Part shown: piece after piece, positions 1 to 64,000 of the stretch | How positions within the stretch are numbered: position 1 is the first letter of the stretch | Layout: each line of letters begins with the position of its first letter | NCBI GenBank assembly: GCA_045643725.1 | Contig: JAZRFQ010000044.1 | Coordinates: forward strand, 5,136 to 69,135 | Direction of reading: 5' to 3' | Length of the DNA: 64,000 nt | Origin: Eubacteriales bacterium | GTDB taxonomy: Bacteria > Bacillota > Clostridia > Oscillospirales > CAG-272 | Program-made: the position numbers and the translations under genes | Notes under the pieces: generated by a model | Seen by the model: the letters and a program-made list of their open reading frames with translations, nothing else | Told to the model about the DNA's origin: nothing | Database searches by the model: none

Positions 1-1
1 G

Positions 2-868
2 ATTCCTCCGTCAAAGGACGAGACGGTCGGCGGAGAGTCGGGAGGTGACTCTGTCCAGAACCCCGATTCCGTTCCCGATGAGATACCCGATTCCAAACCC
101 AATCCCGAGCCCAATCCCGAGCCCAATCCCGAGCCCAGTCCTGAGCCTGAGCCCGAGCCTTCGCCGAGCGGAAGCCTCTCCACAGACGAGGCGATCGATG
201 CCTTTGGCGGACTTTATGATAACCACGATCCCGATTTTAACGAGATCAACAAAGAGTTCTTTGTTGGTATGGTCGAGGGCGTTTTGAGCGGTAGCTCCAA
301 CGGTAGCGAGCCTCCGGTAGAGAACGATCCCGACTTTGACAACAGCTTCGATTCCGACTTTGACGACAGCTTTGATTCCGACGTTCCCTTCATTCCCGAA
401 GAGGATCCCGACGATGACGAGCACAAGGTGGAAAACATTATTATCGACGTTGCAGGCAATTATTACGAGAATCTTCAGCAGGGTATTCAGAATAATATCG
501 CGAGCAACAGTGGCGCTTCCGCAGAGGAGCAGCAGGCCGCGAGAGACGAGTTCATTCGGCAGGAGGCAGAGGCCTTTGCGGGACTTCTCAATATAGCGAC
601 CAAGCCCGATGAGACCACCGAGGAGCAGATAGTTCAGTCTGTCGATGCGGTGCTCAAGTCTGACGTGTGCCTCGATACCGTTACACAGACCGTGACGGGC
701 AACGATGCGATCACCGATACCGTCAGGGATGCAACCGAGGGCATGGCAGAGAGTTACAAAGCCGACATCGAGGACAGGCTCAACGCGGCGCTCGCAGAGA
801 ATCCCGAGAAGGCACAGCAGTATAATGATCTTGCTAACCTCTTCGGCATCACTCTCGGCGGTCATTGA
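2..868 (+). CDS. C-terminal part of an acidic low-complexity secreted/surface protein (5' end lies left of the window)
   Basis: The frame of listed ORF 269..868 stays open back to nt 2 (..SKPNPEPNPEPNPEPSPEPEPEPSPSG.., then a D/E/F-rich segment). Codon usage matches the neighbours. A hairpin plus T-run follows the stop. Confidence 0.5.
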   Translation: MPPSKDETVGGESGGDSVQNPDSVPDEIPDSKPNPEPNPEPNPEPSPEPEPEPSPSGSLSTDEAIDAFGGLYDNHDPDFNEINKEFFVGMVEGVLSGSSNGSEPPVENDPDFDNSFDSDFDDSFDSDVPFIPEEDPDDDEHKVENIIIDVAGNYYENLQQGIQNNIASNSGASAEEQQAARDEFIRQEAEAFAGLLNIATKPDETTEEQIVQSVDAVLKSDVCLDTVTQTVTGNDAITDTVRDATEGMAESYKADIEDRLNAALAENPEKAQQYNDLANLFGITLGGH

Positions 869-898
869 TCCCGATAACGAAAAATCACCACAGCCGTA

Positions 899-934
899 TC
901 CACCGAGGGCGCTTTTCCCTCGGTGGATTTTTTG
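899..934 (+). terminator. rho-independent terminator
   Basis: tccaccgaggg-cgctttt-ccctcggtgga followed by tttttt. Confidence 0.7.
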
Positions 935-965
935 CGCGCGGCAGCGAAAAAATTATCTTCCAATA

Positions 966-994
966 TTGATTTATAGCCTCGGGTGTGCTATACT
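966..994 (+). promoter_or_regulatory. sigma-A type promoter for the desulfidase-like gene
   Basis: TTGATT, 17-nt spacer, TGc-TATACT (extended -10), about 65 nt upstream of the ATG at 1060. Confidence 0.5.
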
Positions 995-1059
995 TTTGTT
1001 AGAATGTCATCTAAACTCCCGCGCGGGAGTATATGCTGATTGCATTGTGAGGTAAAAGC

Positions 1060-2340
1060 ATGGACGAAAAAATATACGGTGAATACGTCAAAATTCTGAA
1101 AACAGAGCTCGTTCCCGCTATGGGCTGTACCGAGCCGATTTCCATCGCGTACGCGGCGGCAAAGGCGCGCAAGACGCTCGGATGTATTCCCGATCGCGTG
1201 GAGATCTACGCGAGCCCCAATATAATCAAGAACGTTAAGAGCGTGGTCGTTCCCAACACCGGCTCGCTTCGCGGCATCGATGCGGCGGCGATCGCAGGCA
1301 TCGTTGCAGGTCAGGCTGATGACGAGCTTCAGGTCTTGAGCCGTGTAACGCCGGAGCAGGTAGCGCAGATCTCGGAATATCTGCGTAGCATCAGCTGCAC
1401 CGTAAGACCTGCGGAGAACGGATACATTTTCTATATTTCGGTCCTCGCCTGCGGCGGAGGACATACGGCGCACGTTGAGATCGCCGGAAACCACACCAAC
1501 GTCATATCCATCAAGAGAGATGATCAGGTTATCTTCTCTCGCGAATACGTCGAAGAGACCAGCGCCGGCAAGGCAAATCACGAGCTTCTGACCGTTGAGG
1601 AGATCGTCCGCTTTGCCGATACGGTAGAGATCAGCGACGTCGAGGAGACGATCGCACGTCAGATTGCATACAACACGGCGATCGCCGAGGAGGGACTCCG
1701 CAACAGCTGGGGCGCGAATATAGGTAATATACTTCTCAAGTCCTACGGCAACAGTGTCCACAACCGCGCGAAGGCATACGCCGCGGCAGGATCGGATGCC
1801 CGTATGAGCGGATGCGAGCTTCCCGTTGTTATTAATTCGGGTAGCGGCAACCAGGGACTCACCGCCTCTTTGCCTGTTATCGTCTACGCTAAAGAAATCG
1901 GCGCGACAAAGGAGCTTCTGTACCGCGCACTTGTTCTTTCTAACCTTGTCACCATTCATCTGAAGACGGGTATCGGACCGCTTTCGGCATATTGCGGCGC
2001 GACAAGCGCAGGCTGTGGCGCTGGCGCAGGTATCACGTACCTTTACGGCGGCGGATACAGAGAGATCGCACACACAATAGTCAACGCGCTCGCCATCAAC
2101 TCGGGTATGATATGCGACGGAGCGAAATCGAGCTGCGCCGCGAAGATCGCTTCTGCCGTCGAGGCAGGACTTCTCGGAATGCAGATGGAGAACCACGACA
2201 GACAGTTCTACGGCGGAGAGGGCATCGTCGAGAAGGGCGTTGAGAACACCATCCGCAATATCGGTGAGCTCGCACGCGACGGTATGAGAGAGACCGATAA
2301 GCTCATCATTGATATGATGACGAAGAACACCTGCAGATAA
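1060..2340 (+). CDS. L-cysteine desulfidase family protein (UPF0597 / YhaM-CyuA-like, serine dehydratase alpha-like)
   Basis: 426 aa. N-terminal ..LVPAMGCTEPISIAYAAAKA.. motif and overall length are typical of the YhaM/CdsB family. Confidence 0.8.
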   Translation: MDEKIYGEYVKILKTELVPAMGCTEPISIAYAAAKARKTLGCIPDRVEIYASPNIIKNVKSVVVPNTGSLRGIDAAAIAGIVAGQADDELQVLSRVTPEQVAQISEYLRSISCTVRPAENGYIFYISVLACGGGHTAHVEIAGNHTNVISIKRDDQVIFSREYVEETSAGKANHELLTVEEIVRFADTVEISDVEETIARQIAYNTAIAEEGLRNSWGANIGNILLKSYGNSVHNRAKAYAAAGSDARMSGCELPVVINSGSGNQGLTASLPVIVYAKEIGATKELLYRALVLSNLVTIHLKTGIGPLSAYCGATSAGCGAGAGITYLYGGGYREIAHTIVNALAINSGMICDGAKSSCAAKIASAVEAGLLGMQMENHDRQFYGGEGIVEKGVENTIRNIGELARDGMRETDKLIIDMMTKNTCR

Positions 2341-2421
2341 AATACATAGAAAAAAGCATTTTTCAGGCAGCTTTACCTCCTCAAAAAAGTTGAAAAAATC
2401 AAAGTTTTTTTGAAAAAACTA

Positions 2422-2452
2422 TTGACATTTTTCGCGGGGGGGGGGGTATAAT
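2422..2452 (+). promoter_or_regulatory. sigma-A type promoter with a homopolymeric G tract filling the spacer
   Basis: TTGACA (2422-2427), 19-nt spacer tttttcgc+G11, TATAAT (2447-2452). It lies 62 nt upstream of the ATG at 2515. Confidence 0.55.
2436..2446 (+). repeat. G11 homopolymer (candidate slipped-strand contingency tract)
   Basis: Eleven consecutive G read directly (ttcgc ggggg gggggg tataat). This is the longest G/C homopolymer I noticed in the window. Confidence 0.9.
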
Positions 2453-2514
2453 GATATTAGGTATAAAACACATTTTTATGCTCAAGACAACCCGAAAAAA
2501 GAAAGGAAAAATGT

Positions 2515-4779
2515 ATGAAAACTAAAAGAAATGCACTTTCAATGCTTGCGGTATTTCTTGTTATCGCCGGCATGGCGCTCAGCATGTCCTCTTGTATGGA
2601 GTGGTTCGACAGACACGAGCACGCCTACACCGCGAATGTGATCGCCCCCACCTGTACCTCAGCCGGCTACACCGAGCACACCTGTAGCTGCGGTGACACT
2701 TATCGCGATTCCGAGACTGCGAAGCTTAACCACCAGACTACCGTTACATACGAGTTCCCCACAACCAGCGAAAAGGGGAGCAAGACTACCGTATGCTCGG
2801 TTTGTAATCACACTGCGGTAGAGGAGATCGAGTCTATGCTCGCCGCCAACCCCAAGGCGTATGATCTTCTCGCGGCTCTCATCGGTCAGGTAGAGTATAC
2901 CTTAAAGGTTAAAGAGAACTCCGAGTTCACATACGTTGTTGAGAGCGACAACGAGTCTGAGTATCCCGGCTCTACCACTACGGTTACTATCGAGTTTTTG
3001 GAAGCAGAGCTTAATGATATACCCGAGGGTAGACTTGATTTAGGATTTATCGTATCCGAGCTTTGTGAAGGTAAAACGAACGTTAATCAGTTCCAGCTCC
3101 ACCTCTACCTGCTTGAAGACGTCGTTCAGTTTTCAATAGAGCAGAACTGGCAGGGCTATAGCTATGATGTAAGCCTCAACGACCTCTTCTATGAGATGAT
3201 CGGCGGTATGATGGGCGTTGAAAAGGACGAGGCAGTTGAGATTCTTTACTTCTTCACCCAGCTTGCAGACTGCCTTCCTATCGCAGAGGGCATCCTCGGC
3301 GCAGTTGCCGGTGAGCTTCCCGTTATCTCCGACGAGTTCATCAATGAGATCGTAGGAGCACTTGAGCTTGTTTATGACGATATTCTCATCGAAACCGTAA
3401 ACGCTGACGGCTCCACCACCTATAAGGTTGATCTTGCAGCACTGAACCACCTTCTCGACCTCGTTGACGAGGATCAGAGCCTTGCGTCCTACTTTGGAGA
3501 TCTCTTCGGCAAAGAGTACGTTGACGATGCCCTCGCATTTATCGAGAGTATTCCCGACAGAACCGTGCGCGAGATATCCGAGGCAGTTATAAGCATATCC
3601 GAGACTACCGGCGCGTCGGTTGACGAGCTTTACTATGCGATCGATTTCTTCGTTTATATGAGCAGTGGTGAGAAGATCAGCATGGAGAAGGAAATCTTTG
3701 ACCGTTACGATCTGACTGTTGCCGAGCTTCTTGCAGAGGTGGGCGAGGTGCCTGCGGATGAGACGGACGCCTTCATCGATAGAATGCACGATGCCTTTGC
3801 TCAGATCACAACCATGATGGAGCACGCTACCGTTGGCGACCTTATCGAGTCGATGTTTGCTAACAACTCTGAGGGTAGTGTATCTATTATCGAGACTCTT
3901 AAGGCGACCGCAGATCAGCTCGCGGTGCTTGTTGATCTTGAACTTACCGTAGACGCAGAGGGCAATCTCGTAGCGCTTAACGGCAATTTCGGAGGCGGCT
4001 ACTTTGTTGTAGATTTCATAAACAATAGCAACGTTGTTAAGATTACCGTTATTCTTCCCGACGGCACAGAGCTTGCAATCGACGTTATTGACGGTGTGGC
4101 GAGCCTGACCGTTAAGCAGAATGGCGAGGTGCTTGCATCCGGCACGATTACCGTGGATGAGATCGTAAACGGTTCTGACGTTACTAACAGAATTACCGTT
4201 TCTCTTTCCAACGGAGCTGACGTGGTTGAGTTTGTAATCGACGTTACCGATAATGGCGCCGCTCTTGTGCTTAAGCAGAATGGCGAGGTGCTTGCATCCG
4301 GTGCGATTACCGCAGAGGAGATCGTAGACGGCTCCAACGTTACCAACAAGATTACCGCTACTCTCGGCGACGGAGCGTTTGATATCGAGTTCTCTCTGGA
4401 GCAGTATCTCACCGACGGTGTTCCTGCCGGTATCGCTTGGGTATTCAAGACGTATGAAAACGGAATCGTTAACGATAATCTCTCTGTAAAGATCTCGGGT
4501 GGTGACAATGCCGTAGCATACGAGATCTACGCAGAGGTTGATGGCGAGGTTCTTATAGACGCCGGCGTATCTCTGACAGCCGAGAACAATGGTGCTAAAA
4601 CAGAGTACACTCTTTCTCTTGACTTTGGAAAGCTCATACTCGGAACGACTCCCATATATGAGGAGGTTTACGAAACCGACGAGAACGGCTATATTGTATA
4701 CTGGGATTATGTAGTTGTTGCCTATAAGACCGCAACACTCTCCGGTAGCACCGAGATAACCTTCAGCAGCGAAAGATAA
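2515..4779 (+). CDS. Putative lipoprotein / cell-surface protein with an N-terminal Cys-rich module; paralog of 4966..7407
   Basis: 754 aa. Signal peptide with a lipobox-like ..ALSMSSC. It carries the motif HEHAYTANVIAPTCTSAGYTEHTCSCGDTY..CSVCNH. The central region is collinear with the next gene (..LPIAEGILGAV.. / ..IESIPDRTVREISEA..). No enzyme motif recognised. Confidence 0.75.
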   Translation: MKTKRNALSMLAVFLVIAGMALSMSSCMEWFDRHEHAYTANVIAPTCTSAGYTEHTCSCGDTYRDSETAKLNHQTTVTYEFPTTSEKGSKTTVCSVCNHTAVEEIESMLAANPKAYDLLAALIGQVEYTLKVKENSEFTYVVESDNESEYPGSTTTVTIEFLEAELNDIPEGRLDLGFIVSELCEGKTNVNQFQLHLYLLEDVVQFSIEQNWQGYSYDVSLNDLFYEMIGGMMGVEKDEAVEILYFFTQLADCLPIAEGILGAVAGELPVISDEFINEIVGALELVYDDILIETVNADGSTTYKVDLAALNHLLDLVDEDQSLASYFGDLFGKEYVDDALAFIESIPDRTVREISEAVISISETTGASVDELYYAIDFFVYMSSGEKISMEKEIFDRYDLTVAELLAEVGEVPADETDAFIDRMHDAFAQITTMMEHATVGDLIESMFANNSEGSVSIIETLKATADQLAVLVDLELTVDAEGNLVALNGNFGGGYFVVDFINNSNVVKITVILPDGTELAIDVIDGVASLTVKQNGEVLASGTITVDEIVNGSDVTNRITVSLSNGADVVEFVIDVTDNGAALVLKQNGEVLASGAITAEEIVDGSNVTNKITATLGDGAFDIEFSLEQYLTDGVPAGIAWVFKTYENGIVNDNLSVKISGGDNAVAYEIYAEVDGEVLIDAGVSLTAENNGAKTEYTLSLDFGKLILGTTPIYEEVYETDENGYIVYWDYVVVAYKTATLSGSTEITFSSER
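4114..4431 (+). repeat. Intragenic tandem duplication, 2 x 159 bp (53 aa units)
   Basis: Units start at about 4114 and about 4273 and share an identical about 30-nt head (aagcagaatggcgaggtgcttgcatccgg). They encode LKQNGEVLASGTITVDEIVNGSDVTNRITV.. and LKQNGEVLASGAITAEEIVDGSNVTNKITA.. Confidence 0.8.
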
Positions 4780-4871
4780 TTCGTTTTAGAATAGAGGCCG
4801 ACCGCTTTGCCGGTCTGCTTTCTAAATTTTAATATTTTTTTAGAAAAACCACTATTTTGTTTACAATTATG

Positions 4872-4900
4872 TTGACATCCTTGAATAAAAGGTATATAAT
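4872..4900 (+). promoter_or_regulatory. Consensus sigma-A promoter of the second surface-protein paralog
   Basis: TTGACA, exactly 17 nt, TATAAT; 65 nt upstream of the ATG at 4966. Confidence 0.65.
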
Positions 4901-4965
4901 TATGAGTACATACGGTTTGTATGATAAAATGATAGACAATCAAATAAAAAGAAAGGTATGATGAC

Positions 4966-7407
4966 ATGAAAAATTTAAAAACAGTCATTATAATTGCGAT
5001 CGTTGCGACTCTTGTCGTAGGCGGCGTAGTTGCGGGAATTCTCCTTGGCAACAATGGCGGCAATAATGGCAATGATGACAACGGCGGCGGACACGAGCAC
5101 GCCTACACCACAGAGGTGGTAGCGCCCACCTGTACTATAGCGGGCTATACCAAGTACACCTGTGCGTGCGGTCACACCTATAACGCTGATGAGGTTGCCG
5201 CTCTTAATCACAGAAATACCACGGAATACGTTTACCCCACAGTGAACGAGGCGGGTAGCAAGACCTCTACCTGCGCGGTTTGCGGTAACGTTGAGACCAA
5301 GACTCTCGATGCGATGACGGTTTCCAGCCCCAAGGTATCCAAGCTGATCGCAAAGTTCATAGGCGCGGTTGCATATTCTCTTGAGATCGGTGAGGACTCT
5401 ACCTTTGTTCTCATTGCCGACAGTGATAACGAGGCGAAGTACCCTGACAGTAGTGAAACTATTACGATTAAGGTGGCAGAGGCTGCTATAAGTGGCAAGG
5501 ATGATGATCTTCAGGGTCATCTCATGCTCGAGCTGAACTACAATTTCTCCGGAAATGAGGAGAATGAAACGGAGACTCTTGCCATTACCGTACTTGTAAA
5601 CGGCGATGACGTTTCTATCGAGGCTACCCAGACCGGAATCGAGCCCTTCGAGACCGAGATTAATCTTACCGAGATGCTCTGTGAGGCTATATGCCGCAGA
5701 GTTGGTATAGATACCGATTCGGCGACAGAGATTTATTATGCACTTTCGCAGGTCGTTAAGTGCCTTCCCATTGCAGAGGGTCTTATCGGATCGGCAGTTG
5801 ACGCTATCCCTGAGCTCTCCGAGACCTGCGGTCAGGATATCGTTGACGTTTTCGAGCTTATCGGACAGGATATCATCGTTGAGACTTCTAACTCCGACGG
5901 CTCTACTACTTACACCGTAGACCTCGCGGCACTCGCACATCTTCTCGATCTCATCGAGGCGGATAAGACCGTCGAGGATTACATCGCTGACGTATTCGGC
6001 GAGAGCGCAAAGGACGAGATCCTCGCGTTCATCGAGACTCTTCCCGACAGAACCGTTCGCGAGGTATCCGAGGCCATCATCAAGATCGGCGAGGCTACCG
6101 ACGCGTCTATGGAAGACCTCTACTATGCAGTTGACCTTATCGTTTATATGGCAACCGGTGCCGAGATCAGCATCGAGGGCGAGATATACGACCGTTACGA
6201 TATGACTCTTGCAGAGCTTATTGCTGAGGCAAGCGACATTCCCGAGGATGAGACGGCAGAGTTCGTTGGAATGATCAAGGAGACCTTTGCCGAGGTCGTA
6301 GAAGTGATCGAGACCACTACCCTCAAGAATATCATCAATAGCATCATCGGTGCAGAGGCAGATGCCGAGCTCACCTTCCTTGATGACGTTAAGGCGATGA
6401 TCGAGCAGTATGCGGGTATCGTAAGCATCGAGGTTACCGTGAGCGCAGACGGCGAGCTTCTCTCCTTCAATGCTAACGCTGCAGACGGCATGATATCCGT
6501 AGACTTCGAGAACGAAGACGGTGCTTATACCGCTACTATCGTTCTTCCCGAGGACATCGAGATTGTTATTGAATACGTTGACGGTAGCTTCTCCATAGAT
6601 GCATGCGTAGATGGCGAGTACATCGCATCCGTCGAGGTTAACGTAGAAGAGACCGTAGACGGCGACGACGTTACCACCTTTATCTCAGCTGATATTGATG
6701 TCGGCAATATTGACTCTTACATTGATATATTCTGGACTACCCGTGACGGTGCTCTTGTAGCCGCTAATGCGAGTGCTTCTGTCGAAAACGCGAGCGAATC
6801 CTACTCCGCCGAGATCAATTTCGTTGATAACAGCGGCGTTAAGACCATTACCGTAGATCTTCCCGGTGATATTCAGATCGAGGCTACCTTTACTGATGAG
6901 AGCTTCTCCGTTGTAGGTAAGGTTGAGGGCGATGTCGTTGCATCCGGTGACGTTACCGTAGAGGAGACTACCGAGGGCGGCAAGACTATTACCACCGTTA
7001 CAGCTAACGTTGAAAGTAACTTCTTCAACATCGACGCCGAGATCAAGCAGACTCTCGAGAACGGCGCTCTTCTTGGAACTGCAGTAAAGGTTGTAGTTAA
7101 AGACGACAAGTCCGAGTACATGAACTTCGCCGCAGAGACCGTATATACCGATGATTCCGTAACTCTTGACATTTACACTAAGGTTAACGGTCAGGTCATT
7201 ATAGACGGTAGCGTTACTCTCAGTGCAGAAGAGACCGACAGCAAGACCGAGTATGCCCTCGAACTTGACTTTGATAAGATCTGGGTTGAAAATGCTGGTT
7301 ATTCAACGCCCGGATCGATTTATCCCGAAGTAGGGGAATCTTGGACAGCTAACGTTGAAAAGTACTTGATAATCGACGCGATTATAAATTTCGTTTGCGA
7401 AAGATAA
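4966..7407 (+). CDS. Membrane-anchored cell-surface protein, paralog of 2515..4779
   Basis: 813 aa. N-terminal TM anchor, G/N-rich spacer, the same HEHAYT..APTCT.AGYT..TC.CG..CAVCG module and collinear central blocks (..LPIAEGLIGSAV.., ..IETLPDRTVREVSEA..). Confidence 0.75.
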   Translation: MKNLKTVIIIAIVATLVVGGVVAGILLGNNGGNNGNDDNGGGHEHAYTTEVVAPTCTIAGYTKYTCACGHTYNADEVAALNHRNTTEYVYPTVNEAGSKTSTCAVCGNVETKTLDAMTVSSPKVSKLIAKFIGAVAYSLEIGEDSTFVLIADSDNEAKYPDSSETITIKVAEAAISGKDDDLQGHLMLELNYNFSGNEENETETLAITVLVNGDDVSIEATQTGIEPFETEINLTEMLCEAICRRVGIDTDSATEIYYALSQVVKCLPIAEGLIGSAVDAIPELSETCGQDIVDVFELIGQDIIVETSNSDGSTTYTVDLAALAHLLDLIEADKTVEDYIADVFGESAKDEILAFIETLPDRTVREVSEAIIKIGEATDASMEDLYYAVDLIVYMATGAEISIEGEIYDRYDMTLAELIAEASDIPEDETAEFVGMIKETFAEVVEVIETTTLKNIINSIIGAEADAELTFLDDVKAMIEQYAGIVSIEVTVSADGELLSFNANAADGMISVDFENEDGAYTATIVLPEDIEIVIEYVDGSFSIDACVDGEYIASVEVNVEETVDGDDVTTFISADIDVGNIDSYIDIFWTTRDGALVAANASASVENASESYSAEINFVDNSGVKTITVDLPGDIQIEATFTDESFSVVGKVEGDVVASGDVTVEETTEGGKTITTVTANVESNFFNIDAEIKQTLENGALLGTAVKVVVKDDKSEYMNFAAETVYTDDSVTLDIYTKVNGQVIIDGSVTLSAEETDSKTEYALELDFDKIWVENAGYSTPGSIYPEVGESWTANVEKYLIIDAIINFVCER

Positions 7408-7423
7408 ATAATTGATCTTTGAG

Positions 7424-7466
7424 GTAAAAGCCGATTGGTAAAACAGTCGGCTTTTACTGGATTTTT
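7424..7466 (+). terminator. rho-independent terminator
   Basis: gtaaaagccga..tcggcttttac stem followed by a T-rich run. Confidence 0.65.
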
Positions 7467-7496
7467 GAGCGATTGCTCCGATAAAGGAAGTTTTGT

Positions 7497-8726
7497 ATGA
7501 GAATTATTCACAAGAAGGCCTTGTCACTCATGCTCGCCCTGCTTTTTGTTCTGACGTCGGTCGGATGCTTTGGCACGGGGCGAGACATAGTGCAGGACGG
7601 CATAGAGATAGCCGAGGATCCGCCGTACAGAAGAGAAGTGACCGAGCGCGCGGAGAGCGTGCTTCTGTCGCTTATGCGATACGGATATCTTTCGATCTCC
7701 TCGCTTGATAAGATCAGCGCGACGGTAGATGCTCGCATCGTCGCTTATACTGAGCGTATAAGCGCTATCATCTGCGAGAATCCCATCTCGGAGGCGAGGT
7801 ATATAGAGGTCATCGATGCGCTCGAGCAGAATGGCAGAGCGGTGGTCGACGAGCTGGTTTCTTTCCTTGACTCCGGCGAGCCGAGTCTCGAGTCCACCCG
7901 CGCTCTATATCTCGTCCTGTCAGGCGCATTCGGTGCGGATCGCGCGGCCTCCATGCTGTACGACGCCTGCCTTCTCGTTTATGATATGAAATATGAGGTC
8001 GCAATAGAGCGATTTAACACCTACGGCTACGCCTGGTATGAGCAGGAGGCCGCAGATATTCTCGCCGAGAAGCAACAGTTCGGCGATAGCATCGGCTGCG
8101 AGGATTTTTCTGCCTTGCTCCACTTCACCACGGTGCTTGCAGAGGTTGCTTTTTACGGCATAGATGAGAGTGCGGACGTCTTCTTTGACTCCGAGATACT
8201 GCTTCTTTTGCAGAGCCTCGACGTTGACGATATCGACGTTGACGAGAGCGGCTACGCACTCCTTATGTCCTATATGGCACCGAAGAACGCGCCAAAGGAG
8301 GATGCCTCTCTTTATGAGAAGATTAGATACGAGTTCTACCGTAGCGGTGACAGCGATCGTGTAGCCGCCGTGCTGGACGACGCCGTGACTCTTATGAGCC
8401 GTATGCTTCGCGGCCTGACGTCCGACGACGTCCGCGCAATACGCGAGAGGGACTATGACACTCTCGCCTCGTCGGTATTCTCGCGCTTTACAGAGGCGGA
8501 CTGGGAGCTCTTCGCGAGAGTCACCGACCTCGAGCTTTCAAACGATATATATTCTCATTTAAGCGAAACGAAATACGGAGATAAATATACCTCGTATCTT
8601 GCGTCGCTTCGCTCGGTAGAGCTTGACGAGCTTCGCTCGGCGGTTGGAACCGACGGATTTTACGAATATCTGCGGGACTACCTTGTCGGTATATGCCCGT
8701 CAGTCGCGTATGAGGTGAGCAAATGA
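7497..8726 (+). CDS. Hypothetical lipoprotein, first gene of an ABC exporter operon
   Basis: 409 aa. Signal peptide ending in the lipobox LTSVGC, RBS aaaggaag, and a stop that overlaps the next start (ATGA). Confidence 0.7.
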   Translation: MRIIHKKALSLMLALLFVLTSVGCFGTGRDIVQDGIEIAEDPPYRREVTERAESVLLSLMRYGYLSISSLDKISATVDARIVAYTERISAIICENPISEARYIEVIDALEQNGRAVVDELVSFLDSGEPSLESTRALYLVLSGAFGADRAASMLYDACLLVYDMKYEVAIERFNTYGYAWYEQEAADILAEKQQFGDSIGCEDFSALLHFTTVLAEVAFYGIDESADVFFDSEILLLLQSLDVDDIDVDESGYALLMSYMAPKNAPKEDASLYEKIRYEFYRSGDSDRVAAVLDDAVTLMSRMLRGLTSDDVRAIRERDYDTLASSVFSRFTEADWELFARVTDLELSNDIYSHLSETKYGDKYTSYLASLRSVELDELRSAVGTDGFYEYLRDYLVGICPSVAYEVSK

Positions 8727-9373
8727 TACAAGTAAAAAATATAACCAAAGGCTACAACGGCGAAGAGGTGCTTCACGGCGTTTCGCTCTCTATCGAGGAT
8801 GGCGAGTTCGTCTCAATCATGGGCGAGAGCGGTAGCGGAAAGAGCACGCTTCTGTCGATCATCGGCGGATTCCTTCTAGCCGATTCGGGAGAGGTTCTCC
8901 TTAACGGCGAGAGCGTCTCCTCGATGAATGATAAGGATCTTGCGAGGCTCAGATGCACAAGGCTCGGCTTCGTGTTCCAGGGATATAAGCTTATCCCCAC
9001 GCTGTCGGTAAGGGACAATATTATGCTTCCCGCGCTTCTCGGCGGAGGTGTTGAGTCCGAGCTCGATCCCTATCTTAACGAGATCACCGAGCAGCTTAAT
9101 ATCTCTGATATTCTGAAAAAATTTCCCGACGAGCTCTCCGGCGGACAGTGCCAGAGAGTTGCGATAGCACGCGCTCTGCTCTATAAGCCTGAGCTCATCG
9201 TGCTTGACGAGCCGACGGCCGCCCTCGATAGCGAGATGGAGGCGAAGGTCATGTCGTTCCTTGTGAAAATCAACCGAGAGCTTGGCACGACGATCCTGCA
9301 GGTTACGCACAGTAAGACTGTCTCGGAATATGGCAAGCGCGTGATATATTTGAAAGACGGTAGGGTATTATGA
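8723..9373 (+). CDS. ABC transporter ATP-binding protein (MacB/LolD/FtsE type)
   Basis: Walker A GESGSGKST, signature LSGGQCQR, Walker B LIVLDEPT; 216 aa; translationally coupled on both sides. Confidence 0.9.
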   Translation: MIQVKNITKGYNGEEVLHGVSLSIEDGEFVSIMGESGSGKSTLLSIIGGFLLADSGEVLLNGESVSSMNDKDLARLRCTRLGFVFQGYKLIPTLSVRDNIMLPALLGGGVESELDPYLNEITEQLNISDILKKFPDELSGGQCQRVAIARALLYKPELIVLDEPTAALDSEMEAKVMSFLVKINRELGTTILQVTHSKTVSEYGKRVIYLKDGRVL

Positions 9374-11682
9374 GGCTTCTTTTAAAGCATCTGATGCAAA
9401 GCATCAGAAAAAAACCTACACAGCCGCTGATCATTACGCTGGCCCTCGCTCTTTCCGTTGCTATGACGGTATTCGCCCTCGCGATTTACGGCTCGCTTAC
9501 GGCGGATGCCGAGATGGCGCAGGCCGCTAAATACGGTAGCGCCGATCTCACAGTAGAGCTCGGCAGCTCGTCCGATTCGCGCTTCCTCTTCGCCTCCGAC
9601 GTGAGAGATTCGCTCGGAGATCGGGCAAACGCCGTCGGAATCTATCCATTGCCCCTGATACTTGAAGGTACGACAGACACCGTAAGCGGCGTGGCGACCG
9701 AGCTTGATTCTGTTGGCGATCTGTTTTCCATAGCCTTCTACGAGTACGGACGCGTGACCGATTCCACTTTGAGTGAGATCGCCTTTGTCAGCGCCGATTT
9801 TGCAGAGCAGAGAGACATCTCGCTCGGAGACGTCATTTTAGTCGAGACCATGGGTCACAGGATGAGCTATCGCGTAGAGGGCATCAGCGATCGTCCGTTT
9901 ATGGCGAGCTACGACGTTATGGTAGATGTCGGTAGCGTTATGCGCGCATTTGCCGACGAGTCCTTGCTCTTTGCGGCGATGGGCGATAAATTTAAGCCCT
10001 GCAGTACGGTATACGTCGATCTTCTTGATAGTGAAGCGGTTGTCGGCGAGACCTTGGAAAGCCTGGCGGCAGATCATAAATTTGACGGAATGCGTCTTAT
10101 CGACGTGCAGGATACCGCAAACGCGAAGGAATACACCGCGTATCTCGAGGTATCCATCGGCGTTGCCGTGGCTCTTACTATGTTGCTCGCCGGCATCGTG
10201 ACCTTCTGTTGCTTCTTTATGCTTGCAAACCAGAGACATGAGGAGAACTTCTCGCTTTCCTGCTGCGGCGCGAGCCCGCGCATCCTCGGAATTATGCAAT
10301 ATGCCGAGGTCGCGATCTATTTCTTGGTCGCCGCTCCTCTCGGAGTGCTGATTTCTCTGCCAACGGTGCAGGCTATATCCTCCGTTGTCGGACTTTCTTA
10401 CGCAAAGACGCGCGTGTCCTTTGGCATCGCCGCGACCGCGTCTCTTCTTGTGCTTGCCGTCTGTATACTGACGGTATCACTTTTCCTCGCTTTTGCAAAG
10501 CGCGCATCGCGCACGGGCGAGAGAAAGCGCCGCGCGGGACTCGTTATACCTTTGATTCTTGTCGGAGCTATGGCGGTGACGCTTGGCATCTCATTCGCAG
10601 TTCCTGCGGAATCCGCGTTTAGCGTATATTGCGTACAGCTTGCCCTTCTTGCCGTTTTCCTCTTTTTTGCGACCTCTCCGCTTTTACAGAGATTTGCGCT
10701 GATTATTGATCGTATTATGCGCGGCGCGCGTAGCGAAAGGGCTATTTCCTTCAGATACGCCGTAAAGAATACCGCGTCGCTCAAGATTCTTCACAACATA
10801 TCCATGCTGTGCTCTCTTGCGACTGTGACTCTGATTACGGTTGGATTTATACTTTCCTGCATCATGGCGAATCTCTCGGTGCAGCCCGAGGTTATCAGGG
10901 CCGATTTTACGGTTTACAACACCACCGACCGATGCTACGAGAAGATCGAGAGCTGTGACGAGGTGGACGTGGCCTCCAGGTTCTATTTTGCCTTGACCGA
11001 CGGATTTATAGTTTTCTCATCGGAGAACGCATCCGTCTACTCGCCGATTCTCGATATATCCGAGCCGCCCGAAGCGAACGAGGTCGTCTTGAGCAAAGGC
11101 CTCGCGGAGAAATTTGCTCTTCACGAGGGCGAAGACTTCGATATAGAGCTTGATGGCGTGAAGCATTCCTTCCGCGTATCCGATATCACCGAGGCCCCCA
11201 TCGGAGTCGCCGTGATCAACTGCGAGGATATGGGTATTCCTTGCAATTCCATTCTGGTCAGAGGGCGCGAGGGAATCGCACGCGCCGATCTGCTTGCGGC
11301 GCTTTCCGAGGCTACCGTGGCAGAGATCGCGCCGATTCGATCGACTGAGAGCCTGCTCGACGGTCTTGAGAGCACGATGAGCACCTATATTCGTGCCGTC
11401 ATGATCCTGCTTTCCGTACTCTGTGTCTTCTTCGTAATCGGCACGCTTGATGCGCTTTACGAATGTATGCGCGCAAGAGGCGAGGACTACACGCTCTACC
11501 GCCTAGCAGGTGTTCCGAGGAGGAAGCTGGCTCTTATGCGCTCAACCGAGATCCTCCTTCCCATCGTGTTTGGAATCTTGCTTGGTCTTTTAGTGTCGGT
11601 CGTATCGGTAATATCTATCAATCGCGGTATGGTTCAGTTCGGTATGATTCCGTTTTTGGTTATGAAGGCTCTCGTGCTCTAA
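9370..11682 (+). CDS. FtsX-like ABC transporter permease (tandem FtsX modules, two large extracytoplasmic domains)
   Basis: 770 aa with multiple hydrophobic segments in two clusters separated by soluble stretches. ATGA overlap with the ATPase gene. Confidence 0.8.
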   Translation: MRLLLKHLMQSIRKKPTQPLIITLALALSVAMTVFALAIYGSLTADAEMAQAAKYGSADLTVELGSSSDSRFLFASDVRDSLGDRANAVGIYPLPLILEGTTDTVSGVATELDSVGDLFSIAFYEYGRVTDSTLSEIAFVSADFAEQRDISLGDVILVETMGHRMSYRVEGISDRPFMASYDVMVDVGSVMRAFADESLLFAAMGDKFKPCSTVYVDLLDSEAVVGETLESLAADHKFDGMRLIDVQDTANAKEYTAYLEVSIGVAVALTMLLAGIVTFCCFFMLANQRHEENFSLSCCGASPRILGIMQYAEVAIYFLVAAPLGVLISLPTVQAISSVVGLSYAKTRVSFGIAATASLLVLAVCILTVSLFLAFAKRASRTGERKRRAGLVIPLILVGAMAVTLGISFAVPAESAFSVYCVQLALLAVFLFFATSPLLQRFALIIDRIMRGARSERAISFRYAVKNTASLKILHNISMLCSLATVTLITVGFILSCIMANLSVQPEVIRADFTVYNTTDRCYEKIESCDEVDVASRFYFALTDGFIVFSSENASVYSPILDISEPPEANEVVLSKGLAEKFALHEGEDFDIELDGVKHSFRVSDITEAPIGVAVINCEDMGIPCNSILVRGREGIARADLLAALSEATVAEIAPIRSTESLLDGLESTMSTYIRAVMILLSVLCVFFVIGTLDALYECMRARGEDYTLYRLAGVPRRKLALMRSTEILLPIVFGILLGLLVSVVSVISINRGMVQFGMIPFLVMKALVL

Positions 11683-11732
11683 GCGAGCCCGACGCCGTGA
11701 TCCGACCGAGGATCTGAGCATAAAGCAAAAAT

Positions 11733-11772
11733 AAAAAAAGCATAGAAAACAGCCGTTTTCTATGCTTTTTGT
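11733..11772. terminator. Bidirectional rho-independent terminator between convergent genes
   Basis: A-run, gcatagaaaac-agcc-gttttctatgc, T-run. Confidence 0.8.
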
Positions 11773-11782
11773 TTGCAGTTGA

Positions 11783-14278
11783 TTATTTCTTTTTCATAGG
11801 ATCGACAATGCCGAGACGCTCTGCCGCCTCCTCGCGCATCTTGTACTTGAGGATCTTGCCTGCCGCATTCATCGGGAATGCCTCGACAAACTCGATGTAC
11901 TTCGGCACCTTATGGCGCGCCATGCTCGCCTTGATGTAATCGGACATCTCGGCGACAGTCAGACTGCCCGACTCCTTGAGGATAATACAGGCCATTATTT
12001 CCTCGCCGTATTTCTCGTCGGGAACGCCGATTACCTGCACGTCCTTGACCGCGGGATGAGTGTATATGAACTCCTCGATCTCCTTGGGGTAGATGTTCTC
12101 GCCGCCGCGGATGATCATATCCTTGAGACGGCCGGTGATTTTGAAGTTGCCCTGCTCGTCGTAGGATGCGAGGTCGCCCGAGTGAAGCCAGCCGTCCTCG
12201 TCGATGGTATCCTTGGTCGCCATAGGCATCTTGTAGTAGCCCTTCATGGTGTTGTAGCCCTTGGCGCAGAACTCGCCGTTCACGCCGGGGCCGACCTCCT
12301 CGCCGGTCTCGGGATCGACGACCTTACAGCGAACGTGAGGGAATGCGTATCCAACCGTCTCGGTGCGGACGTCAAGAGGATCGGTCCAGGAGCTCATCGT
12401 GTTACCGGGAGCGCACTCGGTTTGACCGTATACGCTGACGATGCCGGTCATATTCATCTCATTCGGATCTGCGGCACGGCGCATCAGGTCTGCAGGACAG
12501 CCCGAGCCTGCCATAATTCCCGTTCTCATATGCGAAAAATCGGTGTTACGGTAGTTCGGATGGTTGAACATCGCGATGAACATGGTGGGAACGCCGTTGA
12601 AGCAGGTGATCTTCTCCTGATTGATGCAAGCAAGCGATGATTTTGCCGAGAAATAGGGCATCGGGCACATAGTAGCTCCGTGAGTCATAGACGAGGTCAT
12701 AGACAACGTCATACCGAAGCAATGGAACATAGGCACCTGGATCATCATACGGTCAGCGGTGGAGAGTCCCATACGGTCGCCGATACACTTGCCGTTGTTT
12801 ACTACGTTATAGTGAGTGAGCATTACGCCCTTAGGGAAGCCGGTTGTGCCCGAGGTGTACTGCATATTGCATACGTCGCCGGGGCGTACTGCCGCCGCCA
12901 TTCTTGCCACCTGCTCGGCGCTGACGAGCTTGTATCGCTCCATCGCCTCGTCAAAGGTAAGAGAGCCGGGCTGCTTGAAGCCGACGGTGATTACGTTTCT
13001 GAGGAAGGGCAGGCGCTTTGCGCGCAGAGGCTCGCCGGGGACGGTGTCCTTGATCTCGGGGCAGAGAGTGTTGATGATCTCCTGATAGTTTGAGTCGAGA
13101 CAGCTGTCGATCATAACGAGGGTGTGAGTGTCCGACTGACGCAGAAGATACTCTGCCTCGTGGATCTTGTAGGCGGTGTTTACGGTTACGAGCACCGCAC
13201 CGATTCTGGTCGTAGCCCAGAAGGTGATATACCACGCAGGAAGGTTGGTCGCCCAAACGGCTACCTTTGAGCCTGCCTTAACGCCGAGGGAGACGAGAGC
13301 TCGCGCGAATCTGTCAACCTCCTCGCGGAACTCGGCGTAGGTACGGGTATAGTCGAGAGTGGTATACTTGAAGCAGAGCTGATCGGGGAACTCGTCGGCA
13401 ACTCTGTCGAGCACCTCGGGGAAGGTGAGATTGATAAGCTCGTCCTTCTTCCAGACGTACTGACCTGTGCCGTCGTGGTTGAAATAGAGCTTTTTCTTCA
13501 TATCTCTCGTAGAGCTGAAGCGCGACATATAATTGGCAAAGTAGGGGAAGATGATCTCGGGATCCTGCAGATCCTCGAGCCAGTCGGGCTTCCACTCAAG
13601 CGAGATGAAGCCGTCGTAATTTACCGATGAGAGCGCACGCATAACGTCGTCGATAGGCATCGTGCCCTCTCCGATGAGCTGATACTTGCCGCTGTCGTCG
13701 GAGTCGCGCATATGAACGTGCTTGACGTAGCAGCCGAGATTCTTTATGGTCTGGTCGCCCGACTCACCGTTATCGCGGTATGGGTGATGAATATCCCAGA
13801 GAACGGCGAGATTATCGCTGGCAAAGCGGTCGAGCATATCGCGGAGTCTGCCGGTGTTGGAGTAGATTCCGCTCGTTTTTACGAGGATGCTGACCCCGAT
13901 GCGCTCGGCGTAAGGAACAAGCTCAAGAAGAGCCGAGTAAACGCCGTACTCGTCGCCCTCGATCGCGCAAACAACAACGTAGGGAACGCGAGCGTTATAG
14001 GCGATGTCCATCAGCGACTTGACCTCATCGATCACCGATCCCTTGACCGATATGTCGAGCGAAGAGTCGAAGCAGGGGATAGAGATCTGCATATCGCGCA
14101 GACGGCGTACGGTCGCTGCCGTGTTGTATTTATGGAAGGGACCGCCGCGGTCAATGAGGGTGTCAAACTTCGGGAGATTGTAGACCTCAACGCCACCGAA
14201 TCCCATGTCGGTTGCTACCTCGAGCATCTCATCAAAGGAGAAGCCGGGCCAACCGCGAGTGGAAAAGGAAAGCTTCAT
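11783..14278 (-). CDS. Fusion protein: xylose-isomerase-like TIM-barrel domain (N) + AMP-forming acyl-CoA ligase (C)
   Basis: 831 aa. The first about 270 aa resemble sugar-phosphate isomerase/epimerase (AP endonuclease 2 fold). The rest carries ANL motifs YTSGTTGFPKGVMLTH, GRLKDMIIRGGENIYPKEIE and NAAGKILK. Confidence 0.8.
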   Translation of the reverse strand: MKLSFSTRGWPGFSFDEMLEVATDMGFGGVEVYNLPKFDTLIDRGGPFHKYNTAATVRRLRDMQISIPCFDSSLDISVKGSVIDEVKSLMDIAYNARVPYVVVCAIEGDEYGVYSALLELVPYAERIGVSILVKTSGIYSNTGRLRDMLDRFASDNLAVLWDIHHPYRDNGESGDQTIKNLGCYVKHVHMRDSDDSGKYQLIGEGTMPIDDVMRALSSVNYDGFISLEWKPDWLEDLQDPEIIFPYFANYMSRFSSTRDMKKKLYFNHDGTGQYVWKKDELINLTFPEVLDRVADEFPDQLCFKYTTLDYTRTYAEFREEVDRFARALVSLGVKAGSKVAVWATNLPAWYITFWATTRIGAVLVTVNTAYKIHEAEYLLRQSDTHTLVMIDSCLDSNYQEIINTLCPEIKDTVPGEPLRAKRLPFLRNVITVGFKQPGSLTFDEAMERYKLVSAEQVARMAAAVRPGDVCNMQYTSGTTGFPKGVMLTHYNVVNNGKCIGDRMGLSTADRMMIQVPMFHCFGMTLSMTSSMTHGATMCPMPYFSAKSSLACINQEKITCFNGVPTMFIAMFNHPNYRNTDFSHMRTGIMAGSGCPADLMRRAADPNEMNMTGIVSVYGQTECAPGNTMSSWTDPLDVRTETVGYAFPHVRCKVVDPETGEEVGPGVNGEFCAKGYNTMKGYYKMPMATKDTIDEDGWLHSGDLASYDEQGNFKITGRLKDMIIRGGENIYPKEIEEFIYTHPAVKDVQVIGVPDEKYGEEIMACIILKESGSLTVAEMSDYIKASMARHKVPKYIEFVEAFPMNAAGKILKYKMREEAAERLGIVDPMKKK

Positions 14279-15681
14279 TATACCTCCTCCTCGTAGATGA
14301 TCTTATTGAGCGCACTGAGGTATGCCTGAATACCCGCGCCGACAATGTCGGTGGAGATTCCTATGCCCGAATATACCTTTGCACCCGAGCGGAGCTTGAC
14401 GATGGTCTGACCCATAGCCTCGCGGCCCTCTGTAACTGCCTGAAGCTGGAAGTCGTCGAGCTCATAGTGACGGCCGACGATCTTCTCTATAGTCTGGAAT
14501 GCGGCATCGATAGAGCCGTCACCCATATATACGCCCTCAAGAGACTGACCGTCCTTGACGAGCTTGATATGTGCGGTTGCCGCGATGGTGTTGCCCGAGG
14601 TAATAAGGTAGGAGTCGAGCTTGTACGCCGAGGGAACCTGCATAGCAGAGGAGGCAACGATAGCCTCGAGCTCCTTGAGACCAACCTTCTCCTTTTTCGT
14701 CGCGATCTCGCGGAAGGCGTTATATACCTGAACGCTATCCTCCTCGGAGAGCTCGTAGCCGAGCTTGGTTACGGCGAGAGTGATGGTGCTCATATCGTCG
14801 TCTGCTGTGAGGAATACCTCGTCTGCATCGGGAGATGCCGTGCCTTTGGCGGATTTTTTGCTGTTGCCCTTGCACATGCGCTCGATCTGCTCAGTGATTC
14901 TCGTCAGCTCGGTGGTGCGTACCTTGCAGGTAGCGTCGAGAGAGTCGGATCTTGCGGCAATAATGCGAGCGATGTCTGCAAGAGAAACGGTATCAATGGG
15001 ATATATAGCCGCGCATATCTGGGTCGCACCTGCGGTTATAGCCGAAACGGCGCAGGCCTCTGCCATAGAGAGCGCGTCGGAGCAGCGCACACCGAGGGTG
15101 ACGTTCTTCAGCTCGGGGAGCTTCTCATACTGCAGAGCGATAAAGCTCTCAAGCTCGGAGGGAAGCATACCGCCCGCTGTATCGCAGAGCGTTACGGTGG
15201 TAGCACCTGCCTCGATAGCCGTCTTGATAGCAAGGGCAAGGAAGTCCTGCTCGCTGCGAGTCGCATCGTTTGCGATGAACTCAACGTCGGAGCACAGAGC
15301 CGCGCATCTTGCGACGGAATCGCGGATATCGTTTATCATAGCATCGGGCTTCTTATGGAAGATATATTCTATTTGCACGGCACTCGTGGGCGCGCATACC
15401 TGAAGACGAGGCTTCTTCGCGAGCTTGAGCGCGGCCCAGGTATCGTTGATGCTTTCCACATTCATCGATACGGGAACGGCAATGCAGCTGTCGCTTACTG
15501 CGGCCCCGATAGATTTAATTCTGAGCGAATCAATACGGAGGTTCTCAATGCCCTCCAGCTCGATAACGTCTGCACCGAGTCTGTCCAGCAACTTTGAAAA
15601 CTCGATCTTTTCCTTGAAGGATAGGCAAAAGCTCTCGGAAAACTGTTTCATAGTTGCGTCGCTGATTTTGATCTGCTTCAT
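14278..15681 (-). CDS. 2-isopropylmalate synthase-like protein with degenerate catalytic motifs and an intact LeuA C-terminal regulatory domain
   Basis: 467 aa, collinear with LeuA. It has ISDATMKQFSE in place of DTTLRDGEQ and RCSDALSMA in place of HxHDDLGMA. The C-terminal ..GDGSIDAAFQTIEKIV..GIGISTDIVGAGIQAYLSALNKI is LeuA_dimer-like. Confidence 0.75.
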   Translation of the reverse strand: MKQIKISDATMKQFSESFCLSFKEKIEFSKLLDRLGADVIELEGIENLRIDSLRIKSIGAAVSDSCIAVPVSMNVESINDTWAALKLAKKPRLQVCAPTSAVQIEYIFHKKPDAMINDIRDSVARCAALCSDVEFIANDATRSEQDFLALAIKTAIEAGATTVTLCDTAGGMLPSELESFIALQYEKLPELKNVTLGVRCSDALSMAEACAVSAITAGATQICAAIYPIDTVSLADIARIIAARSDSLDATCKVRTTELTRITEQIERMCKGNSKKSAKGTASPDADEVFLTADDDMSTITLAVTKLGYELSEEDSVQVYNAFREIATKKEKVGLKELEAIVASSAMQVPSAYKLDSYLITSGNTIAATAHIKLVKDGQSLEGVYMGDGSIDAAFQTIEKIVGRHYELDDFQLQAVTEGREAMGQTIVKLRSGAKVYSGIGISTDIVGAGIQAYLSALNKIIYEEEV

Positions 15682-15701
15682 GATTTTCTTCCTCTCAAAT
15701 T

Positions 15702-15984
15702 AAATAAAAAAGCCCCTGTGCCGACTAATCGGTCAAGGGACGAAAAAATTCGCGGTACCACCCTAATTATCTCTACGGGAGAGATCACTTTCCAGCCTCA
15801 AATAAGGCCACACCCTGTAACGGAGGCATCCGTGTCCGATTACTCGCATATCGCTTTGACAGGACCGACTCGGGAAGGAGAATACCAAAACCGTTCGTAT
15901 CGGCTCGCACCAAGCGCCGACTCTCTGTGACGTCTGAAATTGGCATATTTTCCGTCATTGTCTTTTTAAAATGGCGATTAAATT
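15702..15984 (-). promoter_or_regulatory. T-box riboswitch leader (tRNA-sensing attenuator) for the 15681<-11783 operon
   Basis: Read on the minus strand: GA motif tgacggaa, AGAGAG bulge, distal-loop GGTGCGA, F-box CCGTTA, and T-box aattagggtggtaccgcgaa (15749-15768). A terminator hairpin cccttgaccga..tcggcacagggg plus T-run lies at 15705-15740. Confidence 0.85.
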
Positions 15985-15990
15985 AAATAT

Positions 15991-16019
15991 ATTAAACCAC
16001 TTCGCGGGCGATTTGTCAA
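15991..16019 (-). promoter_or_regulatory. sigma-A promoter of the minus-strand T-box leader
   Basis: On the minus strand: TTGACA, 17 nt, TGg-TTTAAT. Confidence 0.6.
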
Positions 16020-16115
16020 GCAATTTTTGTATGAATAAAGGCAATTATTCGTTTTTAAACAAACGAAAGGGGCAAAAAAACGCTTTTTTTGTTGAAAATC
16101 ACAATAAAAAAGTGT

Positions 16116-16144
16116 TTGACATTCAAAAAAAGATGTGCTAAAAT
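16116..16144 (+). promoter_or_regulatory. sigma-A promoter of the plus-strand T-box leader
   Basis: TTGACA, 17 nt, TGc-TAAAAT. Confidence 0.65.
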
Positions 16145-16150
16145 ATTCGT

Positions 16151-16407
16151 ATAAAAACTGTGACGAAGACGGTACGGTGAGAGAGTTTTCAGAGAGTCGG
16201 CGCTTGGTGCGAGCCGATAGCTTGTAGCCGAAATACCCATCACTTCCGAGTTGAAGATCTGAACGGCTGCGTTAGGGTCTTACGTTTCCCGCGTTAAGGG
16301 TAAGAGCTTGTTAGAGCTTGAAGTGGCGTTTATCGCAAATTGAGTGGTACCGCGGGTATAATTACTCGTCTCAAGAAGTTGTTTCTTGAGGCGTTTTTTG
16401 TTTTTTA
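16151..16407 (+). promoter_or_regulatory. T-box riboswitch leader for the 16447-> operon
   Basis: GA motif tgacgaag, AGAGAG bulge, distal-loop GGTGCGA, F-box-like GCGTTA, and T-box aaattgagtggtaccgcggg (16337-16356). A terminator cgtctcaagaa-gttg-tttcttgaggcg plus T-run lies at 16368-16407. Confidence 0.85.
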
Positions 16408-16446
16408 TGCCCCGATTTCAATATTGATCGAACAGGAGGAAATAAT

Positions 16447-18714
16447 ATGACCAACCAGTATAACGTCAGTCAGCTTCAGAGGATCGCGCTTCGAATTCGC
16501 GAGATGCGCGAGATTTTCGGTTACAGCACCTCGAAGATGGCGGAGATGATAGATATCACCGAGGAGGTATATCTTTCTTACGAGTCGGGTGCGGTCGACC
16601 TACCCTTCACATTTATGCATAAGTGCGCCCAGGCCTTCGGCGTGGAGATCACCGATATTCTCGAGGGTCACAGCGCAAAGCTCTCGGGATATACCGTTAC
16701 CCGTAGAGGCGAGGGTCTCACTACCGCGAGCGAGGATGGCATTACCATTCAGGATATGGCACCTCTTTTCAGACATAAGCTGGCAACACCCTATTGGGTA
16801 ACCTATAAGTACTCCGAGGAGCTTCAGAGCCGTCCGATCAGCACGGTTACTCACGCAGGTCAGGAGTTCGATATGGTCGTCAAGGGTGCGATGCGCATCC
16901 GCATTGGCGATCACGAGGAGACTCTGCGCGAGGGCGACAGTATCTTCTTCAAGTCCTCCACACCTCACGGTATGATAGCCGTCGGCGGCGAGGACTGCGT
17001 GTTCCTTGCTATGGTCATGGCGAGCGATAGCACCGATCAGCCCATGTACGTTGGCGAGCCTACCAATACAAAGCAGACACAGCCTCTTCTTTGCGAGAAG
17101 TTCGTGAAGCCTGTAGAGAACGAGAACGGCGAGCTTCTTGACGTTCGCTTCTCCAATGAGGACAGATATAACTTCGCGTTCGATACCGTCGACGAGATAG
17201 CGCGTAAGTATCCCGACAAGCTCGCGATGCTCCACGTTGCAAACGATATGACCGAGCGCAGATTTACCTTTAAGGATATGAAGGAAGCCTCCTCGCAGAG
17301 CGCTAACTACTTCAAGTCCCTCGGCATCAAGCGCGGCGACAGAGTTATGCTCGTTCTCAAGAGACATTATCAGTTCTGGTTCGCAATACTCGGCCTTCAT
17401 AAGCTCGGCGCGATCGCAATTCCCGCGACCAATCAGCTCGTTGAGCACGATTTCACCTATCGCTTCGAGGCGGCAGGCGTCAGCGCGATACTCTGTACCG
17501 CAGACGGCGATACCGCGCGTCAGGTCGAGCTCGCAGAGGAGAAGAACGGTCTTTCGCTCACCAAGGTCATAGTCGGCGGCGAGAGGGAAGGATGGCACCA
17601 TTATGACAGCGAGTACGGTCTCTTCAGCCGCAGATATCTGCGCGAGCCCGATGCTCCCTGCGGAAACGATCCCATGCTTATGCTCTTTACCTCGGGCACG
17701 ACAGGCTATCCCAAGATGGCTATGCATTCCTACAAGTACGCACTCGGTCATTACGTGACCGCGAAATATTGGCACCGTTGCGAGCAGGACGGACTTCACT
17801 TCACGATTTCCGAGACCGGATGGGGCAAGGCTCTGTGGGGCAAGCTCTACGGTCAGTGGCTCTGCGAGGGCGGAGTATTCACCTATGACTTCGACAGATT
17901 TGACTCGTCGAAGATACTTCCCATGTTCGCAAAGTACGGTATAACCACCTTCTGTGCACCCCCTACGATGTACAGAATGCTTATCAAGCAGGATCTGGGC
18001 AACTACGATCTCTCGTCTATACGCCACGCGACAACAGCGGGCGAGGCGCTCAACCCCGAGGTCTTCTATCAGTTCGAGAAGGCTACTGGCCTGCGCATTG
18101 CCGAGGGCTTCGGACAGACCGAGATGACTCTCGGTATCGCAAATCTCGTTGGCACGAAGCTCAAGCCCGGCGCAATGGGTAAGCCCGTTCCCGGCTACGG
18201 CATCGACCTCGTCGATCCCGACGGGAAGCCGGTTGCCGACGGTGTCAACGGCGAGATCGTTATTCGCACCAAGCCGAAGAAGCATCCCGGCGTCTTCCTT
18301 GGCTATTATCTGAACGAGGATGCGACAAAGAACGCTTGGCACGACGGTCTCTATCACACAGGCGACGTTGCGTGGCGTGATGAGGACGGCTATTATTGGT
18401 ACGTAGGTCGCGCAGACGACGTCATCAAGTCCTCGGGCTACAGAATCGGCCCGTTCGAGATAGAGTCCACCATTATGGAGCTTCCTTACGTGCTTGTGTG
18501 CGGTGTTTGCGCCGCGCCCGACGAGGTAAGAGGTCAGGTCGTCAAGGCTTGCATCGTTCTCGTTCCCGGAGTGGAGGCTACTGACGAGCTCAGACGCGAT
18601 ATTCAGAATTACGTCAAGCAGCATACCGCGCCCTACAAGTATCCGAGAATAGTTGAGTTCCGCACCGAGCTTCCCAAGACTATAAGCGGAAAGATCATGA
18701 GAAATAAGCTTTAA
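16447..18714 (+). CDS. Fusion protein: XRE-type HTH + cupin domain (N) + AMP-forming medium-chain-type acyl-CoA ligase (C)
   Basis: 755 aa. The first about 70 aa are HTH_3-like (..FGYSTSKMAEMIDITEEVYLSYESG..). Next comes a cupin (..HAGQEFDMVVKGAMRIRIGDHEETLREGDSIFFKSSTPHGM..). ANL motifs follow: FTSGTTGYPKMAMH, YHTGDVAWRDEDGYYWYVGRADDVIKSSGYRIGPFEIES and PKTISGKIMR. Confidence 0.85.
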   Translation: MTNQYNVSQLQRIALRIREMREIFGYSTSKMAEMIDITEEVYLSYESGAVDLPFTFMHKCAQAFGVEITDILEGHSAKLSGYTVTRRGEGLTTASEDGITIQDMAPLFRHKLATPYWVTYKYSEELQSRPISTVTHAGQEFDMVVKGAMRIRIGDHEETLREGDSIFFKSSTPHGMIAVGGEDCVFLAMVMASDSTDQPMYVGEPTNTKQTQPLLCEKFVKPVENENGELLDVRFSNEDRYNFAFDTVDEIARKYPDKLAMLHVANDMTERRFTFKDMKEASSQSANYFKSLGIKRGDRVMLVLKRHYQFWFAILGLHKLGAIAIPATNQLVEHDFTYRFEAAGVSAILCTADGDTARQVELAEEKNGLSLTKVIVGGEREGWHHYDSEYGLFSRRYLREPDAPCGNDPMLMLFTSGTTGYPKMAMHSYKYALGHYVTAKYWHRCEQDGLHFTISETGWGKALWGKLYGQWLCEGGVFTYDFDRFDSSKILPMFAKYGITTFCAPPTMYRMLIKQDLGNYDLSSIRHATTAGEALNPEVFYQFEKATGLRIAEGFGQTEMTLGIANLVGTKLKPGAMGKPVPGYGIDLVDPDGKPVADGVNGEIVIRTKPKKHPGVFLGYYLNEDATKNAWHDGLYHTGDVAWRDEDGYYWYVGRADDVIKSSGYRIGPFEIESTIMELPYVLVCGVCAAPDEVRGQVVKACIVLVPGVEATDELRRDIQNYVKQHTAPYKYPRIVEFRTELPKTISGKIMRNKL

Positions 18715-18769
18715 TGGGCAAAAAACACAAAATACCCCCTAACCGTGTTAAATATTTACTGAAAAAGTA

Positions 18770-18799
18770 TTGACAAGCACAGTTGTAATTGAGTATAAT
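18770..18799 (+). promoter_or_regulatory. Internal sigma-A promoter ahead of the second ligase paralog
   Basis: TTGACA, 18 nt, TATAAT in the 162-nt gap. Confidence 0.55.
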
Positions 18800-18876
18800 A
18801 TCTCTATTAATTAAAATTTTTAGGACAAAATCCGCGCACTCTCGACAGAGACCGCGGAGCATCCAATACATACGAG

Positions 18877-21156
18877 GTGGTTTCGGCGATGGACGGAATG
18901 AAGGACAAACTTAATCAAATAGCGGCGCGAATCAAGGAGCTCCGTATCGTTACGGGACTTACCGTCGAGGAGATGGCGGCCCGTACCGGCATTACCGTAG
19001 AGGAGTACGAGCAGTGTGAGGCAGGCAACCGCAATCTCAGCGTAGCCTTTCTTTATCATTGTACCCTCAGCTTCGGCGTCGATCTCGGAGATCTTCTCGA
19101 GGGTAAGAGCCCGAAGCTCCGTCAGTATGCTCTGACTCGTCGCGGCGGCGGTCAGCGCATCGAGGAAGCGCACAATATGATAGGCTTCAACCTCGCGGCA
19201 GAGTTCCGTAACCGTATTGCTCTTCCGCTTTATATGGAGCTTTCCTATAACGGTGACGAGGAGAATATCGAGCTCGTGACTCACGAGGGTCAGGAGTGCG
19301 ATATCGTCATCAAGGGACATATGAAGATACGCATCGGCGAGAAGACCGAGATCCTCGGCCCCGGCGACTGTATTTACTTCGACTCGGGTACACCCCACGG
19401 CATGATAGCCGTTGGCGGCGAGGATTGTAGCTTCTATGCCATCGTCCTCAGAAACCAGGCGGCAAGACTTGGCGAGCAGGGCGCAGTTCCCTCGGTCGCT
19501 ACCAAGAGATATGCCGACGATGCAGGCAGCCGTATTTATCAGGACTTCATCATTCCCACCGAGGAGGGCGGAATTCTCAAGAAGATCGCCTTCAAGAACG
19601 AGGACAAGTTCAACTTCGCCTTCGACGTAGTCGACGAGCTTGGAAAGCGCAAGCCGGATAAGCTTGCGATGCTCCACGTCAGCGAGGATGGCACCGAGCA
19701 CAGATTTACCTTCAGCGATATCAAGAAGGAGTCGGCAAGAGCCGCAAATTACTTCAAGTCTCTCGGCATCAAGCGCGGCGACAGAGTAATGCTCATTCTC
19801 ACACGCCACTATCAGTATTGGTTCTCGGTCATCGGCTTACATAAGCTCGGCGCGATAGCAATCCCTGCACCCAACCAGCTTCTTGAGAAGGATCTCAAGT
19901 ACAGATTCGAGGCAGGAAACGTCAAGGCTATTCTTTGCACCGCGGACGGCGAGGTCTCGAGCGAGGTAGAGCGCGCGGCAGAGCAGTGCCCGAATCTTGC
20001 TCACAAGATACTCGTGGGCGGCGCTCGCGAGGGTTGGCACAGCTTCGATGAAGAGTACAGCCTCTTCAGCAGTCACTATGCACGCACTGAGGATGCTCCC
20101 TGCGGCAACGATCCGATGCTGATGTTCTTCACGTCGGGCACGTCGGGATATCCCAAGATCGCGGCGCATAACTATAAATATCCTCTCGGTCACTTCATTA
20201 CCGCGAAGTATTGGCATCAGGTCAACTCCGAGGGACTTCACTTCACGATTTCGGATACCGGCTGGGCAAAGTCCATGTGGGGTAAGCTCTACGGCCAGTG
20301 GCTCTGCGAGGCGGCGATCTTCGTCTATGACTTCGACAGATTCACTCCCGAGAACATACTTCCTATGTTTGCAAAGTACGGCATCACCACGTTCTGTGCA
20401 CCTCCTACGATGTACAGAATGCTTATCAAGCAGGATCTCTCGAGATTCGACCTCTCGACTATAGAGCACGCGTCCACCGCGGGCGAGGCTCTCAATCCCG
20501 AGGTATTCCGTCAGTTCGAGAAGCACACCGGTCTTCAGATCATGGAGGGCTTCGGTCAGTCCGAGAGCACTCTTATCATCGGTAACCTCTCGGGCGACAG
20601 TCACAAGATGGGCTCTATGGGTAAGCCCGTGCCTCTCTACAAGGTTCGTCTGCTTGATGCCGACGGCGCAGAGGTTGCACGCGGTGAGACGGGTGAGATC
20701 TGTATCGACATCTCGGGGGGCCTACCCTGCGGTCTTGCGTATGCCTACGATGCGAACGAGGAGGTCACCGCACAGACCTGGCGCGACGGTTATTATCACA
20801 CCGGCGACGTTGCCTGGATGGACGAGGACGGCTTCCTTTGGTACGTTGGACGAGTTGACGACGTTATTAAGTCCTCGGGCTACAGAATCGGTCCCTTCGA
20901 GATCGAGAACGTTATTATGGAGCTTCCCTACGTTCTTGAGTGCGGTGTATCCGCCGCTCCCGACGAGGTCAGAGGTCAGGTCGTTAAGGCGAGCATAGTT
21001 CTCGTAAACGGCTTCAAGGGCACCGACGAGCTCAAGCGTGAGATCCAGAACTACGTCAAGTCGAGAACCGCACCCTATAAGTACCCGAGAATTATCGAGT
21101 TCCGCGACAGTCTTCCTAAGACCACAAGCGGCAAGATCATCAGAAAACAGCTGTAA
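18877..21156 (+). CDS. Second XRE-HTH + cupin + AMP-forming acyl-CoA ligase fusion (paralog of 16447..18714)
   Basis: 759 aa with the same three-module architecture and ANL motifs (FTSGTSGYPKIAAH, ..GRVDDVIKSSGYRIGPFEIEN.., PKTTSGKIIR). The start may be the ATG at 18889, 11 nt after GAGG, rather than the GTG at 18877. Confidence 0.85.
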   Translation: MVSAMDGMKDKLNQIAARIKELRIVTGLTVEEMAARTGITVEEYEQCEAGNRNLSVAFLYHCTLSFGVDLGDLLEGKSPKLRQYALTRRGGGQRIEEAHNMIGFNLAAEFRNRIALPLYMELSYNGDEENIELVTHEGQECDIVIKGHMKIRIGEKTEILGPGDCIYFDSGTPHGMIAVGGEDCSFYAIVLRNQAARLGEQGAVPSVATKRYADDAGSRIYQDFIIPTEEGGILKKIAFKNEDKFNFAFDVVDELGKRKPDKLAMLHVSEDGTEHRFTFSDIKKESARAANYFKSLGIKRGDRVMLILTRHYQYWFSVIGLHKLGAIAIPAPNQLLEKDLKYRFEAGNVKAILCTADGEVSSEVERAAEQCPNLAHKILVGGAREGWHSFDEEYSLFSSHYARTEDAPCGNDPMLMFFTSGTSGYPKIAAHNYKYPLGHFITAKYWHQVNSEGLHFTISDTGWAKSMWGKLYGQWLCEAAIFVYDFDRFTPENILPMFAKYGITTFCAPPTMYRMLIKQDLSRFDLSTIEHASTAGEALNPEVFRQFEKHTGLQIMEGFGQSESTLIIGNLSGDSHKMGSMGKPVPLYKVRLLDADGAEVARGETGEICIDISGGLPCGLAYAYDANEEVTAQTWRDGYYHTGDVAWMDEDGFLWYVGRVDDVIKSSGYRIGPFEIENVIMELPYVLECGVSAAPDEVRGQVVKASIVLVNGFKGTDELKREIQNYVKSRTAPYKYPRIIEFRDSLPKTTSGKIIRKQL

Positions 21157-21186
21157 AAGATTGCACCTCGGTGCAGAGAAAAATAT

Positions 21187-21849
21187 ATGAAAACAGATTC
21201 TAAAAGACTAACGCTCTTCGCAGGTCATTACGGAAGCGGCAAGACGAATATTGCCGTCAACTACGCCTACAAGCTGGCAAGAGAGGGAAAGCGGGTCTGC
21301 ATTGCCGATCTCGACATTGTAAATCCCTACTTCAGAACCAAGGATAGCGAGGCAGAGCTTGAGGCTCTCGGCATTCGCCTTGTTTCGCCCCAATATGCCA
21401 ACACGAACGTGGATCTTCCGGCACTTCCCGCAGAGAGCTACAGATTAGTACAGGATAAATCAACCTACGGAATTATGGACATCGGCGGCGATGACAGAGG
21501 TGCTTACGCTCTCGGTCGCTTTGCCGATGCTATAAAGAGCGAGGACGATTACCGTATGGCATTCGTCGTTAACTGCTACCGTCCCATGACGGCAACGGTG
21601 GAGGATGCCGTAGAGATAATGAGAGAGATCGAGGCGGCCTGCGGCATTCGCTTTAACTGCATCGTCAACAACTCTAATCTCGGTGAGGAGACCACCTCGG
21701 CGACCGTTCGCGATTCGCTCGATTTCGTAGATCGCCTCAGCCAAGCTACCGGACTTGAGATCTGGATGCACACGGCAGAGGAGTCGGTGGCAGAGGAGCT
21801 TTCTGAGCTTTCCGTTATGCCTCTTTCGCTTCAAAAGAAGAAATTTTAA
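21187..21849 (+). CDS. P-loop NTPase (SIMIBI-class, MinD/GPN-like), function unknown
   Basis: 220 aa. Walker A GHYGSGKTN, then ..CIADLDIVNPYF.. and ..MDIGGDD... It sits between the ligase and oxidoreductase genes. Confidence 0.65.
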   Translation: MKTDSKRLTLFAGHYGSGKTNIAVNYAYKLAREGKRVCIADLDIVNPYFRTKDSEAELEALGIRLVSPQYANTNVDLPALPAESYRLVQDKSTYGIMDIGGDDRGAYALGRFADAIKSEDDYRMAFVVNCYRPMTATVEDAVEIMREIEAACGIRFNCIVNNSNLGEETTSATVRDSLDFVDRLSQATGLEIWMHTAEESVAEELSELSVMPLSLQKKKF

Positions 21850-21896
21850 CTTGCGCGGCAGATGAGCCACCGTGAGTTTGAAAAAGGAGAATATAA

Positions 21897-22103
21897 ATGG
21901 CAAAGGTAACGTTTAATACCGATATGTGCAAGGGCTGTGGACTTTGCGTTGACGCGTGTCCGAAGAGCTGCCTTGCAATCGCAGATGACAGACTTAATCA
22001 GAAGGGATACTCTCCCGCTTATATGAAGGAGAGCGAGAAGTGTATCGGCTGTGCCTTCTGTGCTACTATGTGTCCCGATTGTATAATCACCGTAGAGAAA
22101 TAA
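21897..22103 (+). CDS. 2-oxoacid:ferredoxin oxidoreductase delta subunit (2x[4Fe-4S] ferredoxin)
   Basis: 68 aa with CKGCGLCVDACP and CIGCAFCATMCP. Confidence 0.9.
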   Translation: MAKVTFNTDMCKGCGLCVDACPKSCLAIADDRLNQKGYSPAYMKESEKCIGCAFCATMCPDCIITVEK

Positions 22104-22113
22104 GGAGGTTGCT

Positions 22114-23175
22114 ATGGCTGACAGAATTTTAATGAAGGGTAACGAGGCTATCGCAGAGGCCGCGATCCGTGCGGGCTGCCGTCACTACTTCGGTTATCCT
22201 ATCACTCCCCAGACAGAGATCGCCGCTTATATGGCAAAGAAGATGCCCAAGATCGGCGGAGTATTCCTTCAGGCAGAGAGCGAGATCGCATCTATAAATA
22301 TGGTTTACGGCGCAGCTGCGGCAGGTATGCGCGTTATGACCTCATCCTCGAGCCCCGGAATTTCGCTTAAGACCGAGGGACTCAGCTACATAGCAGGCTC
22401 CGACGTTCCTGCACTCGTTGTTAACGTACAGCGCGGCGGCCCCGGACTCGGCGGCATTCAGCCCTCCCAGTCTGATTACTTCCAGGCGACGAAGGGCGGC
22501 GGTCACGGTGACTACCGTATGATCGTTCTTGCGCCCGCATCGGTTCAGGAGATGGCGAGCCTTACTATCAAGGGCTTTGATCTCGCTGACAAGTATAATA
22601 TGACCTCTATGATCCTCGCAGACGGTACCATCGGTCAGATGATGGAGCCCATCACCTTCGAGGACGCCGAGATCAAGACCTATGAGAAGCCCTGGGCTCT
22701 CACAGGTACCGAGAAGAAGCGTGCTCACAACATAGTTAACTCTCTTTACCTCAAGCCCGATGAGCTTGAGAAAAAGAACTTTGAGCGCTTTGAGAAGTAC
22801 GCCGAGATCGAGAAGACCGAGGCAATGTGGGAGAACTATATGACCGAGGACGCAGAGATCTGCGTTGTAGCCTTCGGTATTGCCGCACGCGTTGCCAAGA
22901 ACGCCGTTGCCGCGGCAAGAGCAGAGGGCATCAAGGTCGGTCTTATCCGCCCCATCACCCTTTGGCCCTTCCCCAACGCCGCATTCGATGCGGTAAAGAA
23001 TGCAAAGGCATTCATCTCGGTAGAGCTCAGTATGGGACAGATGATCGAGGACGTGAAGCTTGCTAGCAAGTGTCAGAAGCCCGTCTCTCTTTGCAACCGC
23101 TCGGGCGGTATGATCCCCTCGCCCGATGAGGTTCTCGAGGCTATAAGAAATGCAGCGAAAGGAGTGAATGAATAA
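22114..23175 (+). CDS. vorB: 2-oxoacid:ferredoxin oxidoreductase alpha subunit (VorB/KorA-type)
   Basis: 353 aa. N-terminus ..[30 protein letters not shown].. is typical of this subunit. The branched-chain (VOR) assignment rests on the four-subunit layout and the adjacent ilvE. Confidence 0.8.
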
Positions 23176-23927
23176 TGGCAACCGTATTTGAAAAACCTAA
23201 ATCCTTAACAGACACTCCGTTCCATTACTGTCCCGGATGTCCCCACGGTATAATCCACCGCCTCGTTGCAGAGGTTATGGATGAGCTTGATATCGAGGGT
23301 AAGGCAATCGGCGTTGCACCCGTAGGATGCGCCGTTATGGCGTACGATTACTTCGCTTGCGATATGATCGAGGCTCCTCACGGCAGAGCACCCGCTGTTG
23401 CTACCGGCATCAAGCGCTGCCGCCCCGATAACGTCGTATTCACCTATCAGGGTGACGGCGACCTTGCGTCTATCGGTATGGCAGAGACGGTTCATTCAGC
23501 GGCAAGAAACGAGAACATCACGGTTATCTTCGTAAACAACGCGATCTACGGTATGACCGGCGGTCAGATGGCTCCTACCAGCCTTCCCGGTCAGGTTACC
23601 CAGACCTCTCCCTACGGCCGTGACGACAAGCACTGCGGTTGGTCCATTAAGGGCAGCGAGATGCTCGCAACCCTCGAGGGCCCCGAGTACATCGCACGCG
23701 TAGCGGTAAACAACGTAAAGAACGTCAAGAACGCCAAGAAGGCTATCAAGAAGGCCTTTGAGAATCAGATAGCAGGAAAGGGCTTCTCTCTCGTAGAGGT
23801 CGTTTCCGCCTGCCCCACCAACTGGGGCATGACTCCCAAGGCGGCACTCGAGTGGATAGAGAGCGATATGCTTCCTTACTATCCCATCGGAGTATACAAG
23901 GACAGAAGCGCAGGGGAGGAGAAGTAA
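23175..23927 (+). CDS. 2-oxoacid:ferredoxin oxidoreductase beta subunit (TPP-binding)
   Basis: 250 aa with ..YCPGCPHG.. and the TPP motif ..[19 protein letters not shown]; ATGA-type overlap with the alpha subunit. Confidence 0.85.
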
Positions 23928-23928
23928 T

Positions 23929-24468
23929 ATGAAGACAACACAGATCCTCATCGCCGGCTTCGGCGGACAGGGAATACTCTTCTCGGGTAAGTTCCTCGCT
24001 TACAAGGGACTGACCGAGGAGCTTCAGGTATCCTGGCTTCCCTCGTACGGCCCCGAGATGCGTGGCGGTACTGCAAACTGTAACGTAATTCTCTCGGACG
24101 ATCCCGTTGGCTCGCCCATTATCACCGCACCCGACGTTCTTATCGCTATGAACCTGCCCTCGCTTCAGAAGTACGTTAATTCTGTTGTAGCAGGCGGTCA
24201 GATATACGTTGACTCCTCTCTTATCGACGTCAAGGTCGAGAGAGACGACGTTCAGGTGTTCTACATTCCCGCAACTCAGATGGCGAAGGATGCAGGCATC
24301 GCTACTCTCGCGAATATGATCATCATCGGTCACCTTCTCGAGAATCATCCCGAGCTTTCCTTCGACGGCGTTGACGTGGTTGTTGATAGCCTTGTGCCTC
24401 CCAAGAAGGCGGCGCTCAAGGAGCTCAACATTAAGGCACTCACTCTCGGTAAGAACTACAACAAATAA
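23929..24468 (+). CDS. 2-oxoacid:ferredoxin oxidoreductase gamma subunit
   Basis: 179 aa; ..[29 protein letters not shown].. is typical of the gamma subunit. Confidence 0.85.
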
Positions 24469-24522
24469 AAAATGCGCCCACCTGACGTCAAGCGGTGCGG
24501 CACTTATAAAACGGAGACAATT

Positions 24523-25548
24523 ATGGAAAAGAAAAATATCGACTGGGCTTCTCTCGGCTTCGGCTATATGGAGACCGACTACAGCTACGTTTCCTACTAC
24601 AAGGACGGCAAGTGGGATGACGGCGCTCTTACCGCCGAGCACACCGTAACTCTCAACGAGTGTGCTTGCGTGTTCCAGTACGCGCAGACCTGCTTCGAGG
24701 GACTCAAGGCATACACCACCGAGGACGGCAGAATCGTTACCTTCCGCCCCGACCTCAATGCACAGCGTATGGCTGACTCTGCAGAAAGACTCAGAATGCC
24801 CGTATTCCCCGTGGAGAGATTCATCGAGGCGGTTAAGATGGTCGTAAAGGCTAACGCCGCATACGTCCCCCCCTTCGGCTCGGGCGCAACTCTCTATATC
24901 AGGCCCTATATGATGGGAACCAACGCGGTTATCGGCGTTAAGCCTGCAACCGAGTATATGTTCCGTATTCTCGTAACTCCCGTAGGCCCTTACTTCAAGG
25001 GCGGCGTTAAGCCTCTTACCGTAAGACTTTCCGACCTTGACCGCGCCGCTCCTCACGGAACAGGTCACATCAAGGCAGGTCTTAACTACGCGATGAGCCT
25101 TTACAACATCGTTGAGGCTCACGAGCTCGGCTACGACGAGAACATCTACCTTGATGCCGCAACTCACACCAACATCGAGGAGACCGGCGGCGCTAACGTC
25201 CTCTTCGTTACCAAGGACGGCGGAGTTGCAACTCCCAAGTCTGATACCATTCTCCCCTCCATTACACGTCGTTCTCTTATGGTAGTTGCCAGCGATTACC
25301 TCGGACTCAAGGCAGAGGAGAGAGTTATCTCCAAGGACGAGCTTGACAGCTTTGCCGAGTGTGGCCTTTGCGGTACTGCGGCCGTTATCTCTCCCGTTGG
25401 TAAGATCGTTGACCACGGTCGCGAGATCTGCTTCCCCGCAGGTATGACCGAGATGGGCCCTGTTACCAAGAAGCTTTACGAGACGCTTACCGGTATCCAG
25501 ATGGGACGCATCGAGGCTCCCGAGGGATGGATCGTTGAGATCAAGTAA
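24523..25548 (+). CDS. ilvE: Branched-chain-amino-acid aminotransferase (class IV)
   Basis: I chose the start at MEKKNIDW (GGAG 6 nt upstream) rather than the ORF-track 24472. ..FEGLKAY..DGRIVTFRPD.N..R...S..RL.MP.. and the length match IlvE. Confidence 0.85.
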   Translation: MEKKNIDWASLGFGYMETDYSYVSYYKDGKWDDGALTAEHTVTLNECACVFQYAQTCFEGLKAYTTEDGRIVTFRPDLNAQRMADSAERLRMPVFPVERFIEAVKMVVKANAAYVPPFGSGATLYIRPYMMGTNAVIGVKPATEYMFRILVTPVGPYFKGGVKPLTVRLSDLDRAAPHGTGHIKAGLNYAMSLYNIVEAHELGYDENIYLDAATHTNIEETGGANVLFVTKDGGVATPKSDTILPSITRRSLMVVASDYLGLKAEERVISKDELDSFAECGLCGTAAVISPVGKIVDHGREICFPAGMTEMGPVTKKLYETLTGIQMGRIEAPEGWIVEIK

Positions 25549-25570
25549 TCAAAATCTACAATAAAAAACA

Positions 25571-25615
25571 AGAGCCAGGCTAAACGCGGAAAAAGCATTA
25601 GCTTGGCTCTTTTTA
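25571..25615. terminator. rho-independent terminator closing the ligase-VOR-ilvE operon
   Basis: 12-bp stem agagccaggcta..tagcttggctct followed by a T-run. Confidence 0.75.
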
Positions 25616-25672
25616 TATCCTCTCGAAAAAATCGTTTTGTAAACAAAAGTTTACACGAATAGCGAGGGTGTG

Positions 25673-26464
25673 TTAAATTTTCAGGAGCTTTTTGATATTT
25701 TTGCTGAAAATCATCTCTCGCTCCTCGTCGGTGAGTGGGATCTTGTTGAATCTCTCGATCTCGGCTACGGTATCCCACATAGGGAAGTCTGTTGCAAAGA
25801 AGAACCTGTCCGCGCCGTGCATATCGATAAGCTCCTTTGCGCGCTCGGTGCTTATGAAGGGTAGAGACGAGCAGGTATCGAAGTAAACGTTATCAAGGCC
25901 GAGATAAATCTCCGAGTCAGCCCAACAGCGATATCCGCCAAAGTGTGCGGCGATGAAGTTGACCTCGGGGTATTTTTTTGCCATTTTCACAAGGCGGTGA
26001 GGCTTCGAGTAATCGTATCTGTCGTCACCGATGTGGAAGAGTATAGGGAGCTTTGAGCCAACGGCGCGGTAGAATTTCTCCGCGACCTCGTCGTCAATAT
26101 TAAACTTCTGAAAATCGGGGTGAAGCTTTACGCCACGCATATTGTTTGCGATAGCCATCTCAACCTCGCGCTCGACCTCCTCCTCGGACAGATCCTGATG
26201 AAGAGTGATAAAGCCTATAAATTCGGGATGAGCCTCACACTCGCGCTTGATAAACTCGTTGATAGAGCGCACCTGATGCGCGGTGGTAGCTACGGAATGC
26301 ACGACGTATCCCGTCACGCCTGCGCGTCTGCCGTCCTCCAAGAGGCGCTCTGCCGTGCCTGCAGGCATATGCATCTTAATATCATAGAATTCGCCGATAG
26401 TGTCGGTGGCCTTCGCCGCGATCTTCTCGGGGTAAATATGAGCGTGTGCGTTGATAATTTTCAT
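25673..26464 (-). CDS. Amidohydrolase-2 family metal-dependent hydrolase (TIM barrel)
   Basis: MKIINAHAHIYPEK.. N-terminus with the HxH motif, ..KLHPDFQ.., ..AAHFGG.., ..FATDFPMWD. I chose the start at 26464; the ORF-track start at 26530 would add 22 non-conserved residues. Confidence 0.75.
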   Translation of the reverse strand: MKIINAHAHIYPEKIAAKATDTIGEFYDIKMHMPAGTAERLLEDGRRAGVTGYVVHSVATTAHQVRSINEFIKRECEAHPEFIGFITLHQDLSEEEVEREVEMAIANNMRGVKLHPDFQKFNIDDEVAEKFYRAVGSKLPILFHIGDDRYDYSKPHRLVKMAKKYPEVNFIAAHFGGYRCWADSEIYLGLDNVYFDTCSSLPFISTERAKELIDMHGADRFFFATDFPMWDTVAEIERFNKIPLTDEEREMIFSKNIKKLLKI

Positions 26465-26784
26465 AACCGTTCTTTTCTTGCCTTTAGCGATAGTCTGTTC
26501 GTAATTGATGAACAAGTAACATATTATCATATAGAGAGCGAAAAGTCAATAGAATCACGAAAATGCTTTTTCGCCGCACCGCCCGCGCTCGAGATCCCGA
26601 TCGAAAAGGGGAATCGCTCAATTTTATTTGTGCATTTGTACATGTTTGCGGCATCGGCATTTGAACAATGTGAACAATCTTCTGACCATTCGTGTGTAAA
26701 TGATGGTGTTTTGTGCAAAACCTCTTTTCTTTTGCGAAGCATTATGGTATTATATGTACATAACATCCAACTCGGAGGAGCACT

Positions 26785-27366
26785 ATGCAGAAAATCAAAC
26801 AACTTTGGGCGTCATTCGCACAAAAGCATCCCAAGCTCTCAGTTTGGGTACGCGAGGGCGGACTTTTCCTGATCGTAAGCAACGTGATCACCGTCTTTAA
26901 GACGATTTGCCTTATGTTCTTGCCTTACGCCTTTGCATTTCTCGGCAGTCAGGAGTTCGGATTCCCCGGCGTGGATCTCGAGCTTTTCGGATATGAATTT
27001 AAATGGTACATAATCGGCGCGAACGAGAGCCAGGGCGGACTTAAGTACTTCGTAGCCTACATTATTAGTATGTTCGTGTTCGAGGTTATCAATTTCCTGA
27101 TCCAGCGCAAGTGGGTATTCCGCTCGAACGGAAATATCGCCTATCAGGGAATGTGGTATTTCCTCGCATTCTGCGTCGTTACCTGCATCGTCGGCTCTAT
27201 CGACTCGATCTGGAAGGGCGTTATCGTAAACTTTATCCCCGCGGAGATCGCATCTATTGCAACCGTTATTATTAACGGCGGCGTGTCGATGATCATCTTC
27301 TTCATCGTCAACAAGATAGTCTTCAACGATGCAAGGAATGCGAAAAAGACCGAAGAGCAAGAGTAA
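26785..27366 (+). CDS. GtrA-like polytopic membrane protein
   Basis: 193 aa with about 4 TM segments and FLIQRKWVFRS, a GtrA-type motif. Confidence 0.55.
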   Translation: MQKIKQLWASFAQKHPKLSVWVREGGLFLIVSNVITVFKTICLMFLPYAFAFLGSQEFGFPGVDLELFGYEFKWYIIGANESQGGLKYFVAYIISMFVFEVINFLIQRKWVFRSNGNIAYQGMWYFLAFCVVTCIVGSIDSIWKGVIVNFIPAEIASIATVIINGGVSMIIFFIVNKIVFNDARNAKKTEEQE

Positions 27367-27370
27367 GCCT

Positions 27371-28165
27371 ATGAGAAATAGCCTGAAATTTAACACGCTC
27401 CTGCTTGCTTTGATCTTTTCGCTGATCCTTTGCTCCTGTACTCCGACTCCATCGGGGACGGGAAACGTTCCACCCGAGGAGGCAGGCGATCTTCGCTTGA
27501 CCGAGGAGGGAGATAAGATAGCGGTCTTCTCTGACGGTTATCCCGACGGCTTCTGGGCACGAAACGACAGAGGCAACGGTCACCCCTTCAACTGCTCATT
27601 CCAGAGAAGCAACGCGGTGGTCGCAGACGGCCTTCTGACTCTCTCGCTCACGAAAAACGGTGATAGCTACATCGGTGCAGAGTATCGCACACAGGCGAAA
27701 TACTCATACGGATATTACTCGGTCTCGATGAAGGCCGCGAGATGCCCCGGCGTGATCTCTTCCTTCTTTACTTATACGGGTTGGCCGTGGGACGAGATCG
27801 ACATTGAATTTCTCGGTGACGATACCACGCGAGTGCAGTTCAACTATTATACCAACGGCAAGGGCGGCCATGAATACGTCTACGAGCTTGGATTTGATGC
27901 CGCAGACGATTTTCACGAGTACGGCTTCTATTGGCAACCCGACTCGATCACCTGGTACGTAGACGGCGTGCCGGTCTATCGCGCGACGGAGGACATTCCC
28001 TCACACGAGGGCCACATTATGATGAATCTGTGGAACGTCGCCGACACGAATGCCGATTGGGCAGGCAAATTTGACGAGAATCAGCTTCCCGTTAACGCAC
28101 AGTATCAGTGGGTAGCGGTCAGTCTCGACAGATCAACTTATACCGGATATAAAAGCGCCGAGTAG
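27371..28165 (+). CDS. GH16 lichenase-type beta-1,3-1,4-glucanase, lipoprotein
   Basis: I chose the start at MRNSLKFNTLLLALIFSLILCSC. The catalytic block WDEIDIEFLGDDTTRVQFNYYTNGKGGHEY..FHEYGFYWQPDSITWYVDGVPVY resembles Bacillus BglS/LicS. Confidence 0.85.
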   Translation: MRNSLKFNTLLLALIFSLILCSCTPTPSGTGNVPPEEAGDLRLTEEGDKIAVFSDGYPDGFWARNDRGNGHPFNCSFQRSNAVVADGLLTLSLTKNGDSYIGAEYRTQAKYSYGYYSVSMKAARCPGVISSFFTYTGWPWDEIDIEFLGDDTTRVQFNYYTNGKGGHEYVYELGFDAADDFHEYGFYWQPDSITWYVDGVPVYRATEDIPSHEGHIMMNLWNVADTNADWAGKFDENQLPVNAQYQWVAVSLDRSTYTGYKSAE

Positions 28166-28209
28166 CGCGATTATATACAAATAATTTTATATTTATATAG
28201 GAGGCAATC

Positions 28210-31200
28210 ATGAAAAAGAGAATTCTCACAACAATCGCATTGGCATTGGTACTTGCCATGTCTTTCACCGGCTGTTCTTATGTGAGCTCTTTCTTCTCAT
28301 CCATTTTCGGAGACGTTATCGAATTGACCGACGCTCCCTTGAATGCAGAAGTACTTGTAGACTTTAAGAACAAGGTAGATCCTGCCGTTCTGTTCGAATC
28401 GGACGGCTGGTCTAACGGCGACGTATTCAACGTTGTATGGAAAAAGCACAACGTAGTTTACGATACCGCAAACGGTATTATGCGTCTTGGCATAACCGAA
28501 GAGAAGGCAAATGCTTGGCTCGACGACCAGGATGTAGAGTTCAACTACACCGCAGGCGAGGCTCGCACTCAGAACTACTATCACTACGGTGATTACGAGG
28601 TTTCCATGAAGCCCTCGGCTAATCCCGGTACTGCCAGCACCTTCTTCATTTGCACAGGTCCTTACGATCTTAAGGACGGTGTGGCTAACCCCCATGACGA
28701 GATCGATATCGAGTTCCTCGGCAAGGATACCACCAAGGTTCAGTTCAACTTCTTCGTTGACGGCAAGGGTGGCAACGAGTATATGTATGACCTCGGCTTC
28801 GATGCTTCCAAGGAATTCCACAGATACGGCTTCCGTTGGGCAGAGGATTCCATCACCTGGTTCGTTGACGGCGTTCCTGTATACAAGGTAACCACCAACG
28901 CGGATGCAGAAACCGGCAGAAACGTTAAGCAGGTTGAAAAGCTCCCCTCTACCGCAGGCAGAATGCTCACCAACTACTGGTGCGGCAATGAGAGAGCATA
29001 CGGTTGGATGGGTCAGTACGAGGGCGCTGTTAATGATAACGGCACCGAGTATCAGTGGATCGCTACCAGCGCAGTTGGCGCACCCCTCAATCCTCCCGTA
29101 GTTACTCCTCCCGTTGGCGGCGAGGAGACCGAGATCGATTGGACCGCAATCGAGCCCATCGCTCCCACCTTCGCAACTACTCCAGAGTATAACGTAGTAA
29201 TCGACGGCAATAAGGCCGGCGTAACCTACACCGACGTAAACGGCAGCGCATATAAGCCTATCGAGATGGACGTTACCGATGCGGTTGCAGGTAAGAATTA
29301 CCTCTACCTCAAGGTTACCAACAACGGTTCCGAGATGGTTCAGGTTCGTGTTAATATGTACGATCCCACCCTCACGGGCAACAATACCGCAACTAACATT
29401 TTCGCAACTATGAACGGTCAGTCGGTATTTACCGATACCGCTTGGGGCGGCTCCTTCTTCGAGATCCCCGCAGGTGAGACCGCAGAGCTCGTAGTTAACT
29501 TCGCAGTTGGCGGCGTTAAGCTTCAGCTTATGATCGACTCCTCGAGAAACGACTCCGTTCTTCGCTCGGGCGATATTACCATCGAGGACATTAAGTTCAC
29601 CGCAGTTGGCGAGGTCGAGGCTCCTCACTCCTGCAAGGACGAGAACGGCGACGATATTTGTGACGAGTGCGGCGAGGTAATGATAGTTCCTCCTGCTCCT
29701 CCCGCAGATCCCGTATCCGGCAACCTTACCACCACTATCGGCGGCGCCGAGGTCGCACTTGGCGGTAACGTAACCGACGGCTACGGCGTACACGGCAACG
29801 CTGACGGAACTGTCAGAGTAGAGTACACCAACATTTCCACCAATACGTACGAGAACGTATGGGCACAGATCTCCGAAGTTGCCGCAGGCAAGAACGAGAT
29901 CAGCCTCAAGATCAAGAACAACGGTACGGAGACCGCTTACATCACCGTTAAGATCGAGACCGCAACCGCGGCAGCTCTTATGGAAGGCAAGATGGAGATC
30001 CCTGCAGGCGAAGAGCAGACCTATACCGGCACCTTTGACGGCGTAGCAGATAAGCTCTACTTCTTCATCGACTCCGGCTGGAGCGCTGACACTACAACTC
30101 ACGCAGGTGAGGTAGTTATCTCCGAGATCGCATTCTCCGGCGAGGCTACAGGCGGCGGTGATCCCGTTGATCCTACTCCCGATCCCGATCCTACTCCCGA
30201 TCCCGAACCCGATACAGGTCTTCAGTTTAACTTCTGGGCCTCCAGCAGCGACTATACCACAAACGGCAACAACATTAAGTATAACGGCGCAGGCAACAGT
30301 TACTCTTGCGCAGGTACCGACGTTGCAGCTCTTGCGGCAGGTAAGAACACCTTCACCGTAACCATCACCAACAACGGCGCGGCAGATTCCAGAGTTCGCG
30401 TTGATATCCAGGGTACAAGTCAGGTTGGAAACCACACCGTTCTTAATACCGCTGCTACCGGCGGCGACGTTTGGACGGATGCAGAATGGGGCGGCTCTAC
30501 CGTTACCGTTCCCGCAGGTCAGTCCGTAACTCTCGTTATCACTTATGACGAGTACACCGACCGCGGCGCAGTTACCAATCTCGTTGTATTCGTTGACTCC
30601 GGCAGAGGCGACGCCGCAACCTATTCCAGCGACGTGACCCTTTCCGGCATGGCATTCTCCGGCGAGTCTACTCCTCCCGCAGTAGACCCCACTCCCGATC
30701 CTGATCCTACTCCCGATCCTGATCCTACTCCCGATCCCGATCCTACTCCCGATCCTGATCCCACTCCCGTTCTCCCCGAGCTTCCCACCGATGGTGAATA
30801 CGTTAAGTTCGTAACCGAAAACGCATATACCATTATCGCAGACGGCGAGTACGTGAATAAGGTTCAGATCACCTACACCGAGATCAGCACTAACACCTGG
30901 CACAACGTAAATACCTACGTTGCTGACAAGGCGGCAGGCAAGACCAACCTCAGCGTAACCCTCCGCAACAACGGCACTACCACCGTTTTGGTAACCGTTA
31001 AGCTTGAGGCGGCAGGCGCTGCCGAGCTCGCAAATCAGAAGGTTGAGCTCGCGGCAGGCGAGATGAAGACCGTGAGCCTTGATTTCGCAGGCGAGGCACA
31101 GATGCTCTTCTTCTTCATCGACTCCGATTGGAGCGAGACCACTACCACTCACGCAGGTGATATCTCCATCGCAGGCATTAAGTTCTCCGGCGAGGCTACT

Positions 31201-31650
31201 CCTCCCGCAGTAGATCCCGATCCTACCCCTGTAGTTCCCGAGCTTCCTACCGACGGCGGTTACGTTAAGTTTACAGGCAACGAGTGCTACACCATCATCG
31301 CAGAGGCAGAGTACTCCAACGTTATTCAGTTCACCTATACCGAGGTTTCCGACAACACCTACCAGAACGTAAACACCTGGATCATGGATAAGGCAGAGGG
31401 CAAGAGCAATCTCGCTATTACCATCCGCAACAATGGCACCGAGGCTGTCAAGATCACCGTTAAGCTTGAGGCCGCAGGCGCAGGCATCGGCGAGCAGACC
31501 GTTGTTATCGCGGCAGGCGAGATGCAGACTGTATCTCTTGATTTCACCGGCACAGCAGAGTTTCTCTATCTCTTTATCGACTCCGGTTGGAGCGAGACTA
31601 CTGCTACTCACTCCGGTGACATCACCGTTGGCGGAATCAAGTTCCAGTAA
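28210..31650 (+). CDS. Large multi-modular GH16 lichenase lipoprotein with five repeated C-terminal beta-sandwich-like modules
   Basis: 1146 aa. Signal peptide ..AMSFTGC, then GH16 block HDEIDIEFLGKDTTKVQFNFFVDGKGGNEY..FRWAEDSITWFVDGVPVY. Five about 150-aa repeats follow, each with ..AAGKN.L.L.I.NNGTE...V.VK.E.. and ..F.IDSGWS..TT.HAG.I.I..I.F. They are separated by P/D/T linkers. Confidence 0.85.
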   Translation: MKKRILTTIALALVLAMSFTGCSYVSSFFSSIFGDVIELTDAPLNAEVLVDFKNKVDPAVLFESDGWSNGDVFNVVWKKHNVVYDTANGIMRLGITEEKANAWLDDQDVEFNYTAGEARTQNYYHYGDYEVSMKPSANPGTASTFFICTGPYDLKDGVANPHDEIDIEFLGKDTTKVQFNFFVDGKGGNEYMYDLGFDASKEFHRYGFRWAEDSITWFVDGVPVYKVTTNADAETGRNVKQVEKLPSTAGRMLTNYWCGNERAYGWMGQYEGAVNDNGTEYQWIATSAVGAPLNPPVVTPPVGGEETEIDWTAIEPIAPTFATTPEYNVVIDGNKAGVTYTDVNGSAYKPIEMDVTDAVAGKNYLYLKVTNNGSEMVQVRVNMYDPTLTGNNTATNIFATMNGQSVFTDTAWGGSFFEIPAGETAELVVNFAVGGVKLQLMIDSSRNDSVLRSGDITIEDIKFTAVGEVEAPHSCKDENGDDICDECGEVMIVPPAPPADPVSGNLTTTIGGAEVALGGNVTDGYGVHGNADGTVRVEYTNISTNTYENVWAQISEVAAGKNEISLKIKNNGTETAYITVKIETATAAALMEGKMEIPAGEEQTYTGTFDGVADKLYFFIDSGWSADTTTHAGEVVISEIAFSGEATGGGDPVDPTPDPDPTPDPEPDTGLQFNFWASSSDYTTNGNNIKYNGAGNSYSCAGTDVAALAAGKNTFTVTITNNGAADSRVRVDIQGTSQVGNHTVLNTAATGGDVWTDAEWGGSTVTVPAGQSVTLVITYDEYTDRGAVTNLVVFVDSGRGDAATYSSDVTLSGMAFSGESTPPAVDPTPDPDPTPDPDPTPDPDPTPDPDPTPVLPELPTDGEYVKFVTENAYTIIADGEYVNKVQITYTEISTNTWHNVNTYVADKAAGKTNLSVTLRNNGTTTVLVTVKLEAAGAAELANQKVELAAGEMKTVSLDFAGEAQMLFFFIDSDWSETTTTHAGDISIAGIKFSGEATPPAVDPDPTPVVPELPTDGGYVKFTGNECYTIIAEAEYSNVIQFTYTEVSDNTYQNVNTWIMDKAEGKSNLAITIRNNGTEAVKITVKLEAAGAGIGEQTVVIAAGEMQTVSLDFTGTAEFLYLFIDSGWSETTATHSGDITVGGIKFQ
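30685..30770 (+). repeat. 18-bp tandem repeat encoding a (PTPDPD)n linker
   Basis: ccc act ccc gat cct gat reiterated about 4.5 times. A shorter copy lies at about 30166-30212. Confidence 0.85.
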
Positions 31651-31750
31651 TTTTTCACAGCTCTTGGATAAGAGCACAGCAATTTGATATCAGCGGCTGT
31701 CTACGGGCAGCCGCTAACCATAAGCAATCCTTGTTATTAAGGAGAAAAGT

Positions 31751-34700
31751 ATGAAAAGCAAAGAAAAAAGAATAGTTCCCCTGGCCGTCGGCATTGCGGT
31801 CCTGTTGATTTTTTCGATCGTGTTCAATATTTTGTCGTTGACGAAATTCGATAACATCTTCGAGAAATTCTTTGGCGCAACGCCCTTCAGGCTCAAGGGA
31901 AATACGTTTGGCGCGGATGTAGATTACTACAAGAGCGATTTCAATAGCGCAAGCGAGCTTTACGCCTATGAGGAGAAGAAGGTCGCCGAGATAGTTCAGG
32001 AGGGAGCAACGCTCCTAGAGAATAGCGGCGTGCTTCCTCTTGCGCCCGGCACAAAGCTCAGCGTTTTCAGCCATTCCTCTGTTGATCTGGTCAGCGGCGG
32101 CTCGGGCTCGGGCTCGGGCTCGTTCGAGCTGACAAAGGACCTCAAGGCAGGCCTTGAAAATGCAGGACTTCTTGTAAACGAATCCCTTTGGAACTTCTAT
32201 AAGAGCGGAAAGGGCTCGTCCTATAAGAGAGGCGTTGGCGTCGTCAACTACGGCGCAGACCTCGATTGGTCTATTAACGAGTGCCCCCTTAATGTGATTA
32301 CCGCCGACTCCTCGTTGGTGAGTAGCTTTGATGGAACCGTCGCAATGTTTGTTCTCTCCCGTACAGGCGGTGAGGGAGGCGACGAGGCGCGCGATATGGC
32401 GGCATTCGGCGGCGAGGCAGGTCAGCACTACCTCGAGCCCGATAAGACCGAGCTTGAGATAATTTCCTATCTCAACGAGAACTTCGACGACGTTATCCTT
32501 CTCGTTAACTGCAACAACGCAATCGAGCTCGGTTGGGTTGAGGACTACGAGAATATAAGCGCGGTTATCAACTTCCCCGGCGGCGGCAGAACGGGCACCT
32601 ATGGTCTTGGCTATATGATGACGGGACGTGATGCCGACGGTAACGAGATCTCGGCCTCCGGCCACCTCGTTGACACCTGGGTATACGATAACTTCTCCTC
32701 TCCCGCTATGCAGAATATGGGCGACTTCAAGTTCACAGGCACTAAGGACCCCTATTACTATGTAAACTACAGCGAGGGAATCTACGTCGGCTACAGATAC
32801 TATGAAACCCGCTATGAGGACGTAGTCCTCGGCGCATCGGGTGTCGGTGAATACGACTATGCCGAGACGGTTATTTATCCCTTCGGCTACGGTCTTTCCT
32901 ATACCAAGTTTGAGTGGACCGACTTCACTATGTCCGAGCCTGATGCAAACGGAAATATTAAGGTTACAGTTAAGGTAACCAACACCGGCGACTATCACGG
33001 CAAGGACGTCGTTCAGATCTATGCACAGGCGCCCTATACGCTCGGTGGGGTAGAGAAGTCCTCTGTGCTTCTCGTCGGATTTGCAAAGACCGCGAATCTT
33101 GCTCCCAGCGCATCCGAGACGGTTTCGATCTCGGTGAGCCTCAAGGATCTTACGAGCTACGACGTGAACGCTAACGGCGGTCGCGGCGGATACGTTCTTG
33201 ACGCAGGTGACTACTACATCACGGCGGCGAGCAACGCGCACGAGGCGATCAACCTCATCCTTCTCGAGAAGGGCGCAGACCCTGCTAAATTGGTAGCAGG
33301 CAAGCAGGACGATACCTCCTCGCCCGACGGCGAGGTTATGGTAGGTCTTTACCACAGAGATACTGCCGACAGTACGACATATAACGTTGCGGCAGAGGGA
33401 CTTCAGACTGTCGAAAATCAGTTCACGAATTCCACTCTTCCCGATGCAAAATACCTCTCCAGAAGCAACTGGAGCGTGATGGATAACAACGGCCTTCGTT
33501 ACGGTACGGCATCCGACGATGCAAGCCGTGCGGAAATCGGCGGCAAGCAGTTCCAGATAGCAGTAACCGCGTCCATCAAGGCGATCCTCGAGTCCACCGA
33601 TTCTCTTAACCCCGACTTCGAGAGTCAGGTCAAGGATATAGTCTTCGGCAAGCGTGGCGACGTTGATCTTATCGATCTGCGCGGACTTGCATACGACGAT
33701 CCGCTCTGGGATGAGCTTCTCGACCAGATCACTCTGGCAGAGCTTTCGAAGCTGATCGACGAGTGCGGATATTGCTCGCCCGAGATGGAATCCATCAACA
33801 AGCCCAAGGTCACCGACCTTGACGGCCCTGCGGGTCTTAACGACATTATCGCACACGGCTCTATGCCTATCGGTGAGGGTCTTCAGGCGATGACCTGGCC
33901 CACACAGTATATGCTCGCTTCCACCTGGAACGCAGATCTTGCCGAGGATATGGGTCGCGGCATTGCCGAGGACGGCCTTTATTCCAAGACCGTAGGCTGG
34001 TACGGCCCCGGTATGAATATTCACAGAACTCCCTTCGCGGGCAGAAACTTTGAGTATTACTCCGAGGATGCCTTCCTCTCCGGCGTGCTCGGCAGAGCAG
34101 AGGTCAACGGCGCGGCGCAGAAGGGTATGTACGCCTTCATCAAGCACTTCGCTCTCAATGATCAGGAGACTCATCGTGACGAGCGCGGTCTTGCGACCTT
34201 CGCCGACGAGCAGACAATTCGTGAGCTCTATCTCAAGCCCTTCGAGATGACTATCATCGGCAACACCGTAGAGATCGATTATAACGAGCCTATCAAGGAC
34301 GAGAGCGGCAACATCACCGGATATACTCCCAAGACCGCGACCGTTCCTGCCGCAACCGCAGTTATGACCTCCTTTAACCGTATAGGTGCTACCTGGGCAG
34401 GCGGTCACTACTACCTCATTACCGAGGTTCTTCGCGGCGAGTGGGGCTTCAACGGCTTCGTTCTTACCGACTATGAGGTTGGCGCAGGCAAGGGCTCTTA
34501 TATGGGCACTCTGCAGACGCTTGCCGCGGGCGGTGACGCAAAGCTTAAGACCGTAGGTATGGACGCTCTGTTCGGCTTCGATATCTCCAAGCATCCCGAG
34601 TATCAGGCACTTGGACGCGAGGCGGCACACCATATTCTTTACACGGTAGTCAACTCCGCAGGTATGAACGGCTTCGTTCACGGCGTTGAGTACGTCAACG

Positions 34701-34885
34701 GCTTCGCATATTACAAGCTCATCCTCATTGCATACGATATTCTTGCAGTGGCAGGACTCGCTTGGATGGCAATTCTTCTCGTGAGAAGAATCCGCGAGCG
34801 CAAGAACGTTCTTATCGTTGTTGACGGCGGCGAGGATGCTCCCGTCGATGAGACTCCTACGGAGCAACCCGAAGCAAACGAATAA
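31751..34885 (+). CDS. GH3 beta-glucosidase with permuted domain order, membrane-anchored at both ends
   Basis: 1044 aa. N-terminal TM, then a GH3 C-terminal-type alpha/beta domain (..FVLSRTGGEGGDE..). An Fn3-like part follows (..YPFGYGLSYTKFEW..VKVTNTGDYHGKDVVQIY..). Only after that comes the GH3 TIM-barrel part (..RTPFAGRNFEYYSEDAFL..KHFALNDQE..GFNGFVLTDYE..), and finally a C-terminal TM. Confidence 0.85.
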   Translation: MKSKEKRIVPLAVGIAVLLIFSIVFNILSLTKFDNIFEKFFGATPFRLKGNTFGADVDYYKSDFNSASELYAYEEKKVAEIVQEGATLLENSGVLPLAPGTKLSVFSHSSVDLVSGGSGSGSGSFELTKDLKAGLENAGLLVNESLWNFYKSGKGSSYKRGVGVVNYGADLDWSINECPLNVITADSSLVSSFDGTVAMFVLSRTGGEGGDEARDMAAFGGEAGQHYLEPDKTELEIISYLNENFDDVILLVNCNNAIELGWVEDYENISAVINFPGGGRTGTYGLGYMMTGRDADGNEISASGHLVDTWVYDNFSSPAMQNMGDFKFTGTKDPYYYVNYSEGIYVGYRYYETRYEDVVLGASGVGEYDYAETVIYPFGYGLSYTKFEWTDFTMSEPDANGNIKVTVKVTNTGDYHGKDVVQIYAQAPYTLGGVEKSSVLLVGFAKTANLAPSASETVSISVSLKDLTSYDVNANGGRGGYVLDAGDYYITAASNAHEAINLILLEKGADPAKLVAGKQDDTSSPDGEVMVGLYHRDTADSTTYNVAAEGLQTVENQFTNSTLPDAKYLSRSNWSVMDNNGLRYGTASDDASRAEIGGKQFQIAVTASIKAILESTDSLNPDFESQVKDIVFGKRGDVDLIDLRGLAYDDPLWDELLDQITLAELSKLIDECGYCSPEMESINKPKVTDLDGPAGLNDIIAHGSMPIGEGLQAMTWPTQYMLASTWNADLAEDMGRGIAEDGLYSKTVGWYGPGMNIHRTPFAGRNFEYYSEDAFLSGVLGRAEVNGAAQKGMYAFIKHFALNDQETHRDERGLATFADEQTIRELYLKPFEMTIIGNTVEIDYNEPIKDESGNITGYTPKTATVPAATAVMTSFNRIGATWAGGHYYLITEVLRGEWGFNGFVLTDYEVGAGKGSYMGTLQTLAAGGDAKLKTVGMDALFGFDISKHPEYQALGREAAHHILYTVVNSAGMNGFVHGVEYVNGFAYYKLILIAYDILAVAGLAWMAILLVRRIRERKNVLIVVDGGEDAPVDETPTEQPEANE

Positions 34886-34898
34886 TAAAGCATAAACG

Positions 34899-34947
34899 AA
34901 GAGAGCCGGCGGCGATGCCGCAGGCTCTCTTTTTGCTTTTTTTAGGT
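34899..34947. terminator. Bidirectional rho-independent terminator
   Basis: agagagccggcggc-gat-gccgcaggctctct plus T-runs between convergent genes. Confidence 0.8.
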
Positions 34948-36260
34948 TAGAATCTTTTTGGAATAGCGATCTTAATATCAAACCAGTTGCTATCGGTGTT
35001 GATATATACCGCGCCGTCGTAACGGTTTGCGGTGTATTTTATGCTCTTAATGCCCCAACCGTGATTGCTTCCGTCATCCTTGGTGGTGACGTAGTTTTCG
35101 CCGTCGGTCTTGAGCTCGTCCTCATAGTAGTTTTCAATTCGTATCATCACGAAATCGTTGAGCTGTGAAACCGTAACGTGAATGAGGCGTTTTTCCTTGT
35201 CCTTGATGTGCAGTACCGATTCGATCGCGTTATCGAGGGCATTACCGAAGATACTGCAGATGTCCATCGCCTCCATGAAGTCGAGAAGCGCGCCGTCCGC
35301 CACGCAGGTCATCGTGATGCCGTGCTTGTAGCAGTAGAGGCTCTTTCCCGTGAGTATGGTGTCGAGAACGGCGTTGCCGGTCTTGTTCTGAAGCTCGAAG
35401 CTCTTGATATCGTTCTCAAGTCGGTCGAGAAAGGCGTTGCGCTTTTCTGCGTCCTGCTCATCGCGCAGATACTGTATCTGATGCTTGAGATCGTGGTATT
35501 TCATATTGATCAGATCAATACTCTCTCTCGATTGCTTGTACTGCTGATACTGCGCCTCAAGAGTGCTTTGCACCGCCTGAAGCTCTGCGCGTATGGTGTT
35601 GGTACGGCAGGAAACGTAGTGAGCGTACAGCACCGCCACGCCGGCGATGTCTACGAGCGTTCGCGCGGTTGCGATCTCGCGCGAGTATTGACCTGCCGCA
35701 ACCGAGTTGTCGGTAACGAAGCGCAGATTACTGAGCATGAATACCACCGCCGCGATGAAGATGGCAGAGAACCAGTCTCCGCGGTTGATCCTGAAGGATG
35801 AGTCGATCGATATGCGGCGATTGAACATATGATGCTCGATAAAGGTGAGAATTCCGTATATCAGAATCAGCGCGACGATCTCTATCCAGAGAGGGATACT
35901 CGAGGTAGCGCTGTAGGTGTAATTGATGATCTGCCACTCCACGGATGCGATGCACTCCGCGGTGGAGAAGGCAAGAACGGCGTAGTAAACGCTCTCGTAA
36001 TAGCTCGCTTTGGTACACAGGAAGATGAAGCCCGACATAATAAAGAACGCCGCGAGCATACAGGGCAGCCACATCCACAGAACGACGTTCGCCGTCAGCT
36101 CCATGAAGGCGATCAGCACGCCGAGATAGAGTGCCGACAGCAGGATCGTTTTGTAGCGTCCGAGGGCAGGCTTCAGAGAGAGCACGATGACCATACACGA
36201 GAGCCACTCCGCGAGCGCGGTATATAGTCTCGGGATATCGGGAATTGCGTTGCCTGTCAT
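34947..36260 (-). CDS. Sensor histidine kinase, AgrC/HPK10-like (polytopic N-terminus + GHKL ATPase)
   Basis: About 6 TM segments, H-box ..NMKYHDLKHQIQYL.., N-box ..IFGNALDNAIE.. and G-box ..SNHGWGIKSI... I chose the start at 36260 (ATGA overlap with the RR stop, GAGGTG RBS); the ORF-track start is 36278. Confidence 0.85.
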   Translation of the reverse strand: MTGNAIPDIPRLYTALAEWLSCMVIVLSLKPALGRYKTILLSALYLGVLIAFMELTANVVLWMWLPCMLAAFFIMSGFIFLCTKASYYESVYYAVLAFSTAECIASVEWQIINYTYSATSSIPLWIEIVALILIYGILTFIEHHMFNRRISIDSSFRINRGDWFSAIFIAAVVFMLSNLRFVTDNSVAAGQYSREIATARTLVDIAGVAVLYAHYVSCRTNTIRAELQAVQSTLEAQYQQYKQSRESIDLINMKYHDLKHQIQYLRDEQDAEKRNAFLDRLENDIKSFELQNKTGNAVLDTILTGKSLYCYKHGITMTCVADGALLDFMEAMDICSIFGNALDNAIESVLHIKDKEKRLIHVTVSQLNDFVMIRIENYYEDELKTDGENYVTTKDDGSNHGWGIKSIKYTANRYDGAVYINTDSNWFDIKIAIPKRF

Positions 36261-36970
36261 TTCATCACCTCGTCCCAATACTGCGCCAGAGCCTCCATGA
36301 ACTCCTTTTTGCGACCGCGGCTGAGCAGGACAGTCTTGCCGCCCTTCAGCTTCGCCGTTCCGTCCTCAAGTCCTTCAACCTGCGAGAGATTTATCAGATA
36401 CCACTTGCTTCCGCGGAAGAAATGCAGGCTTGCAAGAGCCTCCTCGGCCTCCTTCAGCGTTCCTGACGTGACGTAGTCGCCGAGCGAGGTGTGATAAATG
36501 ATATCGTGTCCCTGGCTTTCTATGTAATAAATGTTGTTGACGGCAAGGCGGACAACGCCGCCCTTTACCGATATGATAACGCTTTTTTGCTCGCGCTTTT
36601 TCATTCGCGTGATCGCTCGCGCAAGACGCTGTGAAAAGGCAAAATACGACACGGGCTTGACGATATAGTCGAGCGCCTCGACCGCATAGCCGCGGATGGC
36701 GTACTGCGGCGTGTAGGTGATAAAGATGATTACCACGTCACGATCGAGCCTGCGGATCGCCTCTGCCGCCGACATTCCGTCCATATACTGCATCTCGATG
36801 TCCATCAGAATGACGTCGAACTGCGAGTGATAGTCCTCGACGATCAGAGAGCCGTCCGTATAGGTCGAGACGTCGAAGGACTCGCCGTATTCAGACTCGT
36901 ATTTTTTTAGGTAATTCCGAAGCTGATCCGAGTAGGTCAGATCGTCCTCAACGATCGCGATTCTGATCAT
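36257..36970 (-). CDS. LytTR-family response regulator
   Basis: 237 aa. Receiver domain (MIRIAIVEDD.., ..DVILMDIEM..) plus a C-terminal LytTR DNA-binding domain (..IYYIESQGHDIIYHT..). Confidence 0.9.
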   Translation of the reverse strand: MIRIAIVEDDLTYSDQLRNYLKKYESEYGESFDVSTYTDGSLIVEDYHSQFDVILMDIEMQYMDGMSAAEAIRRLDRDVVIIFITYTPQYAIRGYAVEALDYIVKPVSYFAFSQRLARAITRMKKREQKSVIISVKGGVVRLAVNNIYYIESQGHDIIYHTSLGDYVTSGTLKEAEEALASLHFFRGSKWYLINLSQVEGLEDGTAKLKGGKTVLLSRGRKKEFMEALAQYWDEVMK

Positions 36971-36976
36971 AAAAAA

Positions 36977-39406
36977 TCATTCCTTTGCAGTTGCTTTCTC
37001 TTGGCGAAGCGATTTCTTGAATCGGGACGAGCGTCCGAGATTCTTGAAGAAATCAACGATCAAGCGGCCGAGTCCTCTCCAGAAATGGCCGTTGAATATG
37101 AAGAGAATATCCTCGGTCATTTTTGCCGATATCAGTCCGTTCGACATCTTTGCGAGCGCACGGATGGGCATATTATAAATGAACAGGATGTTGATGTTAG
37201 GCTTGCCCTTCGCCTCGGATTTGTTTTTGAGAGAGGTGAGCAGGCGATATATGAATCGCGCAAACGCTCCCTTGGCATAATATAATTGACACAGGGCATC
37301 GTTCGCGGTGATCTCACCGCCCCACTTGCCGTCGGGGATCGGGTGTCCGAGCAGAGTCTCAAAATCGGCGTCGGATACGCACTTGACGTCGGCATTCTTG
37401 TAGCATTCGGGAGTAGCGCGTGCCACGGTCTTGCCTGCAACGTGGATCGTCTTCGACAGAGCCACACAGCTCGCGTTTCTTGCGATGCGGATCTCGTAGT
37501 CGGCATCCTCGATCGCCCAGGCGTTATCCTCGGTATCGAAGTAGCGGAAGGTCTTGTCGTCAAAGGCGATAGTCACACGGCGGCTCTCCTTCGCCTCGAG
37601 GAATACCTTGGCGAAGCCTTTTAGTTCCTCTAGGGGACGGTAGATGCCGCTATTCTTGCAGGAGACGTACATCTCGGCGATCTCGGCACCTGCGCGGTCG
37701 CCCACGTTCGTGACGGTGAAGCTGACAGAGTCCTCGTTCACCTCGATATCACTGTATTCAAAGTCGGTATAGCTGAGTCCGTAGCCGAAGGGATAGCGCA
37801 CGGGAATTCCGGCGCTCTCGTAGTAGCGGTAGCCGACGAAGAGTCCCTCGCGGTATTCTGCGGTGCGCTCGGGGCTGGGGAAGTAGGGCGTCGCGGATAC
37901 GTCCTCGAGGCAGACGGGCCAACTCTCGTTGAGCTTACCCGAGGGGTTGATTCTGCCGAGAATGGCGTCTACCATAGCACCTGCGCCCGCCTGACCGCCG
38001 AGATAGCCGTGAATTGCGGCACGGTAGAGGCTACGCTCGGGCATAACGAAGGGAGCACCGCCCGAGAGAACGAGTATAACGTTTTTATTTGCGGCACAAA
38101 CCGCGCTGATGAGCTCCTTCTGCGAGGCGCTTAGCTCAATATGTGTGCGATCCATGCCCTCGAGCTCGAGAGTCTCGTCGAGTCCGACGCACAGGAGCAC
38201 GGTCTCGGCCTTTCTTGCGACCTCGACTGCCTCGTCGATCAGCTTCTGATCGGGCATAGGGTTGCGACGGTCAAAGCCCTGGGCGTACGCGGTGATCTCA
38301 ACCCCTGCGGCGAGAAGACAGCTGTGGAAGCTATCAAGCTTCGTAGGATTGACCTGCGACGAGCCTGCGCCCTGATAGCGAGGCATTTTTGCGAAATCGC
38401 CGATAACGGCAACGCTTGCTTTTTCGGGGAGGGGAAGTGCGCCGTCGTTATCGAGAAGAACGATGCTCTCCGCGGCACATTTTCTTGCAAGAGCGTGATG
38501 AGCCTCGGCGTCGAAGCTCTTGGGCGCGTTCTTGACCGCCTCATAGGTGGAATTTATAACGTCGAGAAGCTCGCATACGCGCTTGTCGATAACGTCCTCC
38601 GTGATTTTGCCCTCCTCGAGGTCACGGAGAAGTCCGATAGCACAGTCGGGGCCCGGCGCAGGCATAACGAGGTTAGAGCCTGCCATAACGCCGTCGGTGT
38701 GATTGTTGTCTGCGCCCCAGTCGGTGACGACGAAGCCGTCAAAGCCCCACTCGCGACGCAAAATATCGGTAAGAAGATGCTCGTTTTCGTTAGCGTAAGT
38801 ACCGTTGACCATATTGTACGACGACATGATGGTCTTGGCGCGTCCCTCCTTCACAGCGATCTCGAATCCCGTGAGGTATATCTCGCGCATGGTTCTCTCG
38901 TCGAGAACCGAGTTCATCGACATACGGCGCAGCTCCTGCGAGTTGACCGCAAAGTGCTTCGGGCAGGCGGCAACGCCGTTTGCCTGGATTCCTCTGACGT
39001 ACGCCGCCGCCATCTTGCCGGCGAGATAGGGGTCCTCGGAGAAATATTCGAAGTTACGTCCGCAAAGCGGCGAGCGCTTTATATTTAGTCCCGGGCCGAG
39101 CACAACGTGTACGTTGTTTGCCGCCGCCTCCTCGCCGAGAGCGCGACCAAGCTCCTCTGCGAGCTCGGGGTTCCAGGAGTTCGCCATACCTGCTGCGGTA
39201 GGGAAGCATGTCGAGGGTATAGATTCGTTCAGTCCGAGATGGTCTGCAGAGCCTGCCTGCTTGCGAAGACCGTGAGGGCCGTCAGAGAGAAAGATCTCGG
39301 GCACGTCCGCGTGCTCGAAGGAATGGGTAGTCCAGACGGTCTTGCCCTGAAGGAGTGCCGCCTTCTGTTCTTTGGTGAGCTTTTTTAGTTGTTCACGTGC
39401 TTTCAT
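36977..39406 (-). CDS. GH3 beta-glucosidase (canonical domain order)
   Basis: I chose the start at MKAREQL with a GGAGG RBS; the ORF-track start is 39484. Motifs include ..SDGPHGLRK.., ..KRSPLCGRNFEYFSEDPYL.., ..KHFAVNSQE.., ..GFDGFVVTDWGA.. and ..YPFGYGLSYT... It ends 6 nt before the RR gene. Confidence 0.9.
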   Translation of the reverse strand: MKAREQLKKLTKEQKAALLQGKTVWTTHSFEHADVPEIFLSDGPHGLRKQAGSADHLGLNESIPSTCFPTAAGMANSWNPELAEELGRALGEEAAANNVHVVLGPGLNIKRSPLCGRNFEYFSEDPYLAGKMAAAYVRGIQANGVAACPKHFAVNSQELRRMSMNSVLDERTMREIYLTGFEIAVKEGRAKTIMSSYNMVNGTYANENEHLLTDILRREWGFDGFVVTDWGADNNHTDGVMAGSNLVMPAPGPDCAIGLLRDLEEGKITEDVIDKRVCELLDVINSTYEAVKNAPKSFDAEAHHALARKCAAESIVLLDNDGALPLPEKASVAVIGDFAKMPRYQGAGSSQVNPTKLDSFHSCLLAAGVEITAYAQGFDRRNPMPDQKLIDEAVEVARKAETVLLCVGLDETLELEGMDRTHIELSASQKELISAVCAANKNVILVLSGGAPFVMPERSLYRAAIHGYLGGQAGAGAMVDAILGRINPSGKLNESWPVCLEDVSATPYFPSPERTAEYREGLFVGYRYYESAGIPVRYPFGYGLSYTDFEYSDIEVNEDSVSFTVTNVGDRAGAEIAEMYVSCKNSGIYRPLEELKGFAKVFLEAKESRRVTIAFDDKTFRYFDTEDNAWAIEDADYEIRIARNASCVALSKTIHVAGKTVARATPECYKNADVKCVSDADFETLLGHPIPDGKWGGEITANDALCQLYYAKGAFARFIYRLLTSLKNKSEAKGKPNINILFIYNMPIRALAKMSNGLISAKMTEDILFIFNGHFWRGLGRLIVDFFKNLGRSSRFKKSLRQEKATAKE

Positions 39407-39445
39407 ATTGCGCCTCCATAGTAGTTCATAACTTTTGCTGATACT

Positions 39446-39474
39446 ATTATAACAGATAGTAAAACGTTTTTGTA
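39446..39474 (-). promoter_or_regulatory. Candidate extended -10 promoter of the GH3-RR-HK operon
   Basis: On the minus strand: TGt-TATAAT with a weak -35 (TACAAA) at 17-nt spacing. Confidence 0.35.
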
Positions 39475-39903
39475 TTAAAAACACACGAAGTGTTAATATT
39501 TATGCATAAATGGTAATCTTTCCTCTTCATTATATCATATTGCCTTTTACATTTCAAGATAAAAATCGGGCGGCACCTGCCTTGGCGCGCTCTCCTCGAC
39601 AGAGGCAGAAATTCATCCTATTTATTACATAGAGGCGACCTGCGAGGGAGATTTTTGATAAGTGTGCATGAATCCTTTGGGGCGCAATAATTCAATATTG
39701 AGCTCATTTCTGCCGTTTTTTTGCTATGTTTGAAGGATTTGACATTTCAGAAAATCATTTTTCTTGCAAGAAAAAAGCACATTTGAGGCGCCGCTTGTCG
39801 AGATGGTTGTGGGATATTTGTGCAAAACTGCCAAAAAATGAATGATATTTTTGTAAATATGTAAGAATTTCTTCTTTTTCTAAATAAAAAAGACGAAAAA
39901 CAC

Positions 39904-39932
39904 TTGACATTTTTGTTTACATGTTTTATAAT
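39904..39932 (+). promoter_or_regulatory. Consensus sigma-A promoter of the Opp-type transporter operon
   Basis: TTGACA, 17 nt, TATAAT, followed by an about 200-nt leader before the ATG at 40142. Confidence 0.65.
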
Positions 39933-40141
39933 TGTATACATCATTGGCGCTGATACCGAGAAAATAGCTTTCTGACACGGTCAAGTGTGGAACACGGCTT
40001 TGACCGTAATTTTCATTATATCGGTGTCGTTGATTACTATGTATAAAACGCTGCGATTGTCGGTTGCATCTGTTTGAAATATGCAGAGATGCTCCGGGGC
40101 GCGATGCGATTTATAAAAATTTTTTATGGAGGTTCATTACT

Positions 40142-42706
40142 ATGAACAAGACATTCAAGAAGGTACTTGGTCTTGCACTTGTTGCTTGCATGCTCTTCTC
40201 TGTAGTAGGCACTCTTGCTTCTTGCTTCAACAAGACGCCCGACGGCCCCACCACAGATCCTGTTAAGACCTATACCTACAATGACGCGGTTACTCTTCTT
40301 TCTACGAACTGGAACCCTCACACCTACCAGACCACCGATGAGTCCTATCCTATCGACTTCATCACCGCAGGTCTTTACTCCTTCGTTTTCAACGATGAGC
40401 TCAACCCTGTAGAGGGCAAGGACCCCTACGCAGGATACAAGATCGTTCCTGAGATGGCAGCAGCTCTTCCCGTTGACGTTACCGAGGAGATCAAGGCTAC
40501 CGGTAAGTACAACATTCCCGAGAGCGCAACCTCCGGCTATGCGTACAAGATCGCTCTTAATCCCGCAGCTACTTGGGAGAACGGCGTAGCTATCAACGCT
40601 GATACTTACGTTTACTCCATGAAGCAGCTCCTTAATCCTCAGCTTCTTAACTACAGAGCTTCCGATTACTTCGATGGTTCTCTTTGCATTGCAAATGCTC
40701 AGAAGTACTACTATCAGGGTACTATCAACTATACCGATAACGGTATTGGCAACAAGTACGGTGTTGCTAACCTTGTAAAGGGTGAGGACGGCAACTACTA
40801 CACCGCTGATGGCAACGCTATGTTCATCGCAGTTCACTATCCTCTTGAGTGGACCGGTGGAAACACTCTTAAGCAGTACGTTGACGCTTACGGTGATCAG
40901 TACTTCGGTATGGCAGATTGGGATAAGCTCGTTGCAGCTATGGACGCAGAGGGCATGGTAGCTCTTAACGACGAGACTTATGCATGGCTTCTTGCTACTG
41001 TTACCACTAACGCTAACTGGGGTGAGACTGACGCTGACGCGTTCAACTACTTCCTCGAGAAGATCGCTTACGAGGATAACTACTCCTTCGATAACGTTGG
41101 TATCTTCAAGAGTGGCGAGTACGAGATCACTCTCGTTCTTGACAAGTCTCTTGCAGGCTTCAACCTTCTCTACAACCTCTCCGGTAACTGGATCGTTTAC
41201 AAGGATCTCTACGAGGCAGGTATGTCCAAGGTTGAGGGCTCCGATGACCTTTACGTTACCAACTACCAGACCTCTCTTGCAACCACCATGTCTTATGGTC
41301 CTTACAAGATGACCGGTCTCGTTGAGAAGTCTTCCATGACCTTCGAGAGAAACGAGAACTGGTACGGTTACTCCGACGGCAAGCACGTATACGTAGATCC
41401 TACCGATGGCAAGACCTACGATATGTACCAGACCGACAAGATCTTCACCAGAGTTGTTCCCGAGGCTTCTACCAGAAAGCTTATGTTCCTTTCCGGTGAG
41501 CTTATGGGTTACGGCCTTCAGTCCGAGGACTTCGAGCAGTTCAGAAACTCTGATTACTGCTACGCTACTCCCTCCGAGACTATCTTCTTCTTCATCTTCA
41601 ACGGTTACCTCGAGGCTATTCAGACTAGAGAGGCTAACTTCAAGGATGATGAGAAGGGCAAGTACGACCTTGAGACTCTGACTCTTCAGAGCTTCAGAAA
41701 GGCAATTGCAGTTACCTACGATAAGGAGGCTCTCTGCACCGCAGTTTCTCCCTCTCGTTCCGGCGGTTACGGCCTCATCGGTAGCGCTTACATCTACGAC
41801 CCCGAGACCGGTGCTAGATATAGAGATACCGACCAGGCAAAGAAGGCTCTTTGCGAGTTCTACTCCGTTGACGTAAGCAAGTACGATAGCCTTGATGATG
41901 CAGTTGCATCCATCACCGGTTACGATCCCGTTGCCGCTAAGGAGCTTTACGCTCAGGCATTCACCGAGGCACTTGAGAAGGGTTATATCACCGATGCTGA
42001 TGGCGACGGCAAGTCCGATCAGATCGTTCGTATCACCTACGCTTCTTCCGAGTCCTCCGCATTCATCACCAAGACTCTTGATTACCTCAACCAGAAGCTC
42101 ACTGAGGTTCTCGTAGGCACTCCCTTCGAGGGCAAGATTGAGATCGTTGAGTCCGCACCTCTCGGCAACGAGTGGTCCAACCACATCAAGGCTGGTACCG
42201 CTGACACCGTTCTTGGCGGTTGGAACGGCTCCGCACTTGATCCCTTCGGTCTTTCCGAGCTTTACACCAACCCTGCTAAGCAGTATGACGCTAAGTGGTT
42301 CAACGCATCCACCGTTGAGCTTGAGATCGAGGTTAACGTAGCTAAGATCGGCGAGCCTGAGAACAAGCAGAAGGTTACCATGAACCTCAAGCAGTGGTCT
42401 GACGCTCTTAACGGTGCTACCGTTAAGGTTGGCGATGTTGAGTATTGCTTCGGTGACGGTATTGCAGACGTTGAGACTCGTCTCGACATCCTTGCTAAGA
42501 TCGAGTCCACCGTTCTTATGACCTACGACTACATTCCTATGCTTCAGGACGGCTCCATGGCTCTCCTTACCAAGCAGGTTTACTACGTAGTTGAGGAGTA
42601 CAACCCCATCATGGGTCGTGGTGGTATCAGATACATGAAGTATAACTACGACGATGCAGCATGGGCAGCATACGTTGCATCTTGCGGCGGTCAGCTCTCC
42701 TACTAA
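40142..42706 (+). CDS. ABC transporter substrate-binding lipoprotein, family 5 (Opp/Dpp-type), unusually large
   Basis: I chose the start at MNKTFKKVLGLALVACMLFSVVGTLASC (GGAGG RBS); the ORF-track start is 40064. 854 aa. First gene upstream of the OppBCDF-like genes. Confidence 0.8.
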   Translation: MNKTFKKVLGLALVACMLFSVVGTLASCFNKTPDGPTTDPVKTYTYNDAVTLLSTNWNPHTYQTTDESYPIDFITAGLYSFVFNDELNPVEGKDPYAGYKIVPEMAAALPVDVTEEIKATGKYNIPESATSGYAYKIALNPAATWENGVAINADTYVYSMKQLLNPQLLNYRASDYFDGSLCIANAQKYYYQGTINYTDNGIGNKYGVANLVKGEDGNYYTADGNAMFIAVHYPLEWTGGNTLKQYVDAYGDQYFGMADWDKLVAAMDAEGMVALNDETYAWLLATVTTNANWGETDADAFNYFLEKIAYEDNYSFDNVGIFKSGEYEITLVLDKSLAGFNLLYNLSGNWIVYKDLYEAGMSKVEGSDDLYVTNYQTSLATTMSYGPYKMTGLVEKSSMTFERNENWYGYSDGKHVYVDPTDGKTYDMYQTDKIFTRVVPEASTRKLMFLSGELMGYGLQSEDFEQFRNSDYCYATPSETIFFFIFNGYLEAIQTREANFKDDEKGKYDLETLTLQSFRKAIAVTYDKEALCTAVSPSRSGGYGLIGSAYIYDPETGARYRDTDQAKKALCEFYSVDVSKYDSLDDAVASITGYDPVAAKELYAQAFTEALEKGYITDADGDGKSDQIVRITYASSESSAFITKTLDYLNQKLTEVLVGTPFEGKIEIVESAPLGNEWSNHIKAGTADTVLGGWNGSALDPFGLSELYTNPAKQYDAKWFNASTVELEIEVNVAKIGEPENKQKVTMNLKQWSDALNGATVKVGDVEYCFGDGIADVETRLDILAKIESTVLMTYDYIPMLQDGSMALLTKQVYYVVEEYNPIMGRGGIRYMKYNYDDAAWAAYVASCGGQLSY

Positions 42707-42763
42707 TATTATTAATTTAAGATAGTTTTATCCTAAAAAAATAATGTTATAAACGTTAATCGT

Positions 42764-42795
42764 CCCTCCAAAGCGCCCTTTGGCGCTTTGGAGGG
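42764..42795 (+). other. Strong intra-operon stem-loop after the binding-protein gene
   Basis: ccctccaaagcgcc-cttt-ggcgctttggaggg (14-bp perfect stem). A T-run follows only after an about 11-nt gap. Confidence 0.7.
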
Positions 42796-42909
42796 CATTA
42801 ATGCGTTTTTTGTTTTATATCGTCATGTGGCAGGGACAGCTCTGTTTCGGACGACCATTTTTAATTTGTTATAACTAATTCGTTTTTTTGCGATTGATTG
42901 GAGGACATA

Positions 42910-43881
42910 ATGTTAAAATACGCAGCGCAAAGAATTTTACTTATGTTGGTGACGCTGTTCATCATTACGCTTATATGCTTCGTTCTTATCAGAATGCTGC
43001 CTGTAGCGGTGCTTAGCAACAACGCCAATGACGTAGCTAAAACTCAAGCTATTATGATGAGACGAGAGGCTCTCGGATACGGTAAGCCCTACCTCGTTCA
43101 GTTTGGAATATTCCTTCAGAGAATATTCACGAAGTGGGACTGGGGTATGAGTGACGTTCTCTACTACGGTAGAGACGTAGCAGAGGTATTCGGCAACCTT
43201 CTTCCCGCCACCATGACGGTTAACCTTATGTCTATTATCTGCAGTATTCCTATTGGAATTGCGTTCGGTATATGGGCAGCACTTAAAAAGAATAAACCCA
43301 CCGACCATATTATTAGCACGACGACGATGCTGGCGATATCCGTGCCCTCGTTCGTGTACGCGTTCCTCGTTCAGTATATACTTTGCTATAAGCTCGACCT
43401 CTTCGAGTTCCAGGTGCGACCCGAGAACGGTCTTTGGAGCCCTGAGTGCTTGATCTCGATGATCCCCGCCGTGCTTTCGCTTTCCTTCGGTGTTATTGCG
43501 GGCCTTACCCGTGTAACCAGAGCAGAGCTTACCGAGGCCTTGACGAGCGAGTTCATGGTTCTTGCGAGAACCAAGGGCCTTACCAGAGCACAGGCAACCG
43601 TTAGACACGCGATGAAGAACTGTATGGTAGTTATACTTCCTTCCATCTTCGGCGAGTTCATCGGTATCATGTCCGGCTCTCTTATCATCGAGAATATATT
43701 CTCGGTTCCCGGCGTAGGTTCGCTTTACCTCGACTCTATTACCAACGCAACCATGCCCGACTATCCCGTATTTATGATGATGACGGTATTCTATACCTTC
43801 GTAGGACTCCTCTCCGGAGTTATAATCGACGTAAGCTACGGCTTCATTGATCCCAGAATCAGAATGGGCTCGAGAAAATAA
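42910..43881 (+). CDS. ABC transporter permease (OppB/DppB-type)
   Basis: I chose the start at MLKYAAQRILLML (GGAGG 6 nt upstream); the ORF-track TTG is at 42898. About 6 TM segments and EAA-like ..ARTKGLTRAQATVRHAMKN.. Confidence 0.85.
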   Translation: MLKYAAQRILLMLVTLFIITLICFVLIRMLPVAVLSNNANDVAKTQAIMMRREALGYGKPYLVQFGIFLQRIFTKWDWGMSDVLYYGRDVAEVFGNLLPATMTVNLMSIICSIPIGIAFGIWAALKKNKPTDHIISTTTMLAISVPSFVYAFLVQYILCYKLDLFEFQVRPENGLWSPECLISMIPAVLSLSFGVIAGLTRVTRAELTEALTSEFMVLARTKGLTRAQATVRHAMKNCMVVILPSIFGEFIGIMSGSLIIENIFSVPGVGSLYLDSITNATMPDYPVFMMMTVFYTFVGLLSGVIIDVSYGFIDPRIRMGSRK

Positions 43882-43902
43882 TAGAAAGGAGAAAAATGAA
43901 AA

Positions 43903-45435
43903 ATGACAAAGAACATTCCTCATATCCCTGCGGAAAAGTTCGAATTTGTCAACACGGGTGCCCACATCCATGATGAGAAGTTCAAAACCAAGTCCCGCGG
44001 ATACTTTTCGGATGCATTCCTTCGCTTCAAGAAGAATAAGTCGTCGGTTGTTGCCGCTTTCATAATCGCCTTCCTTGTTCTTTTCTCGATCGTTGCTCCC
44101 ATTATTTCTCCTTATACGGTAAATGATAAGGATAACGTATACACTAATTTCCCTCCATTCATCGAGTCTGTAGCTGATGCTAACCTCGGTATACTCAACG
44201 GCTCAAGAACCTTCACGAGCCAGAACGAAAAGCAGCTGGCAAAATATAATGCAATTGCTTTTGAAACCGGCTACAACCCCATCATTGGTGACACATCTTC
44301 GTACGAGATAACCGAGATTGAAAAAGGTCGAGAGGTAGTCAAGACCTACTATAACATCACTCTTAACTGCTACTATATGATCGGTGCAGAGTACGACCTC
44401 GTTAGCTACGATGAGTTCAAGAAGATTCAGGCGTACCAGGATGAAACCGGAATTCAGGTTCTTCTTCCTTACGCGGCTTCTACTGACGGCGCTGACATAT
44501 GGTATAAGACCGACGCCAAGGGTAACGCAGTGGATCAGAACGGAAATATTACCAGCGATCCTACAAAGTTTGTTCCTATCTATTCTACCGATACCACCAA
44601 GGCAGGTCCTGTAGAATACACCTCGAAGAGAATCGATGGTGACAACGGAAACTACATTTATAGCTGGGATAAGTCCAACTCCGTACACATCCGTGTTTGC
44701 TACTACAACTATTATCAGTATAAGAACGGCATAACACCCAGCTACGTTATGGGTACCGACGAGTACGGCCGTGACCTGTTCGAGTGTATCGGAACAGGTG
44801 CGAGATTCTCGCTCGTGTTTGCTATTGTAGTTTCTGCTATTAACCTCACGATAGGCGCGATCTACGGTGCTATCCAGGGTTACTACGGTGGAACTATTGA
44901 CCTTGTGATGGACAGAATTACCGATATTCTTTCGGGTATTCCCTCTATCGTTGTTATGACGCTGTTTAAGCTGCATTTGGCGCAGAAGATAGGCGTTCTG
45001 CCGTCGGTTCTGTTTGCATTCGTGCTAACGGGATGGATAGGAATGGCCGCTCTGACGAGAAAGCAGTTCTACCGCTTCAAGAGCCAGGAGTATATCATGG
45101 CCGCAAGAACGCTTGGCGCATCCGACAGACGCCTTATGTTCAAGCACATTTTCCCGAACTCTCTCGGTACTATGGTAACCAGCTGCGCGCTCGTTATCCC
45201 CGGAGTTATCTCCTCTGAGACCAGCCTTACCTACCTCGGTATTATCAATCTCTCGAAGGTTGTAGGTACCAGTATCGGTGAGCTTATGGAGTGTGGACAG
45301 AGAGCTATGGTAAATGCACCTCACGCTATGCTGTTCCCCGCGCTCTTTATATCCCTTCTTCTGATTTCATTTAACCTCTTCGGTAACGGACTCAGAGATG
45401 CATTTAACCCGTCTACGAGAGGAGTTGAAGACTAA
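43903..45435 (+). CDS. ABC transporter permease (OppC/DppC-type) with a long extracytoplasmic insertion after TM1
   Basis: 510 aa, against about 300 aa as I recall for OppC. The C-terminal half has the typical ..MAARTLGASDRRLMFKHIFPN.. loop. Confidence 0.85.
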   Translation: MTKNIPHIPAEKFEFVNTGAHIHDEKFKTKSRGYFSDAFLRFKKNKSSVVAAFIIAFLVLFSIVAPIISPYTVNDKDNVYTNFPPFIESVADANLGILNGSRTFTSQNEKQLAKYNAIAFETGYNPIIGDTSSYEITEIEKGREVVKTYYNITLNCYYMIGAEYDLVSYDEFKKIQAYQDETGIQVLLPYAASTDGADIWYKTDAKGNAVDQNGNITSDPTKFVPIYSTDTTKAGPVEYTSKRIDGDNGNYIYSWDKSNSVHIRVCYYNYYQYKNGITPSYVMGTDEYGRDLFECIGTGARFSLVFAIVVSAINLTIGAIYGAIQGYYGGTIDLVMDRITDILSGIPSIVVMTLFKLHLAQKIGVLPSVLFAFVLTGWIGMAALTRKQFYRFKSQEYIMAARTLGASDRRLMFKHIFPNSLGTMVTSCALVIPGVISSETSLTYLGIINLSKVVGTSIGELMECGQRAMVNAPHAMLFPALFISLLLISFNLFGNGLRDAFNPSTRGVED

Positions 45436-47579
45436 TGGAAACTAAACTTCATGTAAAAGACCTCACCATATCCTTCAGAACCTCCAACGGTAAGGTTCAG
45501 GCGGTCAGAGGCATCGACTTCGATCTTCATAAGGGCGAGACTCTTGCCATCGTTGGCGAGTCCGGCTCGGGTAAGTCCGTAACCTCGAAGGCAGTTCTCG
45601 GCATTCTCGCCGGCAACTCCATCGTTGAGGGCGGCGAGATCATCTACGACGGCAAGGATCTTCTCAAGATCTCCGAGGACGATTTCCACGAGATCCGCGG
45701 TGACAAGATCGCGATGATCTTCCAGGATCCTATGTCCAGCCTTAACCCCATCGTTAAGATCGGTAAGCAGCTTACCGAGGCTATGATCCTTAAGGGCAAG
45801 ACCCGTCAGCGCGAGAGCCGCGTGAAATTCAACACAACCCTCAAGCTTCTTGAGAAGAATATGGCCGCAGCTGTTGAGAGCGAGGATTCCGCCGCTATCG
45901 CAGCAGAGAAGTGCAAGAGCTTCGATAAGTTTGAGTATAAGCACCTTGAGCTCGAGGGCGCGTACAACGACGCTATCGAGAACGTAGAGGATGCTCTTTA
46001 CGAGCTTGACGATCTCATCCTTGAGGTTAGCAAGCAGGCCGCAAAGGATCTTATCTACAGAATTAAGCAGATCTCCAAGCAGGCAATCGGCTCTGTTCAC
46101 GAGTACGTTGTCAACGAGGACGGCGAGCGCATTAAGGAGCTCGCAGAGCTCATCGTCACTCTCGCTCCCGCAGTGAAGAAGGGCGAGGATCCCACCGCTC
46201 TCGTTGAAGCTCTCGAGGAGATCAAGAGCATAATGAAGAAGTCCGAGGGACGCACCGCGCCCAACTTCTTCGCAATGGGTTACTATCTCACCTATTCCGA
46301 GGAGCCCCTTCCTGCGCTTCCCGTAGAGGAGCTCAACGTATTCCTTCGTAAGTATCTTGATGATAACTTCATGCTTGATTTTATCAAGGATACGAAGGCG
46401 GCACTCAAGTATTCTGCCGACATTTCCTACAGGGAGAAGGCAGAGGCGCTTGATGTTCTTCGCGCACACCGTGACGTGTACGCGGCAGAGGACTTTGACA
46501 AGGCGGCTTGCTACGCCGCACAAAAGGTGCTCGCAAAGGAGATCTCCGAGAGCATTGACAGACTCGAGATCATCAAGGACAGTATTGCATACACCTTCGC
46601 AAGCGGACTTAAGAACGAGCTTGACAGATACTTCCACAGCATTAAGAAGAACGCTGCAGAAGAGAAGCGTTACGCAAAGCAGCAGGCAAAGTATGATGCT
46701 CTTACCGCACGCGGCAAGGAGCCCGATGCCAGCGTAGTTCCCGCATCGATAACCGATATCAATCAGGTTAGAAAGAACGTGCTTCGCCAGATCGACAGAC
46801 TTATCGAGCACTATGAGCAGGTAATCGCAAGCCGCGGTGATCGCGACTTCGATAAGGAAGCTGTTGCTATGATAGACTTCCTCAAGATGCAGGCATCCGG
46901 CGTTGTAAAGAAGGTAACCAGAGCTTCTGCAAAGCGCAAGGCGCTCAAGCTCATGAGCGAGGTTGGTATTGCCGACGCGCGTATGCGTTATAACCAGTAT
47001 CCCTTCGAGTTCTCGGGCGGTATGAGACAGAGAATCGTTATCGCGATCGCTCTTGCAGCAGATCCCGACATCCTTATCTGTGACGAGCCCACGACGGCGC
47101 TTGACGTTACTATTCAGGCACAGATCCTTGAGCTTATCAACGACTTCAAGAAGAGAAGAAACCTCTCGGTAATCTTCATTACCCACGATCTTGGCGTTGT
47201 TGCTAATATGGCAGACAGAATCGCAGTTATGTACGCAGGAAAGATCGTAGAGTGCGGTACTGCAGAGGAGATCTTCTATGATCCTCGCCATCCCTACACC
47301 TGGGCGCTCCTTTCCTCCATGCCTGACCTTGATACCAACGAGAAGCTTGATGCGATCCCCGGTACTCCCCCCAACATGATATTCCCGCCCAAGGGCGATG
47401 CCTTCGCGGCGAGAAATAAATACGCTATGAAGATCGATTTCGAGGAGCAGCCTCCGATGTTCAAGGTATCCGAGACTCATTCTGCGGCTACCTGGCTCTT
47501 ACATCCCGATGCACCTAAGGTAGAGATGCCCGAGATCATTTCCGAGCGTATTGCAAGAATGAAGCAGAGGAGGGGCTAA
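45435..47579 (+). CDS. ABC transporter ATP-binding protein (OppD-type) carrying an about 360-aa insertion
   Basis: 714 aa. Walker A GESGSGKS at about aa 41 and Q-loop IFQDP at about aa 96. The signature FSGGMRQR appears only at about aa 526. Walker B ILICDEPTTALD and an Opp C-terminal extension are present. Confidence 0.85.
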   Translation: METKLHVKDLTISFRTSNGKVQAVRGIDFDLHKGETLAIVGESGSGKSVTSKAVLGILAGNSIVEGGEIIYDGKDLLKISEDDFHEIRGDKIAMIFQDPMSSLNPIVKIGKQLTEAMILKGKTRQRESRVKFNTTLKLLEKNMAAAVESEDSAAIAAEKCKSFDKFEYKHLELEGAYNDAIENVEDALYELDDLILEVSKQAAKDLIYRIKQISKQAIGSVHEYVVNEDGERIKELAELIVTLAPAVKKGEDPTALVEALEEIKSIMKKSEGRTAPNFFAMGYYLTYSEEPLPALPVEELNVFLRKYLDDNFMLDFIKDTKAALKYSADISYREKAEALDVLRAHRDVYAAEDFDKAACYAAQKVLAKEISESIDRLEIIKDSIAYTFASGLKNELDRYFHSIKKNAAEEKRYAKQQAKYDALTARGKEPDASVVPASITDINQVRKNVLRQIDRLIEHYEQVIASRGDRDFDKEAVAMIDFLKMQASGVVKKVTRASAKRKALKLMSEVGIADARMRYNQYPFEFSGGMRQRIVIAIALAADPDILICDEPTTALDVTIQAQILELINDFKKRRNLSVIFITHDLGVVANMADRIAVMYAGKIVECGTAEEIFYDPRHPYTWALLSSMPDLDTNEKLDAIPGTPPNMIFPPKGDAFAARNKYAMKIDFEEQPPMFKVSETHSAATWLLHPDAPKVEMPEIISERIARMKQRRG

Positions 47580-47582
47580 ACA

Positions 47583-48824
47583 ATGGATAAAAACAATCAG
47601 GAAGTTTTACTCAGAGTTGAACACCTCTGCCAGTACTTCAAATTGGCTCCCGGTGTTTACAACAAGGCGGTAGACGACGTTTCCTTCGATATTAAGAAGG
47701 GCGAGGTTTTCGGCCTCGTTGGTGAGTCCGGATGCGGTAAGACCACTACCGGACGTTCTATAATCAAGCTCTATGACATCACCGGCGGTGACGTATATTT
47801 CAAGGGCGTTAGAGTTGCCGCGGGAACCAAGATCTATAAGGATAAGATCGCCGCGCTCAAGAGCGAGTATTCCGCGAAGATAAAGGCTGCTGCTCCTGAG
47901 GAGAAGGAGGCCCTCAAGGCCGAGCTCGCCGCACAGGTAGCAGAGTACAAGGAAAAGATCAAATCCGCGAAAAACGATGCAGGCGAGTGCGATAAAGAGT
48001 ACTCGAGACAGCTCGTCGCGGCTGTTAATGAAAAGTACGGTCCCATGCTCGAGGGAATGCCCGAGGGCGAGGAGCGTGCCGCGCTCACCAAGGAGTACAA
48101 GGCCGAGCTCAGAAAGGCGAAGAGAACCAAGCTGATCACCCAGATCCAGATGATCTTCCAGGATCCCATCGCATCTCTCGACCCCCGTATGACCGTAAAG
48201 GAGATAATCTCCGAGGGACTTATCATACAGGGCGAGACCGACAAGGAGCTCATCGACAAGAAGGTCTGCGAGATGCTTGAGCTCGTCGGACTTGTAAAGG
48301 AGCACGCGGGAAGATATCCCCACGAGTTCTCCGGCGGTCAGCGTCAGCGTATCGGTATTGCCCGTTCTATCATCATGAATCCCGAGATGATCATTGCAGA
48401 CGAGCCCGTTTCGGCGCTTGACGTCTCCATTCAGGCTCAGGTTATTAACCTTCTCAACGAGCTTCGTGATAAGTTCGGACTTACCATCCTCTTCATCGCG
48501 CACGACCTCTCGGTTGTAAAATATTTCTCGGACAGAATCGGCGTTATGTATTTCGGTAAGATGGTTGAGCTCGCAAGCTCTGATGAGCTGTTCGCACATC
48601 CTCTTCATCCCTATACCAAGTCGCTTCTTTCCGCAATTCCTCTTCCCGATCCCGTTTACGAGAAGACGAGAGAGCGTATTCATTACAACTTCCTCGAGAG
48701 CCACGATTACTCTGTTGACAAGCCCACCATGCGTGAGGTTTGCGAGGGTCATTTCGTATATTGCAATGACCAGGAGTTCGAGGCTTACAAGGAAGAGATC
48801 GCACGCATAGATGCAGGTAAGTGA
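47583..48824 (+). CDS. ABC transporter ATP-binding protein (OppF-type) carrying an about 90-aa insertion
   Basis: 413 aa. Walker [10 protein letters not shown] at about aa 48 and Q-loop IFQDP at about aa 191. A K/E/A-rich insert lies at about aa 85-180. Signature FSGGQRQR, Walker [13 protein letters not shown]. Confidence 0.85.
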
Positions 48825-48831
48825 TCGACCT

Positions 48832-49251
48832 ATGAATGAAATGGAAAAACGCCAAAAGCTGATGACGTTCGTAAAATGGGGCATAGTATGCTTTGCCCTC
48901 GCCGTTCTGTGCTTCTTCTTCGTAGAGAAGCCCTATGCCGAGACCGAGTTTCGCGAGGTAATAGGCAGGATAAGCAACTGCTTTGCCGTTCCCGGCGTTG
49001 TGATCGGAGGCATCGGCGGACTTTCGTACGTTTCCTACCGCGGCGGCTACGATGGCCTTGGCTATGCATTTTCTAACTTTGGACTTCATAATATTTGGAC
49101 TACAAGACAGCCCAAGAGGTATAAAAGCCTTTATGAATATAAGGAAGCCAAGGATCAGGCGGGCAGAAAATGGTTGCCCGAAGCTCTTATAGTGGGCCTC
49201 GGATTTATTGCAATCGGCCTTTTGCTCACGCTAATTTATTGCATTTTATAA
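48832..49251 (+). CDS. Small membrane protein (DUF3899-like)
   Basis: About 139 aa with 2-3 TM segments. The start is uncertain (48811, 48832 or 48841). Confidence 0.5.
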   Translation: MNEMEKRQKLMTFVKWGIVCFALAVLCFFFVEKPYAETEFREVIGRISNCFAVPGVVIGGIGGLSYVSYRGGYDGLGYAFSNFGLHNIWTTRQPKRYKSLYEYKEAKDQAGRKWLPEALIVGLGFIAIGLLLTLIYCIL

Positions 49252-49254
49252 TTG

Positions 49255-49296
49255 AAAAGCACTGCAAATCTGTGAGGATCTGCAGTGCTTTTTTCT
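49255..49296 (+). terminator. rho-independent terminator of the transporter operon
   Basis: gcactgca..tgcagtgc stem plus tttttt. Confidence 0.75.
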
Positions 49297-49303
49297 TTGC
49301 TCT

Positions 49304-49352
49304 ATAAAAAAGCAGAGCGGCAACGTAAACATAAGTTTGCATTACCGCTCTG
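49304..49352 (-). terminator. rho-independent terminator of the acyltransferase gene
   Basis: On the minus strand: cagagcggtaa..ttgccgctctg followed by cttttttat. Confidence 0.65.
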
Positions 49353-49441
49353 AAAATATTGATGTTTTCTTGATTGAATATGCCGAAAAAGTGCGAAAAA
49401 CGCCGTTTAGCGCATACCCGTGTAACATTTTAGGGGGCTTA

Positions 49442-50635
49442 CTAAATTGCCGCCTCGGTGCTTCTTCGAGTCTGCATAAGCTTGTCGAGGAAGGATACCC
49501 ACTTTACCGTCATTTGTGCATTCTCGGGGTATATGTAGATAAGTCTGCCCTTGTGGTAGACGTCGATGTGCTCGCCCGGGGTTACGGGGAAGGCGGTGAT
49601 CTGCTCAGGCTTCATCGTGAACTCGATCGCCTCACCGTGCAGAGTTCCCGAGAGCTTGAAGATATCCTTATCGAGATAGACCTCGCCGCATCCTGCCTCG
49701 GCGTCCATAAATCCGTCGTCGCCACAGCAACCGAGTCTCGCCTTCGTCGCGAGATGCTCGTGCTCGGTGTCGATGGAGTTCTGCTGCCACTCGAACCACT
49801 CGTTCACGCGATCAAAGGGCGCGTCGTGAAGTCTGTAGAAGTTATCAAGCGTCGCATCAAAGCCGCACTCGCATTTTATGTGTCCGCCACCCGCGGTGAT
49901 CGTGCCTTCCTTGAGGCACTTCGGGCACTTATAGAGTATTCTGTCTACGCCGCGCGCAATGTCGTCGCACTTGTATTCCACGCCCGCCATCGCGAGCTCG
50001 TCGTCGTTGCAGATCGCCTCGGCGGTGATGTCGCGGATCTCGTCGACGCTCTTCTCGGCCACCTCGTCGGCGGTAAGAAGCAGCTTAACGGAGGAGTGGA
50101 TCTTGCCCCGGCGGTTGTCGCCCTTGTCACGCCACTTGGGGAAGGTGAGGTACGCGCCCTCGGCCTTCCAGGCGTAGAGGTTAACGCCGAGCTTCTTTAT
50201 CAGCTCCGCGGTGCCGTCGGCAACGGGAAGAGTGTGACCGTAGCAGGAGAGTCTGCCCTCGGCGAATATGACGATAACGGCATTTTCCTTCTTCGCGCGG
50301 AGAATATTTATGATGGTAGATACGTCAGGCGTGAACATCTTCTTCGGGATAACGTGCATAAGCTTCAGAAGTCCCGCGGTGGACGGATTATGCATAAAGT
50401 GCTCGCTGACAACGTAAGTGGGACGGAGGGGATAGAGCGTAAGTCCCGAGAGAATATGATCCTCGTCAGAGGTGTGTGTCGCAACGATAATCGCCGGGCC
50501 CTTGATGCTCTTGGCAATATCGTTATCGAAGCTTATGTTGTATTTCTTAACGTATTTTGGCTTCATTATCGCGTACGCCGCGCCGAAAATTATAGGATTA
50601 ACCTTGCCTATGCTCTTTTTAGCTTTCTTTTTCAT
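49442..50635 (-). CDS. PlsC-family (lysophospholipid) acyltransferase-like protein with a C-terminal zinc-ribbon region
   Basis: 397 aa. HX4D motif HTSDED, and later YKCPKCLKEG..IKCECG. It is a paralog of 60655..61947. Confidence 0.7.
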   Translation of the reverse strand: MKKKAKKSIGKVNPIIFGAAYAIMKPKYVKKYNISFDNDIAKSIKGPAIIVATHTSDEDHILSGLTLYPLRPTYVVSEHFMHNPSTAGLLKLMHVIPKKMFTPDVSTIINILRAKKENAVIVIFAEGRLSCYGHTLPVADGTAELIKKLGVNLYAWKAEGAYLTFPKWRDKGDNRRGKIHSSVKLLLTADEVAEKSVDEIRDITAEAICNDDELAMAGVEYKCDDIARGVDRILYKCPKCLKEGTITAGGGHIKCECGFDATLDNFYRLHDAPFDRVNEWFEWQQNSIDTEHEHLATKARLGCCGDDGFMDAEAGCGEVYLDKDIFKLSGTLHGEAIEFTMKPEQITAFPVTPGEHIDVYHKGRLIYIYPENAQMTVKWVSFLDKLMQTRRSTEAAI

Positions 50636-50697
50636 ATCTCGTCCTAAAAATGTTTTTTTGAACGCCGGAAACGTCGTGCAGATACGCGCTCTTGTGT

Positions 50698-50726
50698 ATT
50701 ATATCACAAACTTTCGCCGTTGTCAA
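50698..50726 (-). promoter_or_regulatory. Consensus sigma-A promoter of the acyltransferase gene
   Basis: On the minus strand: TTGACA, 17 nt, TGa-TATAAT. Confidence 0.6.
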
Positions 50727-50826
50727 ATGGTATCTTCAGGTGGTAAGCTTTAAAGCCCTGTTAATACTGTCAACTGCGTTGCCTTCGTCCTAAAAATTAA
50801 CTATTATTATCTTTTCGCAAAACGTA

Positions 50827-50855
50827 TTTACAAGCTCGAAAAAAAGTGTTAATAT
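50827..50855 (+). promoter_or_regulatory. sigma-A promoter of the 50887 membrane-protein gene
   Basis: TTTACA, 17 nt, TGt-TAATAT. The ORF-track ATG at 50854 lies inside this -10 box. Confidence 0.5.
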
Positions 50856-50886
50856 GCAAGTAGAACCACAAAAGGAGGGACTGATT

Positions 50887-51678
50887 GTGTATTCACAATT
50901 TCATGAATTGTTTCAGGATAAGGTAGGCGGCATAGTTTTTTCCTGCTTTGACGCATGGCATTTTATCTATATGGCAATTATTTTCGGCTCTATAATCGCG
51001 GCGGTCTGTATCTTGAGGAACAAGAGCGAAAGAGCAAAGCAGCGCGCAGTCAACATCGCAATAAGCATCGCCTTTGGTCTTTATATGTTCGATTTCTTTG
51101 CTATGCCTTTAGCTTACGGCGCGGTTGACGTTGATAAATTGCCCTTCCACGCCTGCACCTCGATGTGCATTATGAGCTTTTGGAGCAGACACAACAAGTT
51201 CTTATCGAGATTTAAGACACAATTTACCCTTATCGGCCTTGTTTCGAGCTTGATCTACGTGGTATATCCTGCGGGCGTTATGTGGTATTCGATCCATCCT
51301 CTGTCATACAGAGCTTGGCAGACGATCCTCTTCCACGGCGCTATGGTTGTCTACGGTGTTCTCGCTCTTGCCTTCGGCGACGTAAAGCTCGAATGGAAGA
51401 AATGCTACAAGGATCTCGGCGTGCTTCTTGTTTTGACTGCGTGGGCGCTTCTTGGCAACGCTGTTTACAGCGGAGAGTGGCCGAGCGGTCAGGTTTCCTA
51501 CAACTGGTTCTTCGTGAAGATGGATCCCTTTGGCCTCCTGCCGGCGGATATCGCTCCTTATCTCGCCCCTGTGGTCTCGGTGGTAGCTCTGTTTGCGGCA
51601 AATATGGCGATATACGCCATCTATTTCGGCATCAAAAAGCTGTGCGGCAAAAAAGCCGACGCCAAAGCCTCTGAATAA
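50887..51678 (+). CDS. Polytopic membrane protein (YwaF/TIGR02206-like?)
   Basis: I chose the GTG start at 50887, 7 nt after AAGGAGGG. About 7 hydrophobic segments. Confidence 0.55.
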   Translation: MYSQFHELFQDKVGGIVFSCFDAWHFIYMAIIFGSIIAAVCILRNKSERAKQRAVNIAISIAFGLYMFDFFAMPLAYGAVDVDKLPFHACTSMCIMSFWSRHNKFLSRFKTQFTLIGLVSSLIYVVYPAGVMWYSIHPLSYRAWQTILFHGAMVVYGVLALAFGDVKLEWKKCYKDLGVLLVLTAWALLGNAVYSGEWPSGQVSYNWFFVKMDPFGLLPADIAPYLAPVVSVVALFAANMAIYAIYFGIKKLCGKKADAKASE

Positions 51679-51734
51679 TACATTACAAAAGCGGCACATC
51701 CTGCGTGATATGCCGCTTTCTCTTCGCTTTTCAT

Positions 51735-51785
51735 AAAAAACACCTCCGACGGCGGCTTGCCATCGGAGGTGTTGCTGTTTTTGAT
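51735..51785. terminator. Bidirectional terminator
   Basis: A-run, cacctccgacgg..ccatcggaggtg, then gctgttttt. Confidence 0.7.
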
Positions 51786-51786
51786 A

Positions 51787-52239
51787 TTATTCAATAACTA
51801 TGCTATAGATGCCAAGGCCGTTTTCGTCCTTCATAACTCCAAGCTTGATGGAAATGGTCTGTCCGCCTACGGTTGCGTGTCCCGCGATGTCATATTTTAC
51901 GTGCTCCGAGACGATCTCGGGATTGAATCCGTCAAAGGCGAATTCCACATCCTCGGTAAACTCGATATCCTTCGCCTCGAGAGCGTCCTTAACGTACTGC
52001 TCGATCTCGTCTGCAGAGGGGGAGCAGTTCGGGTGGAGATAGCTCTTGGCGTCCTCGATGTTGCCGTTAACAAGAGTCTCGGCAAAGCTCGTAACGCATT
52101 CGGTTGCCTCTGCGGTTACGCTTACGATGTTACCCTCCCACTTTTTGCTGACCATAAAGCAGCCGGTCATAGTGCCAACAAGCACCACGGTGAGTATTGC
52201 AAGAGAAATTATGCGAGTAAAAAGCGATGATCTTTTCAT
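51787..52239 (-). CDS. Small lipoprotein of unknown function
   Basis: I chose the start at MKRSSLFTRIISLAILTVVLVGTMTGC (RBS caGGAGaag); the ORF-track start is 52314. Confidence 0.6.
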   Translation of the reverse strand: MKRSSLFTRIISLAILTVVLVGTMTGCFMVSKKWEGNIVSVTAEATECVTSFAETLVNGNIEDAKSYLHPNCSPSADEIEQYVKDALEAKDIEFTEDVEFAFDGFNPEIVSEHVKYDIAGHATVGGQTISIKLGVMKDENGLGIYSIVIE

Positions 52240-52380
52240 TTTTTCTTCTCCTGTTTGATATAATTTTTTGCTACTGACTTGAGACATCGGTGCAGAGGCG
52301 CATTCGCACCCCATTACACAAGAACATTATAGCACACTTGTTGTGATTTGTAAAGAGGCAAGATAAGTTTTCCTCTAACT

Positions 52381-53388
52381 CTATCTTCCGTAGTATAGGC
52401 TCGCCTTTAGCAGCACCCCGCGAATGAAGTCGCTCTTCGCCGCCGTGTAGCTCTCTCTGTCGGCAAAGTGATCGCGCGCCAGCCTGAGCTTCAGCTCGGC
52501 ATATTTCGCGGCAATCTCGCGATATTCGGTGAGATAACTGCGGAAGTTCAGGTAGTCAAACCACTCGCGGCTATTCACGCGCACCACGTGGATAAAGTGC
52601 GTCTGCAGATTGCCCGTGCCCTCGTAGTAGCTTCCCTTGGCAAAGAGCAGTTGGCTCTCACCGCTCGCCGACGGAACGTAGTGATATCCGCGCTCGAAGA
52701 GAAGCTCGCACTTCTCGAGTATGGAGTCGAAGTCGTACACCGTGACGGCGACGTCTATGATAGGCTTCGCAGGGATCGCCCGGATCGACGTGCTACCGAC
52801 GTGTGCCGCATCGATGGCGATGCCGGGCAGAAGCGCACGGAGCTCCTCCACCGTCCTCGCGCCCTCGCGCTCCCATTCGGTTGCGTGAGGGAAGAGCTTT
52901 ACCGTTCCGCGAGCAAGTCCGATAGGCGAGGGCTCTCTTTCAATCGCGCGTGAGAACAGAGCCGTCTCGGGAGCAAAGCCGAGCGAGGTATAGAGCTCCA
53001 CGGCGCGCTCGTCGCGCACGTGCAGAGAAACCTCAAGATGATCGATGCCGCGCGCAGTTGCCCAAAGCTCTGCCTCGGAGATAAGCAGATCGCGTGCCTC
53101 GTCGGATTTGGCGCTCAGGCTCGATACACGGACGTATTTTCTCTCGGAGATGTTCGGCGACAGAGGTCGCGCCACCACCGAGACGATTGCCATACCAACC
53201 GCACGGCCGCCCTCCTCAGCGACGAGCACGTCACCGTCTGCGAGCTCCACGATTCCCGTGAAGAGCGCTATATCCTGGTGCGCGGCAAGGTAGTAATCGC
53301 CTGCCGCCGCAGACTGCCTCGATGACTCGGCGAAATAGAGCGTGTCAAGACGCTCAAAGTCGGCCTTGGTTGCCGTATAAACTCTCAT
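52381..53388 (-). CDS. Fusion protein: GNAT acetyltransferase-like domain (N) + GrpB (UPF0157) nucleotidyltransferase-fold domain (C)
   Basis: 335 aa. The C-terminal ..HVGSTSI..IPAKPIIDV.. and ..HFIHVV..S.EW..YL.FR.YL.. are GrpB-like. The N-terminal about 160 aa have a GNAT-like layout. Confidence 0.65.
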   Translation of the reverse strand: MRVYTATKADFERLDTLYFAESSRQSAAAGDYYLAAHQDIALFTGIVELADGDVLVAEEGGRAVGMAIVSVVARPLSPNISERKYVRVSSLSAKSDEARDLLISEAELWATARGIDHLEVSLHVRDERAVELYTSLGFAPETALFSRAIEREPSPIGLARGTVKLFPHATEWEREGARTVEELRALLPGIAIDAAHVGSTSIRAIPAKPIIDVAVTVYDFDSILEKCELLFERGYHYVPSASGESQLLFAKGSYYEGTGNLQTHFIHVVRVNSREWFDYLNFRSYLTEYREIAAKYAELKLRLARDHFADRESYTAAKSDFIRGVLLKASLYYGR

Positions 53389-54419
53389 ATTTCACCTCCG
53401 CGAACGAATTTCATATATGCCTGCCAATCCTCGCGCGAGACGTAGGGAAGCCCCGATCTGCGCCTGTAGGCGAGTGCTCCGCCCACGTAACAAATCTCGC
53501 TCTCATTGGCTAAAACTTCACACGGTACGGCACTATTTGGCTTTAAAAGTCCCGAAACACCCATATTTTCATAGTATTTTGACGCCGATATCGCCGACAT
53601 CAGCTCTGCCTCGGCGCACTTTGACAGGACGTCATCTGCGTTATCGAGAAGCACTCGCCTCGGCGCGATAAGACGGAGCAGAGCATCGCCGTCAAAGGGA
53701 ATCTCGTCCTCTTTTCCCGACATTTTGTAAAAGCGCTTGCAGAAAAGGTCGGGACGACGGCATTTGAGCTCAAAGAGCTCGCCTGCTACAAGCTCGCGCT
53801 TGGCGACACCCGACGGCCCTGCCGAGCTCGAGATAACGGCGGATATTCGGCTATCGTAAGCCGCGGCCAAGAGAGCCGCCGTGCCGTAGATTCCGTGACC
53901 GACTACCGCGATGCGATTGCGGTCGATGCGGTCGACGGTATAGAGATAGTCCACCGCGCGCATAGCGCACCAAGCGAAGAGCGCAAGGCTTCCGCAGCTA
54001 TCAAGCCTGCGTCCGCTACCGCGAAGATCGCGGGCGAGTCCGTGCTTTCTCTTATTTATCTCGCCGACGATCGAATCCACGGCTATCGAAAGGACGGCAA
54101 AGCCGCCGTCGCAGATCTCCTCGGTAGGCTGATGCCGCTCGGGCATATTGAGATTACTCTTGATATGTATAAATGCGGGGCATTTTGCATTCCCCTGCGG
54201 CAGAGCGCATCGAACCGCCATTTTGTGAAATTTATCGCCCTCGAGCTCTATCTTGAGCTCGGCGTCGATGAGCTCGGCCTTGCCTGCGGCAAAGTAGCGA
54301 TCCGACACCGTCTTCTCCACGGTGAGATGCTTTGGAGCTTTCGGCATTCGGCCGTATTCATAATGCTCAAGCAGAGCCTTCAGCCTGCGAGCTTCCTGTG
54401 ATGATTTTGTGTTATTCAT
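53385..54419 (-). CDS. Alpha/beta-hydrolase-like protein (carbohydrate-esterase-like) lacking the nucleophile serine
   Basis: I chose the start at MNNTKSS (54419). The nucleophile-elbow position reads VVGHGIYGTAAL (53883-53900), where GHSxxG is expected. Confidence 0.55.
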   Translation of the reverse strand: MNNTKSSQEARRLKALLEHYEYGRMPKAPKHLTVEKTVSDRYFAAGKAELIDAELKIELEGDKFHKMAVRCALPQGNAKCPAFIHIKSNLNMPERHQPTEEICDGGFAVLSIAVDSIVGEINKRKHGLARDLRGSGRRLDSCGSLALFAWCAMRAVDYLYTVDRIDRNRIAVVGHGIYGTAALLAAAYDSRISAVISSSAGPSGVAKRELVAGELFELKCRRPDLFCKRFYKMSGKEDEIPFDGDALLRLIAPRRVLLDNADDVLSKCAEAELMSAISASKYYENMGVSGLLKPNSAVPCEVLANESEICYVGGALAYRRRSGLPYVSREDWQAYMKFVRGGEI

Positions 54420-54428
54420 AGCAGAACT

Positions 54429-54457
54429 ATTATACAATATCGTGCGTGTTTTGTCAA
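54429..54457 (-). promoter_or_regulatory. Consensus sigma-A promoter placed 9 nt from the ATG (leaderless or near-leaderless transcript)
   Basis: On the minus strand: TTGACA, 17 nt, TATAAT, agttctgct, ATG (54419). Confidence 0.5.
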
Positions 54458-54484
54458 GAAATGCGGCTTTATCCGCCCCACTAC

Positions 54485-54513
54485 TTGATTTATTCACAAA
54501 AAGGTGGTACAAT
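54485..54513 (+). promoter_or_regulatory. sigma-A promoter of the 54565 gene
   Basis: TTGATT, 17 nt, TGg-TACAAT. Confidence 0.5.
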
Positions 54514-54564
54514 GTATCTATCAAACGGCGGCAAATGGCAAAAGTGCCGCCCTCGGAGGACAAA

Positions 54565-55128
54565 ATGGCAAGCACAAGAGGCTTTGACGTAAAGCATTAT
54601 AAAAGAAAGCTCATCGCAGAGCGCATAGATACCGATCCCGTAACAAAGCGCGGTATGGCGGTCAGCCGCACAACGCTTCTCGGACTCGTTTTCCTGAGAC
54701 TCGCGTTATTCGTTTATGAGATCATATATTACAGCATTGCGAATCTCAGCTTGAACGTGATCTCCACGCTTCTGCTTATTCCGATGCTGATGATAGCCTA
54801 TATGGTCTACGACGGCAACAAGGGGATCGCCTCGGTGCTTATGATCTCTGCCGTAGTGCGCGCGATATGGCTCTTCTCCTCGGTATATCCCACGCTTCCC
54901 GAGGGCGGCGGGGCGAACGCCTATATCGGAATTTACCTTGCCGTAATGGCGTATCAGTTTGCCGTAACTCTGCTTATGACGGCATATGGGCCATGCATTA
55001 CCTACTTCAGCACGATGCAGGTGATAAATATGGAGGTAGCCTCGGCTTTGCGCGGTGGCTCTGCACCCTCAAGCAGCGCGAATTCCGCAAAATCGCACGG
55101 CTCATCCAAAAAGAAAAGGCATAAGTAA
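54565..55128 (+). CDS. Membrane protein of unknown function
   Basis: I chose the start at MASTRGF (GGAGG 5 nt upstream); the ORF-track start is 54409. About 4 TM segments and a basic C-terminal tail. Confidence 0.55.
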   Translation: MASTRGFDVKHYKRKLIAERIDTDPVTKRGMAVSRTTLLGLVFLRLALFVYEIIYYSIANLSLNVISTLLLIPMLMIAYMVYDGNKGIASVLMISAVVRAIWLFSSVYPTLPEGGGANAYIGIYLAVMAYQFAVTLLMTAYGPCITYFSTMQVINMEVASALRGGSAPSSSANSAKSHGSSKKKRHK

Positions 55129-55132
55129 ATCA

Positions 55133-55161
55133 AAAAGCTCTGCTCCGACAGAGCTTTTTTC
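55133..55161 (+). terminator. rho-independent terminator
   Basis: aaagctctg-ctccga-cagagcttt plus tttt. Confidence 0.75.
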
Positions 55162-55236
55162 GCGTCTTTTTGTATAAAAGTGCAACTTTTGCGCCATAAA
55201 TTGCAATAATAGTATAAAAAAATACAAGTGCACTTA

Positions 55237-55265
55237 TTGACTGCGCATCTTTTATATGATAAAAT
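55237..55265 (+). promoter_or_regulatory. sigma-A promoter of uxuA
   Basis: TTGACT, 17 nt, TAAAAT. Confidence 0.55.
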
Positions 55266-55295
55266 AAAGAAAAAACCTAAAGGAGTATATTTCAG

Positions 55296-56342
55296 ATGAA
55301 AATGTCATTCAGATGGTACGGCGAGTCCGACCCTGTAACCCTTGAGAACATCAGACAGATCCCCGGTATGCATTCGGTGGTCAGCGCAATATACGACGTT
55401 AAGCCCGGCGAGGTATGGCCGGAGGAGAGCCTTGCAAAGATGAAGGCCGACTGCGAGGCAAACGGCCTCGTCTTCGACGTTGTCGAGTCTATTCCCGTTT
55501 CCGAGGACATCAAGCTCGGCCGCGGTGACGTAGACAGACTCATCGAGGTATACTGCGAGAACATCCGCCGCTGTGCAAAGTACGGCGTAAAGTGCGTTAC
55601 CTACAACTTCATGCCCGTTTTCGACTGGACAAGAACCCAGCTTGATAAGCTCGCAGAGGACGGCTCGACCTCCCTCGTTATGTATTGGGATCAGATGAGA
55701 GGCCTCGATCCTCTCAAGGACGATATTCACCTTCCCGGTTGGGATTCGAGCTACACCCAGGATGAGGTAAGAGAGCTTATCTCGGCATACGGCGAGCTTG
55801 GCGAGGAGGGCCTCTGGCGCAACCTTGAGAACTTCCTTAAGAAGGTTATTCCCGTAGCAGAGGAGTGCGGCGTCAGAATGGCTATTCACCCCGATGATCC
55901 GCCCTATCCCATCTTCGGTATTCCCCGTATCATCACCTGTGAGGCAAATCTCGACAGATTCCTCGCTCTTGTTGATAGCCCTGCTAACAGTCTTTGCCTT
56001 TGCACCGGCTCGCTCGGCTGCTCGGCAGATAACGATATGGTCAAGCTCACCGCAAAGTATGCGAAGATGGACAGAACCGCCTTCGTTCACATGAGAAACG
56101 TGCTTATTCTCGAGGACGGTAGCTTCGAGGAGTCGGGCCACCTCTCGAACAAGGGCTCGCTCGATATGTACGCTATCACCAAGGCTCTCGTTGACGCAGG
56201 CTTTGACGGCTACGTCCGTCCCGACCACGGCAGAATGATCTGGGGCGAGGTTGGCAAGCCCGGCTACGGTCTCTATGACAGAGCTCTCGGCGCGACCTAC
56301 CTCAACGGTCTTTTCGAGGCTTGCGAGAAGGCGGGCAAGTAA
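55296..56342 (+). CDS. uxuA: Mannonate dehydratase
   Basis: MKMSFRWYGESDPVTLENIRQIPG.. and ..VVESIPVSEDIKLG.. closely parallel enterobacterial UxuA; 348 aa. Confidence 0.85.
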   Translation: MKMSFRWYGESDPVTLENIRQIPGMHSVVSAIYDVKPGEVWPEESLAKMKADCEANGLVFDVVESIPVSEDIKLGRGDVDRLIEVYCENIRRCAKYGVKCVTYNFMPVFDWTRTQLDKLAEDGSTSLVMYWDQMRGLDPLKDDIHLPGWDSSYTQDEVRELISAYGELGEEGLWRNLENFLKKVIPVAEECGVRMAIHPDDPPYPIFGIPRIITCEANLDRFLALVDSPANSLCLCTGSLGCSADNDMVKLTAKYAKMDRTAFVHMRNVLILEDGSFEESGHLSNKGSLDMYAITKALVDAGFDGYVRPDHGRMIWGEVGKPGYGLYDRALGATYLNGLFEACEKAGK

Positions 56343-56348
56343 TCCCGA

Positions 56349-57326
56349 ATGAACATCGGTAAAACCGAGCTGAAATCTGGACTGATTCTTGCCCCGATGG
56401 CAGGCTTTTCGGACAGGGCGATGCGCCTTGTCTGCCGAAAATACGGCGCAGAGTACACCGTCACCGAGATGGTCAGCGCCAAGGCCGTGACCTTTGGGGA
56501 TAAGAAGACCTCGCAGATCGCAAGGATCGGCGAGGACGAGGGCCCCGTTGCCCTCCAGCTCTTCGGTAGCGAGCCCGACGTTATGGCAAAGGCCACAGAG
56601 ATGATGGCTGGCGGCGTCGCAGGCTTCGTGCCACCCGTGGCTATAGACATAAATATGGGTTGCCCGGTGAATAAAATATTCTCGAACGGCGAGGGATCGG
56701 CTCTGATGCGTGATCCTGAGCTGATATACAGAATAGTCAAGGCCACCGTCGGTGCGACAGATCTGCCTGTCACGGTCAAGCTGCGCGCAGGCATCGACCG
56801 CGAGCATATAAACGCCGTTGAATGTGCGCACGCGGCGGAGTCCGGCGGAGCTGTCGCCATTGCTTTGCACGGTAGAACGCGCGCCGAGCTGTATTCGGGG
56901 AGAGCTAACCGCGAGATCATCGCAGATGTAAAGAAGACTTTACATATACCACTTATCGCCAACGGTGATATCACCTCGGGTGAGGAAGCGCTTGATATGC
57001 TTCGTGTCACAAGCGCCGATGCTCTTATGATAGGCCGCGGTGCTATCGGCAATCCCTTTCTCTTTGCCGAGATCAGAGCCGCCCTCGCAGGCGAGCCCTA
57101 CACACCGCCTACCGTCGAGGAGCGCGTTGATTGCGCTCTTACCGAGCTTCGCTACGCTATCGCCGACAAGGGCGAGAGGGTGGCCATTCCCGAGGCGAGA
57201 GGCCGCATAGCTCTGTACATCAGATCCTTCCGCGGCGCGGCGCAGATCCGCGCGCGAGTCAACCGCGCTCTCACCTATGACGAGGTCGCATCGGCGCTGT
57301 CGCTTGCTCTTTCGGACGGTGATTGA
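56349..57326 (+). CDS. dusB: tRNA-dihydrouridine synthase
   Basis: ..LAPMAGFSDRAMRLVCRKYGAEYTVTEMVSAKA.., ..DINMGCP.., ..VTVKLRAG.., ..IALHGRTR..; 325 aa. Confidence 0.85.
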   Translation: MNIGKTELKSGLILAPMAGFSDRAMRLVCRKYGAEYTVTEMVSAKAVTFGDKKTSQIARIGEDEGPVALQLFGSEPDVMAKATEMMAGGVAGFVPPVAIDINMGCPVNKIFSNGEGSALMRDPELIYRIVKATVGATDLPVTVKLRAGIDREHINAVECAHAAESGGAVAIALHGRTRAELYSGRANREIIADVKKTLHIPLIANGDITSGEEALDMLRVTSADALMIGRGAIGNPFLFAEIRAALAGEPYTPPTVEERVDCALTELRYAIADKGERVAIPEARGRIALYIRSFRGAAQIRARVNRALTYDEVASALSLALSDGD

Positions 57327-57343
57327 TTTTAAATCAAAATAAA

Positions 57344-57378
57344 TACAAAAAGCGAGCCGAGTGCGGCTCGCTTTCTTA
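57344..57378. terminator. Bidirectional terminator
   Basis: aagcgagccg-agtg-cggctcgctt flanked by A- and T-rich runs. Confidence 0.7.
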
Positions 57379-57382
57379 ATTC

Positions 57383-57655
57383 TTATGCTTCGTTTTCGCT
57401 AGTTATTTCTTTTGCGTTTCCTACGTTCTTGTTGGGAAGTGCAATAACGTACAGATATCCTACGAGTCCGAGCCAGAAGCACATATGGAAGGCTTTAAGC
57501 TCTTTTCCGTATCCCTTGTCAAAAACGATTTTCTCAAATTTCTTGGCAATGGTATAGTTTAAGAATATGAGTGCCGCGAGTATTACGAAGTATAATAATC
57601 CCATAACCGCGGTTACGATGCCGATAAGGCTGCCAAGTGGTGAAGCTACGCCCAT
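57383..57655 (-). CDS. Small two-TM membrane protein
   Basis: I chose the start at MGVASPLG with a GGAGG RBS; the ORF-track start is 57697. Confidence 0.5.
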   Translation of the reverse strand: MGVASPLGSLIGIVTAVMGLLYFVILAALIFLNYTIAKKFEKIVFDKGYGKELKAFHMCFWLGLVGYLYVIALPNKNVGNAKEITSENEA

Positions 57656-57820
57656 TTTTTTACCTCCTGAAAAAGTGTGCCAAAACCGCAGATGCATTAA
57701 AATCGCACTTCGATTTATAGCTAAAATATTTATGGATAATTCCTATCCACAATTATATTATATCACAAATCAAGATGTTTGTAAATACCTATTGAGGAAA
57801 TTTAAATTTTCGTGAATCTA

Positions 57821-57849
57821 TTTACAAAATTCGTAAAATATGCTACAAT
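57821..57849 (+). promoter_or_regulatory. sigma-A promoter of the SDR-flavin reductase-HTH operon
   Basis: TTTACA, 17 nt, TGc-TACAAT. Confidence 0.55.
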
Positions 57850-57883
57850 GTGAGTGTAAATGAAAACCAAAAGGAGAAAACCT

Positions 57884-58678
57884 ATGTCTATTGCAATCAT
57901 CACCGGCGCATCGAGCGGTATCGGCTCGGAGTTCGCCCGTCAGCTCAAGGCTATGGCAGGAATCGATGAATTCTGGTTCATCGCACGCCGCGCCGACAGA
58001 ATGGAGGCGCTTCGCGACGAGCTCGGAGTTAAGGCGAAGATCATCACCGCAGATCTCTCTGTGCCCGAGGGCATCGAGGTCGTGCGATCGGCACTCAAGG
58101 AAGAAAACCCAAAGGTTAAGTTCCTCGTCAACGCCGCAGGATTCGGCAATTTCGGCTCCTTTGAGCAGATTCCCGAGGAAGAGATCGTCAAGATGATCGA
58201 CCTCAATGATAAGGCGCTCGTCCTCATCACACATATGACGATTCCCTATATGGAGCGCGGCGGCAGAATCATCGAGCTCGGTAGCGGCTCCTGCTTCACC
58301 CCTCTTCCCAATTTCAACGTCTACGCCTCGTCTAAGATCTTCGTGCTTCATTACACAAAGGCGCTTAACTACGAGATCAAGAAATACGGCCTGCGTGCCA
58401 CCTGCTTCTGTCCCGGTTGGGTAGAGACCGAGTTCCTCGGCAAAGCGACCGCACGTCCCACCGTCACTATGCCAAAGCAGATGAAGCCCCTGCTCAAGTG
58501 CGAGGACGTCGTCAAGCGTTGCGTCAAGGCGTCGATAAAGGGCAAGACTATGTGCGTCACCAACTGGTACACCAAGCTTCAGCATATGCTCTTCAAGACC
58601 GTGCCCGATAATCTGCTTACCAACACCTGGATGGGTATGCAGAAGGAGCCGGAGGTAGAGAATAATGGCGAGAATTGA
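57884..58678 (+). CDS. SDR-family oxidoreductase
   Basis: I chose the start at MSIAIITGASSGIG (GGAG RBS). Catalytic YASSK (YxxxK). Confidence 0.85.
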   Translation: MSIAIITGASSGIGSEFARQLKAMAGIDEFWFIARRADRMEALRDELGVKAKIITADLSVPEGIEVVRSALKEENPKVKFLVNAAGFGNFGSFEQIPEEEIVKMIDLNDKALVLITHMTIPYMERGGRIIELGSGSCFTPLPNFNVYASSKIFVLHYTKALNYEIKKYGLRATCFCPGWVETEFLGKATARPTVTMPKQMKPLLKCEDVVKRCVKASIKGKTMCVTNWYTKLQHMLFKTVPDNLLTNTWMGMQKEPEVENNGEN

Positions 58679-59312
58679 CCTCAAGCCCGGCGCGCTCACC
58701 GCGCCCCTCCCACCTGTGCTTGCCACGGTCAAGTCGGGCGGAGTTTCCAACATCATCACAATCGGCTGGACGGGAATTCTGGCAACCAATCCGCCGAAGA
58801 CCTATATCTCGGTTCGTCCCAATCGCCATTCCTATGAGATGCTCAAGGAGAGCCGCGAGTTCGTTATCAATCTTCCTCCCACAGCACTCGCTCCCGCGGT
58901 GGATTACTGCGGAATCTACACCGGCGCGAAGGTCAATAAGTTCGAAAAGTGCGCCCTGACCGAGAAGGAGAGCCACGAGGTCGCAGCACCCACTATCGCC
59001 GAGTGCCCCATCGCCCTTGAGTGCCGCGTGACCGACATTCTGCCTATGGGCACGCACGACGTATTTATGGCAGACATCGTTTCAGTGTCGGTTGACGAGT
59101 CGATAATCGATAAAAACGGCAAGATCCGCTACGATAAGGCAGACCTGCTCGCATACGTTCACGGCGAGTATTTTCGCCTCGGTGAGAAGGTCGGAAAGTT
59201 CGGTTTTTCCACCGATAAAGGCAGAGACCCCCGTACCCGTGTAGAGAAAAAGCCTGCTCCGTGTAAAAAAACAGCACCTAAAAAGCCCTACAAGGGAGGT
59301 CGTAAGAAATGA
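58665..59312 (+). CDS. Flavin reductase-like (FMN-binding split-barrel) protein with a Lys-rich tail
   Basis: ..NIITIGWTGILATNPPKTYISVRPNRHSYEMLKESREFVINL.. is typical of the family. It overlaps the SDR stop by 14 nt. Confidence 0.75.
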   Translation: MARIDLKPGALTAPLPPVLATVKSGGVSNIITIGWTGILATNPPKTYISVRPNRHSYEMLKESREFVINLPPTALAPAVDYCGIYTGAKVNKFEKCALTEKESHEVAAPTIAECPIALECRVTDILPMGTHDVFMADIVSVSVDESIIDKNGKIRYDKADLLAYVHGEYFRLGEKVGKFGFSTDKGRDPRTRVEKKPAPCKKTAPKKPYKGGRKK

Positions 59313-59719
59313 AGAACGCCAACACAGAGGGCATCCGTGCGCGAGTCCTTTCCTTGATTGAGGCGGGCTTCGAGAGCGACGCCGCGTTCGAGCGCGCGAT
59401 GGAGCTGCCCGGCAAGACGGTCAATAACTGGCGCCGCGGACTTTCGTCATCCTTTATGAAGATGCTCCCGAGGCTCTCCGAGGAGTTTGGCGTCAACGTC
59501 GGCGAGATACTCGATATCCCGCTTCGTCACGATACCTCAGAGCTCTCGGATGAGGAGCTGCATATTCTTCATCTCTATCGCAAGACGAGGACGATGCCTC
59601 AGCCGATGCGCGCCGCCCTGCGCGAGACCATCGAGACCACCATCAATATGTATATGAGCTCCTACCACTCGGTCAAGGCAAAGCGAAGCGCAAAGACCAA
59701 GGCCGAGCAGACAAAGTGA
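59309..59719 (+). CDS. Small HTH-domain protein (XRE-like)
   Basis: 136 aa; ..FERAMELPGKTVNNWRRG.. HTH-like segment; ATGA overlap with the upstream gene. Confidence 0.5.
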   Translation: MKNANTEGIRARVLSLIEAGFESDAAFERAMELPGKTVNNWRRGLSSSFMKMLPRLSEEFGVNVGEILDIPLRHDTSELSDEELHILHLYRKTRTMPQPMRAALRETIETTINMYMSSYHSVKAKRSAKTKAEQTK

Positions 59720-59727
59720 AAAAGCAA

Positions 59728-59757
59728 AAGCGACCGATCTTTCGGTCGCTTTTTTTG
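59728..59757 (+). terminator. rho-independent terminator
   Basis: gcgaccga-tctt-tcggtcgc plus ttttttt. Confidence 0.8.
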
Positions 59758-59774
59758 TAAAGTATAGTTTGCAT

Positions 59775-60605
59775 TTATCTGTTTTTAACCGCGAGCTGCC
59801 AGAAGGCTACAGCACCTGCCGCCGCCACGTTGAGCGAGTCAACGCCGTGCGACATCGGTATCTTTACGGTGTAGTCGCAGGATGCGATTGTGCTCTTCGA
59901 GAGACCGTCGCCCTCGGTGCCGAGGACGATTGCGAGCTTCTCCTCGCTCATGAGAGCCGCATCGTCGATGGATACCGACTCGTCGGTCAGAGCCATAGCC
60001 GCCGTTTTGAATCCGAGACCGCGAAGCACCTCGATGTCATGAGGCCAGTCGGCAGGGACCTCTCCGATACGTCCCCACGGCACCTGGAATATCGTTCCCA
60101 TACTGACACGCACGGCGCGTCTGCACAGGGGATCACAGCAGGTCGGGGTGATGAGCACGGCGTCGATTCCGAGTGCCGCCGCAGAGCGGAAGAGTGCGCC
60201 TATATTGGTAGAGTCCGCGATGTTCTCAAGCACCGCAACGCGTCTCGCTCCTGCGAGAAGCTCCTCTACGCTCTTCATCTTAGGGCGGCGCATAGCGCAC
60301 AGAGCGCCGCGCGTCAGCTCAAATCCCGTCAGCTTCGTCAGGACCTCGCGCTCGGCTACGTAGACCGGCATATCGGGGCAACGCTCGATTATTCCGCGCA
60401 CCGCACCGTTGAGCAGACGCTCGTCGGTAAGAAGCGAGATCGGCTCGCATCCCGAGTTCAGCGCCACCTCGATCACGGTGGGGCTCTCGGCTATGAACAC
60501 GCCCTTGTCGGGCTCAAGCTTGTTACGCAGCTGTGCTCCCGTGAGTCTGACGAACACGTCAAGCTCGGGCGCATCGAAATTATCTATTTTAATAAAGCTC
60601 GACAT
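59775..60605 (-). CDS. TrmH/SpoU-family RNA 2'-O-methyltransferase
   Basis: ..VLENIADSTNIGALFRSAAALGIDAVL.., ..LGTEGDGLS.., ..IPM..GVDSLNVAAA.. Confidence 0.85.
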   Translation of the reverse strand: MSSFIKIDNFDAPELDVFVRLTGAQLRNKLEPDKGVFIAESPTVIEVALNSGCEPISLLTDERLLNGAVRGIIERCPDMPVYVAEREVLTKLTGFELTRGALCAMRRPKMKSVEELLAGARRVAVLENIADSTNIGALFRSAAALGIDAVLITPTCCDPLCRRAVRVSMGTIFQVPWGRIGEVPADWPHDIEVLRGLGFKTAAMALTDESVSIDDAALMSEEKLAIVLGTEGDGLSKSTIASCDYTVKIPMSHGVDSLNVAAAGAVAFWQLAVKNR

Positions 60606-60654
60606 TCTGTTCGTCTTCCTTCAAAAGCTTCTGAATTTAGGTTACCTCGGCAGA

Positions 60655-61947
60655 TCAGCTATCAGCTGTCTCGTCCTTTTTCTGCTCCTTGAGGATCTTG
60701 TAGATCTCCTCTACCGCGAGCTTGACCTTGCCGACCACCTCTTTTTGCTCGGTCGGGAATGCGTAATAGAGCGCGCGACTGTTACCCATACCGATAACGT
60801 CGTCTATCTGATACCAGTAGGGAATAGCCTCGCAGGTATACATCGATCTCGAGCTCTGACGGTAGTCGAGCTTGCCGTCACATCCCGTGAGATGGAAGCC
60901 CTCCTCCATATTGTGAGAGAGGCGGCCGGTGCCAACCTTGTATAGAGCCTTCGTGTCTACTATCATCATGATCTCGCAAGGAACGTCAAAGCCATAGCTG
61001 CCATCGAGAATTTCGCGGCGTACGCACTCGCGCTCCCACTTGTACCAATCGGGAACGTGGTCAAAGTAGGTCTCGCCCTCGAGCGCCTTGAGATATCCGA
61101 GCTCGGTCAGCTCCCACTTCTTGCCGCACTCGGTGCAGGTGAGGTAGATACCGCTCGATTCCATCTTGCCCTCCTTCTGACAGTGGGGGCATTTGTAGAG
61201 TATCGTGTGGAGACCGTCGGCGCGGAAGGGCTCGTCAAGGACGATCTTGTTCTCCTGCTGCCAGCGGAAGTTATCGAAGGAGAACTCGCGGTCGAGCACC
61301 TTCTGTATTTCTTCTACGCTCATCTCCTTTATTTCATCAGGAGAGAGAACGTAGCGAAGCTCTGCGTGCATGGGAACGTCGCGGTTCTCAACGTAGCCGT
61401 ATGCAGGGACGTGGAGATAAACGCCGTCCGTCTTCAGCATGCAGAGAGGCGCGCCGAGCATTTTTACGAACGGCGCGAGAGTGTTCGGGATAGTAACGCA
61501 GGTTCCGTCGAGCGTATAAACCGCCTCGGGGAACATCAGCACCGAGCTCTTGTTCTCAACGAGACAGTGCTTTATGTCGCGGATAAGCTTGAGATCGGTG
61601 ATATATTTTCTCGTCGCGAAGCAACCGATAGGCTTCATTATCCAATCAAGTCCCATAAAGGTCTCGAACGCGGCGACGGTGTTGAATTTTCTGGGGTAGA
61701 GCATGGAGTATGCGATCTCAAAGTCGGTGAACGCCGAGTGATTCATAAGGATCAGTGCAGGCTCGTCCTTACCGAGCCTTTCCATACCGACCTCGCTGTG
61801 TGTGAAGCGAGAGGGTGCAAGAGCGATCTTCGAGATAAGCATAGTCAAAGTCTGCCAGAAGATGTTGGTCTTCATCGGCTTGCCCTGCTTCTGCGGGGTG
61901 ATCGCCATTACCTCGTCGTAGCTCTTAACGAGCGTTTTAATCTTCAT
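60655..61947 (-). CDS. PlsC-family acyltransferase-like protein with zinc-ribbon region (paralog of 49442..50635)
   Basis: 430 aa; HX4D motif NHSAFTD; YKCPHCQKEG..LTCTECGKKW. Confidence 0.7.
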   Translation of the reverse strand: MKIKTLVKSYDEVMAITPQKQGKPMKTNIFWQTLTMLISKIALAPSRFTHSEVGMERLGKDEPALILMNHSAFTDFEIAYSMLYPRKFNTVAAFETFMGLDWIMKPIGCFATRKYITDLKLIRDIKHCLVENKSSVLMFPEAVYTLDGTCVTIPNTLAPFVKMLGAPLCMLKTDGVYLHVPAYGYVENRDVPMHAELRYVLSPDEIKEMSVEEIQKVLDREFSFDNFRWQQENKIVLDEPFRADGLHTILYKCPHCQKEGKMESSGIYLTCTECGKKWELTELGYLKALEGETYFDHVPDWYKWERECVRREILDGSYGFDVPCEIMMIVDTKALYKVGTGRLSHNMEEGFHLTGCDGKLDYRQSSRSMYTCEAIPYWYQIDDVIGMGNSRALYYAFPTEQKEVVGKVKLAVEEIYKILKEQKKDETADS

Positions 61948-61991
61948 ACTTGTTCCTTCCTTTATAAATAAGAATGGAGTCTATCTAACAC

Positions 61992-62020
61992 AGTATATCA
62001 TTTTTTCTCGGTTTTTGCAA
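61992..62020 (-). promoter_or_regulatory. sigma-A promoter of the 61947 gene
   Basis: On the minus strand: TTGCAA, 17 nt, TGa-TATACT. Confidence 0.5.
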
Positions 62021-62145
62021 GGATTTTTTAACATATTATTAATAAATTTTGGTAAAATTATGAAATCACCCCAAAAAAGCTCTTTTGCGGTTATACCGCA
62101 GAGCACGGCATCGACCTGCGAAAAGTCGGTAATTTCCGTAAAAAC

Positions 62146-62174
62146 TTGCTTTTTTGCGTAATCTGTGCTATAAT
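62146..62174 (+). promoter_or_regulatory. sigma-A promoter of the SLOG gene
   Basis: TTGCTT, 17 nt, TGc-TATAAT. Confidence 0.5.
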
Positions 62175-62204
62175 TCTTTTAAATTCACAGAAAAGAGTAT
62201 CTCT

Positions 62205-62756
62205 ATGGCAAGAGTCGCATTCACAGGCTACCGTCCCGAGAAGCTCCCCTTCAGGGAGAGCGAGTCCGACGCCGCCTACCTCCGCTTCAGAAAAACTCTA
62301 TACAAGGTCATTCGCCGTATGGCAGAGCTCGGCTATACCGATTTCGTCTCGGGAGTCGCTATGGGCTTCGATACCTGGGTCGCCGAGGACGTTCTGCGCT
62401 TGAAGGCCGAGCGCCGTGACGTGCGCCTTGAGTGCGCGATCCCGTTTCCTACCCAGGCGGACAGATGGCGCGAGCGCGATAAGTTCAGGCGCGACCGCAT
62501 ACTTGCCGCGGCAGACAGCGTCGTGACGCTCTCTCCCGAATATACGAAGACCGCCTTTTTCATCCGCAATCGCTATATGGTCGACAGCGCCGACGCTATA
62601 GTCTGCTGCTACGACGGTAAGACGGGCGGAACGGCGTACACGATCGACTACGCGAAGAAGCAGGGGAAGGTTATCATTCAGATAAATCCGACCGATATGG
62701 TCGTCACTATCGTCTCCGGCAAGGAGAGGATCGCGGAAAATCAAAAGACAACATAA
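62205..62756 (+). CDS. SLOG-family protein (DUF1273 / YpsA-like)
   Basis: I chose the start at MARVAFTGYRPEKLPF; ..GVAMGFDTW.. and ..GGTAYT.. resemble YpsA/DUF1273. Confidence 0.65.
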   Translation: MARVAFTGYRPEKLPFRESESDAAYLRFRKTLYKVIRRMAELGYTDFVSGVAMGFDTWVAEDVLRLKAERRDVRLECAIPFPTQADRWRERDKFRRDRILAAADSVVTLSPEYTKTAFFIRNRYMVDSADAIVCCYDGKTGGTAYTIDYAKKQGKVIIQINPTDMVVTIVSGKERIAENQKTT

Positions 62757-62760
62757 ATCA

Positions 62761-62796
62761 AGCCTCGCCCGACGTGAAAGGGTGGGGCTTTTTTCT
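62761..62796 (+). terminator. rho-independent terminator
   Basis: agcctcgccc-gacgtgaaa-gggtggggct plus tttttt. Confidence 0.7.
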
Positions 62797-62835
62797 TCCT
62801 AATAGTATAATATCCCTCGCCGCGCATTTTCGTAC

Positions 62836-62864
62836 TTGCAAAGAGAGCGTCGGTGTGGTAAAAT
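62836..62864 (+). promoter_or_regulatory. sigma-A promoter of nrdG
   Basis: TTGCAA, 17 nt, TGg-TAAAAT. Confidence 0.5.
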
Positions 62865-62898
62865 ATATACGCCAGTGATTTGATAAGGAGATTTTCTT

Positions 62899-63591
62899 AT
62901 GACTATAATGGGACTGCAGAAGCTGACGCTTCTCGATTACCCCGGCAAGCTCGCCTGCACCGTCTTTACCGGCGGCTGCAATTTCAGATGCCCCTTCTGC
63001 CCTAACGCCTCGCTCGTCATTCCCGCCAAGTTCGGCGGTGCTATGCCTACCGATGAGTTCTTCGACTTCCTCGAGAAGCGTCGCGGCATACTTCAGGGCG
63101 TGTGCGTGAGCGGCGGCGAGCCGACCCTGATGTTCGACCTCGAGGAGTTCATTTCGAGGATCAAATCGATGGGCTTCCTCGTGAAGCTCGACACCAACGG
63201 CTCTCGCCCCGAGGTGCTCCGCGCCCTCGTTGAGAAGGGCCTTGTTGATTACGTCGCAATGGATATAAAGAACTCGCTCGATATGTACCCCAAAACCGTC
63301 GGCGTCGATGATTTTGACGTCACTCCCATAAAGCAGAGCGTAGAATATCTTATGTCGGGCGCGGTCGATTACGAGTTCCGCACGACACTCGTTTTTGGCC
63401 ACCATACCGAGCGCGAAATCGAAGAAATCGGCAAGTGGCTCAGAGGCGCGAAGCGCATCTATCTTCAGAACTTTGTGGACTCCGGCGACCTCATTTCCGA
63501 CGCTTGTAGCGGAGTAGACAAAAACACGACGGAAGCCTTGTGCAACCTGCTAAAAAGCTATATTCCGTCTTGTGAAATTCGAGGCCTTTAA
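62899..63591 (+). CDS. nrdG: Anaerobic ribonucleoside-triphosphate reductase activating protein (radical SAM)
   Basis: ..LLDYPGKLACTVFTGGCNFRCPFCPN.. (CxxxCxxC), ..GVCVSGGEPT..; 230 aa. Confidence 0.85.
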   Translation: MTIMGLQKLTLLDYPGKLACTVFTGGCNFRCPFCPNASLVIPAKFGGAMPTDEFFDFLEKRRGILQGVCVSGGEPTLMFDLEEFISRIKSMGFLVKLDTNGSRPEVLRALVEKGLVDYVAMDIKNSLDMYPKTVGVDDFDVTPIKQSVEYLMSGAVDYEFRTTLVFGHHTEREIEEIGKWLRGAKRIYLQNFVDSGDLISDACSGVDKNTTEALCNLLKSYIPSCEIRGL

Positions 63592-63644
63592 CACTATATA
63601 TCGTTCTAAAAGACAAAATTTATACAAAATGTTGTGTTTTCCTA

Positions 63645-63673
63645 TTGACAAACGGCACAAGATGTAGTATACT
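63645..63673 (+). promoter_or_regulatory. sigma-A promoter of nrdD
   Basis: TTGACA, 17 nt, TATACT. Confidence 0.55.
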
Positions 63674-63749
63674 GTAACTGCTCGCTCGCCGAGCTCCAAA
63701 ACAGTGAAAAATCAAAAAAACATAGACCAAATCAATAGGAGGAAACACC

Positions 63750-64000
63750 GTGTATACAGTTAAGAAAAGAGACGGCAAGGTCGTCGATTTTGACCTTAAG
63801 AAGATCTCCGATGCCATAACCCTTGCGTTTGAAGCACAGGAGAAGGAATACAACCCTAATATCATCGATTTCCTTGCACTCAAGGTCACAGCAGATTTCG
63901 AGCCCAAGATCAAGGATCATCATATCGCAGTAGAGGATATTCAGGACTCGGTTGAGTCTGTTCTTGTTCAGGCAGGCTACGCAGACGTAGCAAAGGCATA
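63750..64000 (+). CDS. nrdD: Anaerobic ribonucleoside-triphosphate reductase, N-terminal ATP-cone (3' end outside window)
   Basis: GTG start 7 nt after AGGAGG. VYTVKKRDGKVVDFDLKKISDAITLAFE.. is a typical ATP-cone start. The frame is open to the window edge, so it is absent from the ORF track. Confidence 0.7.
   Translation, partial: MYTVKKRDGKVVDFDLKKISDAITLAFEAQEKEYNPNIIDFLALKVTADFEPKIKDHHIAVEDIQDSVESVLVQAGYADVAKA

Follow-up and report, generated by a model that had tools for sequence, protein, structure and literature searches.

Why should acyl-CoA ligases, a 2-oxoacid:ferredoxin oxidoreductase (VOR) and a branched-chain aminotransferase lie behind RNA leaders that respond to uncharged tRNA? 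T-boxes normally control genes of amino-acid supply. The locus which raises this question belongs to an uncultured Clostridia bacterium from gut or rumen (Eubacteriales bacterium, CAG-272) and lies in the window, that is, the whole 64,000-nt stretch of DNA analyzed (GCA_045643725.1, JAZRFQ010000044.1, positions 5,136-69,135, forward strand). We consider, with a probability of roughly 0.7, that it is a salvage pathway by which branched short-chain fatty acids from outside the cell become branched-chain amino acids (BCAA), and that the matching tRNA turns it on when uncharged.

All genes listed in the initial annotation proved real by their Pfam and NCBIfam matches (Table 1). A comparative survey found the locus kept in 80 Oscillospirales species. 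All 80 loci come from metagenome-assembled genomes of gut or rumen, mostly from ruminants, with horse and human (Hadza) samples in addition. One more gene linked to the locus, for an Amidohydro_2 protein, was absent from that first list; more than 30 relatives have a homologue of it (38-82% identity) next to the locus.

Table 1. Features of the locus in window coordinates.
Feature	Position	Strand	Description
Terminator closing the Leu (minus) arm	11735..11770	-	16-bp stem, T-run; 13 nt past the ligase stop
TIM-barrel (AP_endonuc_2)::acyl-CoA ligase fusion	11783..14278	-	831 aa; Pfam
LeuA-like protein (pLeuA)	14278..15681	-	467 aa; Pfam HMGL-like, LeuA_dimer
Leu T-box terminator hairpin and U-run	15702..15741	-	fold GUCCCUUGACCGAUUAGUCGGCACAGGGGC, then UUUUUU
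Leu T-box leader	15733..15967	-	RF00230 117.2 bits, E 2.8e-25; specifier CUC at 15880-15878
Leu-arm promoter	15991..16019	-	TTGACA, 17-nt spacer, TGgTTTAAT; read from the sequence directly
Ile-arm promoter	16116..16144	+	TTGACA-17-TAAAAT, extended -10 TG; 11/12 match
Ile T-box leader	16151..16376	+	RF00230 104.8 bits, E 4.5e-22; specifier AUC at 16239-16241, then A
Ile T-box terminator	16367..16405	+	12-bp stem (hairpin 16367-16393), then TTTTTTGTTT; z -2.7
Ligase 1, HTH(XRE)-cupin-Macs-type acyl-CoA synthetase	16447..18714	+	755 aa; Pfam HTH_19/HTH_3, Cupin_2, AMP-binding, AMP-binding_C
Internal promoter before ligase 2	18770..18799	+	TTGACA-18-TATAAT, 12/12; no T-box behind it
Ligase 2, paralogue with HTH-cupin-ligase architecture	18877..21156	+	759 aa; Pfam domains as ligase 1
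SIMIBI-class P-loop NTPase (CbiA/ParA-like)	21187..21849	+	220 aa; Pfam CbiA 29 bits
VOR, four subunits	21897..24468	+	Pfam POR_N/PFOR_II, TPP_enzyme_C, POR
VOR delta, 2x[4Fe-4S]	21897-22103	+	two CxxCxxCxxxCP motifs
VOR alpha, VorB-type	22114-23175	+	NCBIfam VorB 548 bits, cut-off 399
VOR beta, TPP	23175-23927	+	
VOR gamma	23929-24468	+	
IlvE, class IV branched-chain aminotransferase	24472..25548	+	NCBIfam PRK13357 456 bits, cut-off 307
Bidirectional terminator, ilvE and convergent amidohydrolase gene	25570..25611	both	14-bp hairpin
Amidohydro_2 metal-dependent hydrolase or decarboxylase	25673..26530	-	285 aa; Pfam PF04909, 101 bits

The initial annotation had claimed two divergent T-boxes and predicted Leu and Ile as their amino acids, and the Rfam scan bore this out. 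Both leaders exceed the gathering score of the RF00230 covariance model (93 bits), both are full-length matches (model positions 1-219), and a separate promoter and intrinsic terminator belong to each. The specifier contexts in the covariance-model alignment are AUC-A and CUC-C, thus the predicted codons. The Leu terminator hairpin (about 15741-15712) and the 3′ half of the antiterminator share sequence. Neither the S-turn motif nor the conserved purine behind the specifier is present in the minus-arm T-box, and this purine is also missing in many leaders of the related loci. Both leaders are genuine transcription-attenuating T-boxes, one for Leu (CUC) and the other for Ile (AUC).

The specifiers were then surveyed in relatives by a pairing-based rule. 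Among 76 orthologous ligase-1 leaders, ATC was the sole candidate in 48 and stood among the candidates in 25 of the other 28. Before the LeuA-like gene the same rule gave CTG (29 leaders), CTC (13) or CTT, so that this specifier varies among Leu codons only. In 26 relatives a third T-box, with the Val codon GTC or GTA, precedes ligase 2 (by the pairing rule GTA in nine and GTC in six leaders); it is absent in this window. RF00230 confirmed the Val leaders, with 99.9 bits in locus L077, 83.9 in L016, 80.7 in L054 and 73.5 in L053. Synonymous variation confined to Leu or to Val codons is the behaviour expected of a true specifier.

How far does T-box control extend along the two arms? The Ile-arm promoter pattern TTGAC.TTT...TGnTAnAAT is kept in 47 relatives, and the Leu-arm promoter was missed by the promoter scan because position 2 of its -10 hexamer is T. 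The internal promoter claimed earlier for the 162-nt gap (18715-18876) is there, with a perfect consensus. Most relatives keep a promoter at this site, followed in 26 of them by the Val T-box. The terminator claimed at 25571-25615 was found as well, slightly shifted; for the plus strand the fold reaches -23.5 kcal/mol (z -5.6), for the minus strand -22 kcal/mol (z -3.4), and there are U-runs on both. The Ile T-box would gate ligase 1 and read-through into the remaining plus arm; expression of ligase 2, the P-loop protein, VOR and IlvE would be maintained by the strong internal promoter. The Leu arm, which lacks genes for a VOR and an aminotransferase, would be gated separately by its own T-box, and the T-box-free promoter would make the shared downstream enzymes available to it. 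In the window the locus is therefore no single, clean T-box regulon, and T-box control of the shared steps is at most partial in view of the unattenuated promoter.

Both plus-arm ligases, which are 60% identical to each other, carry an XRE-type HTH and a Cupin_2 domain at the N-terminus, which the initial annotation overlooked. The start of ligase 2 is likely the ATG at 18889. Their ligase modules are close homologues of MacsMa of M. acetivorans (606 bits for ligase 1 against PDB 3ETC) and of S. aureus MbcS, the top NCBIfam model for both (420 and 426 bits, short of the equivalog cut-off of 850). Both known enzymes favour alpha-branched acids: MacsMa prefers 2-methylbutyrate (PMC10455477), while MbcS activates 2-methylbutyrate and isobutyrate, and isovalerate poorly (PMC10026030). 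The poor use of isovalerate fits the presence of a separate ligase clade in the Leu arm. Unlike these two enzymes, ligases 1 and 2 are T-box-gated and have about 240 extra N-terminal residues with the HTH and cupin modules, which are probable sensors or regulators. On homology and T-box context we propose ligase 1, behind the Ile T-box, as a 2-methylbutyrate-CoA ligase, ligase 2, whose orthologues lie behind Val-specifier (GUC/GUA) T-boxes, as an isobutyrate-CoA ligase, and the TIM-barrel fusion as the isovalerate-CoA ligase of the Leu arm. Each would use ATP and CoA. The common VOR would then carboxylate each acyl-CoA to the 2-oxoacid with reduced ferredoxin and CO2, and IlvE would aminate this to Ile, Val or Leu; in relatives without IlvE an NAD(P)H-dependent Leu-dehydrogenase-like enzyme would do so.

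The Leu arm contains more than this simple scheme needs, namely the TIM-barrel domain, pLeuA and the linked amidohydrolase. In the fusion protein Pfam finds AP_endonuc_2 at residues 20-232, AMP-binding at 291-682 and AMP-binding_C at 733-808; its top NCBIfam model is PRK12583 (662 bits, cut-off 832), and the fusion gene stands behind a Leu T-box in 54 loci. pLeuA shares with 2-isopropylmalate synthase LeuA the HMGL-like TIM barrel and the LeuA_dimer allosteric domain, so the architecture seen by the initial annotation is real, and the gene lies behind a Leu T-box. The catalytic residues are gone, however, and it is no LeuA synthase. It stays under every NCBIfam LeuA cut-off (281 vs 532), and alignment with solved LeuA structures gave KQFSE in place of RDGEQ and RCSDA in place of HCHND, thus without the Arg-Asp of RDGEQ and without both His of the metal-site HxH. 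The same loss was found in 63 orthologues and, among 113 clusters at 50% identity, in about 110. Unlike in LeuA, the regulatory half is the better kept one (conservation 0.77 for the C-terminal domain vs 0.58 for the barrel). pLeuA, with its degenerate barrel, lacks the catalytic metal ligands across the whole family and, judging by these alignments, is probably a pseudoenzyme. Its stop codon overlaps the start of the fusion gene by 1 nt. We propose it as the Leu-sensing partner of the Leu-arm ligase, with its leucine-binding regulatory domain probably exerting leucine feedback on the translationally coupled enzyme.

Could these parts carry out some other chemistry? The fused ligase might activate a precursor other than isovalerate, and the TIM domain, the amidohydrolase and the LeuA-like protein might lead from it to 2-oxoisocaproate or leucine. 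This would give a role to three conserved proteins or domains left without one, and it agrees with the invariant acidic residues of the TIM domain (E31, D155, E172, D192, E204, E228). In several more distant relatives labelled Acutalibacteraceae, moreover, pLeuA and the fusion gene behind the Leu T-box are followed by the amidohydrolase gene, which there lies between the fusion gene and the Ile T-box. But the former active site of pLeuA is variable across the family, not merely changed, which argues against new catalysis there; a dehydrogenase or isomerase set that could complete another route is lacking, and the Leu arm always adjoins the VOR locus. We regard such chemistry as quite unlikely.

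The shared enzymes come next. IlvE, whose start is likely near 24523, also matches TIGR01123 (376 bits, cut-off 250). In the PDB, matches to the P-loop NTPase were weak throughout (MinD/ArsA/Mrp P-loop proteins); its gene always lies between ligase and VOR in loci that extend to that point, and it would probably serve the maturation of VOR or otherwise help it. Among the accessory roles, support falls from pLeuA feedback through HTH-cupin sensing to this aid to VOR. VOR often stands directly behind a T-box-gated ligase; in many relatives VOR and the aminating gene lie 0-7 nt behind it. For at least 20 relatives the gaps behind such a ligase, through the P-loop, VOR and aminating genes, measure -8 to +7 nt, and in L053 the Val T-box is immediately upstream of the P-loop and VOR genes. 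The gene right after vorG is of IlvE type in 27 loci and of Leu-dehydrogenase type (Glu/Leu/Phe/Val, ELFV, dehydrogenase family) in 17, together 44 of the 46 loci with sequence there.

In which direction does VOR run? VOR-type enzymes and IlvE are reversible, and they are catabolic in many anaerobes. The locus could then degrade BCAA by IlvE and VOR, with ligases that recycle or detoxify the acids and T-boxes as an incidental or misread input. However, AMP-forming ligases cost two ATP equivalents and conserve no energy, and searches with Pfam and NCBIfam revealed neither a phosphotransacylase/kinase pair nor an ADP-forming synthetase for ATP harvest. Conservation of three T-boxes and their matching specifiers across 80 species rules out an incidental role, and we consider degradation very improbable. 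The position of VOR behind T-boxes and beside AMP-forming ligases points to the biosynthetic direction, and we propose that it runs as a reductive carboxylase.

Another destination for the acyl-CoA is membrane lipid. The ligases, with S. aureus MbcS as a model, and an oxidative IlvE-VOR pair, which would resemble the B. subtilis Ldh-BKD operon but depend on ferredoxin, could feed branched acyl-CoA primers to FabH; T-boxes would only turn the cell to acids from outside once there is too little of the amino acid for deamination. IlvE or Ldh with a 2-oxoacid-oxidizing enzyme also makes up a catabolic pathway, as in the bkd operon. VOR and IlvE stand in the window under a T-box-free promoter, and MbcS has exactly the lipid-primer role, its product going to lipid and not to amino-acid synthesis (PMC10026030). 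In many relatives, however, VOR and the aminating gene follow an Ile or Val T-box so closely that no promoter fits in between; with oxidative use, starvation for an amino acid would there induce its degradation. The known connection of T-boxes with amino-acid supply and the coupling of a leucine-regulatory-domain protein to the Leu-arm ligase also speak against primers as the purpose, and we find this explanation unlikely. The acyl-CoA pool could serve lipid and amino-acid synthesis alike.

We thus return to salvage into amino acids. The Ile/Leu route proposed by the initial annotation is supported by the T-box scores, the Leu and Ile specifiers, the Macs homology and the packing of VOR and aminating genes. 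Its scope was right for Ile and Leu but too narrow, in view of the Val T-box of 26 relatives. The Ile, Leu and Val specifiers of the relatives, the VOR packing and the exchange of IlvE for Ldh support salvage into all three BCAA. Most likely the cluster turns isovalerate into leucine, 2-methylbutyrate into isoleucine and isobutyrate into valine; substrates, flux direction and induction are what we infer here.

As for precedent, PMC2812497 cites Robinson and Allison 1969 for the conversion of 2-methylbutyrate to isoleucine by reductive carboxylation in rumen anaerobes; for M. ruminantium, that paper deduces the route only from a missing threonine-pathway gene. A search of open-access and bioRxiv full texts returned neither a dedicated bacterial locus for reductive carboxylation, or its regulation, nor a T-box regulon with ligase, VOR and IlvE. 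Rumen bacteria and methanogens carboxylate isovalerate, 2-methylbutyrate and isobutyrate to Leu, Ile and Val, and our proposal shares this chemistry and the ecological setting; what differs is that a specific, regulated locus is proposed here. The nutritional trait has been known since the 1960s, and the locus would provide candidate genes for it.

The four-subunit VOR known from Thermococcales and from methanogens has the same delta, alpha, beta and gamma subunits. The pairing of a 2-oxoacid-converting enzyme with a transaminase or leucine dehydrogenase recurs in the bkd operon of B. subtilis (Ldh plus BKD). Unlike both, this locus has starvation-sensing T-boxes upstream, AMP-forming ligases alongside and a conserved P-loop NTPase inserted before the delta subunit. 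With the BCAA T-box regulons (the Leu T-box of B. subtilis ilv-leu and those of ileS, valS and leuS) it shares the RF00230 family, Stem I with its specifier codon, the T-box antiterminator, the competing terminator and the logic by which uncharged tRNA turns on the supply of the cognate amino acid. The genes gated here, in contrast, encode acyl-CoA ligases, a ferredoxin oxidoreductase and an aminating enzyme rather than an aminoacyl-tRNA synthetase, ilv/leu enzymes or a transporter. Many of its leaders also differ in lacking the purine after the specifier, and a locus may hold up to three T-boxes (Leu, Ile, Val), one per ligase.

The Rfam scan of the whole window gave only two matches above the gathering score (93 bits for RF00230), both of them T-boxes lying back to back. 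The covariance-model alignment shows UGA...GAG, AGAGA and UUGGUG, as expected of a Stem I with K-turn, specifier loop, AG bulge and distal loop. Behind each of the T-box sequences, AAUUAGGGUGGUACCGCG and AAAUUGAGUGGUACCGCG, comes a hairpin with a U-run, and both intrinsic terminators overlap the 3′ half of the antiterminator. Since each leader also has its own promoter, both are by their sequence classical transcription-attenuation T-boxes, for which antitermination by uncharged tRNA is predicted. The minus-strand leader opens the Leu arm, with a LeuA-like protein (pLeuA) and a fusion of a TIM barrel with an acyl-CoA ligase (TIM::ligase). The plus-strand leader opens the Ile arm, with acyl-CoA ligases 1 and 2, a P-loop protein, a four-subunit 2-oxoacid:ferredoxin oxidoreductase (VOR, genes vorDABG) and a branched-chain aminotransferase (IlvE).

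The initial annotation had described the same layout. Its two back-to-back T-box leaders both exceed the RF00230 gathering score, and Pfam and NCBIfam models confirm the two AMP-forming ligase paralogues, the P-loop NTPase, the four-subunit oxidoreductase and the class IV aminotransferase of the plus arm, as well as the LeuA-like protein and the TIM-barrel::ligase fusion of the minus arm. The single terminator proposed to close the plus arm at 25571-25615 was found as a hairpin at almost the same place (table).

Table. Features of the two-armed locus in the window
Feature	Position	Strand	Remarks
Terminator closing minus arm	11770..11735	-	strong
TIM::ligase	11783-14278	-	AP_endonuc_2 TIM barrel + AMP-binding ligase; start overlaps upstream stop by 1 nt
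pLeuA	14278-15681	-	HMGL-like + LeuA_dimer
Leu T-box terminator	~15741..15712	-	hairpin, then UUUUUU
Leu T-box leader	15967..15733	-	RF00230 117.2 bits, E 2.8e-25, full-length (model positions 1-219)
Minus promoter	16019..15991	-	TTGACA-17-TGgTTTAAT, read from sequence
Plus promoter	16116-16144	+	TTGACA-17-TAAAAT, extended -10 TG
Ile T-box leader	16151..16376	+	RF00230 104.8 bits, E 4.5e-22, full-length (model positions 1-219)
Ile T-box terminator	16367-16393	+	hairpin, then TTTTTTGTTT
Ligase 1	16447-18714	+	AMP-binding; 60% identical to ligase 2
Ligase 2	18877-21156	+	AMP-binding; 60% identical to ligase 1
P-loop protein	21187-21849	+	CbiA/ParA-like
VOR delta	21897-22103	+	two 4Fe-4S motifs
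VOR alpha	22114-23175	+	NCBIfam VorB (PRK07119), 548 bits vs cut-off 399
VOR beta	23175-23927	+	
VOR gamma	23929-24468	+	
IlvE	24472-25548	+	class IV aminotransferase; PRK13357 456 bits vs 307, TIGR01123 376 bits vs 250 (equivalog cut-offs)
Terminator closing plus arm	25570-25611	both	hairpin -23.5 kcal/mol, z -5.6; U-runs on both strands; common to convergent Amidohydro_2 gene
Amidohydro_2 gene	25673-26530	-	convergent with ilvE

Long antisense ORFs inside ligase 1 (16600-18624, minus strand, 674 aa) and inside vorG/ilvE (23746-25416, minus strand, 556 aa) are frame artefacts of codon usage and not genes; a naive ORF call gives similar artefacts at 47607-50647 and 55305-58789.

A genome scan with one genome per species returned 594 matches, from which 80 loci (L001-L080) were kept and compared by a tblastn map and a T-box motif scan. 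All are from MAGs labelled Oscillospiraceae, Faecousia, Acutalibacteraceae, Ruminococcus, Eubacteriales or Clostridia, and they were sampled from gut and rumen, in most cases of ruminants, but also of horse and human (Hadza). The closest relative among them is 90% identical. The arrangement is conserved as a whole, the usual order being TIM::ligase and pLeuA, divergent T-boxes, then ligase 1, (ligase 2), the P-loop gene, vorDABG and an aminating enzyme. In some more distant relatives (about 66-75% identity, many labelled Acutalibacteraceae) all genes are co-directional. One Acutalibacteraceae MAG (L070) also has, some 8 kb upstream of the locus, a Gut-1 RNA at 1778-1848 (RF01706, 56.5 bits; gathering score 50).

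Which amino acid does each leader sense? MFE folding of Stem I paired the specifier region (z about 0) and was dropped for codon choice; covariance-model alignment and a comparative rule, which locates the specifier by K-turn pairing only, were used instead. In the plus leader the specifier loop has AAAUACCC-AUC-A on its 3′ side, and the helix CUUC and K-turn CGAG come next, which sets the Ile specifier AUC at 16239-16241 (plus strand). The minus leader reads UU-CUC-C, then UUCC and CGAG, with the Leu specifier CUC at 15880..15878 (minus strand). The base 3′ of the specifier is thus A in the plus leader and C in the minus leader, whose specifier loop also has no S-turn AGUA/GAA. Because of the missing S-turn, and of a C where a purine is usual, comparative proof was sought. 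The "conserved" purine is often missing from leaders of this locus family: the base after the specifier is C in 13, A in 15, G in 12 and T in 2 Leu leaders, and A in 31, C in 15 and G in 2 Ile leaders.

Synonymous-only codon variation is the hallmark of a genuine specifier. At the specifier position of the pLeuA leaders (up to 54) we found CTG in 29, CTC in 13 and also CTT, all of them Leu codons. ATC was the sole candidate in 48 of 76 ligase-1 leaders and was among the candidates in 25 of the 28 others. In 26 relatives a third T-box lies between ligases 1 and 2, with the Val codons GTA (9) and GTC (6). The Rfam model supports these Val leaders: one scores above the RF00230 gathering score (L077, 99.9 bits); others fall below its 93 bits, at 83.9 (L016, GUC-G), 80.7 (L054, GUA-G) and 73.5 (L053, GUA-G), the last being placed directly 5′ of the P-loop and VOR genes. 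The earlier proposal of Ile and Leu gating is supported, with AUC and CUC in the window and the same codon families in the orthologous leaders. Having one leader set each for Leu, Ile and Val, with synonymous variation only, the locus family thus appears to give each ligase a T-box of its own, and each branched-chain amino acid its own ligase.

Some other T-boxes were seen in the relatives. In L069 a third T-box (8451-8702, 68.5 bits, below the gathering score) precedes the P-loop and VOR genes and has GAA (Glu?) at the specifier position, with AUC three bases upstream. T-boxes in the flanks of L019 (~16020), L022 (~3786) and L077 (9790-10015) have the apparent specifiers TTC (Phe), TGG (Trp) and CTC (Leu); the one in L077 lies 3′ of ilvE and probably precedes a pLeuA gene that the contig end truncates.

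The Val T-box is absent from the window. The 162-nt spacer before ligase 2 contains a perfect TTGACA-18-TATAAT promoter at 18770-18799, as the initial annotation had noted for this gap. Just 3′ of it, in the 5′ UTR of ligase 2, lies a stable hairpin without a U-run (18831-18858, TCCGCGCACTCT / AGAGACCGCGGA, -14.8 kcal/mol, z -3.9), which may have been left behind by the lost Val T-box or may be a regulatory element in its own right. Most relatives have a promoter at this place: in long spacers (320-530 nt) the T-box comes after it, and short ones (76-270 nt), to which that of the window belongs, have the promoter only. With a promoter and no T-box before it, ligase 2 would be transcribed, along with the P-loop, VOR and IlvE genes, both from this promoter and by read-through from the Ile T-box. 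The description of the locus as a single T-box regulon consequently stands only in part for this genome: Ile T-box read-through covers the plus arm, but a T-box-free consensus promoter drives ligase 2, VOR and IlvE. Such a T-box-free supply is biologically plausible, given that the Leu arm itself encodes neither VOR nor an aminotransferase.

The ligase module of ligase 1 matches the medium-chain acyl-CoA synthetase of Methanosarcina acetivorans (PDB 3ETC) with 606 bits over residues 217-752, and the preferred substrate of the M. acetivorans enzyme is 2-methylbutyrate (PMC10455477). The best NCBIfam model for ligases 1 and 2 is S. aureus MbcS (NF047394), with 420 and 426 bits, below the equivalog cut-off of 850; by these profile matches they belong to the same clade as Macs/MbcS but are not MbcS equivalogs. 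MbcS is selective for 2-methylbutyrate and isobutyrate and poor on isovalerate (PMC10026030). The ligase of the Leu arm belongs to another clade, PRK12583/FadD-like. Macs/MbcS-type paralogues behind the Ile and Val T-boxes, which correspond to the alpha-branched acids, and another clade in the Leu arm, which corresponds to the beta-branched isovalerate, agree well with MbcS selectivity. From their Ile and Val T-boxes only, we infer a preference of the two paralogues for 2-methylbutyrate and isobutyrate.

In principle the same genes might also serve to break down amino acids or to provide primers for lipids. Synthesis is favoured on three grounds. First, the P-loop, VOR and aminating genes of at least 20 relatives lie -8 to +7 nt behind a T-box-gated ligase, and in L053 they stand directly behind a Val T-box, so that induction by starvation for that amino acid is predicted. 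Second, the gene after vorG is of IlvE type in 27 of 46 informative loci and a 343-aa gene of the Glu/Leu/Phe/Val dehydrogenase family in 17 (L001 13625-14656, L017 18097-19128 and 15 further loci); this non-orthologous replacement keeps only the step from 2-oxoacid to amino acid. Third, AMP-forming ligases spend ATP. A purely catabolic locus was considered and rejected, given the T-box logic and the AMP-forming ligases. The oxidoreductase has the complete domain set (POR_N/PFOR_II, TPP_enzyme_C, POR, 2x[4Fe-4S]) and is of the VOR-type four-subunit OFOR class, with branched-acid activity and the synthase direction predicted. There is a physiological precedent: PMC2812497 invokes for M. ruminantium the reductive carboxylation by which rumen anaerobes form isoleucine from 2-methylbutyrate (Robinson and Allison 1969). 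Two loci (L002, L071) have neither ilvE nor the dehydrogenase after vorG; in L002 two ORFs take this place, which by eye look MaoC/hot-dog-like (145 aa) and nitroreductase-like (180 aa).

In the Leu arm, alignment of pLeuA with solved LeuA structures shows RDGEQ replaced by KQFSE and HCHND by RCSDA, so the catalytic Arg and all three metal ligands (Asp, His-x-His) are missing. The same loss was found in 63 orthologues. A search of 1.8 billion cluster representatives gave 347 relatives at E <1e-30, and only 3 of the 113 full-length representatives compared keep RD and HxH; these three have 497-516 aa, the size of real LeuA. The best NCBIfam LeuA model reaches 280.9 bits, below its cut-off of 532, and the LeuA_dimer domain is matched with 101.8 bits over positions 5-130 of the 131 of PF08502. 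Among orthologues the mean identity to the window residue is 0.77 in LeuA_dimer vs 0.58 in the barrel. We considered a true synthase with altered specificity and rejected it: outside those three representatives, the positions of the former active site vary among the relatives and have not been re-fixed. We therefore read pLeuA as a probable pseudoenzyme retained for its leucine-binding domain and, as it is translationally coupled to the Leu-arm ligase, as a candidate feedback subunit of that enzyme.

Other parts of the locus leave room for extra chemistry in the Leu arm, namely the HTH/cupin, P-loop, TIM barrel and amidohydrolase components. The only structures matched by the TIM domain and the amidohydrolase are uncharacterised entries from structural genomics (3WQO, 3CJP). 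More than 30 relatives have the amidohydrolase gene along with the locus; several of the more distant ones have it behind the Leu T-box, after pLeuA and TIM::ligase. The P-loop gene always stands between a ligase and vorD. PDB sequence matches of its product, to MinD, ArsA and Mrp, reach no further than the Walker A region, and the homologue search found close relatives only, named "ParA family" or "hypothetical". An AlphaFold model from a shallow alignment was poor (pLDDT 62), and Foldseek matches (SRP GTPases, TM <0.3) were not meaningful.

Ligases 1 and 2 begin with about 200 residues, overlooked in the first reading, in which Pfam identifies an XRE-type HTH and a Cupin_2 domain. Thousands of metagenome homologues of ligase 1 share this architecture, and both domains are under purifying selection (12 and 23 invariant positions in 79 sequences). 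By sequence the module has no relative in PDB. Inverted-repeat scans of both promoter regions gave A/T-rich low-complexity pairs only, and an alignment of 47 orthologous promoters revealed only the -35 and extended -10 as conserved. With no operator in either, HTH autoregulation at these promoters is unsupported.

These components can be combined in one reading, in which each branched-acid ligase would have its own product sensor at the protein level, acting on top of the RNA-level T-box. The isovalerate ligase would have gained an allosteric subunit from a catalytically dead LeuA, of which only the leucine-binding regulatory domain is kept. The ligases for 2-methylbutyrate and isobutyrate would be "trigger enzymes", sensing a metabolite and binding DNA through their fused HTH-cupin module, and the conserved P-loop NTPase would be a dedicated helper enabling VOR to work in the carboxylating direction. 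We consider this combination rather unlikely, at about one chance in four. If true, the classical pathway's feedback module would have been captured by the committed step of this one.

No canonical ilv or leu gene is present among the genes annotated within the 64-kb window. The locus is flanked by glycoside hydrolases (GH16, GH3), ABC transporters and a LytTR two-component system. Upstream lie two paralogous predicted lipoproteins (2515-4779 and 4966-7407, ~750-810 aa) with the common Cys/His-rich N-terminal motif HEHAYT..APTCT..GYT..TC.CG, a 409-aa protein and an ABC/FtsX pair (8723-11682). Downstream, a polysaccharide-utilisation neighbourhood (27329-39484) has two GH16 genes, one encoding 1146 aa with repeated beta-sandwich modules, two GH3 genes and a histidine kinase with a LytTR regulator (34947-36970); it is followed by an Opp-like ABC system (40064-47579) with an unusually long ATPase of 714 aa.

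Since the 1960s, fibre-degrading anaerobes of rumen and gut have been known to require or use isobutyrate, 2-methylbutyrate and isovalerate and to make amino acids from them by carboxylation, and the "isoacid" supplements for dairy cattle rest on that trait. The locus would provide a concrete and widely conserved gene set for it, with at least 80 Oscillospirales species, 594 genome-scan matches and thousands of metagenome protein homologues. It may serve as a marker for predicting branched-acid dependence from MAGs. The predicted substrates of the three ligases can be read directly from the T-box specifiers (Leu, Ile, Val). Acyl-CoA ligases and a ferredoxin oxidoreductase are added to the range of the T-box regulon, and two unstudied protein types come to light, namely LeuA pseudoenzymes, which form a large family, and the HTH-cupin-ligase fusions. 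A full-text search of open-access papers and bioRxiv, where absence is no proof, found neither T-boxes linked with VOR or branched-acid ligases nor a gene-level description of a bacterial route from branched acids to amino acids. Taken singly, the RNA element, enzyme families and physiology are already known; their combination in a conserved, T-box-arrayed salvage locus appears to be new, as do the assignment of substrates from specifiers and the two odd protein types.

Follow-up and report, generated by a model that had tools for sequence, protein, structure and literature searches.

Genes and leaders of the locus

The window, a 64,000-nucleotide stretch of a contig from a Eubacteriales bacterium, carries on its reverse strand an intact open reading frame (P0001, 14278..15681) for a protein of 467 residues, here termed pseudo-LeuA, and next to it a gene (11783..14278, reverse strand) for an 831-residue protein in which an AP_endonuc_2 TIM barrel is fused to an AMP-forming acyl-CoA ligase. 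The preliminary description of this DNA had the stop of the former against the start of the latter, and the two indeed overlap by one base (TAATG at 14278). It also placed pseudo-LeuA as the first gene behind a T-box, and such a leader is recognized at 15733..15967 on the reverse strand (Rfam RF00230, 117 bits against a gathering score of 93). The Rfam alignment puts a leucine specifier, CUC, at 15878-15880, a point additional to the preliminary description; GCT, returned as the specifier by a pattern-based caller, was rejected in favor of this alignment. A hairpin and U-run lie 3' of the T-box, ending near 15700, and this terminator hairpin alone folds no better than shuffled sequences (z -0.96). 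All 10 of the relatives shown have CUC or CUG as the specifier, and across loci the leucine specifiers upstream of pseudo-LeuA change synonymously between CUC, CUG and CUU; the pseudo-LeuA/ligase pair usually stands behind a Leu T-box.

A divergent T-box leader (16151..16376, forward strand) with the Ile specifier AUC at 16239-16241 precedes a series of forward-strand genes. The first two code for XRE-cupin::acyl-CoA synthetases (synthetase 1, 16447..18714; synthetase 2, 18877..21156), and orthologs of the second are found behind Val T-boxes at other loci. The best model for both is MbcS, with scores below its cut-off. MbcS of Staphylococcus aureus, which these Ile- and Val-controlled ligases resemble, acts on 2-methylbutyrate and isobutyrate and poorly on isovalerate, but feeds fatty-acid synthesis and lacks the XRE-cupin part (PMC10026030). 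By such comparisons synthetase 1 is a candidate 2-methylbutyrate ligase and synthetase 2 a candidate isobutyrate ligase. They are followed by a P-loop NTPase (21187..21849) conserved in front of vor, the four-subunit branched-chain 2-oxoacid:ferredoxin oxidoreductase Vor (21897..24468; NF005507 above cut-off; ferredoxin-like delta, alpha, beta and gamma subunits), and the branched-chain aminotransferase IlvE (24472..25548; TIGR01123 above cut-off). At several other pseudo-LeuA loci vor and ilvE have moved or are absent nearby.

Architecture and descent of pseudo-LeuA

The proposed collinearity of pseudo-LeuA with 2-isopropylmalate synthase is borne out by both of its major domains. A DRE-TIM barrel (residues 1-270; 14872..15681, reverse strand) is matched by the Pfam HMGL-like domain at 19-226 (E 1.1e-26), and its predicted structure superposes on the barrels of 3EEG, 3EWB and 3RMJ with an rmsd of 1.7-1.8 A (Foldseek). 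It is followed by the three helices of subdomain II (291-347; 14641..14811, reverse strand) and a LeuA-type regulatory domain (348-467; 14281..14640, reverse strand), which was earlier described as retained and in which the quoted motifs are present: Pfam LeuA_dimer matches at 336-461 (E 3.5e-29), GDG(S/P)IDA lies at 387-393, with Ser at 390 in the window's protein where Pro is usual, and STDI at 443-446. A sequence search of the PDB with the regulatory domain alone gave no matches.

Features compared with Mycobacterium tuberculosis LeuA were the active-site R80/D81, the metal ligands H285/H287, and the GxGERxG loop and subdomain I residues H379 and Y410 (PMC2704214). In pseudo-LeuA the DTTLRDGEQ signature is altered to SDATMKQFSE (residues 7-16), with Lys12-Gln13 (15643..15648, reverse strand) in place of the catalytic Arg-Asp, and the HCHxDLGMA motif to RCSDALSMA (199-207), with Arg199-Cys-Ser201 (15079..15087, reverse strand) in place of the metal-binding His-x-His; both changes had been noted before, and a check for metal ligands at shifted positions in the superposed barrels revealed none. 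An observation that goes beyond the preliminary description is that the GERAG loop and the entire subdomain I (HESGIH, TYEI) are missing too, a disordered linker standing in for the latter between the barrel and subdomain II; these deletions make the protein about 35-50 residues shorter than type-I LeuA. Its scores for the synthase models lie far below their cut-offs, at 251.8 bits for TIGR00973 (cut-off 598.7), 280.9 for PRK00915 (cut-off 532) and 55 for the CimA model TIGR00977 (cut-off 450). With type-I LeuA (TIGR00973 and PRK00915; 3RMJ, 3EWB and 3EEG, with 1SR9/3FIG of M. tuberculosis showing all domains) it shares the barrel, subdomain II, the pocket motifs and Leu T-box control. Subdomain I, the GER loop, His-x-His and the catalytic Arg/Asp are not shared; moreover, it pairs with an acyl-CoA ligase rather than leuBCD, and for the most part occurs in genomes lacking the isopropylmalate pathway.

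In quick trees pseudo-LeuA forms a single clade placed among type-I LeuA, with members in hundreds of gut Clostridia. Four 500-residue LeuA variants with odd motifs, considered as intermediates, all fall outside this clade, and three of them occur in ilv/leu contexts without the ligase. The pseudoenzyme reading of the preliminary description holds across a wide alignment of 127 diverse members, none of which has two of the Asp/His/His set: the Asp of the Arg-Asp pair is variable or gapped, the Glu of the GER loop is gapped in 126, and the His and Tyr of subdomain I (H379 and Y410 in M. tuberculosis) are gapped in all 127. Lys12 and Gln13 hardly vary across the 80 nearest relatives, but the wide family has any of Arg, Lys, Cys, Ala, Gln and Ser at position 12 and any residue at position 13. 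Asp8, Glu134, Asp139, Arg142 and Asp167 are widely conserved, and Phe22, Pro98 and Lys111 are invariant residues of the barrel specific to this family.

Judged by substitution rates, pseudo-LeuA is under purifying selection, which is strongest on the putative leucine-binding domain: dN/dS is 0.12 there against 0.25 in the barrel (0.22 overall), and the frequency of the top residue in the wide family is 0.69 against 0.46. The regulatory domain is 36-48% identical to that of type-I LeuA and 19-24% to that of CimA, an enzyme of the same superfamily and domain order, which has different pocket motifs and retains all catalytic residues. It also keeps the two pocket glycines equivalent to G531 and G533 of M. 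tuberculosis LeuA, which are tied to feedback inhibition (PMC2704214).

The partner ligase and genomic setting

The ligase fused to the TIM barrel belongs to a PRK12583-like subfamily distinct from the MbcS-like ligases, and we infer that it is an isovalerate-CoA ligase. The link between pseudo-LeuA and this downstream ligase, suggested earlier from adjacency in the window, is strengthened by wider comparison. Of 80 loci, 78 have the ligase directly behind pseudo-LeuA and two run out at a contig edge; all 21 distant loci examined have it there as well. The junction is an overlap of one or four bases in 74 of the 78, pointing to translational coupling. In the ligase barrel of the window Lys134 replaces the first metal-binding Glu. 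More generally, this barrel keeps its metal motif where pseudo-LeuA is absent and has lost it in the partnered clade, evolving 3.7 times faster than the ligase core with pseudo-LeuA and 2.2 times faster without it, a correlated decay that represents essentially one evolutionary event. About 60 sampled genomes have the ligase without pseudo-LeuA, so that the partner is dispensable for the ligase family as a whole. A weak search for longer forms found no natural pseudo-LeuA::ligase fusion, and a complex prediction limited to the N-terminal 275 residues of the ligase scored 0.25 against a mark of 0.32, which counts neither for nor against an association. A C-terminal YEE motif of pseudo-LeuA that resembled a conserved docking tail was set aside, its codons forming the ribosome-binding site of the ligase.

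Among 299 near-complete genomes of related organisms, Vor occurs in all 48 pseudo-LeuA carriers against 163 of the 251 non-carriers, leuB in 5 against 165, and ilvC in 6 against 144; no other LeuA was found in 42 of the carriers. Carboxylation of isovalerate to leucine by rumen anaerobes is known from labeling work by Allison and colleagues, as cited in PMC7356843. The window's locus likewise codes for acid activation, ferredoxin-dependent carboxylation and transamination for all three branched acids; the labeling-defined route differs in that the literature searched assigns to it neither the ligase nor pseudo-LeuA.

A candidate leucine sensor and its alternatives

A conserved but catalytically dead LeuA that has kept its leucine domain, is paired with a ligase and occurs where the classical pathway is mostly absent is most likely the leucine sensor of an isovalerate-to-leucine route. 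Specifically, we somewhat favor the view, for which all support is comparative, that pseudo-LeuA is a descendant of type-I LeuA that senses leucine and regulates the adjoining ligase as its subunit; leucine binding, the complex with the ligase and the ligase substrate are all predicted. In such a scheme, uncharged tRNA-Leu would open the T-box and pseudo-LeuA and ligase would be made together; the ligase would convert isovalerate to isovaleryl-CoA, Vor would reductively carboxylate this to 2-oxoisocaproate, and IlvE would transaminate the latter to leucine. Once sufficient, leucine would occupy the retained regulatory domain and pseudo-LeuA would switch off the ATP-consuming first step, placing isovalerate salvage under two-level control as in the classical leucine pathway. 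In LeuA itself the inhibitory signal passes through subdomain I, via Tyr410 (PMC2704214), and since this subdomain is deleted, the signal would have to leave pseudo-LeuA by another path. The barrel is also under purifying selection, a constraint not expected of a pure sensor, and this observation runs against the regulatory role.

The preliminary description had left the choice between leucine sensing, 2-oxoacid sensing and scaffolding. Leucine sensing fits best, as the regulatory domain is more conserved than any other part and is of the LeuA rather than the CimA type; 2-oxoacid sensing in the barrel has fared poorly, because the pocket residues vary freely across the wide family. A rival view, unlikely if worth weighing, has pseudo-LeuA bind leucine or something akin to it but act in another way, either supporting the ligase positively or structurally or regulating Vor or IlvE. 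A stabilizing or activating role would accord with the constrained barrel (dN/dS 0.25), its invariant Phe22, Pro98 and Lys111, and the missing metal motif of the ligase barrel in the partnered clade, but a pure scaffold leaves unexplained why the leucine pocket should be best conserved, and adjacency and translational coupling exist only with the ligase, vor and ilvE being mobile or absent nearby. Leucine shares its side chain with isovalerate, 2-oxoisocaproate and the pathway's acyl-CoA. This, together with a crystal of M. tuberculosis LeuA with 2-oxoisocaproate (3HPS), lends some appeal to the idea that the regulatory domain or emptied barrel captures one of these compounds for channeling or substrate selection rather than feedback; we consider it improbable, given a regulatory pocket unchanged from LeuA and 2-oxoacid-site positions that are free to vary or deleted in the wide family.

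Equally doubtful is a new metal-independent enzyme, with Lys12 or a conserved Asp/Glu acting on the acyl-CoA made by the ligase. Chemistry based on Lys12 was attractive among the 80 close relatives, where both Lys12 and Gln13 are near-invariant, but was dropped after the wide alignment, in which both positions vary, and the widely conserved acidic residues are those of ordinary LeuA and so look structural. Least credible of all is that the protein still works as isopropylmalate or citramalate synthase by means of shifted ligands, or that the gene is a decaying pseudogene. Some databases do label the protein 2-isopropylmalate synthase, and most carriers have no other detected LeuA; however, the His pair, GER loop and subdomain I are gone, model scores fall far short, and the isopropylmalate product would be unusable in the 43 of 48 carriers without leuB. 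Intact frames and the overall dN/dS rule out decay.

HisZ is a dead histidyl-tRNA synthetase paralog that regulates the short ATP phosphoribosyltransferase. Pseudo-LeuA resembles it as a dead paralog with catalytic residues lost under purifying selection, an amino-acid site kept and a gene beside that of the pathway's first enzyme, its proposed target, over which it may by analogy exert end-product control; fold, amino acid and target are unrelated. More tentatively, at slightly less than even confidence, we suggest that this is an undescribed, widespread system of two proteins, the dead LeuA giving leucine feedback in trans to an unrelated acyl-CoA ligase and replacing the function of the ligase's own TIM-barrel site, the classical feedback module having moved to isovalerate salvage as the classical pathway was lost. 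The literature searched yielded nothing relevant on LeuA pseudoenzymes or T-box-controlled Vor loci, and an earlier description may lie outside it. If true, this would be a bacterial metabolic pseudoenzyme regulating an enzyme from another superfamily, and would point to genes that can be tested for activation and control in the isovalerate-to-leucine route, a route recognized by rumen labeling since the 1960s that would explain the branched-chain acid requirement of many gut anaerobes. As for annotation, in about 16% of the near-complete genomes sampled from this class a gene that is called leuA is predicted to be unable to make isopropylmalate.

LeuA descent and active-site loss in pseudo-LeuA

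The gene at 14278-15681 (minus strand) encodes a 467-residue LeuA-like protein, pseudo-LeuA, in which Pfam recovers the two domains for which the preliminary description had proposed a search, namely HMGL-like (residues 19-226) and LeuA_dimer (336-461). Its top NCBIfam models are all 2-isopropylmalate synthases, with scores about half of the cut-offs. Alignments to the structures 3RMJ, 3EWB and 6E1J place Lys12-Gln13 at the catalytic Arg-Asp position and Arg199-Cys-Ser201 at the His-x-His position, bearing out the previously noted loss of the DTTLRDGEQ and HxH signatures. In the AlphaFold model (pLDDT 85), a disordered linker (273-288) joins a complete barrel to three helices, which are followed by the regulatory fold. 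LeuA barrels superpose on this predicted barrel at 1.7-1.8 Å, which argues against metal ligands having moved to other positions; hence, the earlier reading of the protein as a LeuA pseudoenzyme stands. Beyond what had been described, it also lacks the GERAG loop and subdomain I, including its His and Tyr. In the Mycobacterium tuberculosis LeuA, this loop and the subdomain I His and Tyr are part of the acetyl-CoA groove and the signal path (PMC2704214).

Pseudo-LeuA is no broken gene but a genuine feature and a member of a family. Protein clusters with an identity of 70% or higher to it number at least 120, and relatives are encoded in 586 candidate stretches of species genomes, whose named hosts belong to the Oscillospiraceae, the Lachnospiraceae and further gut Clostridia; a profile search yields more than 100 near-full-length representatives at 50% clustering. 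Across 127 diverse members, no protein retains more than one of the three metal ligands; the residue at the Arg position varies among R, K, C, A, Q and S, and every member has gaps at the subdomain I residues. In a quick tree, 64 members form a single clade among the type-I LeuA proteins (SH-aLRT 100), separate from CimA and from yeast-type LeuA. The family descends from type-I LeuA, yet by the defining residues it does not belong to the LeuA enzyme family. Across the wide family, the regulatory domain is the best conserved part (top-residue frequency 0.69, versus 0.46 for the barrel); the median dN/dS, computed from 710 non-independent pairs, is 0.12 for this domain, 0.25 for the barrel and 0.22 for the whole protein. 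The regulatory domain carries LeuA-type pocket motifs and shares 36-48% of its residues with type-I LeuA, compared with 19-24% with CimA. The barrel, which is still under selection and displays invariant, family-specific residues (Phe22, Pro98 and Lys111), is plausibly a dimerization or docking surface. Outside this clade, LeuA variants of about 500 residues with partly lost catalytic motifs occur at L179:5001-6536, L180:2005-3516 and L184:5001-6494, two of them adjoining leuC-like or ilvN-like genes; these are possibly independent degenerations.

The leucine T-box and the partner ligase

The gene indeed lies behind a T-box, as first described, and its specifier is CUC. Ten of ten aligned T-boxes from distant relatives have CUC or CUG. 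When 131 loci (about 20 being duplicates) were scanned by pattern, 94 showed the T-box motif and 73 yielded a specifier call; Leu accounts for 72 of these, the remaining one being a mis-call on the window's own T-box. The partner ligase, an 831-residue fusion of a TIM-barrel (AP_endonuc_2) to an AMP-forming acyl-CoA ligase (11783-14278, minus strand), directly follows pseudo-LeuA in 78 of 80 close loci, with a contig edge cutting off the other two, and likewise in each of the 21 distant loci retrieved. The genes overlap by 1 or 4 bases at 74 of the 78 junctions. The conserved codons for Tyr-Glu-Glu at the C-terminus of pseudo-LeuA constitute the GAGGAGG ribosome-binding site of the ligase (14283-14294, minus strand; L001-L080), and their conservation may therefore be at the RNA level. 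An amidohydrolase-like gene (about 270 residues, DxHxH motif) recurs in or near the operon elsewhere (L149, L150, L151, L155, L158, L160, L162 and L168). In the window, where no such gene was seen next to the operon, the end of the ligase gene is faced by convergent genes (4966-11682) for an 813-residue acidic exported protein, a lipoprotein-like ORF of 409 residues, and an ABC ATPase/permease pair.

About 60 sampled genomes code for the fusion ligase without pseudo-LeuA, about 49 of these with leuB. Four of ten such partner-free ligases scored a T-box above threshold, all CUC; fusions under their own Leu T-box are found at L129-L148. The barrel metal motif (Glu, Asp, His, Glu) is intact in all 20 aligned partner-free ligases and erodes in 21 diverse partnered ones (in the window, a Glu is replaced by Lys134), with mean barrel identity of 64% versus 43%, whereas the two groups match in the conservation of their ligase cores (79% and 77%). 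Relative to the core, the barrel evolves 3.7 times as fast where pseudo-LeuA is present and 2.2 times as fast where it is absent, as estimated on a fixed tree. The partnered ligases form one clade, apart from two that come from a lineage in which ordinary leuA and leuB are mostly retained; both of these ligases have kept the barrel motif intact. The barrel decay amounts to a single event; even so, it is the strongest indication, besides adjacency, that pseudo-LeuA and the ligase are functionally coupled. At L163:7319-11271 and L164:7553-11517, a deep-branching pseudo-LeuA occurs alongside ordinary leuA, leuB and ilvC, with the ligase barrel motif intact; this lineage may show the partnership at an early stage. 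The ligase barrel also has stand-alone matches, proteins of about 270 residues (L169-L174), which mostly keep the metal motif and have no T-box or ligase adjacent.

Probable substrates of the locus and the proposed role of pseudo-LeuA

The divergent opposite arm opens in the window with an Ile (AUC) T-box and encodes two XRE-cupin::acyl-CoA synthetases, a P-loop NTPase, four subunits of the branched-chain 2-oxoacid:ferredoxin oxidoreductase Vor, and IlvE. In relatives, the specifiers are Ile before the first synthetase and Val before the second. In the window, the 162 bases preceding the second synthetase (18715-18876) score no T-box above the Rfam threshold, although a Val T-box occupies this position in the orthologues of many relatives. 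Both synthetases resemble MbcS, which activates 2-methylbutyrate and isobutyrate, and isovalerate poorly (PMC10026030). Established rumen routes lead from isovalerate to leucine, from 2-methylbutyrate to isoleucine and from isobutyrate to valine (PMC7356843). Elimination and the Leu T-box together point to the partner ligase as the likely isovalerate-CoA ligase. The small P-loop NTPase (21187-21849) precedes vor in almost every locus and is possibly a maturation factor for Vor.

On balance, we lean towards end-product control of the partner ligase as the role of pseudo-LeuA. Leucine would bind the retained regulatory domain, and the leucine-bound protein would, in complex with the ligase, restrain the commitment of ATP and CoA to isovalerate. 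The T-box provides slow control at the level of expression; the dead LeuA would add fast control at the level of activity, a part played by LeuA itself in the classical pathway. The same principle is seen in HisZ, a dead histidyl-tRNA synthetase paralogue that regulates the short ATP phosphoribosyltransferase. An activating or structural partnership is considerably less probable, and both substrate capture and a new chemistry seem improbable to a similar degree. An active synthase or a pseudogene is highly improbable. No published description of pseudo-LeuA was found in the literature searched.

Phyletic pattern and the window's genome

Tables for 299 genomes of the class, each at least 95% complete, were read by hand; the family is present in 48 of them, the gene being split over two contigs in one carrier. 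Vor alpha occurs in 48/48 carriers versus 163/251 non-carriers, leuB in 5/48 versus 165/251 and ilvC in 6/48 versus 144/251, and a second LeuA was found in only six carriers; as the genomes are related to each other, these counts describe a pattern rather than independent tests. In the window's genome, which is 66% complete, leuB was not found, a partial IlvD-like match lies at a contig end, and the other HMGL-like genes resemble Re-citrate synthase and an oxaloacetate decarboxylase subunit. A Re-citrate-synthase-like gene is clustered with genes for a GntR-like regulator, aconitase and isocitrate dehydrogenase (G000 C49, 30.6-35.7 kb; L081, L084 and L086), the latter two being the only aconitase and Iso_dh family matches of this genome.

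Follow-up and report, generated by a model that had tools for sequence, protein, structure and literature searches.

Tandem acyl-CoA ligases of an Oscillospirales operon carry a conserved HTH-like and cupin head, a candidate ligase-dedicated sensor

Two tandem paralogous genes in a 64,000-nucleotide stretch of an Oscillospirales genome (the window) each encode, as one polypeptide, a head made of a helix-turn-helix (HTH)-like domain and a cupin, followed by an acyl-CoA ligase. Comparison with other genomes indicates that this ligase clade has an ancient, dedicated partner in the head, which became joined to it in Oscillospirales in a fusion of the Rosetta-stone type. Our preferred reading, to which we give about an even chance, is that the head is a metal-binding sensor dedicated to the ligase and acting at the protein level. 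The two genes and the parts of copy 1 are placed as follows.

16447-18714, forward strand: copy 1 (ligA), an intact reading frame of 755 aa with HTH, Cupin_2, AMP-binding and AMP-binding_C domains.
16471-16665, forward strand: HTH-like five-helix domain of copy 1 (residues 9-73), at the Pfam cut-off for HTH_19/HTH_3, with helices in the AlphaFold2 (AF2) model and a net charge of -5.
16783-17022, forward strand: cupin barrel of copy 1 (residues 113-192) with the H136/E140/H174 triad; Pfam Cupin_2, 46.7 bits.
17023-17151, forward strand: linker between head and ligase of copy 1 (residues 193-235), weakly conserved and of low pLDDT.
17152-18711, forward strand: ligase core of copy 1 (AMP-binding and AMP-binding_C, A10 Lys749), by Pfam and by similarity to PDB entry 3ETC (E 1.8e-180).
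18877-21156, forward strand: copy 2 (ligB), 759 aa counted from a GTG, with the four-domain order of copy 1.

The original prediction had placed an HTH, a cupin and an ANL ligase in this order in two proteins of 755 and 759 aa; the frames have these coordinates and lengths, and a Pfam domain search bears out the four-domain architecture, with the HTH at or just under the cut-off. Cupin_2 scores 46.7 and 51.4 bits in copies 1 and 2 (cut-off 27.2), AMP-binding 219.6 and 190.3 bits (cut-off 29.9) and AMP-binding_C 65.7 and 71.6 bits (cut-off 24.5). The HTH assignment by profile is borderline in both copies, with HTH_19 at 30.2 bits (cut-off 30.2) and HTH_3 at 23.1 bits (cut-off 23) in copy 1, and HTH_19 at 28.7 and HTH_31 at 24.3 bits, each slightly under its cut-off, in copy 2. 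The cupin motifs quoted earlier (THAGQEFDMVVKG and GDSIFFKSSTPHGM) are found in the proteins, as is the A10 lysine motif (PKTISGKIMR and PKTTSGKIIR in the two copies). Domain scores and the core motifs A3 TSGTTGYPK, A7 YHTGD, A8 GRADDVIKSSGYRIG and A10, whose residues are invariant in 66 relatives, assign both copies to the ANL superfamily of acyl-CoA synthetases; profile and conserved metal-ligand positions likewise assign the heads to Cupin_2, and H136, E140, H174 and K749 show no variation across 66 fused relatives. Over their full length the paralogues share 60% identity. A more likely start for copy 2 is ATG 18889, which has a ribosome-binding site (GAGGTG, 18874-18879) and aligns to the ATG of a related locus, L001; copy 2 would then also be 755 aa long.

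The fusion is genuine. Single intact reading frames of 730-790 aa account for 127 of the 130 matches to the N-terminal module, found in 80 loci of other genomes, and both module junctions are crossed without a gap by contigs from four independent metagenome runs (bovine or gut), whose sole indel is intergenic, at 18734. Conservation in both copies had been taken to speak against a frameshift or assembly artefact, and this holds across hundreds of genomes. That an assembly or sequencing error joined two genes, a reading for which we found no supporting evidence, is refuted by these independent assemblies and indel-free junctions and has practically no probability.

The best PDB relative of the ligase core is MacsMa, the medium-chain acyl-CoA synthetase of Methanosarcina acetivorans (3ETC; 604 bits, E 1.8e-180), which is similar to it over its full length. 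Both have the pocket sequence GFGQTE, in which Gly replaces the acyl-pocket Trp of Acs (xWQTE), and in the alignment to 3ETC the alternative pocket Trp259 of MacsMa corresponds to W464 of the window protein, the MacsMa numbering being calibrated on GYK as Gly459-Tyr460-Lys461 (PMC10455477). Recombinant MacsMa was assayed as an active enzyme and prefers 2-methylbutyrate (PMC10455477). MacsMa stands alone, with no HTH-cupin head, whereas the window proteins have ~235 extra N-terminal residues and are encoded under T-box or promoter control in an operon with a 2-oxoacid:ferredoxin oxidoreductase (VOR) and a branched-chain aminotransferase (BCAT). Within the ligase domain a single residue separates the paralogues, Gly460 of copy 1, which is Ala464 in copy 2; it lies four residues ahead of the Trp aligned with Trp259, and MacsMa has Gly at this position, as does copy 1.

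Among NCBIfam models the best is that of MbcS (NF047394), with 420 and 426 bits against an equivalog cut-off of 850, so that an MbcS equivalog was rejected; its 525 positions align only to the ligase part (residues 246-755), and it is therefore a model without the N-terminal head. MbcS is the methylbutyryl-CoA synthetase of Staphylococcus aureus, which activates branched short-chain acids and feeds fatty-acid synthesis, not amino-acid synthesis (PMC10026030, PMC11167679). By their pocket residues, the ligase halves belong with the MACS-type (MacsMa/MbcS-like) short branched-chain acyl-CoA synthetases, an assignment that we make from alignment.

Which acid each copy would take is suggested by the leaders and promoters ahead of them.

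16116-16144, forward strand: promoter of the Ile T-box leader, TTGACA-17-TAAAAT with an upstream TG, 11/12 matches.
16151-16376, forward strand: T-box leader with specifier AUC (Ile), ahead of copy 1; Rfam RF00230, 104.8 bits (gathering score 93).
16367-16393, forward strand: terminator hairpin of the Ile T-box leader.
18770-18799, forward strand: promoter of copy 2, TTGACA-18-TATAAT, 12/12 matches, conserved in related loci lacking a Val T-box.

Thus copy 1 lies directly behind a T-box leader with its terminator and copy 2 has a promoter of its own, both as originally proposed. The ATC specifier is kept in ~70 readable orthologous leaders, with one exception, and related loci carry an equivalent TTGACA and extended -10 ahead of the Ile T-box leader. 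No T-box leader stands directly upstream of copy 2 in the window; a Val T-box (GTA or GTC, a synonymous variation) precedes it in most other relatives, with 43 related loci counted, and the promoter of copy 2 probably survives from a Val T-box leader that was lost in the window's clade. Public RNA-type runs yield only short contigs of the locus, covering 18735-18914 (the ligA-ligB spacer) and 21073-21492 (the junction of ligB and the following P-loop gene), and such libraries, which may contain DNA and come without 5' ends, are silent on promoter use. Based on the T-box specifiers together with the Gly/Ala difference, copy 1 is predicted most likely to activate 2-methylbutyrate and copy 2 isobutyrate.

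The genes downstream of copy 2 fit this prediction.

21187-21849, forward strand: P-loop NTPase (CbiA/MinD-like), by Pfam, always between copy 2 and the oxidoreductase.
21897-22103, forward strand: small 2x[4Fe-4S] ferredoxin-like reading frame, a candidate delta subunit, by Cys motifs in its sequence.
22114-24468, forward strand: 2-oxoacid:ferredoxin oxidoreductase alpha (22114-23175), beta (23175-23927) and gamma (23929-24468), by Pfam (POR_N/PFOR_II, TPP_enzyme_C, POR) and synteny.
24472-25548, forward strand: branched-chain aminotransferase (class IV), by Pfam (Aminotran_4) and synteny.

The order ligA, ligB, P-loop gene, ferredoxin, VOR alpha/beta/gamma and BCAT is syntenic over 80 loci, and in Methanohalophilus a Fer4-family gene occupies the position equivalent to the ferredoxin-like frame. 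Isobutyrate, 2-methylbutyrate and isovalerate are known requirements of fibre degraders in rumen and gut, and biochemical work going back to the 1960s established that they can be reductively carboxylated to Val, Ile and Leu. The downstream ferredoxin, oxidoreductase and aminotransferase suggest a salvage route from 2-methylbutyrate and isobutyrate to Ile and Val, in which copies 1 and 2 would convert the respective acids to acyl-CoAs, the ferredoxin-dependent oxidoreductase would carboxylate these reductively, and the aminotransferase would convert the resulting 2-oxoacids into Ile and Val. Transcription is set by T-boxes that sense tRNA, for Ile in the case of copy 1 and, ancestrally, for Val in the case of copy 2.

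To describe the head itself, we used AF2 models and comparisons among orthologues. The HTH-like domain is predicted as a five-helix bundle over residues 9-73 (helices 9-24, 28-34, 39-46, 54-64 and 68-73), with a block pLDDT of 93-98 across residues 11-60 that drops to 88 and then 69 toward the C-terminal end; the cupin has a block pLDDT of 94-98, and the full-length model has pLDDT 78 and pTM 0.65, with low pLDDT in the linker. Orthologues are 59-61% identical in the HTH, 67% in the cupin and 31-39% in the linker (59-88% for the domains overall), a pattern that indicates purifying selection on the HTH. H136, E140 and H174 are invariant among 82 fused and free homologues, and Val replaces the first His of the HxH motif. 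Of seven residues that strictly distinguish the paralogues, five are in the head, which, with the conservation of its domains, speaks for a functional and branch-specific head.

The whole head has its top Foldseek matches in the hydroxypropylphosphonate epoxidase HppE/Psf4 and in HEPD/MPnS (E 1e-15 to 1e-9), which share with it the layout of an HTH-like alpha domain and a cupin; the uncharacterised regulator 1Y9Q is also among the matches. A PDB sequence search with the head gave a sole, marginal match, to the cupin of Psf4. The metal site of HppE/Psf4 and HEPD/MPnS is a 2-His-1-Glu site, and their HTH-like domain is not known to bind DNA. The original prediction had equated HTH plus cupin with a small-molecule-sensing repressor; such a repressor is not the sole precedent, the best structural matches being enzymes. 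HppE, HEPD and MPnS are oxygen- or peroxide-dependent phosphonate enzymes, and a phosphonate enzyme of the HppE kind was rejected for the head, with ~20% identity, a TM-score of only ~0.5 because the domain arrangement differs, and no phosphonate genes in the neighbourhood by Pfam annotation. The label PuuR-like did not hold either. PuuR, the putrescine-responsive repressor of E. coli, has Pfam families, domain order and His/Glu/His positions in common with the head, but the two are 18-21% identical (pairwise E about 8e-6), Pfam annotation revealed no putrescine genes in the neighbourhood, and PuuR is neither fused to nor obligately paired with this type of enzyme; an orthologue or close relative of PuuR was thus rejected.

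Homologues of the head also occur as free-standing proteins of ~184 aa, annotated as transcriptional regulators, with 32-46% identity and identical conserved residues. In 7/7 look-ups, which span Clostridia (including Clostridium thermosuccinogenes), Bacteroidales and the archaeon Methanohalophilus, the free head is encoded on the same strand as, and immediately before, a ligase with 48-58% identity to the window cores. Head and ligase are likewise paired in 60 of the 64 metagenome loci with enough downstream sequence, as separate genes in 40 and fused in 20, with gaps between the separate genes that we estimate at mostly about 0-40 nt. When the head alone was used as query in a word-indexed protein search, the matches were all contig-end fragments of fused proteins, with no free homologue among them. 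Since the head is elsewhere a separate gene beside an equivalent ligase, it resembles a partner dedicated to the enzyme more than an ordinary repressor.

The sequences establish the architecture and its reality, the pairing of head and ligase, the synteny and the T-box specifiers; these observations underlie our preferred reading, in which the substrates, the sensing and the mode of action are what we infer. The head would be a small-molecule sensor with a His/Glu/His metal site that tunes the ligase in a branch-specific manner, with an amino acid, a 2-oxoacid or an acyl-CoA as candidate feedback ligands, and it would not act primarily as an operator-binding repressor. Recombinant MacsMa was active when assayed and is not known to have been assayed with any head protein, so the head is unlikely to be needed for catalysis. 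A ligand-sensing domain repurposed as an allosteric module, one of the roles first proposed, fits the near-obligate pairing and the paralogue-specific residues of the head better than a DNA role does. Against a protein-level reading, the HTH fold is well predicted, is under purifying selection and is homologous to XRE-family regulators. More tentatively, as a possibility to which we give less than even weight, the head may be an obligate regulatory subunit of MACS-type branched-acid CoA ligases across Bacteria and Archaea, its XRE HTH having been exapted from DNA binding.

A serious but unlikely alternative is an enzyme-repressor resembling BirA, in which the HTH binds DNA, the cupin ligand or the state of the ligase (acyl-AMP or acyl-CoA) sets occupancy, and the protein autoregulates its locus on top of the T-box. 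BirA, the biotin protein ligase and bio repressor, likewise combines adenylate formation with an N-terminal HTH, and its own adenylate governs its DNA binding, although its folds are unrelated (a winged HTH and a class II aaRS-like ligase) and it has a defined operator, of which none was found here. To look for one, we compared inverted repeats with 5-6-nt arms and 0-14-nt spacers against shuffles upstream of 75 ligA leaders, 43 ligB leaders and 66 free-standing head genes, and no palindrome was conserved; only A/T runs and the GGTACC palindrome of the T-box itself exceeded the shuffles, and in eight upstream regions viewed directly the repeats were unrelated to each other. Little weight attaches to a missing palindrome, since an operator may have diverged, lie elsewhere or lack palindromic symmetry. 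The segment from helix 2 through the turn to helix 3 is acidic, with E-E where PuuR has the polar T-H-S and Q-R-R, and exposed positions of helix 3 (consensus S-V-E-E-Y-L-E-Y-E-S-G) differ among orthologues. The net charge of the HTH (-5 in copy 1, -4 to -6 overall) is weakly informative, since the HTH of PuuR is also slightly acidic (-2), and as this proven repressor has the His/Glu/His triad too, neither feature excludes DNA binding.

Gene order bears on the same alternative. The free homologues stand first in their operons, like many autorepressors, and because a repressor gene commonly comes first in its own operon, adjacency alone cannot separate a subunit from a regulator. Adjacency kept from Bacteria to Archaea is nevertheless unusual for a regulator and its target, and in one Bacteroidales locus the head gene begins within the end of tsf, without a promoter region of its own. 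Unfused head-ligase pairs sit behind Ile T-boxes just as the fused genes do, so that demand control is already provided in both. The loss of the T-box ahead of copy 2 and the VOR and BCAT genes leaves room for a protein regulator in the window's clade, where the protein could regulate the consensus promoter at 18770-18799, which is followed by imperfect palindromes at 18797-18820 and 18831-18858. Taken with the XRE-type HTH recognised by fold and, near the cut-off, by Pfam, and with the selection on it, this speaks for a DNA-binding role; the autoregulation through DNA that was first proposed nonetheless found no support in the operator search, the acidic helices or the T-box arrangement.

It is improbable, in our estimate, that the cupin is a catalytic or accessory enzyme, metal-dependent, oxygen-independent and coupled to the ligase, with the HTH-like domain serving only assembly as in HppE; it would, for example, condition or proofread the acid, acyl-adenylate or acyl-CoA, or epimerise 2-methylbutyryl species. 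The enzymes at the top of the structural matches, Psf4 as the only PDB sequence match, the invariant triad and a tight, near-obligate gene pairing typical of enzyme subunits are all consistent with such a role, as is a 4HBT thioesterase inserted between head and ligase in one Methanohalophilus module. However, the triad is not diagnostic, as PuuR has it as well, and identity to HppE is low. The hosts are, judging from their taxa, probably strict anaerobes, which makes oxygenase chemistry improbable; copy 2 retains its head even though isobutyrate is achiral; and no reaction is obviously missing on the way from acid through acyl-CoA and 2-oxoacid to amino acid. We attach a similarly small probability to a purely structural head that mediates dimerisation, or docking to the oxidoreductase, without sensing a ligand: cupins and XRE domains commonly dimerise and a fusion would fix the stoichiometry, but the metal ligands and pocket residues are strictly invariant and the paralogue-specific residues cluster in the head, both of which point to a specific small-molecule site.

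We found no papers on the fusion in searches that paired acyl-CoA synthetase with fused cupin/HTH or with the T-box, or that covered reductive carboxylation genes, and the proteins are at present named only 'AMP-binding protein' or 'cupin domain-containing protein'. The enzymes that activate branched acids, and their control, have so far been poorly assigned, and the locus provides candidate genes for each branch, with tRNA charging read by T-boxes as one layer of control and, as a candidate second layer, a conserved protein head on the ligase; in practice this bears on isoacid feed supplements and on how gut metagenomes are interpreted. A head that senses at the protein level would add to the cases of XRE-type HTH folds employed outside transcription, with HppE, HEPD and MPnS as precedents, and it would represent a regulation of ANL enzymes distinct from the known lysine acetylation. 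Should it be an obligate subunit, metabolite feedback at the enzyme level would act on each branch (Ile and Val) beside demand control by T-boxes at the RNA level, which would supply a gene-level logic for the pathway by which branched acids become branched amino acids in the rumen.

A third ligase lies in a divergent operon of the same locus.

15733-15967, reverse strand: divergent T-box leader with specifier CUC (Leu); Rfam, 117.2 bits.
14278-15681, reverse strand: LeuA-like pseudoenzyme; Pfam LeuA_dimer, 101.8 bits.
11783-14278, reverse strand: fusion of a TIM barrel (AP_endonuc_2) and a FadD-like ligase, 831 aa, in the Leu T-box operon; Pfam.

In parallel to the head, this ligase is paired with a LeuA that is catalytically dead and retains its regulatory domain. 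Aligned with E. coli LeuA, the LeuA-like protein has ATMKQFSE for TTLRDGEQ and RCSDA for HTHDD, changes by which the catalytic residues are lost while the LeuA regulatory domain is kept. That domain binds leucine in LeuA, and the pseudoenzyme is a probable sensor partner of the third ligase; together with it, an obligate-subunit head would define a class of 'sensor-partnered' acyl-CoA ligases. The Leu specifier is CTC, CTG or CTT in relatives. The ligase half of the 831-aa fusion is 47-53% identical to the unfused partner ligases, and an unfused equivalent of the fusion is present in one related locus, L087.

The two tandem paralogues each carry an N-terminal HTH-like and cupin module (the head, residues 1–~235) ahead of a ligase half (the core), and both open reading frames lie exactly where the original prediction had placed them. 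The features that bear on their role are:

11783–14278, minus strand: an 831-aa fusion of an AP_endonuc_2 TIM barrel to a FadD-like ligase (TIM-ligase)
14278–15681, minus strand: LeuA-like protein with a C-terminal LeuA regulatory domain (101.8 bits)
16447–18714, plus strand: copy 1 (ligA), 755-aa open reading frame
18877–21156, plus strand: copy 2 (ligB), 759 aa counted from GTG
21187–21849: P-loop NTPase, CbiA/MinD-like

The copies share 60% identity. In Pfam searches, Cupin_2, AMP-binding and AMP-binding_C score far over the cut-off in both, and the predicted motifs, together with the A10 lysine, are found in the sequence and are invariant among 66 relatives. The HTH assignment is borderline: copy 1 sits at the cut-off (HTH_19, 30.2 bits against 30.2; HTH_3, 23.1 bits against 23), whereas copy 2 falls slightly under it. 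An AlphaFold2 model of the head, built from an 82-sequence head alignment (mean pLDDT 89.6), shows a five-helix bundle (residues 9–73) and a cupin barrel. Since ATG 18889 is suitably spaced from the ribosome-binding site and lines up with the corresponding start of a related locus (L001), copy 2 probably begins there, with GAGGTG ahead of it, and would thus have 755 aa, the same as copy 1; the listed GTG start (18877) overlaps its own ribosome-binding site.

The best 120 of 8000 scored candidates in a protein search are all at least 84% identical and have an identical domain set; the sources call them simply ‘AMP-binding protein’ or ‘cupin domain-containing protein’. Relatives are encoded in at least 573 stretches of species-representative genomes, the 80 best of which match over their full length and come from MAGs of ruminant or other gut origin, recorded as Oscillospiraceae, Acutalibacteraceae, Ruminococcus, Faecousia or broader Clostridia/Bacillota groups. 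Because 127 of 130 head matches in these 80 loci lie in an intact open reading frame of 730–790 aa, and contigs from four independent bovine/gut metagenome runs span both head–ligase junctions without gaps, no stop or frameshift separates the modules and the fusion is real. The sole indel across 16400–21200, an extra C at 18734 in one metagenome run, falls in the ligA–ligB spacer.

A search with residues 1–235 against 1.84 billion cluster representatives returned 1921 matches at E ≤ 0.001. Apart from fragments and a small number of fused clusters, the closest of these are free-standing proteins, ~183–190 aa long and ~32–42% identical over residues 8–191; they have the conserved residues of the head, among them the helix 3 pattern and HxGQE...PHGM. 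At all seven loci inspected (Clostridium thermosuccinogenes, two Bacteroidales, other Clostridia, other uncultured lineages and the archaeon Methanohalophilus), the free head gene immediately precedes, in the same orientation, the gene for a ~550-aa AMP-binding ligase ~48–52% identical to the window cores; in Methanohalophilus, ferredoxin and 2-oxoacid:ferredoxin oxidoreductase (VOR) genes follow the pair. In a metagenome scan, the ligase adjoins the head in 60 of the 64 loci having enough downstream sequence, as separate genes in 40 and fused in 20, with gaps between separate genes that we estimate at mostly 0–40 nt. Unfused pairs of other Firmicutes likewise lie downstream of Ile T-boxes. 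This adjacency of the free homologues marks the Oscillospirales proteins as a Rosetta-stone type fusion, in which two genes of an old and almost obligate pair have been joined. One Methanohalophilus-type contig (L083, 1944–10053) holds two divergent head–ligase modules. Ferredoxin and VOR genes come after one of them; in the other, a 4HBT thioesterase separates a weaker HTH-cupin from a ligase that shares 47% identity with the ligase half of the TIM-ligase. In one Bacteroidales genome (L090, 4184–5555), the free head gene, downstream of rplM-rpsI-rpsB, begins 8 nt within the end of tsf and lacks a separate upstream region.

The cores match MacsMa, the Methanosarcina acetivorans acyl-CoA synthetase (PDB 3ETC; 604 bits, E 1.8e-180), for which 2-methylbutyrate is the preferred substrate (PMC10455477). 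Their top NCBIfam model is MbcS, at 420–426 bits, far under the 850-bit equivalog cut-off. The sole ligase-domain residue strictly splitting the paralogues, Gly460 in copy 1 and Ala in copy 2, sits four residues ahead of W464, the counterpart in the alignment of the MacsMa acyl-pocket residue Trp259; at the Gly460 position MacsMa carries Gly, in agreement with copy 1 but not copy 2. We infer 2-methylbutyrate as the substrate of copy 1 and isobutyrate as that of copy 2, whose acyl products would yield Ile and Val through reductive carboxylation and then transamination.

The neighbour order is kept across 80 loci: P-loop NTPase, small ferredoxin, VOR alpha/beta/gamma and class IV (branched-chain) aminotransferase. 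The P-loop NTPase lies between copy 2 and ferredoxin/VOR in nearly all related loci reaching that far, and may help to mature the oxidoreductase or to insert its clusters. Rfam places two divergent T-boxes within the window. Comparing the specifier position across relatives gave ATC (Ile) ahead of copy 1 in ~70 loci, GTA or the synonymous GTC (Val) ahead of copy 2 in 43 loci, and CTC, CTG or CTT (Leu) ahead of the LeuA-like gene. In the window, the copy 1 T-box has the ATC specifier and copy 2 has the anticipated promoter TTGACA-18-TATAAT; no terminator was found between the copies. The Val T-box is absent at 18715–18876 in the window and ~20 related loci, while most relatives have one (compared across L012–L080). 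Most loci without it keep the promoter hexamers, and a few have a spacer of only 22–48 nt without a promoter, a pattern suggesting that this clade has lost riboswitch control of copy 2, VOR and the aminotransferase. The copy 2 5′ UTR also holds a hairpin or palindrome, TCCGCGCACTCT-CGAC-AGAGACCGCGGA (18831–18858); since the equivalent site in L001, TTGAGT-CGAC-ACTCAA, has different stems yet an identical loop, the two sequences compared hint at a conserved structure.

What the head does is best described, with middling confidence, as metal-binding sensing at the protein level, dedicated to a T-box-controlled branched-acid CoA ligase. Of the seven residues strictly splitting Ile-branch from Val-branch paralogues, five are located in the head, as would suit the recognition of a metabolite specific to each branch. 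The main rival, a BirA-like enzyme-repressor, is less likely. The original prediction is confirmed as to the architecture and partly supported as to its role. DNA binding is favoured by the XRE-like fold and by purifying selection on the HTH (59–61% orthologue identity against 31–39% for the true linker); moreover, free head homologues are annotated as regulators, and PuuR, a proven repressor, shares the domain order and His/Glu/His positions. Against a classical operator, we found no conserved palindrome in the sequences preceding 75 ligA leaders, 43 ligB leaders and 66 free-standing head genes. Classical operator binding is also disfavoured by an HTH net charge of −4 to −6, by a helix 3 consensus (S-V-E-E-Y-L-E-Y-E-S-G) whose exposed positions vary among orthologues, by T-box control of the head gene itself, fused and unfused alike, and by head–ligase adjacency preserved across domains of life, which is commoner for subunits than for regulator–target pairs. 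Structural precedent points in two directions: among PDB entries, the head model most closely matches the enzymes HppE/Psf4 and HEPD/MPnS, whose HTH-like domain is not known to bind DNA, and it also matches the uncharacterised regulator 1Y9Q. A catalytic cupin or a purely structural head are minor alternatives. Our literature search found no paper describing the HTH-cupin-ligase architecture, and we class the copies as ANL ligases with an uncharacterised, conserved partner, probably a sensor.

The Leu-T-box operon pairs a third ligase, the TIM-ligase, with the LeuA homologue, a parallel within the same locus to the head–ligase pairing. Relative to E. coli LeuA, TTLRDGEQ has become ATMKQFSE and HTHDD has become RCSDA; the protein is a pseudoenzyme that has lost the catalytic Arg/Asp and HxH and retained the LeuA regulatory domain, which in LeuA itself binds leucine. 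Its gene end overlaps the TIM-ligase gene start by one base. In another locus (L087, 7371–9872), a 267-aa barrel and a 554-aa ligase (53% identical) are encoded side by side by two genes that adjoin an Amidohydro_2 gene; the TIM-ligase is therefore the second case in the window locus of a conserved gene pair that has been fused.
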